Source: Patescibacteria group bacterium
Lineage (GTDB): Bacteria; Patescibacteriota; UBA1384; XYA2-FULL-43-10; 1-14-0-10-43-13
Direction of reading: 5' to 3'
Assembly: GCA_041671645.1 (NCBI GenBank)
Contig: JBAZBD010000001.1
Location: forward strand, 337,217-401,216
Length of the DNA stretch: 64,000 bases
Shown here one piece after another: positions 1 through 64,000 of the stretch. The notes under the pieces are model-generated. The model was not told where the DNA came from. It made no database searches and saw only the letters and a list, made by a program, of their open reading frames with translations. Both the position numbers and the translations under genes were made by a program. Positions within the stretch are counted from its first letter, which is position 1, and the number at the start of each line of letters is the position of its first letter.

Positions 1-96
1 AGCCTCATTTTGGTTTGCCAAAATGGCTGGGTCTTGCATTTTCTGCTCCAGCTCGAAGAATCGGTCAAGGATAGATTTTAGTTTTTCTTTGTTCAT
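1..96 (-). CDS. Peptide chain release factor, N-terminal fragment (gene continues past the window edge)
   Basis: The reverse complement of 1..96 opens with ATG and reads MNKEKLKSILDRFFELEQKMQDPAILANQNEA. The L..L..R.EEL....DP pattern matches the N-terminal helical domain of RF1/RF2. An rpmE neighbour is common for prfA. Confidence 0.45.
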   Translation of the reverse strand, partial: MNKEKLKSILDRFFELEQKMQDPAILANQNEA

Positions 97-174
97 GACA
101 TTTTTATAGCAAAAATCGGCTTACTCACCAGAATTATATCTGGTTTTCGACCGATTTCATATAGAACTGATGAG

Positions 175-441
175 TTATTTCTCTTCTTTGACTTTTTTCA
201 CTTTTTCAGGCTTCTTGGCAGCTTCTTCCTTCATTTTCTTGGAAGCCTCGAGACGAGCCTTGAATTTGTCAACGCGGCCAGCAGTATCAACCAATTTCTG
301 TTTGCCTGTGAAGAAAGGATGGCATGCTGAACAAATCTCGACTTTGATCTCTTCGCGAGTCGAACCTGTGAGATATTCGCCGCCACAAGCACATTTGGCG
401 ACTACATCTTTGTTATAAGTTGGGTGGATGTCTTTTTTCAT
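175..441 (-). CDS. rpmE: 50S ribosomal protein L31
   Basis: 88 aa starting MKKDIHP, with CxxC...[12 protein letters not shown] zinc-ribbon motifs typical of L31. Confidence 0.9.
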
Positions 442-566
442 AAAATATCTTATCGATAACTAATTTCTTTTGAAATTCTAGCACAGTATTGAACTTTAGT
501 CAACGCAAGAGTATAAGTTTATTAGCGCTAACCGAAAGGGGGCGCAGAAAAAGGGGGAGCATAATT

Positions 567-1157
567 ATGCTTACGCGAAATCAGAAGTCTTGGATTTGCT
601 TCCGCACTGACGGAAGCGTGGTCGGCAACGCACTCTATCACGATTCGATTGCCCAGGCCATTTCATCACTGGACACTGGGTCGAATATGGAGTACTTCCT
701 GACCCTCAGAAATGGGCCAAATGAGCAAAGTATAGCTTGCACCAAGCACTTAGATCATCTCTGTTATCTCTCAGCTTGGCGCCTGATTCCTGATTCAATT
801 CGGTATGGGCATACTGATGCTCATACCCTGTATCAACTCTGGTTGGAATACTATTGCGGATGGCAAACGGAACAGCAATATAAGGAGAGTTTCACTCGGT
901 TAAGTTGCTCGGATAATCTCAAGGAGGCCTTGTCTGATCCGACAGGCCGTCATTTCTTTCTTAGATTGTTGCACACTGCAAGAAGAGACAGGATCGACAT
1001 CCTAAGAAGGACGGCCCAAAATCTGCTTCAACTGACAAAGGGTCCAAGGCTACAGCTCTTTGAGCTGGAATTCGCTCGCATTGTCACGCCGAACTTCAAA
1101 TTGGACTTAACCCAGAAGTACTGGGAGAGACGGGGGATCACAGGAAAAGTTTTGTAG
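567..1157 (+). CDS. Hypothetical protein (Cys/His-rich)
   Basis: ORF 489..1157. The internal ATG at 567 is preceded by a strong RBS (aaaaagggggagc). No recognisable family. Confidence 0.5.
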   Translation: MLTRNQKSWICFRTDGSVVGNALYHDSIAQAISSLDTGSNMEYFLTLRNGPNEQSIACTKHLDHLCYLSAWRLIPDSIRYGHTDAHTLYQLWLEYYCGWQTEQQYKESFTRLSCSDNLKEALSDPTGRHFFLRLLHTARRDRIDILRRTAQNLLQLTKGPRLQLFELEFARIVTPNFKLDLTQKYWERRGITGKVL

Positions 1158-1388
1158 ACTGGACAGACGACAGCAGTTGCCTGTCTTTTTATTTTCCCTT
1201 GCAAAAAGTCACAAAATGATGTAATATAGTCAAAGAATTAAGTTCACCAAAATTCACACGCTCAACTCCAGGTTTCTTCCTCATCCGCCAGCTGGCGGAT
1301 CGGGGCAATAGCTGAGCGGCGGTATAAAGAAACCCAAGAACAGTTCAAAGTTCATAAAGTCTATAAAGTTATAAAGTAGAAAGGTTTT

Positions 1389-2108
1389 TTGATGACGAAT
1401 TTACCAACCCTTAGGGAAATGCTGGACGCTGGTGTTCATTTCGGACACAAGACTTCACGTTGGTTCCCAAAGATGGCCCCTTACATTTACACCTCAAAGT
1501 CTGGTGTACATATTATCAATTTGGAAAAGACAGAGGAAGCAGTCCAGAAAGCGGCCGATTTTGTACGTAGAGAAGCTGCGGCTGGCAAGACCTTCATCTT
1601 CGTCGGTACCAAGAAGCAGACTGGCTCTATCATCAAAGAGGAAGCTGGCAAGGCTGGCATTTCTTATGTCAACATTCGTTGGCTCGGTGGCACAATCACA
1701 AACTTCGAGGCTATCAGAGGCGCGATCCAGAGATACAAGAAGCAAGTTGAAGAGATTGCCCTTGATGACGAAGGAAAGTCAGAAATGACCAAGTCTGAGC
1801 TTTCACGCGTGCGCAAAGACGTCGCTCGCGGTGAGAAGTTCTTGGGCGGCCTAGTCAATTTGGACAGAAAACCAGATGCATTGATTCTCTTCGGTTCCCA
1901 TGACGAGAAAATTGCACTCAAAGAAGCCAAATGCGACCATATCCCAGTCATCGCACTCGTTGACACAAACGCTGATCCAAACGCTGTCGAGTATCCTATC
2001 CCAGCCAATGATGACGCAACCAAATCTGTCAGACTCTTCGCCTCTCTCTTCGCAGGTATCATCAAAGAAGCCAGAGACAAAGTCAAAGTCACAGAAGACA
2101 AGAAATAA
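1389..2108 (+). CDS. rpsB: 30S ribosomal protein S2
   Basis: 239 aa. N-terminus LREMLDAGVHFGHKTSRWFPKMAPYIY is an S2 signature. Sits in a conserved rpsB-tsf pair. Confidence 0.95.
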   Translation: MMTNLPTLREMLDAGVHFGHKTSRWFPKMAPYIYTSKSGVHIINLEKTEEAVQKAADFVRREAAAGKTFIFVGTKKQTGSIIKEEAGKAGISYVNIRWLGGTITNFEAIRGAIQRYKKQVEEIALDDEGKSEMTKSELSRVRKDVARGEKFLGGLVNLDRKPDALILFGSHDEKIALKEAKCDHIPVIALVDTNADPNAVEYPIPANDDATKSVRLFASLFAGIIKEARDKVKVTEDKK

Positions 2109-2144
2109 GACAATTTCAAATCAATTAAATATTGAAGGAATAAT

Positions 2145-2738
2145 ATGGCTATTACTGCCAAAGAAATTTCAGAACTCAGAGCTCGAACCGGTATCGGTAT
2201 GATGGAGTGCAAGAAAGCACTCGAAGAGACCAATGGCGACCAGGAGAAGGCGATCGAAGTATTGCGCAAACGCGGTATGGCCAAAGCGGCCAAGAGAGCA
2301 GAGCGCGAGACCAAAAATGGTGTGATTGATTCATACATTCACAGCAACGGCAAAATCGGCGTCATGGTCGAAGTATTGGCAGAAACTGATTTCGTCGCCA
2401 AGAACGATGAATTCAAAGCTTTCGCTCACGATATCGCTCTTCACATCGCGGCAATGAACTCAAAATATATCGCAAAGGAAAATGTTCCAGCCGAAATCGT
2501 AGAAAAAGAAAAAGCAATCTTGGTCGAAGAGGTCAAGGCTTTGGGCAAACCAGCCGAGATGGCCGAGAAGATCGCTGAAGGCAAGATCAACAAATTTCTC
2601 GAAGAAATCTGTTTGCTCGATCAGCCTTTCGTCAAGGATCCGTCCAAGACAGTTGGCGATTTGCTTACTGACCTGACTTCCAAGATCGGCGAGAAGATCG
2701 TAATCGGGCGGTTTGTCAGATACGAAATCGGTGAGTAA
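2145..2738 (+). CDS. tsf: Elongation factor Ts (short form)
   Basis: 197 aa. EISELRARTGIGMMECKKAL is the UBA-like N-terminus of EF-Ts. Directly downstream of rpsB. Confidence 0.9.
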   Translation: MAITAKEISELRARTGIGMMECKKALEETNGDQEKAIEVLRKRGMAKAAKRAERETKNGVIDSYIHSNGKIGVMVEVLAETDFVAKNDEFKAFAHDIALHIAAMNSKYIAKENVPAEIVEKEKAILVEEVKALGKPAEMAEKIAEGKINKFLEEICLLDQPFVKDPSKTVGDLLTDLTSKIGEKIVIGRFVRYEIGE

Positions 2739-2756
2739 AAAAAATTTCAAATATAG

Positions 2757-2785
2757 AAAATGACCGCAGCAATGCGGTCATTTTT
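2757..2785 (+). terminator. Intrinsic terminator after tsf
   Basis: Stem tgaccgca/tgcggtca followed by a T-run. A second perfect palindrome atcaccgtcaca..tgtgacggtgat at 2835..2859 could serve minus-strand transcripts. Confidence 0.6.
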
Positions 2786-2876
2786 GTAGCTCGTTCGCGA
2801 ATTACACTCACGATATTGCAATGACAAAATAAATATCACCGTCACATTGTGACGGTGATTGCTGAGATGAAGGTGG

Positions 2877-3023
2877 TCATCTTTTAATTCCAGTTATCCA
2901 AGCATGATATAGGATTGCAGAAATGACACCTAGCCCTGTCCACGTAAGATCGTGAAAATAGATTCCGGAGAATGCAGTACCATAAATTAGTATGCTATAG
3001 ACTGTTTGCGTCTGACTGTTCAT
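2877..3023 (-). CDS. Small hydrophobic protein (48 aa), absent from the ORF track
   Basis: Reverse complement reads ATG..TGA = MNSQTQTVYSILIYGTAFSGIYFHDLTWTGLGVISAILYHAWITGIKR. An RBS aggaga lies 7 nt upstream. The gene is driven by a duplicated sigma70-like promoter cassette at 3051..3091. Confidence 0.4.
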   Translation of the reverse strand: MNSQTQTVYSILIYGTAFSGIYFHDLTWTGLGVISAILYHAWITGIKR

Positions 3024-3050
3024 ATCAATTCTCCTTCAGATTTGATGTCT

Positions 3051-3091
3051 TTATTATAAACTAAATCTCAAAATAGTCAATAGAGACAAAC
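3051..3091 (-). promoter_or_regulatory. Promoter cassette copy A (minus-strand -35 TTGACT, 16 nt spacer, -10 TATAAT)
   Basis: A 41 bp element about 93 percent identical to 3744..3784. The -10 sits at 3053..3058 and the -35 at 3075..3080 on the minus strand, about 25 nt upstream of the 48-aa gene start. Confidence 0.55.
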
Positions 3092-3223
3092 GTACGAAAT
3101 CGGAGAGTAAAGTTATAATCTTGCATTATAGCATATAGAAAATGGTGTTGGAGAAATCCGGCGCCATTTTTTTGTTGTGAAAATAAAAAGTAGTCATCAA
3201 CATTAGATGACTACTGAATTTGA

Positions 3224-3697
3224 TTATTCGGCCGTTTTTGTTAGCCATTCTTCCATCCTGGCGATGTCTTTGGCTGAGACGTTTGATGTGGAGAATTTGT
3301 ATCCTCCAATCTTTAGGCCAGTGGCCGAGAGATGCCTGATTGCCTCGGACCAGCTCCCTAAGCCTTCCCTGAGAATATGCTCTTCCAGCTGGGCCCAATA
3401 CGCCATTTTGTACATCTGATTGTCTCTTACCAGAGTCTGGTGGAGGACAACGATCACAACTGATCCCAATGAAAGTGCATCATTTTCTGAATTTCCGCTT
3501 CTGATAGTGTTGGCTCCAAGAAACAATGCGTCTTCCTCATCGGGGATATGTGCCAAGTCGATCCCTGTTTTCTGGTGAGACATATTCAAGTATGCTGATC
3601 TTTCCTCAACCTGAGTCAAGATAATAAGGGTTGCATGGACCGCTTCGTCTACAACAGTCTGTATGTTGGATGCGAAAAGTTCGTCGAGACTTTTCAT
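3224..3697 (-). CDS. Hypothetical protein (157 aa)
   Basis: Clean ORF with RBS aagggga. Its promoter is copy B of the duplicated cassette. A terminator hairpin agtagtcatc..gatgactact lies at 3188..3214. No family recognised. Confidence 0.55.
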   Translation of the reverse strand: MKSLDELFASNIQTVVDEAVHATLIILTQVEERSAYLNMSHQKTGIDLAHIPDEEDALFLGANTIRSGNSENDALSLGSVVIVVLHQTLVRDNQMYKMAYWAQLEEHILREGLGSWSEAIRHLSATGLKIGGYKFSTSNVSAKDIARMEEWLTKTAE

Positions 3698-3743
3698 TTT
3701 CGTTCCCCTTGTTTGTTTTTTCTTAGCCCTGCTAAGATGTCGT

Positions 3744-3784
3744 TATTATAAACTAAAACTCGAATTAGTCAATAGAGACAAACA
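3744..3784 (-). promoter_or_regulatory. Promoter cassette copy B (-35 TTGACT / -10 TATAAT) for the 157-aa gene
   Basis: Near-identical to 3051..3091. Minus-strand -10 at 3745..3750 and -35 at 3767..3772. Confidence 0.55.
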
Positions 3785-3809
3785 AGCAAGATTGAGCTAA
3801 TATAAGGGC

Positions 3810-4511
3810 ATGAAATACAAAAGAATTTTATTGAAACTATCAGGTGAGGCTTTGCTTGGGAATGATCACAATATCGATCCCAAAGCTTGTGATTTTGTGG
3901 CGGGCGAAATCAAAGAATTGGTGGGGGTCGGCACAGAGGTAGTCGTAGTCCTGGGCGGCGGTAATATTTTCCGCGGTAGAGCGGCGGAAGAGCACGGCAT
4001 GAAGAGAATTACGGGTGATTATATTGGCATGTTGGCGACGGTGATGAACTCTCTGGCTCTCCGAAGCGCGTTATCAAAGATAGATGTTGAGAGTCGTGTC
4101 GCCTCTGCATTGGACATGCCGAAGGTCTGCGAGCCATATATCCGCGACAAGGCAATTCGCCATCTGGAAAAGGGCCGAGTCGTGATCGCGGCAGCTGGTA
4201 GCGGCAATCCGTATTTCTCGACCGATACAGCGGCAGCGATCAGAGCGTGCGAATTGGACTGTAACATCGTGCTCAAAGCGACCAAAGTTGATGGTGTTTA
4301 TGACAAAGACCCTGTGAAAAACGCTGATGCGGTCAAAATACCAAATCTTACCTACCTGGATGTGATCAATAAAAAAATCGAGGTGATGGACAGTACAGCG
4401 ATCACTCTTTGCATGGACAATGCTGTGCCGATTTGCGTGTTCGAACTTATGAAACATGGTAATATTAAGAAAGTAGTAATGGGCGAGACTGTAGGAACCA
4501 TTATTAATTAA
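3810..4511 (+). CDS. pyrH: UMP kinase
   Basis: ILLKLSGEAL...VVVLGGGNIFRG glycine-rich motifs. Conserved pyrH-frr order. Confidence 0.95.
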   Translation: MKYKRILLKLSGEALLGNDHNIDPKACDFVAGEIKELVGVGTEVVVVLGGGNIFRGRAAEEHGMKRITGDYIGMLATVMNSLALRSALSKIDVESRVASALDMPKVCEPYIRDKAIRHLEKGRVVIAAAGSGNPYFSTDTAAAIRACELDCNIVLKATKVDGVYDKDPVKNADAVKIPNLTYLDVINKKIEVMDSTAITLCMDNAVPICVFELMKHGNIKKVVMGETVGTIIN

Positions 4512-4523
4512 AAAAGGATAGCC

Positions 4524-5084
4524 ATGTCAGTTGATAATTTATTGAAAGAAGCCAAGCCAAAAATGTTGGCGGCGATCGAAAATTTGAAAGAAGAATTGTC
4601 TCGAGTCCGGACAGGCCGAGCCAACCCAGCTATTTTGGATGGGGTGATGGTGCCATATTATGGTTCTAGCTCGACAATCAGTGCGATGGCTTCTGTCAGC
4701 GTGCCAGAAGCGAATCAGATTGTGATCAAGCCTTGGGATCGTAACGTCTTGGGCGATATTGAGACGGCAATTCGGGCTTCAAACGTTGGCCTCAACCCAG
4801 TAAATGATGGCCAGCAGATCAGACTTGTCTTGCCTCCGATGACCGAAGAGAGACGCCGTGATATTGTCACTCAGGTCAAAAAGTCTGGGGAGGAGACCAA
4901 AGTTTCTCTTCGCAATGTTCGAAGAGAAATCTGGGACAAGGTTCAGACAGCTGAGAAAAACAAAGAAGTGACCGAGGACGATCGGTATCGCGCCGAGGAC
5001 GAATTGAACAAAATCGTTACCGAGATGAATTCGACCGCCGATAGAGTAGTGGCCGAAAAAGAACAAGAAATAATGAAAATCTAA
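4524..5084 (+). CDS. frr: Ribosome recycling factor
   Basis: 186 aa. The MKxxxExLKxELSxVRTGRANPxxLDxV N-terminus is typical of RRF. Confidence 0.95.
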   Translation: MSVDNLLKEAKPKMLAAIENLKEELSRVRTGRANPAILDGVMVPYYGSSSTISAMASVSVPEANQIVIKPWDRNVLGDIETAIRASNVGLNPVNDGQQIRLVLPPMTEERRRDIVTQVKKSGEETKVSLRNVRREIWDKVQTAEKNKEVTEDDRYRAEDELNKIVTEMNSTADRVVAEKEQEIMKI

Positions 5085-5101
5085 CAGAATTCTGAGCAAT
5101 T

Positions 5102-6187
5102 ATGTTTATCACAATTTTGGCCTTTATATTTGTCCTGGGAATACTGATTCTAGTTCATGAGCTAGGTCATTTTATCGTGGCGAAAATGGTTGGAGTGAAA
5201 GTCGAGGAGTTCTCTATCGGTTTTCCGCCTCGGATTTTCTCATTCAAAAAAGGCGAGACGAAGTATTCCATTGGTGCTCTGATTTTTGGCGGCTATGTCA
5301 AAATGCTAGGCGAGGAGACCGAGTCAGCCAGCCCGAGAGCTTTTAACCAGCAGAAGCCAGGGAAGCGCTTCGCCATTTCTGTTGCTGGTGTAATTATGAA
5401 CTTTGTCCTGGCCTGGATAATTCTATCGATCGGTCTGAGCATCGGGATGACGCCGCCGGTCACGCCTTCTGACGAAGTCCCATTCAGCCAAGCGACCAAA
5501 GGCCAAGTCTACATCGTCGAGTTTCTTGACGGTTCATCTGCTCAAAAAGCGGGGGTTAAGCTCGGAGACCAAATAGTCAAATTGACCAAGGGAACAGACG
5601 AAGTCACACCGACAACTCCAGAGCAAGTGACAGATTTTTCCGGACGGAATAAGGGATCGGAAATTACGATCAAGATAAATCGAAACAATGTGCCAGTAGA
5701 GCAGACAATCTTGCTTCCTGCCACAGAAGCGCCGCTAGGGATCGGGATGGTCAACCAGTCTATCGTCAAAGTGAAATGGTATGCCGCGCCGTATGTTGCT
5801 CTTCTTGAGACTTGGGGCATCGTCAAAGTCATATTTATGTTTCTGGGAAGTTTCTTCTCCCAATTATTTCACACAGGGACCTTGTCTGATCAAGTTGGCG
5901 GGCCAGTCGCAATCTACAATCTTTCTGGAGACGCGGCTCGCGCCGGAATCGGTGTGTTGTTCCAATTTATCGCTATGCTCTCGATCAATTTGGGCTTGAT
6001 CAATATTCTGCCGATTCCAGCTTTGGACGGTGGCCGTGCCCTTTTCATTATCCTTGAAAAAATCTTTGGCAAGCGTATCTTGAAGGAGAACATCGAAAAT
6101 ATTATTCACAACATTGGCTTCGCAGTGCTTATGCTTTTGGTGCTGGCTGTGACGGTCAAGGATATAATCAGACTATTTCACAAATAA
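5102..6187 (+). CDS. rseP: Site-2 (RIP) zinc metalloprotease RseP
   Basis: HELGHF zinc motif in TM1, a PDZ-like middle region, and a C-terminal LDGG motif. Confidence 0.85.
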   Translation: MFITILAFIFVLGILILVHELGHFIVAKMVGVKVEEFSIGFPPRIFSFKKGETKYSIGALIFGGYVKMLGEETESASPRAFNQQKPGKRFAISVAGVIMNFVLAWIILSIGLSIGMTPPVTPSDEVPFSQATKGQVYIVEFLDGSSAQKAGVKLGDQIVKLTKGTDEVTPTTPEQVTDFSGRNKGSEITIKINRNNVPVEQTILLPATEAPLGIGMVNQSIVKVKWYAAPYVALLETWGIVKVIFMFLGSFFSQLFHTGTLSDQVGGPVAIYNLSGDAARAGIGVLFQFIAMLSINLGLINILPIPALDGGRALFIILEKIFGKRILKENIENIIHNIGFAVLMLLVLAVTVKDIIRLFHK

Positions 6188-6205
6188 GATAGATATTGGA
6201 GTCGT

Positions 6206-7429
6206 ATGAAACAATCACAACTTTTCTTGAAAACTCGTAAAGAGGTGCCAGCTGATGCTGACTCGATCAATGCTTCTTATCTGATCAGGGCTTCTTTTGC
6301 TGAAAAGCAGATGGCAGGAGTGTATTCTCTACTTCCGCTTGGGCTCCGAGTCATCAAGAAGATCGAGAATATTGTTCGCGAAGAGATGAACAAAATCGGC
6401 GGCCAAGAAGTTTTGATGAACGTGCTCCAGCCCAAAGAGCTTTGGGATGAAACTGGCCGATCAGAATCCGCGGTCGATATTTTCTATAAACTAGTCGACG
6501 CTCGTGGCAAGACTATACTACTCGCCCCAACTCATGAGGAGCAGGTGATCGATATTGTGCGCAAGAAGGTCAAATCTTACAAAGATTTGCCACTCGCTCT
6601 TTACCAAATCCAGACCAAATTCCGAAATGAGCCAAGAGCCAAGTCCGGGCTTCTGCGCGGCCGAGAGTTCATCATGAAGGATTTATACAGCTTCCATGAA
6701 AGCGAAGAAGATTTCAATTCCTATTATGAGAGATCGAAGGAAGCTTACAATGAAGTTTTCAAGAGATTCGGCCTTGATGCTCGAATCGTCGAGGCTTCTG
6801 GCGGAATATTTTCCAAATATTCTCATGAGTTTCAGGTTCTGACGGCGGTGGGCGAGGACACAATATATTATTGCGACAAATGTGATTTTGCACAAAACAA
6901 AGAGGTAGCCGAAGTGACTGAGGGCGATAAATGTCCAAAATGTGGTGCTCTGGTTAAAGTCGGCCGTGGCATTGAAGTCGGCAATATTTTCCCTCTCAAA
7001 GACAAATATTCCAAACCGATGAATGGTACTTTCCTGGACAGAGACGGCAAAGAGCAGGTCTTCACCATGGGGTGTTATGGCATCGGGATCACTCGTGCCT
7101 TGGCCACAATTGTCGAAGTTCACTATGACGTAGCCAAGAACAAAATGGTATGGCCAGTTGAAGTCGCACCCTACAAAGTCCATTTGATTTCATTGAACCA
7201 AAACGAAAAGGCTGAGGAAATTTACAAAGAATTACTCGAGAAAAATGTTGAAGTTCTATATGATGATCGTGAAATGTCAGCAGGCGAGAAATTCGCCGAG
7301 GCCGATCTGGTCGGTAGCCCAATTCGGATCGTCGTAAGCAAGAAGACTCTCGATGCTGATTCAGTAGAAATGGTACGGGGCGGGGAGATGACGATTGTAA
7401 AAATATCTGATTTGGACAAAGCGCTCTAA
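6206..7429 (+). CDS. proS: Prolyl-tRNA synthetase, short form lacking the INS editing domain
   Basis: Strong similarity along its length to bacterial ProRS (YLIRA..LPLG.RV..KIENIVREEM, HEE, QIQTKFRNE.R.KSGLLRGREF.MKD.YSFH). At 407 aa there is no room for the ~180 aa insertion domain. Confidence 0.85.
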   Translation: MKQSQLFLKTRKEVPADADSINASYLIRASFAEKQMAGVYSLLPLGLRVIKKIENIVREEMNKIGGQEVLMNVLQPKELWDETGRSESAVDIFYKLVDARGKTILLAPTHEEQVIDIVRKKVKSYKDLPLALYQIQTKFRNEPRAKSGLLRGREFIMKDLYSFHESEEDFNSYYERSKEAYNEVFKRFGLDARIVEASGGIFSKYSHEFQVLTAVGEDTIYYCDKCDFAQNKEVAEVTEGDKCPKCGALVKVGRGIEVGNIFPLKDKYSKPMNGTFLDRDGKEQVFTMGCYGIGITRALATIVEVHYDVAKNKMVWPVEVAPYKVHLISLNQNEKAEEIYKELLEKNVEVLYDDREMSAGEKFAEADLVGSPIRIVVSKKTLDADSVEMVRGGEMTIVKISDLDKAL

Positions 7430-7539
7430 GAAATACCTGATAGCAAAGACGCGGCCTCCTGTGAGACCGCTTTTGTTATTGAATAATTATTAATTTATGT
7501 TATAATATCACCAAACGTTTTTGAAGGGGTGGTAGTCTA

Positions 7540-8442
7540 ATGACAGTAAAAACGCGTAGAAATGCAGAGCGTTCTGATAAAAATGTACACCAAAAAAATG
7601 TACATCAGTATCTATTATCGAGCGATATACTTGAGAAGGATATCGAACGCGTACTTGAGGAGCTGCGTCCTCGGATAGAGGATTACAAGAAGGCTCACGC
7701 ACAGAAAACAGAAGTGCCGATTCGTCGTTTCATTTCTCTTGCTCGGATCGGTCATATCTGCCAGACTACGATCTGGACTGTGAGAGAGGCCTATGAGCGA
7801 CTATCTGAAGGAGATCGGGCTATTTACAGCCGTGGACTGGCCATCGCTGCCATAGTCCGCGAGCGGGAAAAACAGACTGATCGTCGTAACTATCGGAGTT
7901 ATCCGAGTAAGTTGCGTTGGGCTGTGATGAGATTTGTCAGGAGACGGATCAGGGCAATGCGTCCGATTATCAGCATTGATGATTTGGCACGGCAGTACGA
8001 TATGCATCCAGATGCAGTTAGTCAGCTACTTCGCAATTGCCTCAGCCATGAGGAACACGAGACGTGGAACAAGCTTGTTCATCTGGAAAAGCGGACGACT
8101 GTGAAGCAGGTGAAGAAAAGAGACCCAGAAGGTTTGGGTACTCACAACGGTTCTGGCAAGTTGGACAACAAAAATCTTGCTGTCGCCAGAGGCTGGCAGA
8201 GATATCCCGAATGTCAGCTTCATCGTCTCCGTGACTTCGTCATTGAAAATTTCCATGCAGCATCTGCTGGAGAGACGACAATAGTCGGATATCGTCAACT
8301 ACGCAAGACGTTTGGGGTCGCAGTCTCCGTAATTGGAGACTATCTGCTCTCAGCACTTTCGCTTGAAATGTTTCTTGAGCGCAAGAGACTCTCTCAGTCA
8401 CATCCTCGAAAGGGGAAAGAACCGACTGGTTCGTCAGAATAA
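7540..8442 (+). CDS. Hypothetical protein (300 aa), basic, possible HTH
   Basis: Long ORF with RBS. No family recognised. IDDLARQYDMHPDAVSQLL resembles a helix-turn-helix. Confidence 0.5.
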   Translation: MTVKTRRNAERSDKNVHQKNVHQYLLSSDILEKDIERVLEELRPRIEDYKKAHAQKTEVPIRRFISLARIGHICQTTIWTVREAYERLSEGDRAIYSRGLAIAAIVREREKQTDRRNYRSYPSKLRWAVMRFVRRRIRAMRPIISIDDLARQYDMHPDAVSQLLRNCLSHEEHETWNKLVHLEKRTTVKQVKKRDPEGLGTHNGSGKLDNKNLAVARGWQRYPECQLHRLRDFVIENFHAASAGETTIVGYRQLRKTFGVAVSVIGDYLLSALSLEMFLERKRLSQSHPRKGKEPTGSSE

Positions 8443-8503
8443 TGACGAGCCAGTTTTTAATTATCTAGCGTAAATTATATTTTTCAGCTAAGATCATTGC
8501 TAT

Positions 8504-9787
8504 ATGAATTCATACAAAACGATCACAAATACCCCAGCGTCTCCAGGCGTATATCGTTTCCTCGATCAAAAGGGGAAGGTTTTGTATTTGGGTAAAGCCA
8601 AAAATCTGAAGAATCGAATTAAGCAATATTTCATGAAAGAGCTTGGTCGCGGGCCAGCGATCGAGATAATGGTCCAGGAAGCTGTTGATATCAAGTGGAT
8701 TGAGACTGATTCTGAGATTGAGGCGGTAATCCTTGAAGCAGAATTGATCAAGAAGCTAAAGCCAAAGTACAACGTACGGCTGAAGGATGACAAGTCATTC
8801 TTGGCAATAAAGATTGCTAAGAGTGGCCATCCTTCGCCAAGGCTACGGTCGGCAGACGGAGAATTCCCATTGGTTGAGCTCGTTCGATTCAAAAATATTG
8901 ATCTCTCCGACAAGACAGCCGACTATTTTGGCCCATATCCGTCTGGATTGTTATTGAAGAAATCCCTGCAATATTTGCGTAAGATCTTTCCATTTCGTGA
9001 TTGTTCGAAGACCAAGTTTAACATTTACAAGCGCAAAGGCCGCCCCTGCATTTACGGTGATATCCGAGTATGCTCTGGCCCATGCAATGAGTGGGTGGAT
9101 GAGAAACAATACGGCAAGAATATCTCATATCTAAAAAGTTTTCTTCGAGGCAAGAAGCAGTTGATTATCGCAAGTCTTGAAAAGGAAATGAACCGATTGA
9201 GCCGCGCCAAAAAATTTGAAGAGGCAGCACTTGTCCGAAATAAATTGGCCGCTTTGAACCATTTGAAAGATGTGGCGATTGGGCTGCGAGATGACGTTTT
9301 CGAGAAGAGAATTATTTTCAAACGGATAGAATGTTATGACATCGCGAATATCGGATCAAAATATGCTGTCGGTTCGATGGTGGTGTTTTCTGACGGTAAA
9401 TCAGACAAAGAAGAGTATAAGAAATTTAAAATTCGTGTGTCGGACGATCAAGAGCAGAGCGATTTGGCTAGGCTAAAGCAGGTGCTTGAGCGAAGATTCG
9501 GGAACAATTGGCCAAAGCCCGATTTGATGGTGATAGACGGAGGGACATTGCAATTAAAGATTGCTCTGGAGGTATTGAAAGATACTGGTTTTGATATTCC
9601 TGTCGTCTCGATTTCCAAGGGACCGAAAAGGCAAAAAAATGATTTTCATTACGGCAATCCTTTCGTGGCTAGCTATCTAGCCGGCAATGATGAAGCCAAA
9701 AATATATTGATCTCGGCTCGCGATGAGGCCCATCGCTTCGCTATCGAGTACTACCGCAAACTCCACCGCAAAGATCTGATCAAATAA
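8504..9787 (+). CDS. uvrC: Excinuclease ABC subunit C, short form lacking the C-terminal (HhH)2 domain
   Basis: N-terminal GIY-YIG (GVYRF..VLYLGKAKNLKNR), a UVR-like helix and a UvrC RNaseH-like endonuclease core. The protein ends at EAHRFAIEYYRK. Confidence 0.75.
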   Translation: MNSYKTITNTPASPGVYRFLDQKGKVLYLGKAKNLKNRIKQYFMKELGRGPAIEIMVQEAVDIKWIETDSEIEAVILEAELIKKLKPKYNVRLKDDKSFLAIKIAKSGHPSPRLRSADGEFPLVELVRFKNIDLSDKTADYFGPYPSGLLLKKSLQYLRKIFPFRDCSKTKFNIYKRKGRPCIYGDIRVCSGPCNEWVDEKQYGKNISYLKSFLRGKKQLIIASLEKEMNRLSRAKKFEEAALVRNKLAALNHLKDVAIGLRDDVFEKRIIFKRIECYDIANIGSKYAVGSMVVFSDGKSDKEEYKKFKIRVSDDQEQSDLARLKQVLERRFGNNWPKPDLMVIDGGTLQLKIALEVLKDTGFDIPVVSISKGPKRQKNDFHYGNPFVASYLAGNDEAKNILISARDEAHRFAIEYYRKLHRKDLIK

Positions 9788-9823
9788 TATTGCTAGCAAT
9801 CTCTATTGTGGTAATATTATTCC

Positions 9824-10840
9824 ATGCTGAAAAAGTTTGCCAAAAATTGGTGGAAGTGGCTTCGGTTTGACCCATCAGACCCGAGATTCAACGCAGGTGG
9901 GGCTATCAAAATTGCGGTCATCGGCGGCGGTACGGGCTTGTCGAATTTACTTCGCGGATTGAAAAAGTACTCTGACCAGATCACAGCGATTGTGGCGGTG
10001 ACTGATGATGGCGCCTCTTCTGGCGAGATCAGGGCGGAATACGATATGTTGCCGCCAGGGGACATCAGAAAATGTATTTCGGCGCTCGCCTACGACGAAG
10101 AATTGGTCGGCAAAGTTTTCGAATACCGTTTCAAGAAGAGACTTTTTGGCGGCCACACCTTGGGCAATATTTGGATTACAGCAATGACGGAGATCGCTGG
10201 CTCATTTGAGAAATCGATCGAGGCGACTTCTAGTATTTTCCAGACCGCCGGTAAGGTATTGCCAGCGACGCTCAATAAGATTGATTTGGTGGCAGATTTC
10301 ACCGACGGTACTGCGATGAGAGGGGAATCAAAGTTCGTCAAAGCTGGCAAGATAATTAGGAAAGTATATTTGTCAGAGAAGGGCGTCAGGGCTTACGCCA
10401 AGGCGACCAAGGCGATCAAGGAGGCGGACCTGATAATTATCGGGCCGGGCAGTCTCTACACTAGTATCATGCCAAACCTTTTGATTTCTGGCCTCAGAAA
10501 TGCGCTCAAGGCGAGTAGTTCAGTAAAAATCTATATTGCAAACTGCTCAACTGAACGTGGAGAGACGGAAAATTATACAGTTGAAGATCATATTAGGGCG
10601 CTGGAGAGCCATGCTGGTGCCAATATATTTGATTACGCTCTTGTCAATTCTCGGGTGCTACGACGTTCGATCAAGAGCGACAAGCTTGGCGAAGTCTATA
10701 ATATCACGACCAAGCAGAAAGAGGTTGGCCGGATAAAAATCGTTCGTGCGGATCTCGTCGATCAGAAGAATCCGCTTTATCATGACCCAAACAAATTGGC
10801 CAAAAAGGTAATTGGATTGTATAATGAAATCAAGCATTAG
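9824..10840 (+). CDS. YvcK / UPF0052 (CofD-like) family protein
   Basis: IAVIGGGTGLSNLLRGL...AIVAVTDDGASSGEIR is the hallmark of the gluconeogenesis-factor YvcK family. Confidence 0.8.
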   Translation: MLKKFAKNWWKWLRFDPSDPRFNAGGAIKIAVIGGGTGLSNLLRGLKKYSDQITAIVAVTDDGASSGEIRAEYDMLPPGDIRKCISALAYDEELVGKVFEYRFKKRLFGGHTLGNIWITAMTEIAGSFEKSIEATSSIFQTAGKVLPATLNKIDLVADFTDGTAMRGESKFVKAGKIIRKVYLSEKGVRAYAKATKAIKEADLIIIGPGSLYTSIMPNLLISGLRNALKASSSVKIYIANCSTERGETENYTVEDHIRALESHAGANIFDYALVNSRVLRRSIKSDKLGEVYNITTKQKEVGRIKIVRADLVDQKNPLYHDPNKLAKKVIGLYNEIKH

Positions 10841-10863
10841 GTCCTAAATCTATTGGAGGAATT

Positions 10864-11607
10864 ATGAAACGTTCTATCATCGTCGGTAATTGGAAGATGT
10901 ATGCGACAAGCATAGCTGACGCTCATGTTTTGGCGACATCGATCAGGAATGGCGTGGCCAAGGTCCCTGGGGTTGAAGTAATTCTCTGTCCGCCCTCGCT
11001 CTGGCTGACTGAAATGGCTCTGATATTGAAGAAAAATCCGACTACGATGCTCGGAGCCCAGAATATGTTTCATGAAATCGAAGGAGCGTTTACCGGAGAA
11101 ATCTCGCCTCTGATGTTGAAAGAAGTTGTAAATTATACGATTATTGGACACTCGGAGCGCCGAGAATATTTCGGCGAAACTGATTTTGATGTCAACGAAA
11201 AAGTTTTGGCCGCTCTTAAGGCCAAGATCACTCCGATAATCTGTGTGGGCGAGCGAAGGACGAAGAACAAGCCGGAAGAACCGGTCAAAGAACTCAAGGA
11301 AGCGTTGGATCATGTTCCCAAGAGCAGACTGAAAGATATTATCGTGGCTTACGAGCCAGTCTGGGCTATCGGCACAGGTGAAAATGCCGAGCCAGAATAT
11401 GTTGCACGGGTGATTAGCAAGCTGCGTGAAATTGTGAGCGATTCTACCCCAATTCTATATGGCGGTAGCGTCAAGTCTAGCAATATCAAAGGCTATGCCG
11501 AGCGTCCAGAAATTGATGGTGTACTGGTCGGCGGTGCTTCGGTCAGAAGTGGAGAATTCATCACAATCTGCAAAACATGGTCAGACGTAAAATCGATTAA
11601 AAAGTAG
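10864..11607 (+). CDS. tpiA: Triosephosphate isomerase
   Basis: GNWKMY, IIGHSERR, AYEPVWAIGTG and YGGSV motifs. Confidence 0.95.
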   Translation: MKRSIIVGNWKMYATSIADAHVLATSIRNGVAKVPGVEVILCPPSLWLTEMALILKKNPTTMLGAQNMFHEIEGAFTGEISPLMLKEVVNYTIIGHSERREYFGETDFDVNEKVLAALKAKITPIICVGERRTKNKPEEPVKELKEALDHVPKSRLKDIIVAYEPVWAIGTGENAEPEYVARVISKLREIVSDSTPILYGGSVKSSNIKGYAERPEIDGVLVGGASVRSGEFITICKTWSDVKSIKK

Positions 11608-11615
11608 GAGAAAGT

Positions 11616-12614
11616 ATGAAAATTGCAATCAATGGCTTCGGACGTATCGGCCGAGCAGTAGCCAAAATCATTACTGAGAGAGAAGGTTTTGATCTAGTCG
11701 CTATCAACGATTTGACTGACGACGCCACCTTGGCTCATCTGCTCAAATATGATTCAAATTATGGTGTTTGGGATCACGAAGTCGGTTACGAAGAGGGCTC
11801 CATTATTATCGACAAACGAAAGATCCACTCATTTGCCCAGAAGAATCCAGCTGAATTACCTTGGAGTGAGCTTGGGATTGATGTAGTTGTAGAGTCGACG
11901 GGATTTTTTCTGACGACCGAAGATGCCAATGCCCATATCAAAGCAGGGGCGAAGAAGGTGGTCATGTCCGCACCGCCAAAGGATGAGACTCCGATGTTTG
12001 TGATGAGCGTAAACGCTGATGATTACAAAGGTGAAGAGATAATTTCAAATGCTTCATGTACGACGAATTGTATTACTCCTGTGATGAAAGTTCTCGAGGA
12101 CGAATTTGGGATCGAAAAATCATTGATGACGACGATTCACTCATATACTGCAGACCAAAATTTGGTTGATGGCCCACACAAAGATCTGCGTCGCGCCCGA
12201 GCGGCTGCTTGCAATATTGTCCCGACCTCAACTGGCGCGGCCAAAGCTGCTTTCAAGACTATTCCAGAGCTCAAAGGCAAATTTGATGGTTTGGCAGTAC
12301 GTGTACCGACACCAGTAGTTTCACTCTCGGATATCGTGGCAGTGCTGAAGAAGGACGTCACTGCCGAAGAGGTGAATAGGGCGTTCAAGAAGGCAGAAGA
12401 GGAGAAAATGAAGGGAATTCTGGGCACGACTGATGAGCCACTCGTTTCTTCTGACTTTATCGCCACGAAATTTTCCTCGGTTGTTGATCTCTCTCTGACA
12501 CAGGTTGTCGGAGGAAATTTGGTCAAAATTATAGCTTGGTATGACAACGAGTGGGGTTATTCGGAGAGACTTGTGGACATGATTGAAGTAGCCAACAGCA
12601 AATCAAAAAATTAG
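11616..12614 (+). CDS. gap: Glyceraldehyde-3-phosphate dehydrogenase
   Basis: INGFGRIGR NAD-binding motif and ASCTTNC active-site cysteine. Confidence 0.95.
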   Translation: MKIAINGFGRIGRAVAKIITEREGFDLVAINDLTDDATLAHLLKYDSNYGVWDHEVGYEEGSIIIDKRKIHSFAQKNPAELPWSELGIDVVVESTGFFLTTEDANAHIKAGAKKVVMSAPPKDETPMFVMSVNADDYKGEEIISNASCTTNCITPVMKVLEDEFGIEKSLMTTIHSYTADQNLVDGPHKDLRRARAAACNIVPTSTGAAKAAFKTIPELKGKFDGLAVRVPTPVVSLSDIVAVLKKDVTAEEVNRAFKKAEEEKMKGILGTTDEPLVSSDFIATKFSSVVDLSLTQVVGGNLVKIIAWYDNEWGYSERLVDMIEVANSKSKN

Positions 12615-12661
12615 AAATTAGAGCAATTAGAAATTAGGAATTTAACTCCAAAGGAGTTCAG

Positions 12662-12889
12662 GTGTGTCTTGCAATCCCAGGGAAAATTAAAAAAATTGAT
12701 GGTGTCAAAGCCTATTTTGATTATGACAAGAAAGAGTACGAAGCAGATATTTCACTAGCCCCTGAGGTAGAAAAAGGGGATTGGATATTGATGCATGATG
12801 GCCGAGCGCTATCAAAGATTACTGAGAAAGAAGCGCTTGAGAATCTGGAATTTATCAAAACCCATGAGGGGATGGAGTGTTTGCTCTAG
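12662..12889 (+). CDS. hypC: [NiFe] hydrogenase maturation chaperone HypC
   Basis: GTG start, 75 aa beginning MCLAIPGKI (HypC MC(L/I)(A/G)(I/V)P motif). RBS aaggag. Immediately downstream of gap. Confidence 0.8.
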   Translation: MCLAIPGKIKKIDGVKAYFDYDKKEYEADISLAPEVEKGDWILMHDGRALSKITEKEALENLEFIKTHEGMECLL

Positions 12890-12974
12890 GCCGCTATAAA
12901 GGTTTTATTTGATCTCGATTAAACACCTCATATATATGCCTGCCCGCCTTTGGAGGGAGGTGTTTGTGTTACAA

Positions 12975-13003
12975 ATAAAAAACCGCTGAGATTTCAGCGG
13001 TTT
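12975..13003. terminator. Bidirectional intrinsic terminator
   Basis: aaaaaaccgctgagatttcagcggtttct with stem aaccgctga/tcagcggtt, flanked by A/T runs. Lies between the convergent hypC and the 13009..13746 gene. Confidence 0.7.
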
Positions 13004-13008
13004 CTGAT

Positions 13009-13746
13009 TTATCTGCTATTTTGTTGTTCTGGTCTCGGACGGAGTCTTTTGTAGAGGGGAAGAGGTTGGCAATCTGTCCCTTGCCTTTCCTGATTGAGCG
13101 GATCGCCATCCCACAATTTGATAAGGAAATGCCAGATAGTGCCAAGCGGACCAGCGATTGCCATGAGCGTGCTGAAATCGTCCTCAGAGTCGAACTGTTT
13201 CTCGTAGGTTTGACCTTGAACGATAACTGCCCACATCCATAAAAGGATTATGGCGATTATCCACCGAAACAGTGCGAAGACGCCAAACGGTGGATAGGCT
13301 CCGCAGGCCCAGCCGATGATCAGCCAATAAACACCGAAGACCACGATCCCAACGGCGATGGTAGCGATTCGATTGAGCAGCCCTCTCCACGGATAGAGAA
13401 GATTTTGCGCAATTGCGCACCAGCCGCTCAAATATCCGCCTGACCAGTTGAATCCGATCTGTCCTGCGATAGATTGCACCAATAGGTAACAGGGTAGGAT
13501 GACCGGGGCGGTCAAGGGAAGAAAAAATCGGTCAGTCAGGCCAGCGTTCAACTGGCGGTCATAGTCGTATATTCCGACCATGAGCGTTACGGTGACGAAC
13601 CAGATCGCTATCAGCGCGATAGTCTTGGAATACCATTGCTGGTATTCTGGGAGTAGACTGCCTTGGCAGTAAAACAAAGCCAGGGCATAGCTTGTCATTA
13701 ATATGACAAACAGGAACAAAGCAAGAAGTCTTCTAAGCCAAACCAT
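13009..13746 (-). CDS. Integral membrane protein (hypothetical)
   Basis: Multiple hydrophobic helices. Start chosen at MVWLRRLL with RBS aaggaga (the track ORF extends to 13794). Confidence 0.55.
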   Translation of the reverse strand: MVWLRRLLALFLFVILMTSYALALFYCQGSLLPEYQQWYSKTIALIAIWFVTVTLMVGIYDYDRQLNAGLTDRFFLPLTAPVILPCYLLVQSIAGQIGFNWSGGYLSGWCAIAQNLLYPWRGLLNRIATIAVGIVVFGVYWLIIGWACGAYPPFGVFALFRWIIAIILLWMWAVIVQGQTYEKQFDSEDDFSTLMAIAGPLGTIWHFLIKLWDGDPLNQERQGTDCQPLPLYKRLRPRPEQQNSR

Positions 13747-13916
13747 ATTTCTGTCTCCTTTGGTCGAAGCGTTTCGTTGAGAGCATAGTAGCACAAATTA
13801 GGAGTTTTGGGAAGAATGTGGCGTAATATGGCGAATACTTTGTCTTTCATTGTGGCTGGGAGGATGACGGGGTATAATAGAAGCAGGGAATTAACTAATA
13901 AAACGGAAGGGACATT

Positions 13917-14288
13917 ATGGGTTTGAAAGAATTGCTCAAAGGAGCTGTCGAAGGTACTGGGGAAGTAGCAGAGTCGTTAATGACGGCGGTCACTGGAGTC
14001 CTCAAAGAGGGCACAGAGGACGTTGCCAATATATTTGGTGCTGTGATCGAATTGGGTAAAGATGGCGTAGTGGACGTTAGCGAAGCGGTCAGAGATGTCT
14101 ATGTCAGCGCAGTCAAATCATTGACTGATTCAGGCAAGACGACAGAGGAAGCGGTTGCAGAAGTTACGACCAAGGCAGAAGAAGCAGTCAAGAATATCGG
14201 CACAGAGGGCATGGCTACAATCGGCGAAGCCGCCAAGAAGGGTATCGAAGAGGCCAAAGGCATCGTCAAAGAGCCATTTGCAAAATAA
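13917..14288 (+). CDS. Hypothetical acidic protein (123 aa)
   Basis: Good RBS context. Ala/Glu/Lys-rich repetitive sequence. Terminator hairpin at 14313..14342. Confidence 0.5.
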   Translation: MGLKELLKGAVEGTGEVAESLMTAVTGVLKEGTEDVANIFGAVIELGKDGVVDVSEAVRDVYVSAVKSLTDSGKTTEEAVAEVTTKAEEAVKNIGTEGMATIGEAAKKGIEEAKGIVKEPFAK

Positions 14289-14352
14289 ATTTAGTTTATT
14301 TTAGGTTCCACAAAAATAGAAGCATGAAAGTGCTTCTATTTTTATTTGGAGT

Positions 14353-15147
14353 TTAGACGTCTTTTTTGTTGAAGATTATTACCGATCCCGTAAGCCCGAT
14401 CAAAAATATTCCAGCCAAAACTATCAAATTGCTTAGATTCAATTCACCGGTTTGCAAGATTTTTTGAGGATCATAGAGATGGAATATAGAAAGGTAATCT
14501 AGGTCCTTGATACTGTCAACCATTCTGGTCAAGGATAGGAAAACATATGAAGCGAGACCAAACATAACGACTGCTAGCATCACGCTCATTTTCGAACGGA
14601 GAAAAGAGGAGAGAAAAATCCCAATACCGTAGAATGCCCAGACAAAAAGGGTGACAAAAGCGGAGAAGGCGAGCAGACCTGTGATTTTGAATTCAGCATT
14701 GAATATTTTGCCAAAAACAAACATTGAAAGTGCTGTAGCTAAGACAATACCCATAGAGTATAGTAGGGCAATCACTGATTGTGAGATAACGAACTTCGTG
14801 CGAGGAATAGGCTGAGATAGATTGAAATCCATAGTCTTCTTTTCAATTTGCCCAGCAATAGCTGACCCTGCAGCGCTACCGACATAGAAAAGCACAATCA
14901 ATATAAAGAAGAAAGATAGAAATTCCATGGAGAGGTAGCCCTCGATCGAGGTGTAGGCCGAAGTAAGATCGTTACCAAAAAATTTTGTGAATTGCTCAGG
15001 CATCTGCGACATCATTGCCTTGATGTCCATCTTTTGGAGGGAGGGGAAGAGGCTAATCATCAGAAGACAATAGGCAGAAATTCCAATTATGTATATTAGA
15101 ACACTGTTTTTTTGCTCAGTAAATTGTCGTTTAATAATATTCCACAT
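14353..15147 (-). CDS. ABC-2 type transporter permease
   Basis: Six predicted TM helices. Start MWNIIKRQ overlaps the ATPase stop (ATGA-like coupling). The track ORF 14353..15261 is an out-of-frame N-terminal over-extension. Confidence 0.75.
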   Translation of the reverse strand: MWNIIKRQFTEQKNSVLIYIIGISAYCLLMISLFPSLQKMDIKAMMSQMPEQFTKFFGNDLTSAYTSIEGYLSMEFLSFFFILIVLFYVGSAAGSAIAGQIEKKTMDFNLSQPIPRTKFVISQSVIALLYSMGIVLATALSMFVFGKIFNAEFKITGLLAFSAFVTLFVWAFYGIGIFLSSFLRSKMSVMLAVVMFGLASYVFLSLTRMVDSIKDLDYLSIFHLYDPQKILQTGELNLSNLIVLAGIFLIGLTGSVIIFNKKDV

Positions 15148-15148
15148 A

Positions 15149-16036
15149 TCAATGTTTCTCGTAATAATGCAAAAATATTTCTTCGAGCGATGGCTCAGAA
15201 ATTTTAAAGTCAGAAATCTTGAATTTGGAGAGTGATCGGATAATCTCGGCGTTCTTGCCACTGGTGGTCAAGCGATAGCCTGAAGTTGTGCGTTCAATCT
15301 TCTTGACCCCTGGAATCTTCAAATTCGATAGGGGGAGTGATTCGGAGGTCTCGAGGGAAATTGTCCGAATATTCTTTTCTCTAAAGGCGTCAATGTTTTC
15401 TATAGCCAATAGTTTGCCGTTTTTTATAATGCCGACACGGTCACAAATTTTCTCGGCTTCCTGCAAGATATGGGTTGAGAAGAAAGTGGTCGTCCCCCAT
15501 CTCTTGGTATCTTCGATGGTGTTATAAAATTCGGTTTGATTGATCGGGTCAAGCCCGCTGGTCGGCTCGTCCAAAATCAGCAGTTTTGGTTTGTGCATCA
15601 GAGCCAAGACGATTGCTAGTTTCTGTTTGTTCCCCTTGGAGTAATCCCCGACCTTCTTCCTAAGGTCCAGCCCAAACCTGTCGATTAGTCTTTTGATATA
15701 TTTCTCATCGAGATTTGATTTGAAGCCCTTATAGTAATTCAAGCAATCATGTCCGTGCATCGCTTCTGGCAGAAAGATTTCTCCTGGCAAGAATCCAATC
15801 TGCTGGCGGATGGCGACAGTATCTTTGTGGCAATCAAGACCGAGAATAGAAGCCTTGCCAGAAGTCGGCCTGATCAGATCCAAGAGCAAACGGATTGTGG
15901 TCGACTTCCCTGCTCCATTTGGTCCGATGAAGCCAAAAATTTCGCCCTCGTTGACGCTGATATCTAGGTCTTTCACCCCGATGACTTTGCCGCGGGTATA
16001 ATATTTGGTCAAATTTTTGGTCTCAATCGCTTGCAT
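15149..16036 (-). CDS. ABC transporter ATP-binding protein
   Basis: Walker A GPNGAGKST, signature-like YSKGNKQKL, Walker B LLILDEPTSGLD. Confidence 0.9.
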   Translation of the reverse strand: MQAIETKNLTKYYTRGKVIGVKDLDISVNEGEIFGFIGPNGAGKSTTIRLLLDLIRPTSGKASILGLDCHKDTVAIRQQIGFLPGEIFLPEAMHGHDCLNYYKGFKSNLDEKYIKRLIDRFGLDLRKKVGDYSKGNKQKLAIVLALMHKPKLLILDEPTSGLDPINQTEFYNTIEDTKRWGTTTFFSTHILQEAEKICDRVGIIKNGKLLAIENIDAFREKNIRTISLETSESLPLSNLKIPGVKKIERTTSGYRLTTSGKNAEIIRSLSKFKISDFKISEPSLEEIFLHYYEKH

Positions 16037-16073
16037 AATATTATTATACTACAATTATATTTTTTGTTTCCAA

Positions 16074-17315
16074 TTAATGCGTGGCGCAGGTGATGCAGGG
16101 ATCGTACGAACGGATCAGCATCTCGATCATGGCCGTTCTCTCATCTGGCCGAAGTTTGGCCAGAATTGGTCCGATTTTCTTCATATCAGATTCTAGGGCG
16201 GGGAGGCTTTGGACGGTCGGTGTGACAATGTCACACTTTTTGATGAATCCCTCTTTGTCCAATTCGTAATAGTGAAAAAGCGTACCGCGAGGAGCTTCAC
16301 AGGCGGAGGTGCCTTTCCCGAACTTCTTGGGCTCGACTAATTTCTCTTCCTTGACCCCGTCACTGATTATTTTTTTCAATATTTCGATCGAGAGTTCGAC
16401 GAAATAATAATTTTCGATCGCTTGGGCGATAATATTATCGAACGGATTAGTGAAAGGAAGCTTAATCTTAAATTCTTTTAGCAATTTACCCACTTGCTCA
16501 CTCGGTAGACCATTTAAATTCATACGTGCAATCGCTCCGACCATGATAGTTTTGCCTTTCAATGTGGCAAATTTTGCTCGAGTGTAGGGCTTCAGTTTTT
16601 CAACAAGATATTCAGAATACAACTCTGGAGCGAAAGCTTTTCTTTTTGAAGCGCGGATATTACCTTCATAAAAAGCGTATTCTCCCTTTGACTCAAGGGC
16701 GCTATAGATCATCTCGCGCTCAACCTTGGGATATTTGAAACTCTTAAATAGCGCTACAGTTTGCTCTGCAATTTCCAAAATATCAGCAGAAGAGTCCAGC
16801 AATTCTTTCAGCTTATTTTTCGTCGGGTATGACTTAAATCCGCCGGGGACGGAGGCGATAGGGTGAACGGCTCGTCCGCCGATCGTCTCGATGATTTTAT
16901 CAGCGTAACGCTTGAGCTCGATGGCGTTCTTGAACAGTTCAGGATGATTTTTTTGCAATTCAAAAGACGAACTAGATCCAACAAAATCAGGCAGTACGAG
17001 GAGATAGAGGTGGAGGGAGTGGCTTTGAATCATTTGGCCAGCCAGCATCAATTTTCTAAGCGTTTTGGTCTGCTCTGTGACCTCAATTCCACAGGCGGCC
17101 TCAATGGCTCGATTGGCAGTAGTATTGTGGATAGTCGGGCAAATGCCACAGATTCTCGAAGTTATAATCGGCGCCTCCCAATATTGGCGGCCAACCAAAA
17201 TTTTCTCAACAAAACGGTCGTTCTCAAGCCCGATCATCCTAGCTTTGTCGACCTGTCCGCTTTTCAGGTGGGTATAAAACGCGGCATGGCCCTCAATTTT
17301 TGGTACTGATTCCAT
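16074..17315 (-). CDS. hydA: [NiFe] hydrogenase large (alpha) subunit, group 3b-like
   Basis: N-terminal RICGICPTIH and C-terminal DPCITCATH nickel-binding motifs. About 413 aa as in group 3 enzymes. The ORF ends at the final His with no C-terminal extension. Confidence 0.9.
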   Translation of the reverse strand: MESVPKIEGHAAFYTHLKSGQVDKARMIGLENDRFVEKILVGRQYWEAPIITSRICGICPTIHNTTANRAIEAACGIEVTEQTKTLRKLMLAGQMIQSHSLHLYLLVLPDFVGSSSSFELQKNHPELFKNAIELKRYADKIIETIGGRAVHPIASVPGGFKSYPTKNKLKELLDSSADILEIAEQTVALFKSFKYPKVEREMIYSALESKGEYAFYEGNIRASKRKAFAPELYSEYLVEKLKPYTRAKFATLKGKTIMVGAIARMNLNGLPSEQVGKLLKEFKIKLPFTNPFDNIIAQAIENYYFVELSIEILKKIISDGVKEEKLVEPKKFGKGTSACEAPRGTLFHYYELDKEGFIKKCDIVTPTVQSLPALESDMKKIGPILAKLRPDERTAMIEMLIRSYDPCITCATH

Positions 17316-18004
17316 TATTTTAATTCTCCGTAGATTGTCATCATATTTTCCATTTCTTTTTTGCCAATCATTGGCTCCAAGATTTGCTTCAGTTTTTCAA
17401 TATTTGGCTCGGGAATTGTGCCGCGGCAACCTAGACAGGCTTCGCCATTGTTTACACATACAGAATTGCAACCCATGCGGGTGATCGGGCCGAGGCAGGG
17501 CTTGCCCTGCTTGATCAGGCATTCATTGCCATTTTCACGACAAACGAAGCAGACAGCGAGGTCGGGGAGGACGAAGGTTTTGCCCCAATAAATGTCCATC
17601 AAGCATTTGAAAAGTTCTTTGGCTCGGATTGGACAGCCGGGGATTATATAGTCGACTTTGACCACGTCCAATACTGTTTGGACCTTGGCTTTGTCGATCG
17701 ATTTCCTGGGTTTGCTATTTCTTTCCGACTGAATTCCTCCGAGATGAGCGCATGCGCCAAGAGCGATTACAATATCGGAATGACGGCGAATATTTTTCAA
17801 AAATTTAATCTGTCTTTCCCCGTCTGGGCTTCCTTCTACAATGGCGACGTCAAATGGGCCTTCAAAATTGTCCTCTTGGCCAAGGCGGAAATTTTTCAAA
17901 TCGTAAAATTGGAGAATTTTGTTGAACTCTTCATAATGATTGAGCATCTCAAACTGGCATCCTTCGCAACTAGTCAAACTAAAAATCGCTAGCGTTTTTT
18001 TCAT
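17315..18004 (-). CDS. hydD: [NiFe] hydrogenase small (delta) subunit
   Basis: LTSCEGCQ proximal cluster motif, GCPIRAKE and further Cys clusters. 1 nt overlap with hydA. Confidence 0.85.
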   Translation of the reverse strand: MKKTLAIFSLTSCEGCQFEMLNHYEEFNKILQFYDLKNFRLGQEDNFEGPFDVAIVEGSPDGERQIKFLKNIRRHSDIVIALGACAHLGGIQSERNSKPRKSIDKAKVQTVLDVVKVDYIIPGCPIRAKELFKCLMDIYWGKTFVLPDLAVCFVCRENGNECLIKQGKPCLGPITRMGCNSVCVNNGEACLGCRGTIPEPNIEKLKQILEPMIGKKEMENMMTIYGELK

Positions 18005-18789
18005 TTGCCGATTTCTCCTTTGATTTTGTCGTATGCGAAGACTGGCCCGTCTTTGCAGACAAGATATTTGCCAATGCTACAATGTTGGCAGATGCCGATG
18101 CCGCACTCCATCCGCCTTTCGTATGAGATAAATATTTGATTGTCCTGGATCCCCTTCTTGGCCAATTCCTCGATGCAAAAAGGCACCATCACTTCTGGTC
18201 CGCAAATCAGCGCGACCGTCTTTTTGTGATTCAATTTTAGTTTTTCGATTCCATCAGTGATCAAACCCTTTTCGCCCCAGAAACGCTCTGTGGCGACTTC
18301 GGTCATTGCATGAACTTTAAATATTTTTGACCAGGATTTGAGATCATTTTCGAAAAGAAGATGCTCGGAACTTCGAAATCCTGCTACGACGGCGATATTT
18401 TTCTGATTCTTCTCCAGCATCGATGAGATAAGTGGTCGCAGGGGGACAAGGCCAAGACCACCAGCAATCATGACGATTTCTTTGCCTCGTAATTTTTCGA
18501 TCGGCCAGCCAATGCCATAAGGCCCTCGGACGCTCATCTCGTCTCCTGGCATGAGGTCGGCCAAATGATGAGAAGTCGAGCCGCAATTTCGGATACAAAT
18601 CTCAAAATATTTTTCATTGCTCGGTGATGAACAGGGAGCAAAAGTTGCTTCGCCAAAATGGTCTGAGGAGATTTCGACAATCTGGCCAGGCATGAATTTC
18701 AAATTGCCTCTGAGCCTGAAGAGGAAAGTCGAAGGCGCGACCTCGGTTTTTGCGGAGATAGTATATTTTTTTGAAGCAAAATTAAGCAT
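18001..18789 (-). CDS. hydG: Hydrogenase gamma subunit (FAD/NAD(P)-binding, 2Fe-2S)
   Basis: Ferredoxin-NADP reductase-like fold (GPYG, MIAGGLGLVPLRPL) with a C-terminal CGIGICQHC 2Fe-2S motif. Overlaps its neighbours. Confidence 0.8.
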   Translation of the reverse strand: MLNFASKKYTISAKTEVAPSTFLFRLRGNLKFMPGQIVEISSDHFGEATFAPCSSPSNEKYFEICIRNCGSTSHHLADLMPGDEMSVRGPYGIGWPIEKLRGKEIVMIAGGLGLVPLRPLISSMLEKNQKNIAVVAGFRSSEHLLFENDLKSWSKIFKVHAMTEVATERFWGEKGLITDGIEKLKLNHKKTVALICGPEVMVPFCIEELAKKGIQDNQIFISYERRMECGIGICQHCSIGKYLVCKDGPVFAYDKIKGEIGK

Positions 18790-19717
18790 TGTTTCCTAGG
18801 TCTTCCATTATTTTGTGTTGATTTAAGTGTGCTGGGCAGGCGGTGATACATCGGCCGCATCCGGTGCAGAGGAAATGGCCGCTTTTGTCATAAGCTCTGA
18901 CAAATTTGTGATGATACCAGTTATAAAGCCGATCTTTGTTCGTAGGCCGAAAATCATTGTGGTTTTGAATTTCGGAAAATGATTTGGCGAAACAGCTGTC
19001 CCAGCCAGCACATTTCTGGCAACTACCATCAGTTGGATTCCGATATTCTTTCTTGGTGCAAAAGCAAAGTGGGCATACGGCAGTGCAGGCGCCGCAACCG
19101 AAACAATTGTCACCGATACCCCGCCAAAACTCCTCTCGACTGGCCTTGTCGGCTACTGATTCATTTATTTTCTTCTTGTTCAGCTTTGTAACATTTTTGA
19201 GCACGATTTCGGGCGGTTCTTCATTGCTTTTCTTTTTCAGATGTTGGAGTTTCAGTATCTCTTTGCCCTTGGCGCTACCGGGGAAAAGTGCAAAATGATC
19301 GCCCTCTTTCTCGACAAAAAGATCAAAATTCTCGATTTTGCCTGGACCGAAGGCGGTGCAAAAGCAGTCTTTGTCGGGCTGGCAATGGTAAATAACGGTG
19401 AAAATCTCGCGAGGGAGCAAATCAGTTTGATCGAATTCCTTCCGAAATATCTGGAGCGCTTTGGCGTCGCAATTTGTGATCCCCCAAATCGCAATTTTCT
19501 CGTCCTTGAGAGTGGAGTCGAGCAGCCTTCCATTGGGATAGAGCAAGTTTTTGAATGGAATGATGCTTTTGGGTAGTGGCAGGGGAACATGATGAAAGTT
19601 TGTGAGTTCGCCAAACTCAAGCTTACCGTCAAGCTCTAAAGGCCCCCAAATCTTGTGCGTTTGCTTGATATAATGGAATATCTGGCTGAGCTGATGCTCA
19701 GAAACTAGGACTTTCAT
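18782..19717 (-). CDS. hydB: Hydrogenase beta subunit (Fe-S, AsrA-like)
   Basis: CFGCGACTAVCPLC and CTGCGRCITACP 4Fe-4S motifs. First gene of the hydBGDA operon. Confidence 0.8.
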   Translation of the reverse strand: MKVLVSEHQLSQIFHYIKQTHKIWGPLELDGKLEFGELTNFHHVPLPLPKSIIPFKNLLYPNGRLLDSTLKDEKIAIWGITNCDAKALQIFRKEFDQTDLLPREIFTVIYHCQPDKDCFCTAFGPGKIENFDLFVEKEGDHFALFPGSAKGKEILKLQHLKKKSNEEPPEIVLKNVTKLNKKKINESVADKASREEFWRGIGDNCFGCGACTAVCPLCFCTKKEYRNPTDGSCQKCAGWDSCFAKSFSEIQNHNDFRPTNKDRLYNWYHHKFVRAYDKSGHFLCTGCGRCITACPAHLNQHKIMEDLGNNA

Positions 19718-19833
19718 TTCCCGCTCCTTACTATTAACTTTATTTTACATTTTTTGATCTGTTTCAGCAATCAAATTTTGAAAGTTTGGCTTCATAGTGT
19801 TAAGATTTATTTAATTAATGTTTTGGAGCTAGA

Positions 19834-20955
19834 ATGCGTATTATTCAAGATGCGGATGTAAAAAACAAAAAAGTATTTCTTCGTGTGGATTTCAACGTTC
19901 CCTTGGCGGATGGAAAAGTAGTCGACAACAATAGAATTTTGGCAGCAGTCCCGACTATCCGAATGCTGGCCGAAAGCCGTGCCAAAATAATTATTGGCAC
20001 CCATATCGGTCGACCTGACGGGCAGAAAACAGCCGAAACTTCAGTCTTGCCGGCGGCCAAGGAATTGCAAAGGATTCTCAATCTGAAAGTCGAAGTTGCT
20101 CCTGATATTTTGGGCCCGGAGACGGAGAAGATGGTAGCCAATTTGAAGCCAGGCGGAATATTGGTCTTGGAAAATTTGCGCTGGGACAAGCGGGAAGAGG
20201 AGAATGCCCCAGAATTTGCACAGGAATTGGCCAAATATGGCGAAATCTACGTCAACGACGCCTTTGCTGTCTCGCATCGTGCCAATGCCTCAGTCGAAGC
20301 AATTACGAAATTATTGCCAAGTTATGCAGGACTCTTGCTTCAATCAGAAGTTTCTCATCTCGAGCTCTTGATTCAGGATCCGAAGCACCCTTTCACCGTC
20401 ATTATCGGCGGGGTCAAGGTGAAGGACAAGGCGGGCGTGATTGAGAGATTAGCCCCGTTAGCTGAAGATATCCTGATCGGCGGAGGAGTGGCTACCACTT
20501 TTCTAAAAGCACGAGGTGAAGAAATCGGCCAATCAATATTTGATGCGGAAATGGTAGAAGAGTGCAAGAAATTGCTCGAGAAACTCGGTGGTAAGCTCAA
20601 ATTACCATCTGATTTTGTCAAAGAGGAGACGCCTGAAGGCGGATTCAAAATTATGGATATCGGACCTGCTACGGCCAGAGATTTTTCTTCGATTATTCAA
20701 CGCTCAGAGACGATTCTCTGGAACGGCAGTCTCGGTTATAGCGAGGATTTGCGTTATCGCGAGGGCATGAAAATAGTGGCCAAGGCGATGGGGATGAACA
20801 GGGACGCTACGACAGTGGTGGCTGGCGGCGATACGGTCGGATTTATCAAACAGGAAAAGCTAGATAAGGGAATTTCCTTCATCTCAACCGGCGGAGGCGC
20901 AGCACTAGAATTCCTTGCAGGTGAACAATTGCCAGGAATTACAGCACTCGAATAA
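19834..20955 (+). CDS. pgk: Phosphoglycerate kinase
   Basis: VFLRVDFNVPL N-terminus and Pgk hinge and C-domain motifs (GGGVA, GGGA). Confidence 0.95.
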   Translation: MRIIQDADVKNKKVFLRVDFNVPLADGKVVDNNRILAAVPTIRMLAESRAKIIIGTHIGRPDGQKTAETSVLPAAKELQRILNLKVEVAPDILGPETEKMVANLKPGGILVLENLRWDKREEENAPEFAQELAKYGEIYVNDAFAVSHRANASVEAITKLLPSYAGLLLQSEVSHLELLIQDPKHPFTVIIGGVKVKDKAGVIERLAPLAEDILIGGGVATTFLKARGEEIGQSIFDAEMVEECKKLLEKLGGKLKLPSDFVKEETPEGGFKIMDIGPATARDFSSIIQRSETILWNGSLGYSEDLRYREGMKIVAKAMGMNRDATTVVAGGDTVGFIKQEKLDKGISFISTGGGAALEFLAGEQLPGITALE

Positions 20956-20971
20956 TTATTTGGGGAGGGAT

Positions 20972-21787
20972 GTGACAGACGTTTCTATAGAATTAAACAA
21001 AGCACGACGGGGCGGATACGCCTTGCCGGCTTTTAATACCAACAATATGGAGGTGACCAAGGCAATTTGCGCTGCCGCCGCCAAGTCTGACTTACCGATC
21101 TTGATCGCTACTACTCCGGGCGCGATAGAATATGCAGGACTGAAAAATATATTTGATATTGTCTCAAATGAGATCGATTCAACCGGCATCAAGGCGGCGA
21201 TTCATCTCGACCATGCCAAGGATTTTGGTATCATCAAGCAGGCGATCGATATTGGCTATAAATCCGTGATGTTTGATGGCTCGTCACTAGACTACGATGA
21301 AAATGTCGCAAATACTGAAAAAGTTGTCCGTTATGCCCATGAACATAATGTAGCAGTAGAAGCGGAAATTGGCGTAATTGCCCGCGAAGAGGGCGGTAAA
21401 TTATCAAACAAGGCAGTCTATTCCGCTCCAGAACAGGTCAAAAGGTTTGTCGACGATACAGGGATCGATTCGGTGGCAATATCGGTCGGCAATGAGCATG
21501 GCGCGCCTGTCGGAGAAAAACTAAATCTAGAATTACTTCGTCAAATCGCAGAGATTGTCGAGATCCCGCTCGTCCTTCATGGTTCGTCTGGACTCTCCTC
21601 TGGCGATGTTCGCGAGGCGATTTCGCTAGGAATTGCCAAGATCAATATTGATACCAACATCCGCAAAGCCTTCGTCTCGGCAATCGAATCGTCAAAGGAG
21701 TCAGATTATCGTAACGTGATGAAGGAGGGCATGGAAGAGGTCGAGAAGGTCGTGGAGCACTATATTAAATTACTTGGTGGCAAATGA
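20972..21787 (+). CDS. fba: Class II fructose-bisphosphate aldolase
   Basis: GYALPAFN, AIHLDHA and EAEIG motifs. Start reassigned to the GTG at 20972 after RBS ggggaggg (the track ORF overlaps the pgk 3' end). Confidence 0.85.
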   Translation: MTDVSIELNKARRGGYALPAFNTNNMEVTKAICAAAAKSDLPILIATTPGAIEYAGLKNIFDIVSNEIDSTGIKAAIHLDHAKDFGIIKQAIDIGYKSVMFDGSSLDYDENVANTEKVVRYAHEHNVAVEAEIGVIAREEGGKLSNKAVYSAPEQVKRFVDDTGIDSVAISVGNEHGAPVGEKLNLELLRQIAEIVEIPLVLHGSSGLSSGDVREAISLGIAKINIDTNIRKAFVSAIESSKESDYRNVMKEGMEEVEKVVEHYIKLLGGK

Positions 21788-22713
21788 AATATGATGTTGT
21801 GACAATTGGGGACGCGCTGGAAGATATATTCGTCAGCCCGAAACTAGACTCGAGATACGAGCGATCTTTTGGCTCGGGCAAAGGAATATGTTTTGAATTG
21901 GGCGAGAAGATCCCGCTCGAATGGGCGGAGCATCAAGTCGGTGGGTCGGCTTGCAACGTGGCCGTTGGCTTGGCAAGACTCGGGCTAAATTCTGCCGTCT
22001 GCACAACACTAGGCAAAGACGCGCCGGAGAAGAGAATCATGGAAGTTTTGGAGGATGAAGTCGTGGACACCGATTTGGTCAGGATAAATTCGGAGGCCAA
22101 GACTGGTTTCTCCGTCATTTTTTCGATCGATGGCGACCGAACGATCTTCGTCTATCATTCGACTGGAAAGATAGAAATTCCGCGTGATCTCTCGACCGAT
22201 TGGCTTTTCGTCGGTCCCCTACCTGAGGATTCAGAAAGTGTTGAGAAGCAGATTACGACTTTGGTCTCAGAAAAAAATATCAAATTGGCTTGGAATCCTG
22301 GTTCTCATCAGATTGCTCGAAAAGCGATTCATTACAAAAACTTATTACGCCTAACCTCAATTCTGTTCCTAAACAAAGACGAGGCGATTGATTTCCTAAA
22401 TTGTTCGATCAAGCCTTCTTGGGAAGATGCGCTTCGTCGACTGGCCGATTTTGGCCCCAAAATTATTGTGATCACCAACGGCAAAGAGGGCGTCAGGGCT
22501 TATGATGGCAAAGAAACTTATAGCGTAAATGCAGAGAAAAACGTCAAAGTTCTTGATTCTACCGGCGCTGGCGATGCCTTTGCTACAGCTTTCCTGGCTA
22601 GAATGATACAAGATCCAGAAAATATAGAGCTCGCCTTGAAGCAGGGGATCGAGAATTCGACCTCGGTAATCCGAAAAATCGGTGCTCAGACCGGGCTGCT
22701 CAGACGCTTCTAG
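21784..22713 (+). CDS. PfkB-family carbohydrate kinase (possible phosphofructokinase substitute)
   Basis: N-terminal VVTIGDALEDIF and C-terminal DSTGAGDAF motifs of the ribokinase/PfkB superfamily. Glycolytic neighbours. Confidence 0.75.
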   Translation: MKYDVVTIGDALEDIFVSPKLDSRYERSFGSGKGICFELGEKIPLEWAEHQVGGSACNVAVGLARLGLNSAVCTTLGKDAPEKRIMEVLEDEVVDTDLVRINSEAKTGFSVIFSIDGDRTIFVYHSTGKIEIPRDLSTDWLFVGPLPEDSESVEKQITTLVSEKNIKLAWNPGSHQIARKAIHYKNLLRLTSILFLNKDEAIDFLNCSIKPSWEDALRRLADFGPKIIVITNGKEGVRAYDGKETYSVNAEKNVKVLDSTGAGDAFATAFLARMIQDPENIELALKQGIENSTSVIRKIGAQTGLLRRF

Positions 22714-22836
22714 AACTAAATTATTTTCGATAAATAGAGACTATAGATGGTCGTCTTACTTGCAAGATGGCCGTTTTTGTGGTATAAAACAGTCAATCAT
22801 TAGAAAAATGAAATTCTATTTTCGGGGGTTTTCCTT

Positions 22837-23406
22837 ATGATAGCTGTATCCAATCTTCCTTCTAAATTGGTCGAAAAATTGACTACATTCGACTCTGAAG
22901 TGATGTTGACGAGATGGGAACTTAGAGATATCTTCCCGCACCGGGCGCACGCTTTGGTTGCGACTCGGGCGCTCATCTCCCCATGGGAGTCGCGCTTGAT
23001 TCTTGAGCCGAAAGATTTCGGACCATTTCTTACAGGGCATTTTCCGGGACAGCCAGTTTTTCCAATGCACTGGATGATGGAAATGTCAGCCGAGGCGGCA
23101 GGACTGGCCGCCCTCAGGGTAATGCTCTGTGAGCACCCAGAAAAGGTTGCTGACAATAGAGTTGTATTACAGCAGAGCTTGGGGATCTGGGATAGGCCTC
23201 CGCTGATGGTTAATCTTAACCATCCAGATGGCCTCATTGTGCTCGCACGTTATCTTGATGTAAATCTCGAGGTAAATAAAAATGCGAGCTATACAGCAAA
23301 GACGTGGCTATATAACGGTAAATATCATTCTTCGATTTCGGAGATTAAAGCTCGTCTTTGTAGCGAGAAGTCTCTCGAAAAGATGGTAGTCAGGATGTCT
23401 AAGTAA
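22837..23406 (+). CDS. Hotdog-fold (FabZ/MaoC-like) dehydratase domain protein
   Basis: GHFPGQPVFPMHWMMEMSAEAAG resembles the FabZ GHFPG.PV.PG active-site region. Confidence 0.55.
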   Translation: MIAVSNLPSKLVEKLTTFDSEVMLTRWELRDIFPHRAHALVATRALISPWESRLILEPKDFGPFLTGHFPGQPVFPMHWMMEMSAEAAGLAALRVMLCEHPEKVADNRVVLQQSLGIWDRPPLMVNLNHPDGLIVLARYLDVNLEVNKNASYTAKTWLYNGKYHSSISEIKARLCSEKSLEKMVVRMSK

Positions 23407-23535
23407 CAATTTTTCTTGGCCGACCCTCGTATGGGCCGGCTTTTTATGTCTTTAAAATGAGCACAGGTTGTGATATCGTAAGCTTTGATTATAAATAACA
23501 AGATCCCCGTTTGCACGGGGATGACATAGGAGAAT

Positions 23536-24735
23536 ATGAGCTCAAAAATTGAGAAACTAAAGGGTGGCAAAGTTAAATTCAAGATTGTAGTCGAACCGGC
23601 TGAAATGGTCAAATATTTCAACCAGGCTTTCGAGAAAATTGCTCCAGAAGTGAAATTACCAGGTTTTCGTCCGGGCAAGGCTCCTCGTCCGCTTGTCGAA
23701 TCATCTGTCGGGGTCTCGAGAATTATCTCTGACGCTCTAGATATTGCGGTCAACCACAGCTATTACCAGGCCTTGACTGAGCACGAGGTTTCTCCGATCA
23801 CTGAGCCAAGTGTGGTAATCGATAAATATCCAACCTACGGCGCGACCGAGGCAGAAGTCAAAGAGAATCTCGAATATACGATCGAAGTAGCAGTATTTCC
23901 AGAGGTCAAAGTCGGAGATTATTCGAAACTCAAGATTGAGTTACCAAAAAAAGAGGAAGCCAAAGAGGAAGATATCCAGAAAATCCTCGACAATTTGCTG
24001 AAGCAAAAAGCCAACTTCAAGGAAGTCGATCGGGCGGCTGAGAAGGGCGATTTCGTTGAATTGACCTACGAAGGAACACTCAAAGGAGTCCGAATTGACG
24101 CAATGTGCTCCAAGAATCATCCGATGGTATTGGGCGAAGGCACATTGATCCCAGGATTTGAAGAGGAAGTCGTCGGCATGAAAAAGGCCGAGAAGAAGAC
24201 TTTCAAGATCAAATTCCCAAAGGATTATCACTCCAAAGAGTACGCTGGCAAAGACGCTGAGTTTACGGTAGAGCTTTTCAATCTCAAAGAAGTTGTCTTA
24301 CCAAAGCTGGACAATGAATTTTCGATGGGATTTGGCGAGAAGACGCCAACAGATTTGAAGAAAGCGATCAAGAAGAATCTAGAACACGAAATTGAGCACA
24401 AACATGAGAGCGAAGTCGAGATGAAAGCGATCGATAAGGTCTTGCCGCTTGTCCATGTCGAGATTCCAGAAGCGATGATTGACCGTGAGACGGCCAGAAT
24501 GCTCGCCGATTACAGAGGCCAACTTGAGAAAATGGGTATGACCTTCGAATCTTACCTCGAAAGTCTGAAGAAGACGGAGGCAGATCTACGCAAGGATTTC
24601 GGCAAAACAGCTGAGAAAAACGTCAAAGTCGGACTCCTGATCGGTCATCTGATCAAAGAGCTTGGGCTTGATCCAGGCGATCAGGGTTCTGGCAAGAAAG
24701 CGATCGAGAAATTGGTCAAGGAATTGACCAAATAA
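23536..24735 (+). CDS. tig: Trigger factor
   Basis: N-terminal ribosome-binding domain with the GFRPGKAP signature, a PPIase-like middle and a C-terminal arm. Classic position upstream of clpP. Confidence 0.9.
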   Translation: MSSKIEKLKGGKVKFKIVVEPAEMVKYFNQAFEKIAPEVKLPGFRPGKAPRPLVESSVGVSRIISDALDIAVNHSYYQALTEHEVSPITEPSVVIDKYPTYGATEAEVKENLEYTIEVAVFPEVKVGDYSKLKIELPKKEEAKEEDIQKILDNLLKQKANFKEVDRAAEKGDFVELTYEGTLKGVRIDAMCSKNHPMVLGEGTLIPGFEEEVVGMKKAEKKTFKIKFPKDYHSKEYAGKDAEFTVELFNLKEVVLPKLDNEFSMGFGEKTPTDLKKAIKKNLEHEIEHKHESEVEMKAIDKVLPLVHVEIPEAMIDRETARMLADYRGQLEKMGMTFESYLESLKKTEADLRKDFGKTAEKNVKVGLLIGHLIKELGLDPGDQGSGKKAIEKLVKELTK

Positions 24736-24835
24736 CTTTGACTTGAAGCGACATATATTGTATAAGAAGATCAGCTGACCATAATGGTTAGCTGATTTTT
24801 GATAGCGTCAGATGACGTTTCGGAGGTTGCATGCA

Positions 24836-26026
24836 ATGGGGATTTCATTTTTCCAAAAGATTGCAGCAGTTACAGTAATCTCGGAGAAAAATTTCTTATC
24901 GAGGATCGCAGTAATTGCAGAAACCTTGCCGAAAGATAGGTACAAGAGCGGTGTTGGGGTTGTGGTCGGCGAGACGGTATCTGCGGCGATGGAACATCAT
25001 TTGCATGTGACATTGATCGGGCCGAGCGCGACAGACCAAACTTGTGATAAGAGAATTACTGTGCCGTGCATTCGGCCAGTTAGGAATTATCCATCAACAT
25101 TTCCCTTCCTTATCTTTTGGACTTTCGCATTGTACAACGCATTGCAGGAAGTCCAGCTCGTTCATATACACTCGGTAACTCCTTTGAGTGTATGGTCGAT
25201 TGTGATTCTGTCTATGATGAAGAATCGACCAAAAGTTGTGTTCCATCTGCATACAGATTTTAGCCAGTATCTGGCGGCCTGGATCGGATGGAAATTGTTG
25301 CGAGATATCGCGATAAACCTGACAGCATCAGTGACCAGATTTTGTTGCAACAGAGCAGACAAGATTTTGGCTCCTTCGGCTTTCTTCGCAAAGAAGATGA
25401 AGCGAGAGCTCAAACTAGATAGAAATATCGAAGTTTGGTCTTCGCCAATTACTTTGCCAGAGATCGAAGCTGAGGTGAAGGTTCCTCAAGGACCTTACAT
25501 CGTTTGTGCTTGTAGGGTGGGAGATGAGAAGAATATTGTTCATCTTTTCAAAGTGCTTACTTTTCTATCGAAGGAAATTAGCTTGGTTATTGTCGGTGGC
25601 GGCGAGATCAAGCGGTACAAGAAAATCATTGCCGAAAAGTGGCCGAAATTAGAAAAAAGAATAATATTTACTGGTGCAGTCAGCCGTGTTGAATTGCTGG
25701 CTTATTGCCGAAAGGCACTTTGCTTTGTCTTCGGATCCAAGACCGAGACACAAGGGCTGACTGTCTTCGAGGCACTGGCGATGCGCATACCCGCGTTCGT
25801 AATGAAGGGGTATTGCTTCGACGACTTGCTGTCTGATTGCGAAGATGTCTCTCTGCTTCCCGATGACCCAGAAGCATGGGCGGCGGCGATCAGTATGTTT
25901 ATGTACGATCGCAGTTTGGCCAAGATTGCTGGCAATGAAGGCGCCAAACTGGTAGAGGAGAAGCTTTCGTCCCGAGTCCAGAGGAAGAGATTGGTAACTA
26001 TTTACCGCCTTCTTCACTCTGAATAA
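24836..26026 (+). CDS. Glycosyltransferase family 1 (GT4-like)
   Basis: C-terminal E..FG...EA.A...P motif (FGSKTETQGLTVFEALAMRIPAF). The start is uncertain (24812 or 24836 after RBS cggagg). Confidence 0.7.
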   Translation: MGISFFQKIAAVTVISEKNFLSRIAVIAETLPKDRYKSGVGVVVGETVSAAMEHHLHVTLIGPSATDQTCDKRITVPCIRPVRNYPSTFPFLIFWTFALYNALQEVQLVHIHSVTPLSVWSIVILSMMKNRPKVVFHLHTDFSQYLAAWIGWKLLRDIAINLTASVTRFCCNRADKILAPSAFFAKKMKRELKLDRNIEVWSSPITLPEIEAEVKVPQGPYIVCACRVGDEKNIVHLFKVLTFLSKEISLVIVGGGEIKRYKKIIAEKWPKLEKRIIFTGAVSRVELLAYCRKALCFVFGSKTETQGLTVFEALAMRIPAFVMKGYCFDDLLSDCEDVSLLPDDPEAWAAAISMFMYDRSLAKIAGNEGAKLVEEKLSSRVQRKRLVTIYRLLHSE

Positions 26027-26028
26027 CT

Positions 26029-26066
26029 TGTATGTGGTCGGCTCTGCCGGCCACATACAAAAACAT
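26029..26066 (+). terminator. Intrinsic terminator
   Basis: ttgtatgtggtcggc..gccggccacatacaa near-perfect 15 bp stem, then AAAAA. Confidence 0.65.
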
Positions 26067-26127
26067 TGATAACAAACTTGTGAATTGATATATAATAGAG
26101 AGACCAAGATAATACGAAGGAAACGAT

Positions 26128-26706
26128 ATGAGCTATTTAATTCCAACAGTGATAGAGAAGACAATGCAGGGCGAGCGAGCCTACGATATTTATTCAAGAC
26201 TTCTGAAGGACAGAATTATTTTTTTGGGTGGACCGGTAGATGATGATGTTGCTAATCTGATCATCGCTCAGCTTCTTTTCCTTGAGGCAGAGGACCAGAA
26301 GAAGGATATTACGATGTATATTAATTCGCCCGGAGGCTCGGTTTATTCAGGAATGGCGATTTATGACACAATGCAATATCTGAAGCCAAATGTATCGACT
26401 GTCGCAGTAGGAATGGCCGCTTCTATGGCCGCTTTCTTGCTCGCAGGAGGGGAGAAGGGCAAACGTTTTTCACTGCCAAATTCACGTATTTTGATTCATC
26501 AGCCAATGGGCGGGACACAGGGTCAAGCTTCTGACATCAAGATTCAAGCTGAAGAAATTCTCAAGATTCGTGAGGAAATCAACAAAATTTTGTCCAAAAA
26601 TACAGGACAACCACTCGACAAAGTGGCCAAGGATACAGATCGCGACTTCTACATGCGTGCCGATGAAGCGGTCAAATATGGAATTATCGATAAAGTGATC
26701 AAATAG
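26128..26706 (+). CDS. clpP: ATP-dependent Clp protease proteolytic subunit
   Basis: YINSPGGSV, catalytic Ser in [11 protein letters not shown] and His in ILIHQPMGG. Confidence 0.95.
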
Positions 26707-26809
26707 CACTTGAGGCCGAAAGTACTAGAATGTTTTCTTGAACGGAGTGAATAATCGTGAACCGGTTCTTCACTTAATTCAAGACGACAAATCTTGAAGG
26801 GGGGCGCAA

Positions 26810-27187
26810 ATGTGCTTAATTAACTTCCAACAGCTTCGCGATGGAGCTACGAACAAAATCGAAATTATGTTAGAAAAGCTGAAACCGCACGAAGGTTTTA
26901 GCTGGGCCATCGATGATGACCCTTCGATCCCACTCGATTCGATTCGAGTATGTGTTACGGAAAAGTTTCCGTCAGAGAAGGAACATGAACGCGATAAGGT
27001 TATCGTATATGACATGGTGTTCCCTGCCCGTGAAAAGTTATCGAGCGGAGAAATTTGCGAGATTTATCTTGAATCGACAAATTGGTTGGCAGGATTGCCC
27101 GACCGAAGACATTTTCATCAAATCGATTGGAACGCGCTGATCGAGTTCGAAGGCGAGCCTGCGGGCTCAAAGAAAAAACAGGATTAA
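26810..27187 (+). CDS. Hypothetical protein (125 aa)
   Basis: RBS aagggggg. A clean terminator follows at 27197..27228 (gtggcgctag..ctagcgccac plus T-run). Confidence 0.5.
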   Translation: MCLINFQQLRDGATNKIEIMLEKLKPHEGFSWAIDDDPSIPLDSIRVCVTEKFPSEKEHERDKVIVYDMVFPAREKLSSGEICEIYLESTNWLAGLPDRRHFHQIDWNALIEFEGEPAGSKKKQD

Positions 27188-27252
27188 AAGTTGTTCGTGG
27201 CGCTAGTAGGTCTAGCGCCACTTTTTATTTTCTGCTACCTGGTTCAACCGAT

Positions 27253-28221
27253 CTAGAGAAGCCAGCTTTTGGCTCTTTTTTTCATCTTCAAATTATTGAT
27301 AATATTCGCGAAGCTTGGGTTGTCTTTGTTTGTCAAAATTATATTTTTAAAATCCTGATTCAATTCCTCGTAATTTGATGCGGCTCGAAACAATTGGTAG
27401 TCTGGATCAGTGTATTTGCCATCTTTATCTTTTTGATTGTGAATTGTTTGCAATCCATCCATTGCAAAGGCCAGTGCACCAGCCGCTAAATACGAAAGAG
27501 AGCGGGTTTTGTCATCAAATCTTGCACCATTATCTTTCCAAATTTTCATCAATGGCACATAAATGTTTTCCAGGAGATCTTTTTCTTTTGCTACTTGTGT
27601 TATATCAATATTGACCCCGAATCTTCTGTCTTGAGAGGCAATCAATTCAAGTGCGCGGTTGAAATCAGTGATGTTATTGTCTTTTGACGCTGGGTCTTTT
27701 GCAATCCATTCGGCATATTTTGCTGTTTCAGATAATATCTTCTTGTATTCTCTCGTGCCGTCGTATGGGAGTTCTGCGAGTGTCTTTATGGTGTCCATCT
27801 CTGGCTCAGGACCTCGGTTAACTTTTTCTTTTGTAGGGGTGCTCGTCGCAACTTTCTCAGCTGGAGTGTTTCCCGGTGAATCAGTATTTAAGTTAGTAGA
27901 GTTCTGCCGACGTTCTGCCGCCAGTTTTTGGAGCTCCTCTCGAGACAAAAATCTATTTGAGGCGTCTGGACTCGGAGGTGTGTTGTTCGGCTTATTTATT
28001 GTTGTGTTATCTATTACTTCTCGCCATTCTTCGATATTCTCTTCATCATCTGCTTCGCTTTTTGCTCTGATCTGAGCGTTTAGCCGACGTTCTTCCGCCA
28101 TTTCCTGGAGCTCCTCTGGAGCCAAGAATCTTTTTGAATTATCTGGCTTGTTCGATTCAGCCAAAGGCTGTTTCTTGTCGTCTTCAAACATTCCTTTTTC
28201 ACCGCTACGCCATATGGGCAT
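27253..28221 (-). CDS. Hypothetical protein with internal RFLxxEELQxxAxERR repeats
   Basis: Start reassigned to MPIWRSG at 28221 (the track ORF overlaps the nif3-like gene). Low-complexity N-terminal half carrying a roughly 180 bp-spaced direct repeat. Globular C-terminal half. Confidence 0.5.
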   Translation of the reverse strand: MPIWRSGEKGMFEDDKKQPLAESNKPDNSKRFLAPEELQEMAEERRLNAQIRAKSEADDEENIEEWREVIDNTTINKPNNTPPSPDASNRFLSREELQKLAAERRQNSTNLNTDSPGNTPAEKVATSTPTKEKVNRGPEPEMDTIKTLAELPYDGTREYKKILSETAKYAEWIAKDPASKDNNITDFNRALELIASQDRRFGVNIDITQVAKEKDLLENIYVPLMKIWKDNGARFDDKTRSLSYLAAGALAFAMDGLQTIHNQKDKDGKYTDPDYQLFRAASNYEELNQDFKNIILTNKDNPSFANIINNLKMKKRAKSWLL

Positions 28222-28280
28222 GATGCTCTTTCTTTTAAGATTTGATTTGTTATGATAATAATACATAAACAAGGAGAAAT

Positions 28281-29240
28281 ATGAAAATAAAAGAAATTTT
28301 TGAGCTTGCGATTCAGATCGGCATTGACAATGATCCACGAGGTCGCAAGAAAATCGAAAAGATACTTGCGAAGCGCAAGGAAGAATTTGACGAATTGCCA
28401 GAGAAAAAGAAAAAAGAGTACGATCTTGATCGGCTGACCAATCCATATTCCGATACCAACATCCAGTTTGTGCCTGATATGAACAAGGAAGTCAAAACCG
28501 TTTTGGTTGGGATTGATGCTGATCCATCCGAGATTCTTCTGGCAAATGAATTAAACAAACAGGGCAGGAAGATTGACCTTATCATCGGTCATCATCCGAT
28601 CGGAAAATCATTGGCCAATCTTGGCGACGTCATGGATATGCAAATTGATGTGATGGAGCAAGAGGGCGTGCCAGGCAATATTGCGGAGAAGATCATGGAA
28701 GAGCGAATTTCCCAAATTGGTCGAAGTGTCGCACCAGTGAACCATTATCAATCTGCGGACACCGCAAAATTGCTCAATATTCCGCTGGTAAATATTCATA
28801 CCCCAGCTGATAATTCCGTTTTCAAATACGTGAAAGAGATCATGGATAAGAAAAAGCCGGAAACCGTCGGTGAAATTGTCGATTTGCTCAAGGAGATTCC
28901 AGAATATGCGGAGGGAATGAGGCTGGCAATGGGGCCGGTCGTGTTTTCAGGCAGTGAAAAATCTCGTGCTGGCAAAATCCTTCTCGGAATGACCGGCGGG
29001 ACCGGAGGTAGCGAAAAGATTTATGAAAAACTTGGTCAATACGGCATCGGCACTGTGATCGATATGCACATCGGCGAAAAGCACAGGGAAGAAGCAGCCA
29101 AACATTATATCAACGTCGTGATCGCTGGTCATATGGCGAGTGATTCACTTGGCCTAAACATAATTATGGATGAACTCGAGAAGCGTGGGGTAGAGATTAT
29201 TCCATGTTCTGGATTCATCAGACATAGCAGAATTAAGTAG
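28281..29240 (+). CDS. Nif3-like dinuclear metal centre protein (DUF34/YqfO family)
   Basis: IIGHHP and VVIAGHMASDSLGL motifs of the NIF3 family. RBS aaggaga. Confidence 0.75.
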   Translation: MKIKEIFELAIQIGIDNDPRGRKKIEKILAKRKEEFDELPEKKKKEYDLDRLTNPYSDTNIQFVPDMNKEVKTVLVGIDADPSEILLANELNKQGRKIDLIIGHHPIGKSLANLGDVMDMQIDVMEQEGVPGNIAEKIMEERISQIGRSVAPVNHYQSADTAKLLNIPLVNIHTPADNSVFKYVKEIMDKKKPETVGEIVDLLKEIPEYAEGMRLAMGPVVFSGSEKSRAGKILLGMTGGTGGSEKIYEKLGQYGIGTVIDMHIGEKHREEAAKHYINVVIAGHMASDSLGLNIIMDELEKRGVEIIPCSGFIRHSRIK

Positions 29241-29310
29241 TATATTTTTGTTCTCTAGGGCCGACCCAGATAGCGCAATTTTATATCCAAAAAATCCCTT
29301 TCCCAAAATG

Positions 29311-29339
29311 TTGACAAAAGATCATTTTTGAGTTAACAT
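29311..29339 (+). promoter_or_regulatory. Putative 16S rRNA promoter (-35 TTGACA, 17 nt, -10 TAACAT)
   Basis: Consensus -35 at 29311..29316 and -10 at 29334..29339, about 230 nt upstream of the 16S 5' end. Confidence 0.5.
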
Positions 29340-29566
29340 CGATCTAGTCGCAAAAAGATATGGACTGTGGAAAACAAGGGGAATCGTTTTTTTTGCTTAA
29401 AAAAGCAGGAATTATTTATTTGCAGATGTTCTTTAACAACTAAATAGTGATGAGAACGCTTGAAGATCGTTTAATTCGCAAGAGTTAAACGAAATCAATT
29501 TTTTTGAGATTTTAAATTTTCTCGGCGCAAGTCGAGAAGCAAATAGAGTCACTCAAATTCTTTTTG

Positions 29567-31010
<1,444 letters not shown>

Positions 31011-31130
31011 CTAAGGAGCATCTCCCTCGATTTATCGAGGTGAGAGATGGTCGATCGCCTATCACTCGTTCTAAACGAGAGTGAGGCGAAACCTGCGTTC
31101 ATCATCACTATTTAGTTGCAAAAGAACTCT

Positions 31131-31159
31131 AAAAAAGAGCCCCTGGGCTCTTTTTTGTG
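31131..31159 (+). terminator. Intrinsic terminator immediately after the 16S gene
   Basis: aaaaaagagcccctgggctcttttttgtg with stem agagccc/gggctct and a T-run, about 120 nt after the 16S 3' end. Confidence 0.7.
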
Positions 31160-31341
31160 TCTATCTTAATTGACAAAAAAACAAAAAAAGTTTATAATAT
31201 TGCAGTCGAAATTAAGATTGGCAGAGATCAGTTATTCTTCGAAAAAATTAGGGGTTCAGGATAGAGCGAGACAGGAATTTCTCGATTTGTATTCTGAAGA
31301 ATAGCGTATTCTGCTCATTTCAATTTGAGGAGGGGCAAAAA

Positions 31342-31794
31342 GTGAGAGTAATTCGTTTAATAGGTGTTTTCGCTTTGTACATGGCGATCACAAACTGCGT
31401 ATTCAATTTGCTGACTGGAAACTATCTTGTCACAATTGAAGCCCTGGCAATGGGGCAGACTGAACGTTATCAGCATGATTTTGTGCTGATACAGGTGATG
31501 GGAATAATCCTATTTTGTCTACTGATCTGGACTGGTGTGCACTGGTCAAGGAAAGTGTTCAACGCCGATCCAATGAAATTATCGTCGCTCATCGCATCGG
31601 GAGTTGCGGGGATAATTGCCTTTCTGGTGTTAACAGTAGCGGCCCATCATGGGTTGTCCTATTACATGCCATTCACGTTAAGCAGCGTCTGGGATCTAAC
31701 GATCATAGCGATGCTCATAGCGACTTTTTCCTACGCTTGGATTTTCTATGGCCTCTACGGCCTGGGGATCATCTGTCGGCAGGTGGAAGTATGA
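31342..31794 (+). CDS. Membrane protein (hypothetical, 150 aa)
   Basis: GTG start after RBS ggagggg. Four predicted TM helices. Confidence 0.55.
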   Translation: MRVIRLIGVFALYMAITNCVFNLLTGNYLVTIEALAMGQTERYQHDFVLIQVMGIILFCLLIWTGVHWSRKVFNADPMKLSSLIASGVAGIIAFLVLTVAAHHGLSYYMPFTLSSVWDLTIIAMLIATFSYAWIFYGLYGLGIICRQVEV

Positions 31795-32123
31795 AGATAT
31801 CCGTGAAAACAGAAGAGAACACTGCGAATCCATTGCTTTATCGAGCGATCCGTATGCTCGAAAGTGGTGAGATAAATGTTCTTTCAGTTGTCTGGGAGAA
31901 AGAAGAAGGTTTCGATTTTCGGATCGAAGCCGAATACTTTCGTCCTGGAAACGCCAACTTCATTGTCTACGATGACGACGGCGAAATAATCGCCTCTGGT
32001 TGCAACTCGCAGGACCAGGGCGAAGAAGAGTTAGTTCCCTTCACTCGGGAGGGATTCCGCGAGTTTGCTCAGATGGCGAACGAAATGGGCTTTGTCGCCC
32101 AGAGCGGAAATTGGCCCAAATAG
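31791..32123 (+). CDS. Hypothetical protein (110 aa)
   Basis: ATGA overlap with the previous gene. The track ORF 31515..32123 is an upstream over-extension. Acidic. Confidence 0.5.
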   Translation: MKISVKTEENTANPLLYRAIRMLESGEINVLSVVWEKEEGFDFRIEAEYFRPGNANFIVYDDDGEIIASGCNSQDQGEEELVPFTREGFREFAQMANEMGFVAQSGNWPK

Positions 32124-32207
32124 GGCATAATTCCACCTCAGTCCACTGCGGATTGGGGGAGGAATCAGAGCGATTGAGATCTCAACGTTTCGATCTCTGT
32201 GAATTTC

Positions 32208-32237
32208 TAAAAAAGAGCCCCGAAGGGGCTCTTTTTT
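32208..32237 (+). terminator. Intrinsic terminator, paralogous to the one at 31131
   Basis: aaaaaagagccccgaaggggctctttttt. It has the same stem sequence family as the post-16S terminator. Confidence 0.65.
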
Positions 32238-32305
32238 ATGTTTGGAATCTAATTTACCCACATACCACTCTTCCCAGTTCAGCTTCGTTTCAGTATAATT
32301 ACCAC

Positions 32306-33280
32306 ATGAAGAATAAATACTCTTTCGGAAAATTCCTTTTCTTGTTGTTATTGGTGGTAGCGGGCTATGTCTTGTACAAGCAGTTTGATCAGTCGAAGCA
32401 GATTGCCGATGCTCTGATGGCAGGTGATTGGCGTTGGGTACTGCTAGCCGTGATCGTACAAGTTTTCTATTATCCGCTTTATGCCAAGTATCTCAAGATC
32501 TATTTCAACTTTTTCGGACTCAATTATACTTTCAGGAATTTGCTTCAGCTTTATTGTGCTTCCAAATTTACTGATGTTGCATTGCCTATCGCCACTGTCG
32601 GCAAAGTGGCACTCTTTAGCGCAGAGGCAAAAAAGGAGGACAAGCCAGTTGTCTCAGCGACTTTCGCCGCTCTGACTGTTGCGATCGGTGACCTAGCAAT
32701 TTTCTGGGTGATCGCATTACTCCCATTCCTTTTCTTCGGCGACAATCATGTTACTGCCGGATACTATAAAACTGCTTTTCTAGTTTTCACCTTGATAGTC
32801 TTTGTCCTGGGCACCTTGGCGCTTCTATATATGAAGAATCGCAAAGTCGGCAAGAAGGTTTTTGGCTGGCTGTCTGGGAGCCTGAGCAAATTTGGCATTG
32901 ATCTTCCAGGCGAAGAATCACCCAAGGTAAGCGGGCGAATTAGGGATTATTTGCCCAAAGCTTTTTATCTTGGGCTGGCATTGCAGGTTATTAATATTGC
33001 GACTTTGGCCCTGATATTGCTTGCGTTTGGCCAGGGTTCCCATCTGGGCCAAACATTAATTTTTTATGCTGTCGGCACTTTGTTTACGGTTGTTTCGATT
33101 ACTCCGCAGGGAGCTGGTGTGGCTGAGGGTGCGATGACATTGGCTATGACTAGCCTCGGCATCCCGGTCGGAAATGCTCTTCTGATCACGCTGGCTTATC
33201 GCGGTATTCTATATTGGATACCATTTCTTCTTGGTTTTTGGCCGTTCCACAAGCTCGATTTGTTCAATCAGAGCAAATAG
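32306..33280 (+). CDS. UPF0104 / lysyl-PG-synthase-TM-like (flippase-like) membrane protein
   Basis: Start at MKNKYSF (the track ORF begins 306 nt upstream). Eight or more TM helices. Topology resembles the YbhN/MprF TM-domain family. Confidence 0.5.
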   Translation: MKNKYSFGKFLFLLLLVVAGYVLYKQFDQSKQIADALMAGDWRWVLLAVIVQVFYYPLYAKYLKIYFNFFGLNYTFRNLLQLYCASKFTDVALPIATVGKVALFSAEAKKEDKPVVSATFAALTVAIGDLAIFWVIALLPFLFFGDNHVTAGYYKTAFLVFTLIVFVLGTLALLYMKNRKVGKKVFGWLSGSLSKFGIDLPGEESPKVSGRIRDYLPKAFYLGLALQVINIATLALILLAFGQGSHLGQTLIFYAVGTLFTVVSITPQGAGVAEGAMTLAMTSLGIPVGNALLITLAYRGILYWIPFLLGFWPFHKLDLFNQSK

Positions 33281-33387
33281 TTTGATCTCAAAAATTGACC
33301 TGTGCCCGGGTCTTTTTTGTTGACAACAAATCAATAAAGTTGTATCGTGTTCGGCATGACCCCAACGAGGGGAGTGGAGGGTAAAGC

Positions 33388-34149
33388 ATGTTGAATACAA
33401 GCAACATTATGCCGCTTATCTTGGCGGCAGGCACAAACTCAGATTTTCTGACTCACAGCGGCCAACCATATCCAGCGATGGCGATGTACCGCAACAAGCA
33501 TCTTTACGAATGGGTCCTCGCGGCTATCCGTGGGGCGGGGCTTCGAGGGGGTCTGATGATCACTGGACAGGACGGGGTTGATCCAAACTTCATCCGAACT
33601 CTTCGAGGCGGCGAGACGATGGCAGAAAGCCTGAAGATCGGCCTCAAAGAGGCTGGCAACGCAGAGTATGTTTTGATTGCTACTGCTGATTTGCCGGACA
33701 TCGCTCCACACGCCGTTCGATTCTTTCTTGAGGATGCGATATCGTCAAAGGCTGACATTGTCTACCCGGTTGTGCCAGCCGCACTTTGCGAAAAAGCATA
33801 TCCAGGTATGAAGCGGACACTTGTCAGGTTCCGCGAAGGTGTTTTTACCGGAGGGAATTTATTCCTGGTTCGTCGCCAGGCGATGCTCGACAATTGGGAA
33901 ACCATCACTGGTTTCCTGGAGCTACGCAAGAGCAAGTGGAAACTTGCTCGTAAGCTGGGGCTGGGAGTTATGGCCAAAATGCTTTGTGGTCTGCTGAGCT
34001 TGGCTGAAGTCAAGACAATCGCGGATCGACTTCTCGGCGCCAAGACGAAAGTCACTATATGTGATTTCCATGGTGCTGCCACTATCGGCGCTGACGCCGA
34101 TACCTGGGAACAGTATATGCGGTTCATAAACCGCAAACTTGAAACTTGA
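33388..34149 (+). CDS. MobA-like nucleotidyltransferase family protein
   Basis: N-terminal LILAAGTNS and ATADLPDI motifs of NTP-transferase (CofC/MobA-like) enzymes. A terminator hairpin follows at 34153..34185. Confidence 0.55.
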   Translation: MLNTSNIMPLILAAGTNSDFLTHSGQPYPAMAMYRNKHLYEWVLAAIRGAGLRGGLMITGQDGVDPNFIRTLRGGETMAESLKIGLKEAGNAEYVLIATADLPDIAPHAVRFFLEDAISSKADIVYPVVPAALCEKAYPGMKRTLVRFREGVFTGGNLFLVRRQAMLDNWETITGFLELRKSKWKLARKLGLGVMAKMLCGLLSLAEVKTIADRLLGAKTKVTICDFHGAATIGADADTWEQYMRFINRKLET

Positions 34150-34320
34150 TTTCTGACCGCCCTGTTTATCCGGGGCGGTATTTTATTGGGAAGGTTGAAA
34201 AAAGACGCATAATTTGGTATTATCTTAACGTTAACGAGGGCGTATAGACCCAAAGGGTGGCCTTCGGCCCTCATCTGTGACACTATGAGAGCACTTGTAC
34301 AATTCAGGAGTAATTTTGGA

Positions 34321-34397
34321 GGGCGTATAGCTCAGCTGGTTAGAGCGCGTCACTGATAATGACGAGGTCCATGGTTCGAGTCCATGTACGCCCACCA
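34321..34397 (+). tRNA. tRNA-Ile (GAU)
   Basis: Cloverleaf: acceptor gggcgta/tacgccc, D arm gctc-agctggttag-gagc, anticodon stem cgtca/tgacg with loop cuGAUaa, T arm catgg-ttcgagt-ccatg, encoded CCA. Promoter-like TTGAAA..TATTAT at 34194..34222. Confidence 0.9.
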
Positions 34398-34414
34398 AAA
34401 TTGCTTCTGTCGAT

Positions 34415-34463
34415 GTCACTGATAATGACGAGGTCCATGGTTCGAGTCCATGTACGCCCACCA
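34415..34463 (+). repeat. Direct repeat: exact 49 bp copy of the tRNA-Ile 3' half (anticodon stem to CCA)
   Basis: gtcactgataatgacgaggtccatggttcgagtccatgtacgcccacca duplicates 34349..34397 exactly, 17 bp downstream of the complete tRNA. Confidence 0.85.
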
Positions 34464-34536
34464 GAAAAAGAACACTATTTAGTAGCGTTCTTTTTTGTTT
34501 CTAGAGCGATTTTGATTCACATGTTATAATCTCATT

Positions 34537-35025
34537 ATGACAGATATTTTCATCTACATATCCATTCTGCTTATATTGCTTGCTAGCCTGGTCGGCGTCG
34601 TAATTCCTCTCTTGCCTGGAATTCCGCTAATGTTTGCGACTGTGTTTATCTACTCATTTTTGGACAAATTTGCTCATCTCACGACCTCGAATGTCGCAGT
34701 TTTTCTGATTTTGATGATAGCTTCTCTTTTTGTCGACTATTCTTCGGGACTGATCGGGGCCAAGATTGCGGGCGCCTCGAAAAAGGCAATCCTCGGTGGC
34801 ACGATTGGAACATTAATTGGCTTATTTTTCTTCCCGCCTCTTGGTGCTGTTCTGGGCTTATTTATCGGAGTATTAGTGGCGGAGGTCCTGCAAGGCGGCA
34901 AGAATCTTCGGAGGGCGGTCAAGGCGGCGACAGGGACTCTGCTTGGCAGCCTGGCCGGCGTCGTCACCAACCTCATGATTGGAATACTTTTTATCATCTT
35001 ATTTTCAATTTACTTTTTCCGATAG
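34537..35025 (+). CDS. DUF456 family membrane protein
   Basis: VIPLLPGIPLMF motif and Gly-rich TM helices typical of DUF456/YqgC. Confidence 0.6.
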   Translation: MTDIFIYISILLILLASLVGVVIPLLPGIPLMFATVFIYSFLDKFAHLTTSNVAVFLILMIASLFVDYSSGLIGAKIAGASKKAILGGTIGTLIGLFFFPPLGAVLGLFIGVLVAEVLQGGKNLRRAVKAATGTLLGSLAGVVTNLMIGILFIILFSIYFFR

Positions 35026-35095
35026 AACGGCCGATACGATTGTATATCCGAAAACTTTTCTATTATAATGATGGCATAATCATTTCTAATTTTCC

Positions 35096-36403
35096 TTGGA
35101 GGATACTTTGGCAACATTACGACATTTGGTGCTTCATATCAGACAGTATCGGTCCAAGCACAAGTTGCTTTATTTACTCTGCGGCATGATTGTTTTCTGG
35201 GCAGTTTTTGATGGAATAATTTCGTATATTACCCCGCTCCTTATCGTGGAGAGGGGAATTTCCAAGACGAATATGGGTCTAATCATCGGTTTGTCATCAC
35301 TGGCCGGCGCAATTTTCGACTTTATCATGTGCTGGATTTTCAAAAATGCGACACATCGTCGGATCTTGATAATCATGTTCGTGACATGTCTGCTCTACCC
35401 ATTGATTCTCTGGAAAGCCCACACCATGGGACTGTTTCTCTTGGCGATGGCGATTTGGGGATTTTATTATGACCTCCACAACATTTCAAATTTTGAATTT
35501 GTCGGCAATCACATGCCCAAGGCCGAGCACTCTTCTAGCTTTGGGTTAATCCACGTGGCCGGAGCTCTCGGCTATATGGTCGCGCCGATTTTGGCTGGGT
35601 TAATCGTCGGCTACGCAGTAGACTGGAAGCCGTTTGTGATGGCCTGGCTCTTTCTCTTAATCTCACTTTGTTTTTTTGCCGCATTCTCGGCTAGTCAGAA
35701 GAAGAAAGAGGAGGAAGTCGAGAGCCTTGATATCGGCGAGCGGATCAAGCCGATCAACCTGCTTCTCGAATTTAGTCTCTGGCATCGGATCGGCAAAGTA
35801 ATCGCTCCGATTCTAGTCTTGACCTGTCTGATCAATACAATCGATTCTTTTTTCTGGACTGTCGGGCCGCTTCTGGCCGAGAGTTTTGCCGAATATCATG
35901 AATTTGCCGGATTTTTCATGGTAGCTTTCACGCTTCCGCCGCTCCTAGTCGGCTGGGGGGTTGGATCTGTGACTGCCAAATACGGGAAGAAGAAGACTGC
36001 CTTTGCCGGGTTTATCCTCGGCTCTCTTATCCTCTCGTCGATGTTTCTGTTCAGTGAGCCAATCGCCTTGGCTGCCGTTGTCTTCCTGGCCTCTTCTTGC
36101 ATCGCTTTCTCTTGGCCAGCGATCAACGGCGTTTACGCCGATTTTATCGGCGAGACAGATTCACTTTCGCGCGAGGTTGAGAGCATGGGGGACTTTTTCG
36201 GCAACATCGGCTACATTATCGGACCGATATTGGCTGGTTTTCTAGCCGATCGGCTTGGCAATCAGGCTGCTTTTTCTGCTCTCGGAATCATATCAGCGAT
36301 AGTTGCGTTTATCCTGTTCCGGATGACTCCGAAACGAATCAAAATTGATACCGCGACCGATACTCCTAGCCACTTTGCAGCGGTCAACGAAATCGAATCC
36401 TAA
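35096..36403 (+). CDS. MFS transporter
   Basis: Twelve predicted TM helices with a long central loop. Confidence 0.7.
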   Translation: MEDTLATLRHLVLHIRQYRSKHKLLYLLCGMIVFWAVFDGIISYITPLLIVERGISKTNMGLIIGLSSLAGAIFDFIMCWIFKNATHRRILIIMFVTCLLYPLILWKAHTMGLFLLAMAIWGFYYDLHNISNFEFVGNHMPKAEHSSSFGLIHVAGALGYMVAPILAGLIVGYAVDWKPFVMAWLFLLISLCFFAAFSASQKKKEEEVESLDIGERIKPINLLLEFSLWHRIGKVIAPILVLTCLINTIDSFFWTVGPLLAESFAEYHEFAGFFMVAFTLPPLLVGWGVGSVTAKYGKKKTAFAGFILGSLILSSMFLFSEPIALAAVVFLASSCIAFSWPAINGVYADFIGETDSLSREVESMGDFFGNIGYIIGPILAGFLADRLGNQAAFSALGIISAIVAFILFRMTPKRIKIDTATDTPSHFAAVNEIES

Positions 36404-36501
36404 ACTTTTGTTCTAGACATTTTGCGGATAGAGATCTTCCGTCTATTTTAGCTTTGTGCTAATATCTTTTCTATATTCGGACATCAGGGGAGGTAATTGT
36501 T

Positions 36502-36900
36502 GTGACCGAAGAACTAATTATTGAGCGAGATTCTCGAGACGAAGGCGTTGATTCAGCACCCAAGCCGACGCATCGGCGAATGTCGCCATATTATCACTGG
36601 ACGGAACCATTAGGGGTTCTGCTCTACGAGACTCTCAATATCGTTGATCCGAAATCGGACCCGAGCATTGCAGTGCGCGTTGGCCTGCTCGAAGAAACTT
36701 ACCCGATCCTTACGGACCGGATTTGGAAATTGATCGAATCGGCCAAGGATCCGATTTGTTTCAGTCGGAGTGCTGATGTTCGTCTGGTTTTCTTCGCTCA
36801 GACCGAAGAAGGACAGCAGGCCACATCCAAGATGTACCACGTTTACTTGCCGCTTGATGCGGTAGAACTTCACAATCTCCTCCAGAGAGAGCGTGTCTAA
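36502..36900 (+). CDS. Hypothetical protein (132 aa)
   Basis: GTG start after RBS ggggagg. Terminator gccagccc..gggctggc at 36907..36937. Confidence 0.45.
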   Translation: MTEELIIERDSRDEGVDSAPKPTHRRMSPYYHWTEPLGVLLYETLNIVDPKSDPSIAVRVGLLEETYPILTDRIWKLIESAKDPICFSRSADVRLVFFAQTEEGQQATSKMYHVYLPLDAVELHNLLQRERV

Positions 36901-36951
36901 CTTTTCAGCCAGCCCCTTCCCAGGGCTGGCAATTTTATTTATAATAAGTCT

Positions 36952-37143
36952 ATGAATTTCTTATACTTTCTGATGTGCGCCGCGGTTGGTTTTGCCTTGC
37001 TCCGCTATTTCAAGTGGTTTACCGATAGTACTGGCCGTATCGGTTGGATCGAAGAACACGCCGGCGCTGGCATGACCTATACTTTCTGGCAGGTGATGGG
37101 AGTAGCCTCGATCGCTTTCGGATTTTATCTCTTATTCCAATAG
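36952..37143 (+). CDS. Small membrane protein (63 aa)
   Basis: Two hydrophobic helices. Followed by a perfect 14 bp-stem hairpin at 37164..37197. Confidence 0.4.
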   Translation: MNFLYFLMCAAVGFALLRYFKWFTDSTGRIGWIEEHAGAGMTYTFWQVMGVASIAFGFYLLFQ

Positions 37144-37163
37144 GTTCGCTTTATCTGCGAGAT

Positions 37164-37197
37164 AATGAAACACCTCACATATGTGAGGTGTTTCATT
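37164..37197. terminator. Perfect palindromic hairpin (bidirectional terminator), member of the AAACACCTCA repeat family
   Basis: aatgaaacacctcacatatgtgaggtgtttcatt. It lies between convergent genes and shares its stem sequence with 12921..12965. Confidence 0.6.
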
Positions 37198-37234
37198 GGA
37201 TGTGACAAAATTGTGATTGCGGACGACAATGGAA

Positions 37235-37762
37235 CTATTGATTTGCAGATTTTGCTTCTGCAACCTTCCCTCGGAATTCAGCTACAAATTGTTTGTACTC
37301 TTCTGTCCATGTTGGTAGTAGGCCGGGGTTAGCTTCGAAAGTAGCAGCAGCCATCGCTTTTTCAACGTAAATCAATAATTCCTCTTCGAGAAAGTCATGA
37401 TTGCCGCCGATATACTTATTGTCTAGAAACACTCCCGAATCGAAAGTGCGAGAACCTAGAGGAGTGAAGGCAACGGTCACATTGTGACCGTTTATATTTT
37501 GTTCAGCTACAAACTTGCCAGCACCATAATATCCCGCTGGCTCAAATTCAGCCTGACTGGCATCGACATCTCGGCCCAGATTTAGTTGTTGCCTGCTAAG
37601 CCCTTCGACTTGTTGCTCTGCTGGCCTCTTGGATACGGAAAATCCTAGTCCCTCTAGCAGGGAGACTGCTTGTTTCTCTCTTTTCTCCAATAGTTCTGCT
37701 TCGCTAGGTTTATCAATCGCGAGGCTAGCATCGTCAGGCATACCTGTATCTTTGAACATCAT
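37235..37762 (-). CDS. Hypothetical protein (175 aa)
   Basis: Clean ORF. No family recognised. Confidence 0.5.
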   Translation of the reverse strand: MMFKDTGMPDDASLAIDKPSEAELLEKREKQAVSLLEGLGFSVSKRPAEQQVEGLSRQQLNLGRDVDASQAEFEPAGYYGAGKFVAEQNINGHNVTVAFTPLGSRTFDSGVFLDNKYIGGNHDFLEEELLIYVEKAMAAATFEANPGLLPTWTEEYKQFVAEFRGKVAEAKSANQ

Positions 37763-37943
37763 TTTCCTTTGTTAATAATTGTCTGATTATAGAATACTAT
37801 TTTGGAATAAAAAGGCAATCGTCATCCTGAGAATCAAAAAAACACCATGGCAAGCATGATGCATTTTTGGTGGAACGCAGTATTGCAAGTCAGAACTATA
37901 ATACTAAATAGCAAGGAACAAATTTATATTCCGAAAATGAGAA

Positions 37944-38450
37944 TTAAAACAATTTGTCTCTAGTCCCGATATCACTTAGCTCGGGGTCAATTTCCCTGAC
38001 ATGAAAGTCTGATTCAATAAAAGATTTTGTTTCTCCATCAAAAACCGCTCGTCCATCGAAGTCTTTTCCTTCAAAAAATAGTGGCATCCAATTTCTATCA
38101 GCAGGCCACATATTATCATAAGGAATTTCTTCTTTTAAAAACCATTTGGGTGCCATTTCTTCTGTTTCCTTTGGTTGACCTTCATATTCGGTTACTTCAA
38201 AAATATGCATTTCAACCTCTTCATCAGTTCCATCGAAAAAAAATTCTATTACGGCTCTTTCTTTGAAAACTTTTGCAATAATTCCTGATTCTTCTTGAAG
38301 CTCACGAACCATGGCCTCTTCGATGGCTTCTCCTTCTTGAACTTTTCCGCCATAACCATTCCACCAACCCTCACCAGAACCACGCTTCTTCATTGCAAGA
38401 AGAGTTTTATTTCCATCCTCAATAATTGAAAGGGTAGTGATTTGTCTCAT
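37944..38450 (-). CDS. Nudix hydrolase, MutT/MTH1-like (8-oxo-dGTPase-type)
   Basis: Nudix box GGKVQEGEAIEEAMVRELQEESGI. The WNGYGGKV context resembles NUDT1/MTH1. Confidence 0.8.
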   Translation of the reverse strand: MRQITTLSIIEDGNKTLLAMKKRGSGEGWWNGYGGKVQEGEAIEEAMVRELQEESGIIAKVFKERAVIEFFFDGTDEEVEMHIFEVTEYEGQPKETEEMAPKWFLKEEIPYDNMWPADRNWMPLFFEGKDFDGRAVFDGETKSFIESDFHVREIDPELSDIGTRDKLF

Positions 38451-38568
38451 TTTTTCAATTATATCACAGTTCTAACTCTTGTTTATTATAATAAAAAGAC
38501 TAATCTATCTGGCCCTTCGACAAGCTCAGGGTCATAAAAAATACATCAATAAATTGATGTATTTTTTA

Positions 38569-38644
38569 TGGTGGACCCTACAGGATTCGAACCTGCGACA
38601 TCCTCGTTGCAAACGAGGCGCTCTACCAACTGAGCTAAGGGCCC
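38569..38644 (-). tRNA. tRNA-Ala (UGC)
   Basis: Reverse complement gggcccttagctcagttggtagagcgcctcgtttgcaacgagg...agggtccacca. G3:U70 identity pair, anticodon loop uuUGCaa, encoded CCA. A perfect hairpin aaaaatacatcaat..attgatgtattttt lies just 3' of it at 38535..38568. Confidence 0.9.
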
Positions 38645-38703
38645 TGAAACGAGAGTATTATAACAAAAAAATCAGTCCTGATCAATAAGCGATAGCTTTT
38701 CGA

Positions 38704-39147
38704 ATGAGCGTGTGGTATAAAGAAAAAAAATCCAAAAAAAGTGAGGGTACTATCGTGAGGATTGGAAAACATCTGCAGAAGAAAAAATTTCCTGGCGAAA
38801 TTATTCGTCAGAGCACTGCCAAGGTTCGTCCGAATGTGCGCGAGTACACGGAGAAAGTCCAGGAGCAACAAGCGGAGAGAAGAGCCGCAGAGAAAGTAGT
38901 TGAGGCCAACCGGCCTCCATTGCCACCTCCACGTCCATCGCCAGTCAGCGTATCGCCGAACATTCAGTCTCGGATTTTAGATTTCCTGGAACGGCGACCA
39001 GCAGTTGAGTGGTATGACTACGAGTTATACGGGGCGTTCGGGGTTGGTTTGGGCGAAATACAAGCCGCGATCAGGGCACTTGGGACAAATGCGAATGTAC
39101 ATATTAGCCAAGATGGCGATACATGGGGCATCCAGCGTTGTCGCTGA
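38704..39147 (+). CDS. Hypothetical protein (147 aa, basic N-terminus, Pro-rich linker)
   Basis: ORF with uncertain start. No family recognised. Confidence 0.4.
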   Translation: MSVWYKEKKSKKSEGTIVRIGKHLQKKKFPGEIIRQSTAKVRPNVREYTEKVQEQQAERRAAEKVVEANRPPLPPPRPSPVSVSPNIQSRILDFLERRPAVEWYDYELYGAFGVGLGEIQAAIRALGTNANVHISQDGDTWGIQRCR

Positions 39148-39266
39148 GCAATTTAGGATATCCAGGGCGTGCAGTTTCTCTGCACGCCTTATTTATTTCG
39201 ATTGAATACTTCGAAAAAATGATATATTATAACTATCGTTTAAAATATTAATTTTTATAGAGAAGA

Positions 39267-39950
39267 ATGAGTAATACAGTTCCAAAACATATCGGATTTA
39301 TCCTAGACGGCAATAGGCGCTGGGCCAAGGAGAGGGGAATGACTTCGTTTCAGGGCCATGATGCGGGATTCAAAAGAGCCAAAGAGATCATTGATTATGC
39401 CAACAACCAGGGGCTGGAAGCGATCACGATGTACTGTTTTTCCAAGGAGAATTGGAGCCGATCCAAGGAGGAGGTGGGTTATCTGATGGCGATCTTCACT
39501 AATTTTGTCAAGAATTTTCTGGATGAGTTGCATGGGAAGAATATGCAGTTGAGACATCTGGGAGATCTCGAAGGCTTGTCCAAGGGGTTAGTCAAAGTCA
39601 TCGGGGAAGCGTTGGAGAAGACCAAAGACAACACTGGCTTGGTGGTCCAGCTTGCCCTGAACTATACGGGACGGGATGAGATCAAGAGGGCCGTCGAAAA
39701 GCTAGTTGAAAAGAAATTACCAGTCACAATTGAGAATATTTCTGACAATCTGGACACTTCTGGCACCTCTGACCCCGATCTGATCGTTCGCACTTCTGGC
39801 GAACAGCGCCTCTCTGGCTTTTTGCTCTGGCAGGCGTCTTATTCAGAATTTTATTTTGCCAAGGTTCATTGGCCAGATTTTACGACGCTAGAGTTCGACA
39901 AGGCCGTACTAGAATATAACAGCCGTCAACGACGCTTCGGCGGGAATTAA
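39267..39950 (+). CDS. uppS: Undecaprenyl-diphosphate synthase (isoprenyl transferase)
   Basis: HIGFILDGNRRWA and further cis-prenyltransferase motifs (RTSGEQRLS.FLLWQ). Confidence 0.9.
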   Translation: MSNTVPKHIGFILDGNRRWAKERGMTSFQGHDAGFKRAKEIIDYANNQGLEAITMYCFSKENWSRSKEEVGYLMAIFTNFVKNFLDELHGKNMQLRHLGDLEGLSKGLVKVIGEALEKTKDNTGLVVQLALNYTGRDEIKRAVEKLVEKKLPVTIENISDNLDTSGTSDPDLIVRTSGEQRLSGFLLWQASYSEFYFAKVHWPDFTTLEFDKAVLEYNSRQRRFGGN

Positions 39951-39954
39951 TATT

Positions 39955-40398
39955 ATGATTACTACCGTTCACGTAATTTCAGGGGGATTGCTGGGCGAAA
40001 GCATTGGAGATCCATTTCTGGCTTTTGCGGCCGGCATTATTCTTCATTTTATCCTCGATGCCATACCACACTTTGATAATCTTCTAGAAGACGGGGAGTG
40101 GACCTGGAAACAGTGGGTCTTCACTAGCGCCGATCTATTGTTGATGACTTCGCTACTAATTTTCCTGAAGCCAGAGCTGTCTCTCTCCAGCCCGTTCCTC
40201 TGGGGCGCTTTTGGCGGACTCTTGCCTGATATCTTGGACAACGTCCCATTTTGGCGCAAAAAGTTCCGAAGTACATACTTTGGCGGGAAGTTGCGTGCTT
40301 TTCACCAAGGGATCCATCCCAAAGGCAAGCAGAGCGTTTTTTGGGGTGCTATTACTCAAATTGCCGCTCTAACTCTCTTTTATTTCCTCTCTCGATAG
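39955..40398 (+). CDS. Hypothetical membrane protein (147 aa)
   Basis: Three or four hydrophobic segments. Tightly follows uppS. Not CdsA-like. Confidence 0.45.
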   Translation: MITTVHVISGGLLGESIGDPFLAFAAGIILHFILDAIPHFDNLLEDGEWTWKQWVFTSADLLLMTSLLIFLKPELSLSSPFLWGAFGGLLPDILDNVPFWRKKFRSTYFGGKLRAFHQGIHPKGKQSVFWGAITQIAALTLFYFLSR

Positions 40399-40438
40399 AG
40401 AGCGAGCTTTTCCCCAACAATTTTGTCCACAATAAGTG

Positions 40439-40467
40439 TTGACAATACCTGCTCAGTTTGCTAATCT
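40439..40467 (+). promoter_or_regulatory. Putative 23S-5S promoter (-35 TTGACA, 17 nt, -10 TAATCT)
   Basis: Consensus -35 at 40439..40444 and -10 at 40462..40467, about 400 nt upstream of the 23S processing stem. Confidence 0.45.
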
Positions 40468-40865
40468 CTTTTTAGTATCAAAAATTGATCTTCATCACAC
40501 TACACAAGGGGGGTCGCAGGTACAATATTCGCCATCGGCGGACAATTATCTGTGATATTAATTTTTTGTCTGGAACAACCAGGCATTTCAGTCGGGGCCA
40601 AAGAGTGCAACTATAAGGTAAAGGTATTTTATACATTGCACTTTTACTTTGTACTTTGACAATTATATAGCGGTAATATGTTCATATAGGTGAATCATAT
40701 TACGGCAAAAAACGTAAAATACTGTAATTTTACAAAGAACTTTGAAAACTCAGCTTTGCTGAGGTGTGCTTGCAGCGCATTTCAAAGTAAAAATATTCTT
40801 CCGATATAAAAAATTTCTCAAATAGTAAACTTTTGTAACCAGCTTTTAGCTGGATCCAGAAATTA

Positions 40866-43780
<2,915 letters not shown>

Positions 43781-43989
43781 AATTTCTGGATTCGTCCAGA
43801 ACTTATCGAGCGTTTAAGATACTTTGGTGTTGGCTCGTCCTTCGACTTCTCTTTCCGCCGATGGCGGATAGCGAGTCGATATGGGATAAGCTGGTGCCAG
43901 AGATCGAGCTCATGTTTTTTTCAAATGTGAGTGTGGCAATATTGCCACACTCCGTGTGCAAGAAACAAATATTGAGACTTTAGAAAGTT

Positions 43990-44112
<123 letters not shown>

Positions 44113-44201
44113 GAGTTTTCTAAAGTCTTTTTTTGTACCAAAAAATCGGGTTTGCCTCCGATATTTTTTTGGTTAATTTTTTTAATATCTGAAAACAGAC
44201 G

Positions 44202-44795
44202 TTATTTCCCGATGCCTTGGCTGTATCGGAAGAGATAAAAGTTGTCATCGGCGAGAGTATTTGGTGCCATGCTTGCGCTTGTGCAAGTCAAATTTTTTAT
44301 GCTTGTGATATCCTCTGCTATCGAGATTTCCAATTTTGATAAAATATAAAATCCCTGTCCGTTACTGCATTTTTCCTGAAAATAATCATAACGGCATTTA
44401 CTGCTAGGACTAATCCCAGCATAGCAGCCCTCATCTTTGAAGAGTGGGTCGTGTGGGACTGATCCGGTGAAATATCCGCCTTCAACCAGTTTCTGTGCTA
44501 TTGAAATCGGATATGTGCTCGGTGTCTGGGTCACGTCAAGCCATGAAATCCAGCCCCAACCATCACCGCTAAGACCGGTCCCGGGGATATAATAGTTTCC
44601 CGTGTCCTGATAGAGCAGAGAGTATGCTGTGTTGATTTGACCCACGTCACTTTTTCTTCTGGAATCACGTGCCTTCTTCTGCGCAGTTGTCAGATTGACC
44701 ACGACAACAGTCGCCAAAATACCGATGATGGCGACGACTACCAGGAGCTCGATAAGGGTAAAGCCAGAATGAAATTTTTTCGGGCTTGCTTTCAT
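44202..44795 (-). CDS. Type IV pilin / pseudopilin (prepilin-type N-terminal cleavage/methylation domain), paralog 3
   Basis: N-terminus KKFHSGFTLIELLVVVAIIGILATVVVVNLTTAQKKARDSRR is a class III signal G/FTLIE plus hydrophobic helix. Confidence 0.8.
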   Translation of the reverse strand: MKASPKKFHSGFTLIELLVVVAIIGILATVVVVNLTTAQKKARDSRRKSDVGQINTAYSLLYQDTGNYYIPGTGLSGDGWGWISWLDVTQTPSTYPISIAQKLVEGGYFTGSVPHDPLFKDEGCYAGISPSSKCRYDYFQEKCSNGQGFYILSKLEISIAEDITSIKNLTCTSASMAPNTLADDNFYLFRYSQGIGK

Positions 44796-45400
44796 TAGCT
44801 CCCTATTTTTATAACGAAGAAATTATTCACGTCTTGGCGGTCGGTATATGAAGTGTTCCAAACCGTACTGTCTACAGCACCACTTCCTTTTAAGTTTGTC
44901 AGTATGGTGGTGGCGCCCGGGACGCCTGATGAATTTGCAAGATTACTGTTTGGCGTGTCTAATCCTGTCCATAAGTAATATGTGGTTGCTAAGTAGGTGG
45001 GAACTGCGCAATCCAGACCCTGCACACCCGTATAATACACATACTGAACATTGTAGGCATGGTTCGGGTCTTTGCGCGTATCGTATCTAACGACTGGGTC
45101 TACGGGCATGGTGGGCAAATATGCAGGCACGAGTATCTTCTTAAAATTTTGTTCTTTGACTGTCCAGCTGGTATTCGCACAAGCACTGTCGTAGTAGCTG
45201 CTGCTGCCCCTGGCCATTGCTTCAAGCTGAACAGCTTTATTTATCTCTTGAATATCGGAAACTCTCTTGGCGTCTCTGGCTTTCTTCTGCGCAGTTGTCA
45301 GATTGACCACGACAACAGTCGTCAAAATACCGATGATGGCGACAACCACCAGAAGTTCTATGAGGGTAAAAGCTCTATTTCTTGTCTGTTGTTTTTTCAT
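44795..45400 (-). CDS. Type IV pilin / pseudopilin, paralog 2
   Basis: RAFTLIELLVVVAIIGILTTVVVVNLTTAQKKARDAKRVSDI. A start/stop overlap couples it to paralog 3. Confidence 0.8.
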   Translation of the reverse strand: MKKQQTRNRAFTLIELLVVVAIIGILTTVVVVNLTTAQKKARDAKRVSDIQEINKAVQLEAMARGSSSYYDSACANTSWTVKEQNFKKILVPAYLPTMPVDPVVRYDTRKDPNHAYNVQYVYYTGVQGLDCAVPTYLATTYYLWTGLDTPNSNLANSSGVPGATTILTNLKGSGAVDSTVWNTSYTDRQDVNNFFVIKIGS

Positions 45401-45418
45401 CTTAAAAAAATTGTTTGC

Positions 45419-46024
45419 CTACAAAATCCAACCAGGTTGGTCAATAATAGTAGGAACGTCGCAATCAGTTTTCCCGCCAAGGTTCCAACCGCCATCTTGC
45501 ACGGAATTGCCCCATTCAGGCTTTGTTTCCAAGAATTGACCGTAACATGTTTTGTCACCATAGTTGCCAGCGGTTGTCTCGAGCCAGGCTCGGATAACAA
45601 TACCGTTCGACGGGCCCAAATTATTATTATATATATACTTGAAGGCAATATTTCTATTGGTTGGATCCGTTGGGAGGACTGAAATATAGTTTCGAAAGTT
45701 GTCCGCCAAAATATTGCCTGTTCCCAAGTGCCCGTGAGTGTTGTTGCCTTGTATGTACTGCGCCCCGTAGTAACACCAATCGGTGGCCCCCCTGCCGCCG
45801 CACGAGTCGTCTTTGGCTGGATATGTGCCATTGTCTAATTTATAAAGCCTCGCCGCTGTAGCGACGCTCTCTATATCAGAGATTCTTTTCGCATCCCTGG
45901 CTTTCTTCTGAGCAGTCGTCAAATTGATCACGACAACAGTCGCCAAAATTCCAATGATGGCGACGACTACAAGAAGTTCTATCAATGTAAAACCCCTCCT
46001 GTTTTGCATGTCAATATTATACAA
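45419..46024 (-). CDS. Type IV pilin / pseudopilin, paralog 1
   Basis: RGFTLIELLVVVAIIGILATVVVINLTTAQKKARDAKRISDI. GspG/PilA-like N-terminus. A terminator hairpin aatacccccg..cgggggtatt sits upstream at 46048..46077. Confidence 0.8.
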   Translation of the reverse strand: MYNIDMQNRRGFTLIELLVVVAIIGILATVVVINLTTAQKKARDAKRISDIESVATAARLYKLDNGTYPAKDDSCGGRGATDWCYYGAQYIQGNNTHGHLGTGNILADNFRNYISVLPTDPTNRNIAFKYIYNNNLGPSNGIVIRAWLETTAGNYGDKTCYGQFLETKPEWGNSVQDGGWNLGGKTDCDVPTIIDQPGWIL

Positions 46025-46175
46025 GACAATTGGTAAATAAAAAATACCCCCGATTGCTCGGGGGTATTTTTGTGACTAGGCGCCGCAACCGGTGCAGCCG
46101 CCGCATGATCCTGGATCAATTGTCATAATATGCCTTATTTTAATTATTCTTATTTAATTATACCAAACCTGTCAA

Positions 46176-46520
46176 TTAGAGCAGAATCGCCTCGCGCAGG
46201 AGCGGAATGATTTCGCCATATGATTTGGCGGCGATACGGTAAGCAGAACGACCCTTCTCGGTCAGGGAATAGAGAATTCGGACGCGAGAACCAGCGGCAA
46301 CTTCGTGAGTGGTGGCGTAGCCTTCGTTTTTCAATTGCTCAAGCGCTGGGTAAATCGTTGACTCGGTTGGTCGACAAGTGCCCTCGGAAAGCTCTTCAAT
46401 TCTTTTGACAATACGATAACCGTAGGATTCTTTGTCCTTGTAAAGTGTTTTTAATAGGAAGAATTTAATCAGTCCCTGATTGATTAATTTCCGCCAGTAG
46501 CCTTCATTGGTCAAATCCAC
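46176..46520 (-). CDS. PadR-family transcriptional regulator
   Basis: GYRIVKRIEELSEG...ESTIYPALEQLKNEGY...YSLTEKG winged-helix PadR pattern. Confidence 0.75.
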   Translation of the reverse strand: MDLTNEGYWRKLINQGLIKFFLLKTLYKDKESYGYRIVKRIEELSEGTCRPTESTIYPALEQLKNEGYATTHEVAAGSRVRILYSLTEKGRSAYRIAAKSYGEIIPLLREAILL

Positions 46521-46682
46521 AATTCACTCCGCAAATTAGTTTTATTGCTAATATTTTTAGAATTGAAAAAGCGAGTTCCCTCGCTCGTCGTCGTATCTTT
46601 AACTTATATCAATCTCACTATCTTGTCAACCGTGTTGAGATTTCGGAATTGTGCTATAATTTGGCCGAAGGAAGTGAATCAA

Positions 46683-47567
46683 ATGCCAGAATTACCAGAA
46701 GTTGAGACAATCAGACGTGGGCTCAAGGAAGTTATTTGCGGGAAAGCGATAACTAATTTTGAGAAACGTGACGTTAAAGTTATCCAATTTGAGCCCAAGG
46801 AGATTATTGGTGCCAAAATTATCGATGTCGAGCGCCGAGCCAAGATTCTCATCTTCAAGCTGGATAACAAAAAGTCGATTTTGACACATTTGAAAATGAC
46901 GGGGCAACTGATTTGGGAGGAAAGTGCGGGAGGCAAGGATTTCCAGCTGAAGAAATCTCGGGTGGCTGGCGGTCATCCTAGCCCAGATTGGGTGGCCAAA
47001 TTGCCAAACGTTCATACACGTTCGATTTTTTATTTTGATGATAATTCGGTTTTGTTCTTCAACGATTTACGTCGTTTTGGCTATATGAAATTGTATGATA
47101 CGAAGGATCTGGATAATCTGACTGAATTGAAAAAGTTAGGTCCAGAGCCATTTTCTGACCAGTTTACCGTAGACTACCTGATGCGAAAGGCGTCCAAGAT
47201 CCCAAATCGCAAGATTAAGCAATTCATCACAGACCAGGAAATTATTTCCGGAGTAGGCAATATTTATGTCGATGAAGCTCTATTTTACGCCAAGATTTCG
47301 CCGCTTCGATTGGTCAAGGATATCAAGCTTTCGGAGTGGGGACGGATCCGCGAATCAATTGTTAAAGCGTTGGAACTAGGATTAAAATATGGCGGGTCCT
47401 CCGAGGATACTTATGTCGACGCTTTTGGTAATCAGGGCACGATGAACGATCACACCAATGTATACCGACACACCGGCGCGTATTGTCCTGACGGTTGTGA
47501 TGATACAATTAAGAGAATAACGCTTGGCGGACGCGGTACGCATTATTGCCCGAGCTGCCAGAAATAA
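46683..47567 (+). CDS. mutM: Formamidopyrimidine-DNA glycosylase (Fpg/Nei family)
   Basis: N-terminal MPELPEVETIRRGL with catalytic Pro2 and Glu3. C-terminal CPxC...CPSC zinc finger. The track ORF begins 138 nt too early. Confidence 0.85.
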   Translation: MPELPEVETIRRGLKEVICGKAITNFEKRDVKVIQFEPKEIIGAKIIDVERRAKILIFKLDNKKSILTHLKMTGQLIWEESAGGKDFQLKKSRVAGGHPSPDWVAKLPNVHTRSIFYFDDNSVLFFNDLRRFGYMKLYDTKDLDNLTELKKLGPEPFSDQFTVDYLMRKASKIPNRKIKQFITDQEIISGVGNIYVDEALFYAKISPLRLVKDIKLSEWGRIRESIVKALELGLKYGGSSEDTYVDAFGNQGTMNDHTNVYRHTGAYCPDGCDDTIKRITLGGRGTHYCPSCQK

Positions 47568-47575
47568 GGAAGAAA

Positions 47576-47965
47576 ATGGAATTTGAAAATGAAGATGAAA
47601 AATTTTTGGTCGAAGAATTAGTTAATTTATTCGACACTTTGCCGGAGCGGATGAACGAAGAACTTGCCAAGGGCGGCAATGATTGGTTGGCCGCTTATGG
47701 CTCAGTCTTGCAGAGCGTTTCTGGCTTCGCTGAATCTCCGGATGGCAAGAAATTCTTGCCAAACAAATACTGTTTGCCCGGAAAATACGAAGAAGCGATG
47801 GGAGATTTGCAAGCATTAAAAGACGAATATAAATCGTTAGCTCCGGGGGTCAAGGATCGTCCAGACATTTCGGACGAGAAAAAAGAGGAGCTTGTAAAAA
47901 GTTTACAACAGATCGGTACGAAACTTGGCTTGCCAAGCGACCTTGAAAATAGTCCCAAGCTTTGA
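47576..47965 (+). CDS. Hypothetical protein (129 aa)
   Basis: ATG after RBS aaggaag. The track ORF start MPELPEI lies in the fpg 3' overlap and is probably spurious. Terminator at 48073..48100. Confidence 0.45.
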   Translation: MEFENEDEKFLVEELVNLFDTLPERMNEELAKGGNDWLAAYGSVLQSVSGFAESPDGKKFLPNKYCLPGKYEEAMGDLQALKDEYKSLAPGVKDRPDISDEKKEELVKSLQQIGTKLGLPSDLENSPKL

Positions 47966-48164
47966 TAGTATATTTGTAATGAATCTTATCGCTAACAAAA
48001 ACTGGTTTTTCTTTTACTTTACTCTGACCAAGGGCCAGTCTATTTAGCGTATTACTCAAAAAACGTTGAAGCTACTGGCCAGATGGCCAGTTTTTTGTTT
48101 TTATGGGCCTTGGATCATTCTAAGGCTCCGTACGAAGCAAAAATTCCCCAAAAAGGAGATCCCC

Positions 48165-48467
48165 ATGAGAAAGGACTATTTTGTTCGAGATCCTTTCGGC
48201 CCCGAAGGCGAGAAAAAGCATCTGTCTGACCGTGAACGTTACGACGAAATTTGGAAGGTAAGCATGAAGGCTCTGGAGCATCATGCGTCTCTCCACATTG
48301 GAGACGTAACAGGGGTCATCATCCTGACAATCCAGGGCGCCAATCTGCGCACCGTTCGCAAGCGGGCAAAATTTCTCGAGTCGCTCGGCCCAGGCCGCCA
48401 ATTCGCGGTCAAGCGCTACATCACTCAGATGGTCAGCGCTCACTACTATCCTTTGTTCGCGAATTAA
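48165..48467 (+). CDS. Hypothetical protein (100 aa)
   Basis: ATG after RBS aaaggaga. Upstream in-frame sequence lacks an RBS. Confidence 0.4.
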   Translation: MRKDYFVRDPFGPEGEKKHLSDRERYDEIWKVSMKALEHHASLHIGDVTGVIILTIQGANLRTVRKRAKFLESLGPGRQFAVKRYITQMVSAHYYPLFAN

Positions 48468-48550
48468 CTCTACCCTATGAGGTGTCCGATCTGGACACCT
48501 CCTTTTATTTCTTGCTATACTTTCTTCATAAAAGTAACGGATTACTGATT

Positions 48551-49321
48551 ATGGAAAAATACGCAGCGATTATCCTTGCCGCTGGCAAGGGCACCAGGAT
48601 GAACGACGGTTCTGATTCACCGATTCCGAAAGTAATGTTTGAGATTGCTGGCGAGCCGATCATCCGCCATAGTGTCGATTTGATCAGGCATGCGGGCATA
48701 GATGATGTCGTCTTGGTAGTCGGGTACAAGAAGGAGCTGATCGAGGATTTTTTCAAAGACGAAGTATCTTACGCTGTTCAAGAAAATCAGCTTGGTACTG
48801 GCCATGCCGCGGCGATGGCCAAGCCACTTTTGCGGGGCAAGACTGAGTCAATCATCATTTTTTACGGTGACAATCCACTCTACAAGCCGAGCACGGTGAA
48901 GAAAATTATCGAACTTTATGAACAAGAAAAACCAACTGTGGCGATGCTTTCGGTCGTATTTGACGATCCAAAGTTTTGGGGATTTGGCCGAATTCTGCGC
49001 GATGATAGTGGCGAAGTGATAGGAATTGTGGAGCAAAAGGATTGCACACCAGAGGAGTCCCTAGTCAAAGAGTCAAACCCAGGGTTCTACATCTTTAACG
49101 CTGAATGGTTTTGGGATAATATAGAGAAAATAGGCAATGAGAATGCTCAGCATGAATTTTATTTGACCGATATGATTGTGAAGGCCAAGGAGCAGAACAA
49201 GCGAATTGTGGCTATGCCCGTCTCGAGAGAGTCGGAAGCGCTCGGTATCAATAACCCCGATCAATTGGCGCTCGCAGAAAAAATATTGAAAGAAAGAATC
49301 GAGGAAAATGACAGAAGCTAA
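48551..49321 (+). CDS. GlmU-like sugar-1-phosphate uridylyltransferase domain protein (no acetyltransferase domain)
   Basis: ILAAGKGTRM, QLGTGHA, YGDNPL and EFYLTD align with the GlmU N-terminal domain. The gene stops after about 256 aa with no LbH repeats. Confidence 0.75.
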   Translation: MEKYAAIILAAGKGTRMNDGSDSPIPKVMFEIAGEPIIRHSVDLIRHAGIDDVVLVVGYKKELIEDFFKDEVSYAVQENQLGTGHAAAMAKPLLRGKTESIIIFYGDNPLYKPSTVKKIIELYEQEKPTVAMLSVVFDDPKFWGFGRILRDDSGEVIGIVEQKDCTPEESLVKESNPGFYIFNAEWFWDNIEKIGNENAQHEFYLTDMIVKAKEQNKRIVAMPVSRESEALGINNPDQLALAEKILKERIEENDRS

Positions 49322-49613
49322 GGTTCAAGAGAAAGTAGGAGGGCTGAAGGACGAGCTTACTGATGTCGTTAGAGATGAGCAATCGAAGGAAAAGGCGATG
49401 ATGCTGTTGGACTACAAGATCAAAACGATCCACGATTCTACTCGGACCGATTTTTCTCCGATGGCCAAAGTGCATAACAATCTGAGGATGAGATTTCCAT
49501 GGTACTACAATTGGCACATCAGCCCCTGGAGTTCCGTCACACATCGTCTTATTCTATTGCTACTTATTATCGCGATTATTTTTCTTTTCTATATCACCAA
49601 GTCTGGCAACTAG
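49308..49613 (+). CDS. Hypothetical protein with C-terminal TM anchor
   Basis: 101 aa. Overlaps the upstream stop by 14 nt. C-terminus LILLLLIIAIIFLFYI. Confidence 0.4.
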   Translation: MTEAKVQEKVGGLKDELTDVVRDEQSKEKAMMLLDYKIKTIHDSTRTDFSPMAKVHNNLRMRFPWYYNWHISPWSSVTHRLILLLLIIAIIFLFYITKSGN

Positions 49614-49656
49614 TCTACCTGTTGCATTTTTGCTCTCAATATCGTTTGATTAGCTT

Positions 49657-50394
49657 ATGCCAAATCAACTAAGAGTTAGAGCGGTAGTCTTGAAAGGTAC
49701 CAATTTTGGCGAAGCCGATCGTATTTTGACGGTTTTGACAGATCGACTCGGCAAGATCAAAGTGATGGCCAAGGGGATTCGCAAGATCAAGTCTCACCTA
49801 GCTGGAGCGCTGGAGCCTTTTATGCTGGTCGATTTGCAATTGCATGAGGGAAAAACTTTCTATATCGTGACCGGAGCGGCAATAGAGCGGCCCTTTCACT
49901 CTCTGCATGAAAATTTTGGAAAAGTCGGCCAAGCATTCTACTTTGGAGAATTAGTCGACCGATTTATCGAGGAACGGCAGAAAATCCCCGAAATATTCCA
50001 ATTATTTGAAAACGGACTCGAGCAGATAGAGATAGGGATCAGGTCGATAGTTTTGAGGGGATTCGAGCTCAAAATCGTCGAATATGCCGGGTTCAAACCC
50101 GAGCTAAATAATTGTGTCCACTGCAAAGAGAAAATTGCACCAGGTGAAAATTTTTGGGATTCGGTCGAAGGTGGTATAATTTGCACAAATTGTCAGAAGA
50201 TTCATCACCACGGCGAGCGGATAGGGGACGAAGCGGTCAAATTGCTCCATTTCTTCGAGCGAAGTGACTTGGGCACGATTAGCCGACTCAAGCTGGCCGA
50301 ATCAGCCGAGAAGGAAGTCGAAAAAATTCTGGCCAATTATGTAGGGAGCATCCTAGAGCGAGAGCTGAAGAGCAAAATATTTTTGATAAAATAA
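49657..50394 (+). CDS. recO: DNA repair protein RecO
   Basis: N-terminal OB fold (RAVVLKGTNFGEADRILTVLT) and C-terminal CVHC...CTNC zinc motif. Confidence 0.85.
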   Translation: MPNQLRVRAVVLKGTNFGEADRILTVLTDRLGKIKVMAKGIRKIKSHLAGALEPFMLVDLQLHEGKTFYIVTGAAIERPFHSLHENFGKVGQAFYFGELVDRFIEERQKIPEIFQLFENGLEQIEIGIRSIVLRGFELKIVEYAGFKPELNNCVHCKEKIAPGENFWDSVEGGIICTNCQKIHHHGERIGDEAVKLLHFFERSDLGTISRLKLAESAEKEVEKILANYVGSILERELKSKIFLIK

Positions 50395-50397
50395 AAT

Positions 50398-50706
50398 GTG
50401 AGGTATGAAATGAGCGAAGTGACAAATTATGGCATAGGGAATCTTGGCCTTCCTGACCAAAACAAATTTCGAGTGATGTCATGCGGCGCTATTGACCGTG
50501 AACAAATTGTGAGTGAGAATTGGGCGTTAGTTTTTAAATTCAATCAGGACAATTTGTCGGAGTGGAATAAGGCTGTCGATATCGTAGACCAAACCAACAG
50601 AAAACAGTGGGATGTCGCGACTGGCCCCGATCCTGATGATGACACCAAATCTGCGGTCTACAGACGCACAATTGATCCCTCTGGGCAGTTGAGCCTCGGC
50701 AATTAG
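50398..50706 (+). CDS. Hypothetical protein (102 aa)
   Basis: ORF immediately after recO. No family recognised. Confidence 0.35.
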   Translation: MRYEMSEVTNYGIGNLGLPDQNKFRVMSCGAIDREQIVSENWALVFKFNQDNLSEWNKAVDIVDQTNRKQWDVATGPDPDDDTKSAVYRRTIDPSGQLSLGN

Positions 50707-50774
50707 TCGATTGTAAGAACTAACTTTATCGAGGGATTTTTTTCTGCTATAGTAGGGTTACTTAATCGAAGGAA

Positions 50775-52154
50775 ATGATGGGCAAGAACGACAAGATGGA
50801 AAAAATAATTTCACTTTGTAAGAGGCGTGGTTTTGTCTATCCGTCCTCTGAAATTTATGGCGGATTTGCCAATGCATACGATTTTGGCCCACTCGGGTCT
50901 CAGATGAAGAAAAATATCAAAGACGAGTGGTGGAGACGCTTCGTCACATTTCGTGATGATGTTGTTGGTCTCGATAGCGCTATCATCCAAAATCCCAAAG
51001 TATGGCAGGCGTCGGGACATCTGACCTCTTTTTCCGACCCGCTTTTTGAGTGCAAGAAGTGCAACCAGCGTTTCCGAGTTGATCATGCCAACGAAGCCAA
51101 AGAGAAATACAAGAATCACGAGGAGATGACGAAGGAAGAGAAGGCTATGGTAGTCTGCCCACAGGGCGGCGAGCATAGTTTCACTGATGCCAAAGAATTC
51201 AACTTGATGTTCAAGACCTTCATCGGGGTGACCGATGATTCCTCGTCTGTGGCCTATTTGCGTCCAGAGACAGCTCAGGGAATATTCATCAATTTCCAAA
51301 ATGTATTGCAATCTACTCGGGTGAAAATTCCTTTTGGTATAGCCCAAATCGGCAAGGCTTTTCGCAATGAGATTACCCCTGGCAACTTCATATTTCGCAC
51401 CCGTGAATTTGAACAGATGGAGATCGAATTTTTTGTCGCTCCAGACAAGGCGGAGTCGAAGAAGTGGCATGACTTTTGGATCGAACAGGTCAAAAATTTC
51501 TATTTGGATCTTGGAGTCAATCCAGAAAATCTGAAACTTCGAGCTCATGACAAATCAGAATTATCTCACTATTCTGCCGGGACGACCGATATTGAATATG
51601 AATTTCCTTTTGGCACCTCAGAATTAGCTGGAATTGCCCAGCGAACCGATTATGACTTGTCTGAACACGAGAAGGCTTCTGGCCAGGAGCTCAAATATTT
51701 TGATGAAGAATCTGGCAAGAAATTCACTCCCTATGTGATTGAGCCCTCCCAAGGTGTTGATCGCGCGATGTTGGCTTTCCTTGTTGATGCGTATGACGAA
51801 TCAGACGGCACGGACGGACGCAAGGAGGGGGAAGTTACTATGAGAATTCATCCCAAATTGGCGCCAGTTAAGGTTGGAATTTTCCCACTGGTCAAGAAGG
51901 AAGGTTTGCCAGAAATCGCCAAGAAAATCTCAGAGGATCTGAAAAGGCATGGTATCACTACATTTTATGATGAATCAGGCTCTGTGGGGCGCCGTTATCG
52001 TCGACAGGACGAGATTGGCACTCCTTGGTGTATCACGGTAGATTTCGACTCTCTGACTGACAAATCTGTCACACTGAGAGATCGTGACACGATGGAGCAA
52101 GAGAGAGTATCAATTGCAGAAATTGCTACTTTGATTGCTGGCAAATTGAGATAA
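50775..52154 (+). CDS. glyQS: Glycyl-tRNA synthetase (alpha2 dimeric type)
   Basis: N-terminus EKIISLCKRRGFVYPSSEIYGGFANAYDFGPLG and class II motifs. Terminator aatcagctc..gagctgatt plus T-run at 52209..52241. Confidence 0.9.
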   Translation: MMGKNDKMEKIISLCKRRGFVYPSSEIYGGFANAYDFGPLGSQMKKNIKDEWWRRFVTFRDDVVGLDSAIIQNPKVWQASGHLTSFSDPLFECKKCNQRFRVDHANEAKEKYKNHEEMTKEEKAMVVCPQGGEHSFTDAKEFNLMFKTFIGVTDDSSSVAYLRPETAQGIFINFQNVLQSTRVKIPFGIAQIGKAFRNEITPGNFIFRTREFEQMEIEFFVAPDKAESKKWHDFWIEQVKNFYLDLGVNPENLKLRAHDKSELSHYSAGTTDIEYEFPFGTSELAGIAQRTDYDLSEHEKASGQELKYFDEESGKKFTPYVIEPSQGVDRAMLAFLVDAYDESDGTDGRKEGEVTMRIHPKLAPVKVGIFPLVKKEGLPEIAKKISEDLKRHGITTFYDESGSVGRRYRRQDEIGTPWCITVDFDSLTDKSVTLRDRDTMEQERVSIAEIATLIAGKLR

Positions 52155-52279
52155 GATATCCCTTTGAGATTTAATAGTTGGTTCTGATCGAATAATACTG
52201 CCAAAATATAAAAAATCAGCTCTTCTGGAGCTGATTTTTTTGGTATGCAGAAATATCCACAATATATGGGGCTTTTTGG

Positions 52280-52341
52280 TTGACTGAGAAGCGAACAGGG
52301 CTTACAATATGAACAAGTGGTAAAAAGTGGGAAGAAGTGGG
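52280..52341 (+). promoter_or_regulatory. mraZ promoter (-35 TTGACT / -10 TACAAT) followed by three GTGG(T/G) direct repeats at 10 bp phase (MraZ operator-like)
   Basis: -35 at 52280..52285 and -10 at 52303..52308. Repeats GTGGTaaaaaGTGGGaagaaGTGGG at 52317..52341. Confidence 0.6.
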
Positions 52342-52372
52342 AGGGTGATTAATAAATATCTGAGATTAAAAC

Positions 52373-52804
52373 ATGTTTATCGGAGAGTATTCACATTCTA
52401 TTGATGATAAGGGAAGAGTTTCAGTCCCGGTCAAATTCCGCGGTGATTTAGCCTCTGGATGTGTAGTCACAAGGGGTTTAGACGGATGTCTCTGGCTCTA
52501 TCCTACCGCCGATTGGCACGCTTTGGCCGAAAAGATTTCAGAGCTACCAGTAACTCAGAAAAATTCACGCTCTTTCGCTAGGTTTATCCTCTCGGGGGCG
52601 GTAGAGTGCGAGATCGATAGAGTCGGACGAATCAATTTGCCAAAGTATCTGTCAGCATATGCCGGGATCAAATCGAAGGTGACGCTCAACGGAATGTACA
52701 ATCGAGTCGAGATATGGTCAGAGAACAAGTGGACAGAGTTCAAGAAGGGGATGGAGGAGAATTCTGAGGAAGTCGCAGAGAATCTGAGCGAAATAGGATT
52801 CTAA
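52373..52804 (+). CDS. mraZ: Transcriptional regulator MraZ
   Basis: Two DxxxR-containing SpoVT/AbrB-like repeats (DDKGRVSVP.KFR, DRVGRINLP). First gene of the dcw cluster. Confidence 0.9.
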   Translation: MFIGEYSHSIDDKGRVSVPVKFRGDLASGCVVTRGLDGCLWLYPTADWHALAEKISELPVTQKNSRSFARFILSGAVECEIDRVGRINLPKYLSAYAGIKSKVTLNGMYNRVEIWSENKWTEFKKGMEENSEEVAENLSEIGF

Positions 52805-53131
52805 AATAGGGTCGGAGAGGCAGAGAGAAGTACATTGAAAATTAGTCATAAGAATCAGCAGCCAGCACAAATCTCGTTTTCTTTGAGGAGGGGGCGAGGT
52901 TTAACCTTGATTATATCAAGCGAAAACAAAAAAATTGTCAAAACGACAGCAAAAAACCCGCTTCATTCCGATTTATCGGAACAAGGCGGGTCAATACATC
53001 TACTTAATTATACATTAAGTGATGACGAAACAAAACTCGCTGGCTGATGATTCTTCAGACTAATTAACATACAAATTCGAAATTATCCGAATTGCAGATG
53101 GAGAACGTACGTGGCGCATAACTAATTTTTA

Positions 53132-53506
53132 TTGGAGGTTGCTTTGGGAAGAGGATATGTTATCACAAATAGCGGCTCATCGGAGCGCGGATTCAAGAAA
53201 AAAACGGTCAAACGCGAAGTTGTGATCGGACCAAACGCAATTAAATTTATCACAATTATTATTGCCGCTGTTTTGGCAGTTGTATACTTGGGTCAATCTA
53301 CCGCAGGCGCTGGTCGAAGCGTCAAAACCAGAGACATCGAAAGCCGCAAGGGCGATTTGATGCTAGAGAAGGAAAGGCTCGAGACAGAGCAAACTAGATT
53401 GAAATCGCTGAAAGAGATAGACGGAAATATCGAAAAGCCTGCGCTGGAGCCTGTTTCGGGCGTCAACCATCTTGCGGGTGACAAACAGATTGCTCAAAAT
53501 AACTAA
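53132..53506 (+). CDS. FtsL-like cell division protein (single TM plus coiled coil)
   Basis: Basic N-terminus, TM helix FITIIIAAVLAVVYL and a leucine-zipper-like region. Sits where ftsL lies in dcw clusters. Non-ATG start per the ORF track. Confidence 0.5.
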   Translation: MEVALGRGYVITNSGSSERGFKKKTVKREVVIGPNAIKFITIIIAAVLAVVYLGQSTAGAGRSVKTRDIESRKGDLMLEKERLETEQTRLKSLKEIDGNIEKPALEPVSGVNHLAGDKQIAQNN

Positions 53507-53524
53507 AACTCATATAATACGCCT

Positions 53525-55270
53525 ATGCGAGGAGAATATTTAAAAACGGTTGAAGGCCGCCTCAAGTTCATGGGCGTTTTTGTATTAGCGATCGGTGGAC
53601 TGCTCTTTTGGCGAATGTTTGATATCCAAGTCCTGAAGCACGACCACTATTTAGCCATGGCTCAGGACCAGCAGAGATTTGAAAAAGTTCAAACCGCCCA
53701 GCGTGGTAAAATTTTAGTCCATGATTCCAACGTTGACGATTCGGTCTATTATCCCCTTGCCATGGATGTCAAAAGCTTCGCAGTCTGGGCCGTCCCTCGT
53801 CAGATCAAAGAGAAGGATAAGGTCTCGACAGAGTTGGCTTCTCTTTTGAGCATTGACGGGAAAGAATTATTTTCGAAGATCGACAATGACAAAATGTATA
53901 TTCCACCGCTCAAGAGGGGGCTGTCTTTCGATGACGCGGCTAAAGTCAAAGCTAAGGCAATTGGCGGCATCCTAGTGATCCCTGAATATAGTCGGAATTA
54001 CCCCGAAGGCAGTTTGGCCTCTCAGGTGCTCGGTTTCGTCAACAAAGAGGGTGAGGGCAAATACGGTTTTGAGGGGCATTATAATGATGAGTTGAAGGGC
54101 AAGGAGGGGAATTTGGTCGGCGAGAAAGATACGATTGGTCGGATCATCAGCCTTCTCTCTCAGAAAGAGCCACAAAATGGCACTAGCTATGTCCTCTCGA
54201 TTGACCGTTCAGTCCAATATTTTGTCGAGCAAAAATTGGCCAAGGCAATCACGGATTATCAGGCTGATTCCGGCACGGTTGTAATTATGGACGTGAAGAC
54301 CGGTGGTATTTTGGCCATGGCGAGTTTGCCGACTTTTGACCCAAACAACTACCAAACCCAGGCCAATACCGACACATCCCTTTTCATGAATCCAGCGATC
54401 GCGGGCACGTTTGAGCCAGGTAGCATTTTCAAGCCTGTCATTATGTCTATCGCGATGGACAAAGGCCTGGTGACGCCAGAAACGGAGGAGACCTTCGGCG
54501 AATCGGTTGAAGTCCAGGGTTTCACAATCCATACAGCGGAGGGAAAAGCTTTCGGCAAAGAGACAATGACACAGGTGTTGGAGCACTCCGACAATGTTGG
54601 CATGGTTTGGCTGACCAGCAAGATGGCGAATCTTGACCTATATAACTCTATCAAATCTTTTGGTTTTCTGGATCGGACCGGAATCGACCTTGACTCTGAG
54701 GTGCCAGGCTACACTCTTCCGATCAAGAATTGGCAGGATATCAACAGGGCAACCGTTTCTTTCGGCCAGGGCATCGCTGTGACGCCTATAGAGCTAGTCT
54801 CTGCCTATGCCGCGATAGCCAACAACGGAAAGTATCTCGTTCCTCATATTGTCGATCGAATTGTCCACCCTGACGGCTCTTTCACACAGATCGGGAAGGA
54901 GGAGGGCAAACAGGTTATTAGCGAACAAGTCTCCGCTCAGATGAAGCAGATGCTCTACAATGTGGTGATAAATGGTACGGCCAAGAAAGCGAAGGTCCCA
55001 GGATTCAAAATATCTGCCAAGACAGGTACGGCACAAATTGCCAAGCCAGAAGGTGGCTATGAGGACAATGACGCCAAACTTGGTATTTTCAACCACACTG
55101 CGGCAGGTTTCGCCCCCTCTGATAATCCAGAGTATGCGATGTTGGTCAAGTTGACTCGTCCCAAGACCTTTCAATACGCCGAATCCACCGCAGTGCCGCT
55201 ATTTGGTGAAATATCCAACTTTCTGTTAAACTTTCATTACCGTACTACTCCTACGGAGCCGATCGAATAA
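53525..55270 (+). CDS. ftsI: Penicillin-binding protein 2B/3 (FtsI-type transpeptidase)
   Basis: TM anchor, dimerisation domain and transpeptidase motifs SIFK (SxxK), HSDN (SxN) and KTGT. Confidence 0.9.
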   Translation: MRGEYLKTVEGRLKFMGVFVLAIGGLLFWRMFDIQVLKHDHYLAMAQDQQRFEKVQTAQRGKILVHDSNVDDSVYYPLAMDVKSFAVWAVPRQIKEKDKVSTELASLLSIDGKELFSKIDNDKMYIPPLKRGLSFDDAAKVKAKAIGGILVIPEYSRNYPEGSLASQVLGFVNKEGEGKYGFEGHYNDELKGKEGNLVGEKDTIGRIISLLSQKEPQNGTSYVLSIDRSVQYFVEQKLAKAITDYQADSGTVVIMDVKTGGILAMASLPTFDPNNYQTQANTDTSLFMNPAIAGTFEPGSIFKPVIMSIAMDKGLVTPETEETFGESVEVQGFTIHTAEGKAFGKETMTQVLEHSDNVGMVWLTSKMANLDLYNSIKSFGFLDRTGIDLDSEVPGYTLPIKNWQDINRATVSFGQGIAVTPIELVSAYAAIANNGKYLVPHIVDRIVHPDGSFTQIGKEEGKQVISEQVSAQMKQMLYNVVINGTAKKAKVPGFKISAKTGTAQIAKPEGGYEDNDAKLGIFNHTAAGFAPSDNPEYAMLVKLTRPKTFQYAESTAVPLFGEISNFLLNFHYRTTPTEPIE

Positions 55271-55273
55271 ACT

Positions 55274-56524
55274 ATGAAAAATGTATTTCTAAAATTTATC
55301 TACTTCACTCTGGCTGCATATGCTCGGAAGGTGATTGCGACCCACAAACCGTTTGTGATCGGGATCACCGGATCGGTCGGCAAGAGCACGACCAAAGAGA
55401 TGGTGGCTCAGACGCTTCGAGATCATTTTGGTGACCAAGTCAGAGCCAATTTCGGCAATCTCAACGCTGAGATAGGAATACCGCTTACTATATTGGGTTA
55501 TGACAAGTTACCAAGCAAATTACTCTGGCCATTTTTCCTTGTCCAAGCATATTTCAGAACTTTCGAGAAAAAGTATCCAAGGTACTTGGTCTTGGAAATG
55601 GGCGTTGAGCGTCCGGGCGATATACAATATTTTGGCACAATCGTGCGCCCTGATATCGGCATTATCACTTCGACAGCCCCAGCCCACATCGCCAATTTTC
55701 CTTCGAGAGAAGTCCAGCAGGCAGAGAAGCGCGAAATGGCTAATATTATCAAAAAAGACGGTTCACTCCTTATCAACGCAGACGATTCCGGTCTTGCCAA
55801 GATCGATTTCCCCGGAATAGCCACTGTCGGGATTCAGACTCAAACGGCTCAATTTCGAGCTAATAGCATCAAGGTCTCAGAGTCGGGGACGGAATACAGA
55901 GTTGAGACGCTGGGCCAAAAAATCTCGATCAAATCCAGACTTTTGGGCGAGCACTTTGTCTACGCTGCTCTATTTGCCTTTGCCGTCGGAAACCGCTTCG
56001 GGATTCAATCACTTGAGATCAAGAAATCTATAGAGAAAACTGCACCTCAGCCAGGCAGGATGAATATATTGCGAGGCAGAGATGGCATTATCATTCTCGA
56101 CGACACATACAACGCCAGCCCGGCCTCGATCAAGGCGGCGCTAGACGTCTTATCAAATTTCTCGGGACGAAAGGTTGCAATCATTGGAAATATGAACGAA
56201 CTTGGCGAGATAGAGGAGCAGTCTCATCGCGAGGTTGCCGCTTACGCCAAGGGGATCGCAGATCTGGCTGTTTTCGCTGGCAAAAATGCCAAAATGATGG
56301 CCGAAGTCTGCGGAAATGGCGCTTTATCATATCTGACCAGAAAAGATTTGGAGGCCGACCTGGCAAATATCGTCAAATCACAGGACGTGGTGCTGATCAA
56401 GGCTTCACAAAATGGCAATTTCTTTGAGGAAATCACAAAGTTATTATTGTTTGACAAGTCAAAATCAGCTGAAATCTTGGTGCGTCAAAGCCGATTTTGG
56501 CTCAAAAAGAAAGGTATTAAATAA
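55274..56524 (+). CDS. murF: Mur ligase, MurF-like (UDP-MurNAc-tripeptide--D-Ala-D-Ala ligase)
   Basis: P-loop GITGSVGKSTTKEM and DDTYNASPASIKAALDVL (the MurF DDSYNANP region). Short at 416 aa. Confidence 0.7.
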   Translation: MKNVFLKFIYFTLAAYARKVIATHKPFVIGITGSVGKSTTKEMVAQTLRDHFGDQVRANFGNLNAEIGIPLTILGYDKLPSKLLWPFFLVQAYFRTFEKKYPRYLVLEMGVERPGDIQYFGTIVRPDIGIITSTAPAHIANFPSREVQQAEKREMANIIKKDGSLLINADDSGLAKIDFPGIATVGIQTQTAQFRANSIKVSESGTEYRVETLGQKISIKSRLLGEHFVYAALFAFAVGNRFGIQSLEIKKSIEKTAPQPGRMNILRGRDGIIILDDTYNASPASIKAALDVLSNFSGRKVAIIGNMNELGEIEEQSHREVAAYAKGIADLAVFAGKNAKMMAEVCGNGALSYLTRKDLEADLANIVKSQDVVLIKASQNGNFFEEITKLLLFDKSKSAEILVRQSRFWLKKKGIK

Positions 56525-56533
56525 GAGGCTTTT

Positions 56534-57559
56534 ATGGAAACATTTATTGTTGATGTCCCGACACTGGTTCGAATGTTTTGGTTTTCGCTGGCTGCGTTTC
56601 TGATCGCGATCGTCTGGACGCCGATTTTGACCAATTTCCTCTACAAAAATAAGATTGGCAAGACTATCCGCGACAGCAAGGATGCGCCAATTATGGCCAA
56701 GCTTCATGAGAAGAAGGCTGGCACTCCGACCATGGGCGGAATCCTGATTTGGATTACGACCGCAGTTCTGACAATTTTGTTCAATTTGTCCAGAAACGCG
56801 ACTTGGCTTCCCTTATTTTGTCTTGTCGCCACTGGGGTAGTTGGAGCGATTGACGATATTATGAATGTGAGAGGGGTCGGCGAAAAGGGCGGCGGTCTTT
56901 CTCTACGACAGAAATTACCGATCTATGCGGCGATAGCACTGGCGGGGGCTTGGTGGTTTTATTTCAAGCTAGATTGGCACTCAATTCATATCCCCGCAAT
57001 GGGAGACTTTTCGATCGGCCTTTGGTATATTCCACTTTTTGTCGGAGTCTTGGTCTGGATGGCCTTTGCTTCAAACGAAACAGATGGTCTGGATGGTCTA
57101 GCGGGAGGAATATTTGCGCTTTCATACGCTGTTTTTGCTATTATCGCATTGGTCGAGGGCAAGTCTGGTTTGGCAGTATTTTGCGCCACGATCATGGGGT
57201 CGCTGATGGCATTTCTCTGGTTTAACATTCCACCGGCAAGGTTTTTCATGGGCGATACCGGAAGCATGGCACTTGGTATGACACTTGGCGTGGTGGCGTT
57301 TCTTACAAATTCGGTCGTTGCTCTCTTTGTCGTTACATCAGTTTTCTCGATTGAAGGCCTAAGTTTCATTATCCAAATGCTCTCGAAGAAGCTCCGACAC
57401 GGCAAGAAGATATTTCTTTCCTCCCCAGTTCATCATCATCTTGAGGCAATCGGTTGGCCGGAGCACAAGATCACGATGCGTTTTTGGATATTGGGCGCCA
57501 TCTCTGCGGTTTGCGGTCTGGCAGTAGCATTAGTGGGAAGTGGCAGCTTTTATAGATAA
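56534..57559 (+). CDS. mraY: Phospho-N-acetylmuramoyl-pentapeptide transferase
   Basis: Ten TM helices. DD..D and NETDGLDGLA motifs of MraY. Confidence 0.9.
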   Translation: METFIVDVPTLVRMFWFSLAAFLIAIVWTPILTNFLYKNKIGKTIRDSKDAPIMAKLHEKKAGTPTMGGILIWITTAVLTILFNLSRNATWLPLFCLVATGVVGAIDDIMNVRGVGEKGGGLSLRQKLPIYAAIALAGAWWFYFKLDWHSIHIPAMGDFSIGLWYIPLFVGVLVWMAFASNETDGLDGLAGGIFALSYAVFAIIALVEGKSGLAVFCATIMGSLMAFLWFNIPPARFFMGDTGSMALGMTLGVVAFLTNSVVALFVVTSVFSIEGLSFIIQMLSKKLRHGKKIFLSSPVHHHLEAIGWPEHKITMRFWILGAISAVCGLAVALVGSGSFYR

Positions 57560-57560
57560 A

Positions 57561-58982
57561 ATGACAAACCCTTACATCAACAAGAAAATAGCGGTCCTGG
57601 GCTTCGGTATGGAAGGTCAGGCCGTAGCTCGTTTTTTGCTTGCCGAAGCTACAAGCATTGAGATTATCGATCAAAAATCGTCTGAGGCAGTCTTGGCCGA
57701 GCTTTTGGGGGACGCTAGAATGGAAGCGGTGAAAGTCCTGGACAATCCAAAGGTCAAATATATTGCAGCTGAAAAATTACCTTTGTTGACAGAGTATGAT
57801 GCCGTGTTCCGTTCCCCGTCGGTATATTTTGACGACAAAATGATTAGTGAGGCGAGGCAAGCGGGGGTCGAAGTTTCGAGTCAGATCCAATTATTTTTTG
57901 ACCTTTGCCCATGCAAAATTATTGGAGTGACTGGGACAAAAGGCAAGGGGACGACGAGCTCTCTAATATTTTCAATATTAGAAGCTCAAGTCAAAAGTCA
58001 AAAGTCAAAAGTTGAAAGTAAAGTATATCTGGCGGGTAATATTGGAGCGCCTACACTTGATTTGCTTCCGAATCTCGCTAGCGATGATATTGTCATCCTC
58101 GAGCTCTCAAACTTTCAATTAGCGGATTTGCACTCATCCCCGCATATTGCAGTCATGACCAATTTGGAAATCGATCATCTCGATTATCACAAGGACGAAG
58201 CGGAATACAGGAGGGCCAAGGAAAGCATACTGAGATACCAGAGTGAATCTGATTTTGCTGTTTTAAACAAAGAGTCAACTTTTGCCCCAGATTTCCTAAA
58301 AAGTGTGAAGTCTCAACTTCGTTATTTCTCTAGCAAGGACAGCTCGGCCAGCGCTTCTGTTTCAAGCGGCTCTGCATATCTGGCCTCTGAAAGCGGTAAA
58401 AAAGAAATTTGTACTACCTCCCAAATCAAATTGGTCGGGCGGCATAATTTGATGAATATCGCGGCTGCCACAATCGTAGCTGATCTCTTGGGTGTCAAAT
58501 TCGATCTGATCAGGGAAGCCATCAAAAATTTTGAGGGTTTGCCTCATCGACTCGAGACCGTAGCCGAGATTCAAGGCATCAAGTTTATTAATGATTCATT
58601 TTCGACCAATCCAGGCCCGACAATAGCTGCAGTTAGTGCCTTTGATGAGCCAAAAGTCTTGATCTTGGGTGGAAGCGAAAAAGGAGCCGATTTTTTAGAG
58701 ATGGCTCGAGTCATCGCCAAATCCAATACCAAGGCAGTCATATCTATCGGAGTCGAGGGGCCAAGAATCAATCAAGCGCTTGAGAAAATGGGCTTTGCGG
58801 GCAAAATAATTAAGGGAGAGGAAACTCTAGACTTGATTGTCAGACAGGCTAAGGAGTCGGCCGGAATTGGCGACTTAGTCATATTCTCTCCAGCCTGCGC
58901 CTCTTTTGATATGTTCAAAAATTACAAAGATAGGGGAGAGAAGTTCAAGGAAGAGGTTTGGAAGTTAATAGGAAAATCATAA
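57561..58982 (+). CDS. murD: UDP-N-acetylmuramoylalanine--D-glutamate ligase
   Basis: Rossmann N-terminus VLGFGMEGQA and P-loop GVTGTKGKGTT. The start may alternatively be 57540. Contains the (AGTCAAA)x3 coding repeat at 57988..58011. Confidence 0.85.
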   Translation: MTNPYINKKIAVLGFGMEGQAVARFLLAEATSIEIIDQKSSEAVLAELLGDARMEAVKVLDNPKVKYIAAEKLPLLTEYDAVFRSPSVYFDDKMISEARQAGVEVSSQIQLFFDLCPCKIIGVTGTKGKGTTSSLIFSILEAQVKSQKSKVESKVYLAGNIGAPTLDLLPNLASDDIVILELSNFQLADLHSSPHIAVMTNLEIDHLDYHKDEAEYRRAKESILRYQSESDFAVLNKESTFAPDFLKSVKSQLRYFSSKDSSASASVSSGSAYLASESGKKEICTTSQIKLVGRHNLMNIAAATIVADLLGVKFDLIREAIKNFEGLPHRLETVAEIQGIKFINDSFSTNPGPTIAAVSAFDEPKVLILGGSEKGADFLEMARVIAKSNTKAVISIGVEGPRINQALEKMGFAGKIIKGEETLDLIVRQAKESAGIGDLVIFSPACASFDMFKNYKDRGEKFKEEVWKLIGKS

Positions 58983-58987
58983 ATAAT

Positions 58988-60097
58988 ATGAATAGTGTTC
59001 GACGAAAACATTCTGATTATTGGCTGTCGTTGTCGGTCTTCGCACTGATTTGCTTCGGGCTGATTATGATTTATTCTGTCTCGAAATATTATTCTCTTGA
59101 TGTTACCGACGGAGCGACTGACAAACTTTATCTCAAAAAACAGATTTTTACTGTCGCGATCGGCCTTATCGCCTGGATCGTGATGCAGGCGATAGATTAC
59201 CGTTTTTGGTTAAAACACGCCGGCAAAATGTTCTATGCTACCTTGGGCTTGCTTGCCTTACCAATTATTTTGGAGCCGTTCGGCATAGCTAGGGCTGGCC
59301 GCTGGATCGATTTTCTTGGTTTTAATTTCCAGCCAGCTGAATTAGCAAAGCTAACATTTATTTTCTATCTTGCTGCCTGGTTTGCCCAGAAGGGTGAAAA
59401 TCAGAAGAAGATACAGGAGTCCTTCTGGAGTTTTGTCGGCATCGTAGGTATCATCGCTGGCTTTATGTTGTTGGAGAAAGATCTTGGAACTCTTGCCATA
59501 TTTGTGATCATCTCGGCCGGAATGTTTATCATGGCGGGCGCGCCCCTGTCTCAGATTTTTTCTGGTGGCGCCCTGGCGGCGGCTCTTGTCTGGCTGGCGG
59601 TCAAGATCGAGCCATATCGGATGCAACGTTTTTTAACTTTTCTAAATCCTGAAAATGATAGTTTGAGTTCCGGCTATCATATCAAGAACGCCCTGATTGC
59701 TATTGGGTCGGGCGGACTTTGGGGTTTGGGATTTGGCCAGAGTCGGCAAAAATATCTTTATCTGCCAGAGGCTCATACTGATTCGATTTTTGCTATAATA
59801 TGTGAAGAGCTTGGCATGGTCCGAGCCAGTCTGATCATCGTAGTCTTTATCTTCATCGCGATGAGGGGACTCAAGATCGCACTGCGCGCTCCAGATATCT
59901 TCTCGCGTTTGTTGGCCGCTAGTATTACTTTCTGGCTCTTCGCCCAGATGGCGATCAACATCTCCGCCATGTTCTCCCTCGTCCCACTTACCGGAATCCC
60001 ACTGCCCTTCATCAGCTATGGCGGAACATCAGTTATAATCCTCCTTTCAGCGGTCGGAGTACTCTCAAATATTTCTAAACATACTACGGATAGATAA
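58988..60097 (+). CDS. ftsW: SEDS-family peptidoglycan glycosyltransferase FtsW
   Basis: Ten TM helices. Conserved SEDS motifs (TDSIFA, PLPFISYGGTS). Confidence 0.85.
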   Translation: MNSVRRKHSDYWLSLSVFALICFGLIMIYSVSKYYSLDVTDGATDKLYLKKQIFTVAIGLIAWIVMQAIDYRFWLKHAGKMFYATLGLLALPIILEPFGIARAGRWIDFLGFNFQPAELAKLTFIFYLAAWFAQKGENQKKIQESFWSFVGIVGIIAGFMLLEKDLGTLAIFVIISAGMFIMAGAPLSQIFSGGALAAALVWLAVKIEPYRMQRFLTFLNPENDSLSSGYHIKNALIAIGSGGLWGLGFGQSRQKYLYLPEAHTDSIFAIICEELGMVRASLIIVVFIFIAMRGLKIALRAPDIFSRLLAASITFWLFAQMAINISAMFSLVPLTGIPLPFISYGGTSVIILLSAVGVLSNISKHTTDR

Positions 60098-60117
60098 GTT
60101 GAAAGTAGAAAGTCAAG

Positions 60118-61233
60118 ATGACCAAAGAAAAAACAATTTTGTTGGTTGGCGGCGGGACGGGCGGGCACATTGTGCCCATATTTGAGCTGTATGAGAAGCT
60201 CAAGGAATCAGACAAGTCGCTCACTATCAAGGTAGTCGGTGGCGGGACACTGATTGAGGGTCAATTTTTTGGTGGTAACTCGGATTATATCGCGATTGAG
60301 ACGGGCAAATTGCATCGGGCCTTTACCTTCAAAATCATCAATGAAATCAGGAAATATTTTGTCGGACGGGCACAAGCCCGCAAAATACTATCTGATCTGA
60401 AGCCTGATTTAATATTCTCCAAAGGCGGCTATGTTTCATTGCCGGTCATATATTGGGCCAAGAAGCTCAAGATTCCATATTTTATCCACGAATCTGATAT
60501 TGAAATGGGAGAAGCCAACAAATATGCGGCCAAAGGTGCGACCAAAGTATTCGTTGGATTCAAAACAGAAAACTACAAGGATCTTCATAGCGACAAGCTG
60601 ATTTTTGCTGGCCAATTTATTCCGACCTTGCTTTTGAAACAGGAAAAAACCAAAAGTCTCTTCGACAATGCCAAGCCCACAATATTTGTGACAGGTGGAA
60701 GCCAGGGCGCGATCGCAATCAATGATGTGGTCAAATCATCTGTCGTCTCCCTGGCAAAATCATACAATATCATACATCAGACAGGGGACTTTGACTTCGA
60801 CAAAATGACCAAATTTAGAGAGTCACTGGACGATGAAACCAAGGAGAGTTATATAGTCCGAAGTTTTTTCCCACATGAATCTGGGGCGGATGGCATATAT
60901 TCTGTCTATCGAGCGAGTGATCTCTTTGTTGGACGCGCCAGCATTACTTTCCCTGCCGAAGCGACTGCTGTAGGTTTGCCTCTGATCTTGATCCCTTATC
61001 CTCACGCTTCCGCTGATCATCAATTGAAGAACGGCCAGGCCTTGGAGAAAGAAGGTGCTTGCGTCATGATTGAGCAGAAGGACTTGAACGCCGATTTGTT
61101 AATACGGAAAATCAATGGCTTGATGGCTGATCCGGAAAAGTGTGATAGGATGGTATCGAAGGCAAAGGAATATTTTGGAAGCAACGCGCTTCTTGTGATT
61201 ACAGAGTCTATACTTAACGAAATAGAGAAATAG
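60118..61233 (+). CDS. murG: UDP-GlcNAc:undecaprenyl-PP-MurNAc-pentapeptide GlcNAc transferase
   Basis: GGGTGGHI N-terminal motif and GT28 fold. Confidence 0.9.
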   Translation: MTKEKTILLVGGGTGGHIVPIFELYEKLKESDKSLTIKVVGGGTLIEGQFFGGNSDYIAIETGKLHRAFTFKIINEIRKYFVGRAQARKILSDLKPDLIFSKGGYVSLPVIYWAKKLKIPYFIHESDIEMGEANKYAAKGATKVFVGFKTENYKDLHSDKLIFAGQFIPTLLLKQEKTKSLFDNAKPTIFVTGGSQGAIAINDVVKSSVVSLAKSYNIIHQTGDFDFDKMTKFRESLDDETKESYIVRSFFPHESGADGIYSVYRASDLFVGRASITFPAEATAVGLPLILIPYPHASADHQLKNGQALEKEGACVMIEQKDLNADLLIRKINGLMADPEKCDRMVSKAKEYFGSNALLVITESILNEIEK

Positions 61234-61234
61234 T

Positions 61235-62503
61235 ATGAAATATCATTTGATCGGAGATCAGGGCGTCTCGATGAGAGGCCTTGCGAAATATTTAAGCCAT
61301 CTGGGTCATACCGTCTCAGGCTCGGATTTGAAGACGGGTGGACACAGTGCTGCCAATGTCCCTTTTGGCGCAGATGTAGTTGTCAGAACTTCAGCCGTTA
61401 GCCCGGGGTCACCTGGTTGGGTAGAGGTGGATCAAGCCGAAAAGCAGGGTGCCAAAGTGATCAAACGCTCTAAGCTAATAGGACAGTTGACCGAAAACAA
61501 ACGCCTTATCGCCATCTCTGGCATGCATGGCAAGACTACTGTCACTTCGATGGCTGGCTTGGTTTTGGAAGCGGCTGGATTTGACCCTACAGTACTGGTC
61601 GGAGACCAGGTATTAGACTTCAACAACGACGTGATTAGGATAGGCCAGAGCGATTGGTTCGTCCTCGAGGCCTGCGAATACGACAGAAGCTTCCTCGATT
61701 TTCATCCTGAAATTCTGATTCTGACCAATATTGAAGAGGAGCATCTCGACACTTATCCAGGCGGTTTGCCAGAGATCAAAAAAGCTTTCTCAACATATCT
61801 AGAAAACGTATCTCCGAAGGGAACTATTATTGCCTGCAAGGACGACGATAATGTAAGGGAAGTAATTGAACAGTCCGAAACAAAAGCCAAGGTAATCTGG
61901 TACGGAAATCATACTGAGTATGACAAATTAGATTTTCAGCTTTCTGTCCCCGGAGTTCATAATTCGCTAAACGCCTTGGCCGTTAAGGCTCTGGCTGATT
62001 GTCTGGGGATTGATGGAAAAATAGTCGCGACTGCTCTATCCAAGTTCCAGGGCGCCCACAGAAGATTCGAACTCCTGGGTAATTTCCAAGGTGCGGACTT
62101 GATTGATGATTATGGTCATCATCCCACAGAGATAAAAGCGACTTTGGCCGCATTGAAGGAGAGATATCACGACAAGAAAAGAATCGTTGTCTTCTGGCCG
62201 CATCAATACAAACGCATTCTTCCTTTGCTTGATGAATTTGCTGCAAGTTTTCATGACGCAGATCTGACAATTCTAAAACCTATCTTTTTCGTCCCAGGCC
62301 GGGACGAAGAGCTGCCAGTTAGCTCACAAGATTTGGTCAAGAAGATAAACGACCGAGGAGACAGGGCCAAATTTATCGAAACCGACCAGGAGATTGCAGA
62401 ATTTCTGACCAAGGAATTGGACAAAGACTCCGTTCTTCTCACCATCGGCATACCTCCAGTCTACAAAATTTCAGAGATTTTATTGGGAGGCAAAAATGAC
62501 TGA
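61235..62503 (+). CDS. murC: UDP-N-acetylmuramate--L-alanine ligase
   Basis: HLIGDQGVSMRGLA N-terminus and P-loop ISGMHGKTTVTSM. Confidence 0.9.
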   Translation: MKYHLIGDQGVSMRGLAKYLSHLGHTVSGSDLKTGGHSAANVPFGADVVVRTSAVSPGSPGWVEVDQAEKQGAKVIKRSKLIGQLTENKRLIAISGMHGKTTVTSMAGLVLEAAGFDPTVLVGDQVLDFNNDVIRIGQSDWFVLEACEYDRSFLDFHPEILILTNIEEEHLDTYPGGLPEIKKAFSTYLENVSPKGTIIACKDDDNVREVIEQSETKAKVIWYGNHTEYDKLDFQLSVPGVHNSLNALAVKALADCLGIDGKIVATALSKFQGAHRRFELLGNFQGADLIDDYGHHPTEIKATLAALKERYHDKKRIVVFWPHQYKRILPLLDEFAASFHDADLTILKPIFFVPGRDEELPVSSQDLVKKINDRGDRAKFIETDQEIAEFLTKELDKDSVLLTIGIPPVYKISEILLGGKND

Positions 62504-63437
62504 TATGAAAAATTATTTTATTCGTGAATTGGGCGATGAGGTCAAGTTCAATGTCCCGCTCAAGGACTTCGTCAGTTTGAAAGTAGGGGGCGCGGCCGAA
62601 ATGTTTTATGAGGCCAAAGATATTGAATCACTGACCAAGGCAATCGTAGCGGCCGACAAGAAGAGTATTCCCTTTTTCGTACTTGGCGGGGGCTACAATA
62701 TCGTCCCATCCGATGCCGGTGTGGCAGGACTAGTGATCAAAAATTCAAGCAGTAATATTATTCTAACTCCTGAATCCTCAGTTGTGATCGCCGATTCAGG
62801 AGTCTCTCTGGGTAGACTGATCAATTTAGCGGCTGGGCGTGACTTGGGGGGACTGGAGTTCCTGGCGGGCATCCCAAGCACTGTCGGCGGCGCGATTTAT
62901 GGCAACGCTGGATCGCCGAGCTCCACAATCGGAGAGTATGTCAAATCAGTCACAATGCTCGTGAAAAAGGATGATAAGTTGGTGATCGAGAAGCACGACA
63001 AAGAGTGGATGCAATTCGGATATAGGACTTCTAGGCTCAAGAAAAATAAGAGCAAAGACGCTTTTACCCCAGTGATATTGACCGCTACTCTCCAGCTAAT
63101 TCGCCGTCGAAAAGACGAAATCATGCAATCAATGAAAGAGACTATCCATATGAAAAAGAAGAATCAGCCGCTGGACGAATCTTCGGCGGGTAGCTTCTTT
63201 CGAAATCCTGGAATTGGCAAGGAGATGGCAGCTGGATATTTACTTGAAAAATCTGGAGCCAAAAAAATGAAAATTGGCGGGGCAACTTTTTCCCGCAAAC
63301 ACGCCAATTTCCTGGTCAACAAGAAGCGAGCCTCTGCCGATGATATCCGACTCTTGGCCGAAAAGGCCAAGCTGGCCGTGGCTGATAAGTGCGGTGTCAA
63401 CCTGGAAGAGGAAGTGGAATATATTGGTCAGTGGTGA
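62496..63437 (+). CDS. murB: UDP-N-acetylenolpyruvoylglucosamine reductase
   Basis: FAD-binding VGGAAE and GSFFRNP motifs. Occupies the usual ddl position. Confidence 0.85.
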   Translation: MTDMKNYFIRELGDEVKFNVPLKDFVSLKVGGAAEMFYEAKDIESLTKAIVAADKKSIPFFVLGGGYNIVPSDAGVAGLVIKNSSSNIILTPESSVVIADSGVSLGRLINLAAGRDLGGLEFLAGIPSTVGGAIYGNAGSPSSTIGEYVKSVTMLVKKDDKLVIEKHDKEWMQFGYRTSRLKKNKSKDAFTPVILTATLQLIRRRKDEIMQSMKETIHMKKKNQPLDESSAGSFFRNPGIGKEMAAGYLLEKSGAKKMKIGGATFSRKHANFLVNKKRASADDIRLLAEKAKLAVADKCGVNLEEEVEYIGQW

Positions 63438-63516
63438 GGAGGCATAGATAATCAAGCAACATAATTATCGCAAATATCGCTCGTCGCTCATATTCGAGCC
63501 CAAAGAGGAGAAGAAA

Positions 63517-64000
63517 ATTTCTTTCTCTTTTAAAAGTCTCAAATATTTTTTGGTTGTTGCGATCCTCGGGTACCTTGTTTATTTTGTCCTCTTCTCCCCA
63601 AGATTTTATATCCAAGACGTTCTTGTCGAGGGAAGTAGTCTGGTCTCAAAGGATCAGATTATAGCCGAGGTTCCTCGGGGCAATATTTTTCGGCTCAATG
63701 TGACCGCATTAAAATCGAAGTTAGTTCGCGACTTTCCGGAAATCCGAGAAGTCGAAGTATTCCGCGGCATACCCAACGCTCTTAAAATTGTGATCAACGA
63801 GCGGGATGGCAAAATCGTCTGGCAAAGTGGAGAAAATAAATATTTGGTCAGTAGCCAGGGTGAGGTGACGAGGCAAGTTGTGGGAGCTGAGGGCGACAAG
63901 TTGCCGATAGTTGTCGACAAGAAGGGCCTCTCGGTCAAGCCAGGGCAACTTTTGGCTTCGCCAAACCTGATTGCTTTTGTCGTCAATATTCAGAGTGGAC
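63517..64000 (+). CDS. ftsQ: Cell division protein FtsQ/DivIB (5' part, runs off the window)
   Basis: TM helix YFLVVAILGYLVYFVLF followed by a POTRA-like YIQDVLVEGSSLVSKDQI...FRLNV...L. The frame opens at 63448 with no ATG or GTG. A possible rare ATT start at 63517 follows RBS gaggag, or TTG at 63550. Confidence 0.55.
   Translation, partial: MSFSFKSLKYFLVVAILGYLVYFVLFSPRFYIQDVLVEGSSLVSKDQIIAEVPRGNIFRLNVTALKSKLVRDFPEIREVEVFRGIPNALKIVINERDGKIVWQSGENKYLVSSQGEVTRQVVGAEGDKLPIVVDKKGLSVKPGQLLASPNLIAFVVNIQSG

Follow-up and report, generated by a model that had tools for sequence, protein, structure and literature searches.

Within the window, which is the whole 64,000-nucleotide stretch of DNA analyzed here, the rpsB-tsf-pyrH-frr block contains a gap of 1,071 bp between tsf and pyrH, compared with 116-142 bp in relatives whose tsf-pyrH spacer is empty. 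The surplus of ~0.95 kb agrees with the roughly 1 kb of extra DNA reported at this site in a preliminary description of the sequence, and it contains two monocistronic minus-strand genes (48 aa and 157 aa) behind duplicated near-consensus promoters, as that description had also proposed. The tsf gene is ~91% identical at the nucleotide level to that of the closest relative, L001, up to the end of the gene; local identity is ~87-95% to the very end, with no recombination breakpoint visible inside tsf. The PyrH sequences of L001 and the window share 94% identity. An independent Logan assembly is identical to the window over 8.7 kb, so the structure of the locus is not an artefact of one assembler. 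Promoters and terminators were predicted from their agreement with consensus signals. The features of the locus, in window coordinates, are listed below.

1389-2108: rpsB
2145-2738, plus strand: tsf (EF-Ts, 197 aa, intact)
2721-2739, plus strand: tsf tail copy A, in use (last 6 codons and stop, TACGAAATCGGTGAGTAAA)
2756-2785, plus strand: terminator A, predicted working tsf terminator (-18.6 kcal/mol)
2835-2859, minus strand: predicted intrinsic terminator of the 48-aa gene (ATCACCGTCACA/TGTGACGGTGAT and T-run)
2877-3023, minus strand: 48-aa ORF MNSQTQTVYSILIYGTAFSGIYFHDLTWTGLGVISAILYHAWITGIKR, with two moderately hydrophobic segments, missed by gene finders
3031-3037, minus strand: Shine-Dalgarno sequence GAAGGAG, unpaired in the centroid fold and 7 nt upstream of the 48-aa ATG
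3044-3091, minus strand: promoter cassette P1 (-35 TTGACT at 3080-3075, -10 TATAAT at 3058-3053)
3093-3111, plus strand: tsf tail copy B, a non-coding relic (TACGAAATCGGAGAGTAAA), 1 nt from P1
3133-3179, plus strand: terminator B (ATATAGAAAATG lead, 11-bp core stem with three G-U pairs, T7 run)
3189-3215, minus strand: predicted intrinsic terminator of the 157-aa gene
3224-3697, minus strand: 157-aa ORFan (NCBI WC227_01715, hypothetical), predicted soluble, with a Shine-Dalgarno sequence and host-like codon usage
3736-3783, minus strand: promoter cassette P2, predicted to drive the 157-aa gene (-35 TTGACT at 3772-3767, -10 TATAAT at 3750-3745)
3775-3809, plus strand: putative pyrH promoter (-35 GAGACA at 3775-3780, 17-nt spacer, -10 TAATAT at 3798-3803, 6 nt to the ATG at 3810)
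3810-4511, plus strand: pyrH (UMP kinase, 233 aa)
4524-5084: frr

The two promoter cassettes form a 48-nt repeat (3044-3091 and 3736-3783) in which 44 of 48 nucleotides are identical. The preliminary description had recorded a duplicated 41-bp cassette at 93% identity; we recovered this core (38/41), and the true repeat is slightly longer. On the minus strand, both copies carry TTGACT-16-TATAAT, which matches the consensus at 11 of 12 positions. The 18-mer GTTTGTCTCTATTGACTA has exactly two copies in the 64 kb, where 0.04 would be expected. A search for the cassette elsewhere in the window (64 kb of the 868-kb genome) found no copy beyond these two, and the cassette motif is present as a single copy in the 413-kb contig of one relative. 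Metagenome and viral scans, in which the window's own contig was not among the sequences scanned, returned mostly unrelated strong promoters. P1 and P2 are recent paralogues, and their mutual identity is therefore uninformative on constraint.

Read on the plus strand, the repeat contains AGTCAA-TA-GAGACA; the two opposed -35 boxes lie 2 bp apart, and on either strand the distance to the -10 falls within the 16-18 nt expected of such promoters. P1 includes a stranded copy of the pyrH -35 box (GAGACA, 3083-3088, plus strand) that lacks a matching -10. A TAnnAT element lies exactly 6 nt upstream of the pyrH ATG in the window and in every relative aligned, with no usable Shine-Dalgarno sequence, and in the window an in-frame stop occupies 3798-3800, three codons upstream of this ATG. 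A promoter scan called GAGACA-17-TATTAT independently in relatives L004 and L113 (9/12); the window's site (GAGACA/TAATAT), which matches at 8 of 12 positions, was not called. That GAGACA-17-TAnnAT precedes the pyrH ATG by exactly 6 nt in every relative examined suggests, by consensus, that the pyrH mRNA is probably leaderless.

The same arrangement is present in relatives. The sequence GTCAATAGAGACA, or a version with one or two changes, is found at a constant distance from the start codon of pyrH in L003, L004, L096, L099, L101, L113, L115, L116, L117, and L121, and the minus-strand promoter of relatives matches the consensus at 11 of 12 positions, as in the window, with a spacer of 16 or 17 nt. 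The motif is kept in L116 despite an empty 142-bp spacer, and L002 and L111, which have no minus-strand promoter, retain GTGACAAAC at the position of the pyrH -35 box. Judged from this conservation, the 48-nt repeat is the native divergent promoter region of this Patescibacteria clade.

The preliminary description had instead seen in the cassette a possible shared operator. Under such co-regulation, a transcription factor would bind the segment upstream of the minus-strand -35 (GTTTGTCTCTA), and both genes, perhaps together with pyrH, would respond in concert. This segment is identical in both copies, it is strongly conserved in relatives with ~77-86% PyrH identity (several carry it unchanged, the others with one or two changes), and it contains a weakly palindromic GTC-N6-GAC. 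However, the conserved bases are exactly those of a -35 hexamer, 17 nt from the conserved -10 that precedes pyrH. Because "gtttgtctct" contains the reverse complement of GAGACA, the supposed upstream operator is the pyrH -35 box, and any two opposed -35 boxes of the form xxGAC(A/T) would create the weak palindrome by themselves. The box persists where the spacer is empty and where the minus-strand promoter is missing, the motif is not repeated across the relative's contig or elsewhere in the window as a regulon would imply, and the identity of P1 and P2, being recent paralogues, carries no information on constraint. We therefore consider a shared operator improbable and treat the repeat as a divergent promoter region.

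Two further duplications accompany the promoter repeat. The last 19 nt of tsf (2721-2739) are repeated at 3093-3111 with 18 of 19 nucleotides identical, and ATATAGAAAATG, present at 2751-2762, occurs again at 3133-3144; both copies of the tsf tail run into a terminator hairpin. These duplications were overlooked in the preliminary description. The stem of terminator A resembles the L004-type tsf terminator. Terminator B folds with a predicted energy of -20.7 kcal/mol on the plus strand versus -8.7 kcal/mol on the minus strand; its stem relies on G-U pairs, which restricts good folding to the plus strand. It aligns with the tsf terminators of L001 (88%) and L108 (85%), two relatives with an empty tsf-pyrH gap of 116-133 bp. 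Based on the duplicated tsf tail ahead of it and its orthology with these terminators, terminator B is the ancestral tsf terminator, now stranded between two units. A plus-strand terminator had been described previously at 3151-3190; its existence stands, but its position is instead ~3137-3179. It had also been suggested to be an orphan that ends an antisense or small RNA, a role that its identity as a stranded copy of the tsf terminator replaces. Rfam gave no match in window positions 1-8000 or in the spacers of relatives.

The content of the tsf-pyrH spacer differs among relatives. It is empty in L001, L108, L111, L114, and L116, and in L002/L110 the spacer of 277 bp has no cargo gene and holds a non-coding element only. 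Cargo genes encode 47 aa in L096 and L121, 55 aa in L113, 58 aa in L004 and L101, 84 aa in L099, and 112 aa in L117; all are on the minus strand behind the same cassette, and their predicted products are small membrane proteins that are mostly unrelated to each other. Identity is 90-100% in the flanks versus ~40-50% across the cargo columns. Most pairs of these peptides score z < 2.7 in comparisons with each other; the exception is the pair from L096 and L113, which share 49% identity (z = 26) with a dN/dS of about 0.24. Together with the codon scores of the window's 48-aa and 157-aa ORFs, which are positive in frame and negative in all other frames, these values indicate that the slot genes are real genes. 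Sub-threshold matches of the relatives' peptides to holin PHROGs (E ~0.2) and to NF041681 "HGxxPAAW" (E = 0.022; 14.8 bits against a cut-off of 33 bits) were treated as hydrophobic-composition noise. With varying or no content between the same flanks, a sharp drop in identity, and no autonomous mobility functions, the spacer is likely to be a strain-variable slot for accessory genes in this clade.

We classed the 48-aa peptide as cargo of this slot by its position, its promoter, and its shared terminator sequence; the ATCACCG..CGGTGAT terminator that follows the gene also closes the slot in L004, L096, L101, and L113. The ribosome-binding site noted previously for this ORF was recovered, whereas the peptide, described as hydrophobic, is only moderately so (GRAVY 0.47). 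Its best 15-residue window contains eight I/V/L/F/C/M/A residues, and its uncharged stretches are 17 and 14 residues long; membrane association is possible. The predicted 5' UTR of its mRNA is ~22 nt and unstructured, which leaves the strong Shine-Dalgarno sequence free. The peptide is absent from the protein collection searched and has no significant homologue; in shuffling tests against the slot peptides of relatives, the best score was z = 1.8, for a G.YF.HD match to the L004 peptide that we rejected as not significant. Pfam, PADLOC, PHROGs, and NCBIfam gave no match for the 48-aa or the 157-aa protein (Pfam and NCBIfam at E ≤ 1).

The preliminary description had interpreted this ORF as a possible type I toxin-like module. 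In such a module, the peptide would be a membrane toxin, and a small RNA, antisense to it or overlapping it and ending at ~3137-3179, would repress its translation. The ORF is small, partly hydrophobic, intergenic, and missed by gene callers, and a weak plus-strand promoter-like site (2923-2950, 9/12) inside it would give transcripts that end at terminator B. Known type I toxin mRNAs have long, structured, translation-blocked leaders; the 48-aa gene, with its 11/12 promoter, short 5' UTR, and unpaired Shine-Dalgarno sequence, presents the opposite. Sites as good as the 9/12 one are no more frequent than chance predicts (3 against 3.0 expected), and terminator B is fully accounted for by its origin as a tsf terminator left stranded together with a second copy of the tsf tail. 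No conserved antisense promoter is present in the slots of relatives, where pyrH starts ~70 nt from the cargo transcription start and leaves no room for one; a candidate in L113 (TTTCCA-17-TATAAT) was rejected as the complement of a terminator U-tract and is not conserved in L101 or L004. The peptide matches no toxin family in Pfam or NCBIfam (Hok, Ldr/Fst, TisB, Ibs, ShoB, TxpA, and others). A type I toxin is expected to be a small protein (<70 aa) with a predicted transmembrane segment, for which Fozo et al. 2010 (PMC2887945) require, as a heuristic, at least 10 of 15 residues among I/V/L/F/C/M/A; the 48-aa peptide reaches 8 of 15. Type I loci are frequently found in variable spacers and in tandem (PMC2887945), but the second unit of the apparent tandem here encodes an unrelated soluble protein of 157 aa. 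A type I toxin-antitoxin module is thus very improbable, and we retain the reading of the 48-aa gene as slot cargo.

The 157-aa protein had been described as having no recognisable family, and this held in our searches, which found no real homologue in addition to the empty family results. A word-indexed search of 5.8 billion sequences matched the protein to itself only. A full phmmer search of 1.84 billion representatives gave three further matches, which we judged spurious, as they consist of short stretches repeated many times in giant repetitive proteins. AlphaFold2 run on the single sequence produced an unusable model (pLDDT 46.5, pTM 0.36). The 48-aa and 157-aa ORFs share nothing with each other in sequence comparison.

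Taken as a whole, the locus probably represents two slot units stacked head to tail, each with the order tail, terminator, cargo, and promoter:

2721-3092: unit 1, with tsf tail A, terminator A, minus-strand terminator, 48-aa gene, and P1
3093-3783: unit 2, with tsf tail B, terminator B, minus-strand terminator, 157-aa gene, and P2

The repeats (48-nt promoter, 19-nt tsf tail, and 12-nt terminator lead) bracket unrelated interiors. A simple tandem duplication was ruled out because the unit interiors, both minus-strand terminators, and the stems of the plus-strand terminators all differ. The stacked structure may instead have arisen by the joining of two slot alleles, either by Campbell-type recombination via the shared promoter or by one homologous crossover in tsf combined with an illegitimate join at the boundary between P1 and tail B (3091/3093). 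Repeats of 19-48 nt give no basis for choosing among recombination histories. Based on the mosaic pattern and the duplicated pieces of flank, DNA uptake followed by homologous recombination in the flanks is the presumed mode of exchange.

The extra DNA might also be left over from a mobile element or prophage, or be a chimera created when sequences of two strains were assembled together. It is flanked by 48-nt direct repeats and a duplicated 3' end of the host gene, as in many integrative elements, and the 157-aa gene is unique to this genome. However, relatives carry the 48-nt repeat as the native promoter at this locus, codon usage is host-like, no integrase, transposase, or terminal inverted repeat is present at the locus, and searches of phage, plasmid, and viral collections found nothing similar to the extra DNA. 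The preliminary description had named a larger decayed mobile element as an outcome that would count against its own reading; we found no sign of one. A chimera of two strains does not predict the junction of P1 with the tsf tail, since neither single-unit allele would hold it, and a second assembler reproduces this junction exactly. We regard a mobile remnant or chimera as highly unlikely, more so than any other alternative we weighed, and return to the stacked units.

In the stacked-slot model, the slot would be built round a compact back-to-back promoter pair. The plus half (GAGACA-17-TAnnAT, 6 nt to the ATG) would start the probably leaderless pyrH mRNA, and the minus half (TTGACT-16/17-TATAAT, near consensus) would fire outward into the spacer, so that any ORF between the minus-strand promoter and the terminator beside the tsf terminator would yield a short monocistronic mRNA. 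In the window, both cargo genes would be transcribed constitutively and independently from strong sigma-70-type promoters. Terminator B is expected to stop plus-strand transcripts that reach it, and the 157-aa gene's own terminator would keep its transcript out of P1. Of the two products, that of the 48-aa gene may be small and associated with the membrane, and that of the 157-aa gene soluble and specific to the lineage; both cargos are presumably accessory and dispensable and do not appear to form a toxin-antitoxin pair.

A broader reading, which we offer tentatively and consider somewhat doubtful, is that a subgroup of Patescibacteria maintains a dedicated site of constant expression, physically joined to the promoter of pyrH, an essential gene. 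Highly divergent small membrane proteins would be swapped between strains, and occasionally stacked, by recombination at this site, diversifying a surface or membrane component without an integrase, and the 48-aa and 157-aa genes would be two alleles in one genome. If so, the locus may take part in strain-specific dealings with hosts, phages, or competitors.

For organisms without genetics, the locus yields testable predictions: pyrH mRNA should be leaderless, one compact promoter region should fire in both directions, and tiny strain-specific proteins should be made constitutively and at high levels. The rpsB-tsf-pyrH-frr block, rigid in other respects, would also contain a hotspot of recombination; this hotspot might be usable as a strain marker, and the scaffold of promoter and terminator as a natural site for expression.

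The locus shares elements with several known systems. Like type I loci (hok/sok, ldr/rdl, ibs/sib, zor/orz, fst), it combines duplicated regulatory sequence with a short ORF that is partly hydrophobic, lies in an intergenic region of variable content, and was missed by gene callers (PMC2887945). Unlike them, the locus has no antitoxin RNA gene, the promoter of its 48-aa gene is near consensus and the leader that follows is short and open, its two repeats precede unrelated ORFs, and its peptide matches no toxin family and has hydrophobic segments below the usual threshold. In combination, the small hydrophobic ORF, the promoter duplication, and the seemingly orphan terminator mimic a type I module, whereas the anatomy of the locus explains every piece otherwise.

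The promoter pair resembles divergent sigma-70 promoters in its opposed -35 boxes 2 bp apart, each with a spaced -10, and the distance of 6 nt between the plus-strand -10 and the pyrH start codon is as expected of leaderless mRNAs. As in integron cassettes, a resident promoter would express interchangeable promoterless ORFs at one site, with stacking possible; unlike in integrons, the junction in the window joins a promoter to a tsf tail and is not an att site, and we found no integrase ORF in the neighbourhood and no attI/attC-like site or inverted repeats at the cargo borders.

Islets of this kind are common in bacteria. The minimal mobile elements (MMEs) of Neisseria, and hotspots between core genes, hold whole-gene cargo that varies between fixed conserved genes. 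The tsf-pyrH slot is like the MMEs in having fixed flanks (tsf and pyrH) with different, unrelated cargo or none, no mobility genes, a sharp drop in identity at the cargo edges, and exchange that presumably proceeds by DNA uptake and homologous recombination. It differs in that its cargo is tiny (47-157 aa), one slot subgroup has a conserved terminator, and the window stacks two alleles with a duplicated tsf tail and promoter; moreover, the slot keeps built-in expression signals as the ORF changes, in the form of an outward promoter fused to that of pyrH.

The distance between tsf and pyrH in the window, which comes from a Patescibacteria (CPR) MAG, is 1071 bp, and the Logan assembly of run SRR18595301, made independently, is identical to the window over 8.7 kb. 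The preliminary description was right that extra DNA lies here: in L001 and L108, tsf-pyrH loci of related Patescibacteria with PyrH identities of 94% and 85%, the gap is 133 bp and 116 bp, respectively, and holds the tsf terminator alone. The conserved neighbourhood is arranged as follows, with an RseP-like protease and proS coming after frr.

175-441, minus strand: rpmE
567-1157, plus strand: 196-aa hypothetical ORF (listed as 489-1157 from a TTG start)
1389-2108: rpsB
2145-2738: tsf
3810-4511: pyrH
4524-5084: frr

The 196-aa ORF, which has its own terminator and no Pfam family, lies between rpmE and rpsB, where no gene is called in the relatives (the L001 gap there is ~240 bp); this is the neighbourhood's second insertion of a strain-specific ORFan.

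The final 19 nt of tsf (2721-2739, TACGAAATCGGTGAGTAAA; tail A) are repeated with one mismatch at 3093-3111 (tail B), and ATATAGAAAATG at 2751-2762 recurs at 3133-3144; a hairpin plus T-run (terminators A and B) lies downstream of both tail copies. The strong promoter is also duplicated, as previously proposed: 3044-3091 (P1) and 3736-3783 (P2) form a 48-nt repeat with 44 identical positions, and the minus strand of both copies of this cassette reads TTGACT-16-TATAAT, an 11/12 match to consensus. An 18-mer core of the repeat occurs at just these two sites in 64 kb, against a chance expectation of 0.04. Because tsf tail, terminator lead, and promoter are each duplicated, the region consists of two tandem units with common ends and differing interiors, in which a single base separates P1 from tail B (3091/3093).

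2721-3092: unit 1, comprising tail A, terminator A, a minus-strand terminator, the 48-aa gene, and P1
2835-2859: terminator of the 48-aa gene
2877-3023, minus strand: 48-aa ORF (SD GAAGGAG, 7 nt 5' of the ATG)
3093-3783: unit 2, comprising tail B, terminator B, a minus-strand terminator, the 157-aa gene, and P2
3189-3215: terminator of the 157-aa gene
3224-3697, minus strand: 157-aa ORF (SD AAGGGGA)

Behind both promoters the order is SD, ORF, and an intrinsic terminator right past the stop codon. Scored for codon usage, both ORFs have positive log-odds in their annotated frame alone, all five alternative frames being negative; the per-codon values are 0.19 for the 48-aa and 0.10 for the 157-aa ORF, versus 0.25 +/- 0.08 for the window's long genes. 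The predicted mRNA of the 157-aa gene opens with a small hairpin, TCTTAGCCCTGCTAAGA (3721-3737), which may be a 5' stabilising stem-loop.

We gathered relatives via PyrH, exact-protein look-ups, and a metagenome scan for the cassette. Spacers without cargo measure 120-142 bp in three further loci (L111, L114, and L116), and the 277-bp spacer of L002/L110 has no ORF. Where the spacer is occupied, the cargo sits on the minus strand immediately behind the same cassette.

L004 (= L083), minus strand: 58 aa
L113, minus strand: 55 aa
L096, minus strand: 47 aa
L101, minus strand: 58 aa
L121, minus strand: 47 aa
L099, minus strand: 84 aa, three hydrophobic segments
L117, 2049-2387, minus strand: 112 aa, two hydrophobic segments and a tail

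By eye, the L117 cargo is visibly higher in G+C than its flanks, a contrast that suggests import from a different lineage. An ATCACCG...CGGTGAT terminator with a T-run ends the slot in L004, L096, L101, and L113, and its sequence is that of the unit 1 terminator at 2835-2859. Among these four loci, tsf and the pyrH promoter/start are 90-100% identical, whereas the cargo is about 40-50% identical, the mosaic pattern that allele replacement leaves.

Several relatives also carry a conserved non-coding element of ~145-165 nt with two long hairpins, flanked by the tsf and cargo terminators and absent from the window.

L113, 2541-2705: element
L096, about 3023-3170: element
L101, about 673-820: element
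L002, 5793-5937: element
L004, about 5605-5665: shortened copy
L121, 1-30: tail of the element

RNAalifold of four sequences gave 42 pairs, 9 with compensatory changes, and an Rfam search found no match; the element is a candidate for an undescribed structured RNA in this CPR clade.

When the window and 14 related loci were aligned on the pyrH ATG, the conserved plus-strand core was AGTCAA-TA-GAGACA (variants of the last hexamer are GTGACA, GTTACA, and AAGACA), in which AGTCAA serves as the minus-strand promoter's -35 box. After GAGACA come a 17-nt spacer and TAnnAT (TAATAT, TATTAT, TAGAAT, or TAAGAT), whose end lies exactly 6 nt from the pyrH ATG at every locus. A promoter scan independently calls GAGACA-17-TATTAT in L004 and L113; L002 and L111 lack the outward promoter yet keep GTGACAAAC-17-TAATAT, and in L116, whose slot is empty, GTCAATAGAGACAAAC is present in full. 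No usable SD precedes pyrH in the window or the related loci, and the window pyrH has an in-frame stop three codons 5' of its ATG, unlike rpsB, tsf, and frr, which have clear SD sequences. The simplest reading is that the cassette is a back-to-back promoter pair whose plus-strand half initiates pyrH transcription without a leader, and pyrH appears leaderless throughout the clade. The 'gtttgtctct' proposed as a shared operator upstream of -35 would then be the pyrH -35 box on the other strand. Similarity between P1 and P2 stops 3 nt past GAGACA, and P1 has no -10 at the right distance; its pyrH-promoter half is stranded. A regulon is not supported: the cassette has two copies in the 64-kb window, and the 413-kb L083 contig, from the only relative open to such a check, holds a single match and so shows no genome-wide motif.

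The 48-aa gene had been proposed as a type I toxin with an antisense RNA ending at an orphan plus-strand terminator, and, judged against Fozo et al. 2010 (PMC2887945) and general knowledge of such systems, its length is that of such a toxin. That terminator is terminator B, whose folding energy is -20.7 kcal/mol for the plus strand versus -8.7 for the minus strand, because three of its stem pairs are G-U. It is orthologous to the tsf terminators of L001 (88% over 43 nt) and L108 (AGAGAAAATGGTGCCGGAAAACTGGCGCCATTTTTT), an orthology that marks it, with tail B, as the tsf end ancestral to this sub-lineage and now left stranded mid-spacer. A perfect plus-strand TATAAT (3113-3118) follows the relic tsf stop and precedes terminator B, with an equivalent in L108 (about 1572-1577) and none in L001; it has no -35 partner, and any RNA from it would be at most roughly 50 nt, the terminator hairpin. 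We found no antitoxin RNA gene at the locus and no conserved antisense promoter among the relatives; on the plus strand a single site resembles a promoter (2923-2950, 9/12), and such sites occur at the rate expected by chance (3 found versus 3.0 expected). The peptide is moderately hydrophobic, scoring 8/15 against a heuristic of at least 10 of 15 (PMC2887945), and matches no known toxin family in Pfam or NCBIfam. Its predicted ~22-nt leader, strong free SD, and 11/12 promoter are the reverse of what tight repression of a toxin mRNA would require, and the tandem repetition covers promoter and tsf tail, not the ORF. A type I module is therefore very improbable here.

The L096 and L113 peptides are clearly homologous (49% identity, z = 26), with dN/dS of ~0.24 versus 0.03-0.04 for the flanking tsf and pyrH, and those of L101 and L121 are marginally related to them (z about 5). 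The L004, L099, and L117 cargos have no significant similarity to these four or to each other, and the window's 48-aa peptide has none to the relatives' slot peptides (best z = 1.8) and is absent from the protein collection. The 157-aa protein (NCBI 'hypothetical protein WC227_01715') is an ORFan whose sole match in an indexed search is itself; as previously described it lacks a family, and Pfam, PHROG, NCBIfam, and PADLOC gave none for either product. Three extra phmmer matches among 1.84 billion representatives were short motifs repeated in giant repetitive proteins, and an AlphaFold model from the single sequence was unusable. Our working assumption is that both products are accessory proteins under constitutive expression and that the smaller associates with the membrane.

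Both units span tsf tail through promoter. The closest relatives have the B-type terminator; in unit 1, terminator A and the minus-strand terminator are like those of the L004 group. The window therefore has the look of a serial join between two alleles of a single slot. As their interiors differ, and their terminators of both kinds too, the units are unlikely to stem from a simple tandem duplication. One possible route is entry of a circularised fragment, made up of tail B, terminator B, the 157-aa gene, and a promoter, into a chromosome carrying the peptide allele by a single crossover within the promoter; in the other, a donor fragment would use homology in tsf as its anchor, with an illegitimate join at P1|tail B. 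Both routes give exactly the observed product, and repeats of 19-48 nt cannot decide between them. No recombination breakpoint is visible inside tsf, and the locus shows neither a recombinase nor an inverted repeat nor any similarity to phages or plasmids.

The locus is best described as a strain-variable accessory-gene slot with built-in expression signals, here occupied twice, and these signals are fused to the promoter of a probably leaderless pyrH. It is comparable to the 'minimal mobile elements' of Neisseria but, going by their description, differs from them in carrying its own expression signals.

Follow-up and report, generated by a model that had tools for sequence, protein, structure and literature searches.

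A CPR 'hyd1'-type group 3b [NiFe] hydrogenase, probably tied to glycolytic NADH, in a conserved block of lower-glycolysis genes

The window, by which we mean the whole 64-kb stretch of Patescibacteria DNA analyzed here, most likely encodes a soluble, four-subunit group 3b hydrogenase of the CPR 'hyd1' type that sits in a conserved lower-glycolysis block and reoxidizes glycolytic NADH (probability roughly 0.7). The hydrogenase type is already described in CPR, and the finding is sound but largely known. A CPR-specific group 3b clade, 'hyd1', with a hypC-like neighbor has been published (Jaffe et al. 2020, PMC7304191), as has a 3b hydrogenase of Berkelbacteria and Moranbacteria (Valentin-Alvarado et al. 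2024, PMC10811913), and these reports bear out the statement of the first-pass annotation that group 3b enzymes occur in CPR genomes. The sequences closest to the window HydA were labeled Berkelbacteria or Patescibacteria. Within their searchable text, neither paper mentions glycolytic flanks or an ABC-2 pair, a missing HydA C-terminal extension, or a split between HypD-linked and hydrogenase-linked HypC. New from our comparison are the clade-wide layout, the recurrent gap linkage, the dispensability of the ABC pair, the mature end of HydA, and the split between HypC paralogues.

All genes that the first-pass annotation had named between positions 10864 and 22713 were present (Table 1), with glycolytic genes on both sides of the hydrogenase as it had described: tpiA and gap to the left, and pgk, fba, and a pfkB-like gene to the right. 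The minus-strand hydB-hydG-hydD-hydA cluster was likewise recovered, with junction overlaps of 8, 4, and 1 nt (ATGCTTAA, ATGA, and TAATG), so that the four products are almost certainly made together. The pgk-fba-pfkB genes diverged from hydB, as proposed, across a short spacer with promoter-like sites at 19803-19775 (minus strand) and 19778-19806 (plus strand). Terminators were found only 3′ of hypC, 3′ of the ABC-2 permease gene, and 3′ of pfkB; with none in between, hypC is indeed the last gene of the unit that begins with tpiA and gap. The direct convergence of this unit on the hyd cluster did not hold, since two hairpins, a membrane ORF, a 123-aa ORF, and the ABC pair intervene. The membrane ORF, for which we found no Pfam match and no homologue at any relative's locus, is an insertion outside the conserved unit, while a homologue of the 123-aa ORF lay directly 3′ of hypC in L012, L013, and L014 (E-values of 1e-41 to 1e-45). 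The strong hairpin that follows this ORF closes both it and the hydBGDA-ABC transcription direction. Individual gene assignments drew on relatives as well: tpiA was supported by a PF00121 (TIM) match on the identical gene in L001 and by its conserved position in clade relatives, the permease gene call on L001 was of the same length as ours, and the equally long fba gene call on the same organism's Logan contig places the start at the ATG at 20972, not at an upstream TTG. For the pfkB-like gene the top NCBIfam model was ribokinase, at a score far under its cut-off.

Table 1. Coordinates of the features at the hydrogenase locus, as positions in the window
Feature	Position	Strand	Details
tpiA (triosephosphate isomerase)	10864..11607	+	First gene of the tpiA-gap-hypC unit; ORF
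gap (GAPDH)	11616..12614	+	Gp_dh_N/Gp_dh_C; synteny in clade relatives
hypC	12662..12889	+	GTG start, RBS AAAGGAG, N-terminus MCLAIPG
Hairpin terminator, bidirectional	12978..13005	both	Serves the hypC and membrane ORF ends; terminator-like on both strands; fold
Multi-pass membrane ORF, lineage-specific	13009..13794	-	245-261 aa
123-aa ORF	13917..14288	+	Ala/Glu/Val-rich
Strong hairpin, then T-run	~14311..14344		Fold -19.2 kcal/mol
ABC-2 family permease	14353..15147	-	264 aa from ATG at 15147; PF12679 4.6e-12
ABC ATPase, DrrA/ABCA-like (type V exporter) class	15149..16036	-	PF00005 + DrrA1-3_C
hydA-ABC spacer	16037..16073	-	37 bp, AT-rich
hydA, [NiFe] large subunit	16074..17315	-	413 aa; PF00374
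hydD, small (delta) Fe-S cluster subunit	17315..18004	-	229 aa; PF01058; ShyD 9e-50
hydG, gamma subunit, AsrB-like	18001..18789	-	FAD_binding_6, NAD_binding_1, DHODB_Fe-S_bind
hydB, beta subunit, poly-[4Fe-4S], AsrA-like	18782..19717	-	Fer4_22; ShyB 2e-33
hydB/pgk divergent control region	19718..19833		116 bp
pgk (phosphoglycerate kinase)	19834..20955	+	PF00162; synteny
fba (class II fructose-bisphosphate aldolase)	20972..21787	+	PF01116; 271 aa
pfkB-family sugar kinase	21784..22713	+	PF00294 5e-36
Hairpin 3′ of pfkB-like gene	~22746-22781		Fold

The assignment to group 3b with a four-subunit architecture, also made in the first-pass annotation, was corroborated by NCBIfam, Pfam, and PDB comparisons. 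HydA carried the L1 motif RICGICPTIH and the L2 motif DPCITCATH, together with the conserved EGH and PRG motifs; its Ni-Fe ligands (C56, C59, C407, and C410) were invariant across 23 clade relatives at 58-100% identity, as were the catalytic residues. Against NCBIfam models, HydA scored higher with ShyA (266 bits) and SHI HydA (250) than with VhuA of group 3c (171), FrhA of group 3a (142), or the NuoD-like model (30), although the match is a distant one, with hyd scores far under the equivalog cut-offs (for ShyA, 266 versus 700 bits). The top PDB match was the Pyrococcus furiosus SHI alpha subunit (4e-66), its 227 bits being only a small margin over the group 3c enzyme MvhA (211) and compared with 160 for Frh and 149 for HoxH. 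HydB matched SHI beta (9nez_B, 3e-17) and is a poly-ferredoxin, HydD is the Fe-S small subunit, and HydG, with FAD, NAD(P), and [2Fe-2S] domains, matched the AsrB, ShyC, and HydG models, the AsrB model outscoring ShyC/SHI gamma. The heterotetramer gene set (alpha, delta, AsrA-like beta, and AsrB-like gamma) was thus complete, contiguous, and overlapping. The 'hyd1' features were also present, namely a CPR genome, a large and a full-length small subunit, adjacent beta and gamma subunits, and a hypC gene 3.2 kb away. In a neighbor-joining tree of HydA, CPR, Altiarchaeota, and Bathyarchaeia clades were placed apart from other group-3-like matches. An identical HydA is already deposited at NCBI as a Patescibacteria MAG protein, on a contig of 867,751 bp.

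HydA ended at the mature C-terminal His in the window, as it did in all CPR loci, and being translated at mature length it does not need C-terminal processing. More distant, non-CPR group-3 relatives had a HydA tail of ~25 aa and an adjacent endopeptidase gene; no such gene was found in the 64-kb window or within ±10 kb of hydA in clade relatives. The hypC product matched PF01455 (1.5e-18; 67 bits, cut-off 28.5) and TIGR00074 (55.6 bits, cut-off 48). In alignment it retained Cys2 and, within LMHDGRA, the conserved His, and its tail contained His and Cys. Judged from its sequence, it belongs to a paralogue type linked to the hydrogenase and differs from the HypC that accompanies HypD in other CPR.

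The pairing of glycolysis and hydrogenase genes extended well beyond the window. All 19 genomes of the HydA clade retained the order pfkB-fba-pgk<>hydBGDA ... hypC-gap-tpiA to the extent visible on their contigs, of which three, being short or divergent, displayed only part of it. This layout, whose placement of hypC the first-pass annotation had called unusual, is the rule within this clade and nothing exceptional for CPR, hypC-like neighbors of CPR 3b hydrogenases having moreover been published (PMC7304191). Synteny in this clade reached unrelated housekeeping genes (cofD, uvrC, proS, tig, and clpP); because the whole neighborhood is syntenic, conservation within the clade is in itself no proof of a functional link, and the adjacency could be inherited gene order without functional meaning, as could also be argued from L032, L045, L088, L092, and L095, five hydrogenase loci of CPR where no glycolytic gene lies nearby despite long flanks. 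We regard that explanation as unlikely, because at least four further CPR arrangements place gap or other glycolytic genes beside those of a [NiFe] hydrogenase. In L025 and L026 gap is the neighbor of hydA, in L033 it diverges from hydB, L036-L047 read hydBGDA <hypC ... TrxR-Grx-gap-PPP-pfkB, and Moranbacteria L093 reads TIM-FBA-hypCDE ... hydDA-hypA-GAPDH. At least five gene orders, with HydAs only 35-47% identical to one another, thus have gap or other glycolytic genes no more than ~5 kb from hydA, and by a rough, informal estimate such proximity would arise by chance in ~1-2% of cases per independent lineage in a ~1-Mb genome. This recurrence supports a redox link between the hydrogenase and glycolysis. 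The AINDL motif of gap suggests that the GAPDH is NAD-specific under the textbook Asp32 rule. Electrons would move between the Ni-Fe site and NAD(P)H on HydG, with the Fe-S centers of HydG, HydB, and HydD as the wire, and in an organism without a respiratory chain the enzyme would most likely reoxidize NADH from the neighboring NAD-type GAPDH. Making H2 from NADH is thermodynamically unfavorable when H2 is not scavenged, and H2 would be released while partner organisms hold its partial pressure low. The GAPDH link put forward earlier gains from the recurrent adjacency of gap and hydrogenase genes. The direction of the reaction and the use of NADH rather than NADPH are inferred. A different role, chiefly as a sulfhydrogenase (polysulfide to H2S) or in uptake (H2 to NAD(P)H for thiol-redox or biosynthetic reactions) instead of H2 venting, appears doubtful to us. 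It would suit the resemblance of HydB and HydG to the anaerobic sulfite reductase subunits AsrA and AsrB, the P. furiosus sulfhydrogenases as nearest characterized enzymes, and a CPR clade 3 hydrogenase located beside thioredoxin-reductase-like, glutaredoxin, and pentose-phosphate genes; sulfhydrogenase or bifurcating roles also appear, in the searchable text, among those proposed for the Berkelbacteria and Moranbacteria enzymes (PMC10811913). However, in the window clade the hydrogenase is linked to lower glycolysis, which produces NADH, and not to sulfur genes, and the locus holds no sulfur-handling gene. Moreover, the reduction of sulfur by SHI counts as a side activity.

The same comparison bore on the two remaining components of the locus, the ABC-2 exporter pair and the maturation genes. 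The pair had been read as apparently co-transcribed with hydA, and the sequence around it is partly in keeping with this: it lies on the same strand 3′ of hydA, the spacer folds at only -4.0 kcal/mol with neither a hairpin nor a terminator-like site, and the sole strong terminator follows the permease gene. In 11 of the 18 assessable clade genomes the pair occupied the same position, and in L014 the ATPase start codon overlapped the hydA stop codon, which argues for some coupling; it may thus be read through from hydA. On the other hand, the spacer contains a promoter-like TGGAAA-N18-TATAAT, with 6 nt between the end of its -10 box and the ATPase ATG, and no Shine-Dalgarno sequence precedes this ATG. 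The pair was absent from 7 of the 18 genomes, which nevertheless have hydBGDA, and it is therefore dispensable; it was apparently disrupted in two more, being fragmented in L013 and L018, and was separated from hydA by one or two unrelated genes in L004 and L006. None of the other CPR hydrogenase clades examined had it, a distribution short of the conserved co-occurrence that marks a member of the hyd operon. With absences scattered on the HydA tree, the clade ancestor probably had the pair at this position, and repeated losses followed. Its proteins are of the ABC-2 exporter class, with PF00005, PF13732, and PF12679 all above gathering scores; the ATPase reached 212 bits with TIGR01188 (drrA), under the cut-off, and had ABCA1, Rv1218c, and NosF as top PDB relatives, while the permease had no sequence relative in the PDB. 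We know of no need of a cytoplasmic hydrogenase for an exporter, and a co-transcribed functional partner that exports a product or a metal is quite unlikely: the pair is not part of hydrogenase function. As for maturation, hypC was, as first reported, the sole hyp-family gene in view, with no hypA, B, D, E, or F in the 64-kb window or within ±10 kb of hydA in other clade genomes, and none of the at least ~200 CPR HypD clusters among the matches listed was on a contig of a window-clade genome. Maturation of the [NiFe] site needs hypD, E, and F, and in other CPR clades the hydrogenase is accompanied by hypC-D-E, a short hypA, and a truncated hypF. One could hence suppose that the window clade has lost hypD/E/F, and that its complex either is not a working [NiFe] hydrogenase or is matured by a minimal route using only the HypC-like protein. 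This is very doubtful, as the view spans 64 kb of an 868-kb contig and at most ~20 kb around hydA per relative, the HypD matches come from listings of up to 120 entries each, neither the Ni-Fe ligands nor the catalytic motifs vary, and the HypC-like protein retains the Cys2 and His that act with HypD; furthermore, L088 combines a window-type paralogue with a hypC-hypD-hypE(F) set, and the hyp genes of L095 are split among several loci. Since the window gene is the hydrogenase-linked paralogue, "only maturation gene" is probably true of the locus and not of the genome. Within the preferred reading, of a functional NADH-reoxidizing enzyme, this HypC-family chaperone would probably deliver the Fe(CN)2CO group to HydA. 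We consider it highly improbable that the Berkelbacteria-like clade has dispensed with HypD/E/F, HypA/B, and the endopeptidase and that a specialized, His/Cys-tailed HypC paralogue alone matures an intact [NiFe] site, which, if true, would need an unknown minimal pathway or a supply of cofactor or ligands from a host cell.

Among known systems, the window locus shares with the published CPR 3b enzymes, as far as their searchable text describes them, a CPR origin, four subunits, AsrA/B-like beta and gamma subunits, and a nearby hypC-like family (PMC7304191, PMC10811913). The window HypC has the size of ~75 aa, the N-terminal Met-Cys, and the conserved core His of the HypC/HybG/HupF family, but its core reads LMHDGRALSK versus VHAGFA in that family, its tail is rich in His and Cys, its gene comes last in a glycolytic operon and has no hypD beside it, and the paralogue tree separates it from HypD-linked HypC proteins, both those of CPR and those of other phyla. 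The ABC pair has the same composition as DrrAB/ABCA-like type V exporters, that is, an ATPase (ABC_tran plus DrrA C-terminal domain) and, as its own protein, a six-helix ABC2_membrane_2 permease, but lacks an equivalog-level match. The same four subunit types make up the group 3b enzymes P. furiosus SHI/SHII and Thermococcus kodakarensis Hyh (PDB 9e1j, 9e15, 9nez, and 5yxy), the P. furiosus sulfhydrogenases being the top sequence matches for the window HydA, HydD, and HydB, and the archaeal and window enzymes have in common the L1/L2 cysteine motifs and an NAD(P)-binding flavoprotein gamma subunit. In contrast to the archaeal SHI/Hyh, the window organism is bacterial and mesophilic with an ultra-small genome, its hyd genes lie amid glycolysis genes, and translation of CPR HydA stops short of the 4-residue C-terminal tail found on the archaeal SHI alpha precursor (428-aa chain, matched to residue 424).

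By sequence and subunit architecture, the hydrogenase encoded in the window is a group 3b enzyme, as had been proposed in the first-pass annotation. Specifically, the large subunit (HydA) matched the Pfam family NiFeSe_Hases, and it scored 266 bits against the NCBIfam model ShyA and 250 against that for HydA of Pyrococcus furiosus sulfhydrogenase I (SHI), well above VhuA (171) and FrhA (142). Its top matches in the PDB were SHI alpha (4e-66) and T. kodakarensis HyhL. ShyD and ShyB were the best NCBIfam matches for HydD and HydB, the latter matching SHI beta in the PDB (3e-17), while HydG resembled AsrB (202 bits) and PRK08345 (188 bits) more than ShyC (154 bits) and also matched SHI HydG. The resemblance of HydB and HydG to AsrA/AsrB is as group 3b predicts. 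All of the NCBIfam scores of the Hyd subunits were far under the equivalog cut-offs, and the subunits are therefore distant relatives of the modeled proteins. The HydA motifs RICGICPTIH, DPCITCATH, EGH, and EAPRG were invariant in an alignment with 23 relatives, at identities down to 58%.

Enzymes of this kind have been encountered before. The exact HydA was already in NCBI, on a contig of 867,751 bp, and hundreds of relatives of 413-417 aa are on record, several labeled Berkelbacteria. Jaffe et al. 2020 (PMC7304191) defined the CPR-specific 3b clades hyd1, which has four subunits, and hyd2, and saw that genes around CPR 3b enzymes include a hypC-like family. Valentin-Alvarado et al. 2024 (PMC10811913) described and modeled the Berkelbacteria and Moranbacteria enzyme. 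The family is thus not new, and the locus cannot be called unusual, as it initially had been, its kind being published and its layout being kept through the window clade (19 genomes sharing the HydA clade of the window). No hyp or family annotations were present in the supplementary tables of either paper, and the searchable literature gave nothing specific about hyp genes, or about a link to GAPDH, at the hydrogenase loci of CPR, nor a statement of glycolysis-hydrogenase linkage in CPR. Useful increments here are the cross-clade glycolysis linkage, the mature-length HydA, the split between HypC paralogs, and the question of hypD, hypE, and hypF.

The ORFs, overlaps, and spacers confirmed that the previously named genes occupy 10864-22713, running in three transcription directions. 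The junctions within hydB-hydG-hydD-hydA overlap, by ATGCTTAA, ATGA, and TAATG in turn, and 116 bp separate the divergent hydB and pgk. The tpiA-gap-hypC genes do not converge directly on the hyd cluster. Besides the ABC pair, two ORFs that the first-pass annotation had left out separate the two, lying between the end of hypC and the ABC-2 permease.

Coordinates of features at the window locus and of short HypF and HypA genes in other CPR loci
Locus	Feature	Position	Strand	Remarks
Window	tpiA	10864-11607	+	
Window	gap	11616-12614	+	
Window	HypC-family gene	12662-12889	+	75 aa; GTG start; ribosome-binding site AAAGGAG; N-terminus MCLAIPG
Window	Hairpin terminator	12978-13005		3' of hypC
Window	Membrane ORF	13009-13794	-	No family match
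Window	Ala/Glu/Val-rich ORF	13917-14288	+	123 aa
Window	Strong hairpin	~14311-14344		3' of ABC-2 permease
Window	ABC-2 permease	14353-15147	-	
Window	ABC ATPase	15149-16036	-	
Window	hydA-ABC spacer	16037-16073		37 bp; AT-rich; no hairpin
Window	hydA	16074-17315	-	
Window	hydD	17315-18004	-	
Window	hydG	18001-18789	-	
Window	hydB	18782-19717	-	
Window	pgk	19834-20955	+	
Window	fba	20972-21787	+	
Window	pfkB-family kinase	21784-22713	+	Hairpin after end
L033	Short HypF	7720-8925	-	
L088	Short HypF	12221-13417	-	
L092	Short HypF	14616-15929	-	
L093	Short HypF	12026-13246	-	
L033	Short HypA	11398-11670		
L026	Short HypA	1544-1825		
L093	Short HypA	16603-16878		

The 123-aa ORF lies directly 3' of hypC in three relatives' loci (L012-L014), and in the window the hairpin-flanked membrane ORF is inserted between the two. 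The pfkB-family kinase adjoins fba and pgk across the window clade, and in clade 3, another CPR hydrogenase clade, it has gap and pentose-phosphate genes nearby. It matched no equivalog model (best, ribokinase, 97 bits, cut-off 300) and might be the sugar-phosphate kinase that is missing from CPR glycolysis. Elsewhere in the window, the rRNA genes are unlinked (29561-31010, 40946-43766, and 43994-44110), with ~10 kb between 16S and 23S that holds protein-coding ORFs and, on opposite strands, tRNA-Ile and tRNA-Ala (34321-34397, +; 38569-38644, -). Exact look-up of the window rpsB and murB products returned no exact product on record, the start codons probably having been called differently.

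We compared the locus with four relatives obtained by exact look-up and with 80 loci taken from representative genomes of GTDB (HydA alignment), onto which the window proteins were mapped with phmmer. Across the window clade (HydA 51-70% identity), pfkB-fba-pgk diverging from hydBGDA, with hypC-gap-tpiA-cofD-uvrC-proS converging from the other side, was kept as far as contigs show in 19/19 genomes, being partial only in L015 and L019 (short contigs) and the divergent L022. Apart from L022, hypC was found in all 16 genomes whose contigs were long enough downstream of hydA. It followed gap by 0-290 nt in 12 of them and by 776 nt in one, and in three the genes were split by insertions (a P-type ATPase, seven small paralogs, or ~6 kb); in the simplest layouts (L002, L017, and L031), hypC was convergent with hydA, 57-197 nt from its end. 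Such conservation within the clade is alone no proof of a functional link, because unrelated housekeeping genes are also syntenic.

More distant CPR hydrogenase clades in the tree (HydA 35-47% identical) had independent gene arrangements. L025 and L026 carried hydA-hypA-(grx)-gap. In L033, where gap and hydB are divergent, hypC-hypD-hypE, a truncated hypF, and hypA were interspersed. The Moranbacteria locus (L093) had TIM-FBA-hypC-hypD-hypE, a truncated hypF, and hydD-hydA-hypA-GAPDH, while clade 3 (L036-L047) combined hydBGDA and a convergent hypC with EamA, DUF6390, thioredoxin-reductase-like, glutaredoxin, gap, rpiB, rpe, tkt, and pfkB genes. In two clade 3 loci (L037, 11410-19141; L041, 11416-21024), hydBGDA and the convergent hypC were followed by the EamA-to-pfkB genes as one co-oriented block, with transketolase present as halves, an arrangement suggestive of a module for NAD(P)H and thiol redox. 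Five long-flanked CPR loci (L032, L045, L088, L092, and L095) had no glycolytic neighbor. The adjacency occurred in at least five gene orders, against a chance of ~1-2% for one given gene (within 5 kb, 1-Mb genome), a rough estimate rather than a formal test. This recurrence, far above the chance estimate, is the main support for the link between glycolysis and the hydrogenase, which was already part of the first-pass interpretation.

To our knowledge, CPR bacteria lack a respiratory chain and can draw on few fermentative outlets, and the disposal of glycolytic reductant is therefore a real question. From the observed gene content, motifs, operon-like structure, and conserved neighborhoods, we infer an electron flow, a cofactor, and a valve function. 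HydG, HydB, and HydD would relay electrons through their Fe-S clusters, linking NAD(P)H at HydG with the Ni-Fe site. The neighboring GAPDH is predicted to be NAD-type from AINDL and the Asp32 rule, the textbook rule for NAD specificity in this enzyme, and the hydrogenase would be a valve for NADH from glycolysis, one that can work at low H2 only. A live alternative, with which the thiol-redox neighbors of the clade 3 hydrogenase are consistent, is that the enzyme works in uptake or as a sulfhydrogenase. That CPR H2 metabolism is tied to glycolysis is supported by several independent gene orders in which gap, tpiA, pgk, and fba are interspersed with hydrogenase genes and a dedicated chaperone gene, the best genomic evidence available here.

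Coupling of the hydrogenase to the ABC-2 exporter, also suggested in the first-pass annotation, did not hold across relatives. The 37 bp between hydA and the ABC ATPase, free of hairpins, were as it had reported, and the pair may be co-transcribed with hydA. However, the pair was downstream of hydA in only 11 of the 18 assessable window-clade genomes, the seven without it being scattered over the HydA tree, and was in no other CPR hydrogenase clade examined. Most economically, it was ancestral to the window clade and then lost repeatedly, and the hydrogenase does not need it. The spacer holds TGGAAA-N18-TATAAT, ending 6 nt before an ATPase ATG that has no Shine-Dalgarno sequence, and the ATPase is possibly driven by its own, perhaps leaderless, promoter. 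Several relatives have a -10-like hexamer 5-8 nt ahead of the ATG of their ATPase, although in such AT-rich spacers these could be chance, and L014 has a stop/start overlap instead. There, at ~11242, the hydA stop codon overlaps the ATPase start (CACTGATG), which suggests translational coupling of the transporter to hydA. From this overlap, spacing ranged up to 1185 nt; one or two unrelated genes intervened in L004 and L006, and in L013 and L018 the ORFs of the pair were split. The window ATPase resembles DrrA and ABCA, and no sequence relative of the permease was found in the PDB. A NosFY-like role was rejected, NosF being a far weaker match than the ABCA or Rv1218c ATPases and the permease lacking a PDB relative.

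For maturation genes, we searched all stop-to-stop frames, in the window as well as in every locus, with CPR HypD, HypE, truncated HypF, and short HypA (from L033 and L026) and with HypB, full-length HypF, and endopeptidase from non-CPR loci. The 64-kb window yielded neither hypA, B, D, E, or F nor an endopeptidase gene, and nor did the 10 kb to either side of hydA in the other genomes of the clade. Large protein searches with CPR HypD queries and a profile search across 1.84 billion representatives gave no HypD on window-clade contigs (867,751 bp; JGI Ga0376277_0000018, 971,566 bp; and JBAZNP010000001.1, 798,787 bp) among the matches listed, up to 120 per list, and all CPR HypD fell into one 50% cluster. 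We consider it improbable that the other hyp genes are truly absent from this clade, and the whereabouts of those that build Fe(CN)2CO is a question with real upside. Other CPR clades had a compact set beside the hydrogenase, consisting of hypC-hypD-hypE, a short HypF (~400 aa) with only the Kae1-like C-terminal half and no acylphosphatase, Zn-finger, or YrdC regions, and a short HypA-like protein (~90 aa) that starts MHD and lacks the CxxC zinc site.

Two CPR HypC types split in alignment and tree, the outgroup being what we take to be the E. coli HypC sequence, used for orientation only. The HypD-linked type has the core VHAGFA (L033, L088a, L092, L093, and L095), while the hydrogenase-linked type, to which the window hypC belongs, has LMHDGRALSK or LIHDxLAINK (window clade, clade 3, Altiarchaeota, and L088b). 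L088 has both (9789-10004 and 13414-13623), plus hypD, hypE, and hypF. In most window-clade members, HypC has a His/Cys-rich tail (e.g., THEEMACxxHE) that might bind metal.

The CPR HydA ended exactly at the His of DPCxxCxxH in all loci except L022, L021, and L047, the latter two hydA genes being apparently disrupted. In L022 (9388-10635), the most divergent clade member, HydA ends in DPCITCATQ, Gln replacing the terminal His; an EamA transporter follows hydA, and hypC was not found within 2.7 kb. As the CPR HydA ends at the mature His, no C-terminal processing would be needed. The locus offers concrete targets for metatranscriptomics and heterologous expression, namely a compact enzyme, at mature length upon translation and with its own chaperone alongside. 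Three of four Altiarchaeota HydA likewise ended at this His, whereas Bathyarchaeia HydA extended seven residues past it and distant non-CPR group-3-like HydA had ~25 extra residues, many with an endopeptidase gene directly downstream. The nearest PDB relative of the window HydA, P. furiosus sulfhydrogenase I alpha, is a distant likeness by the NCBIfam equivalog standard, and its precursor continues four residues beyond the point at which the CPR HydA stops.
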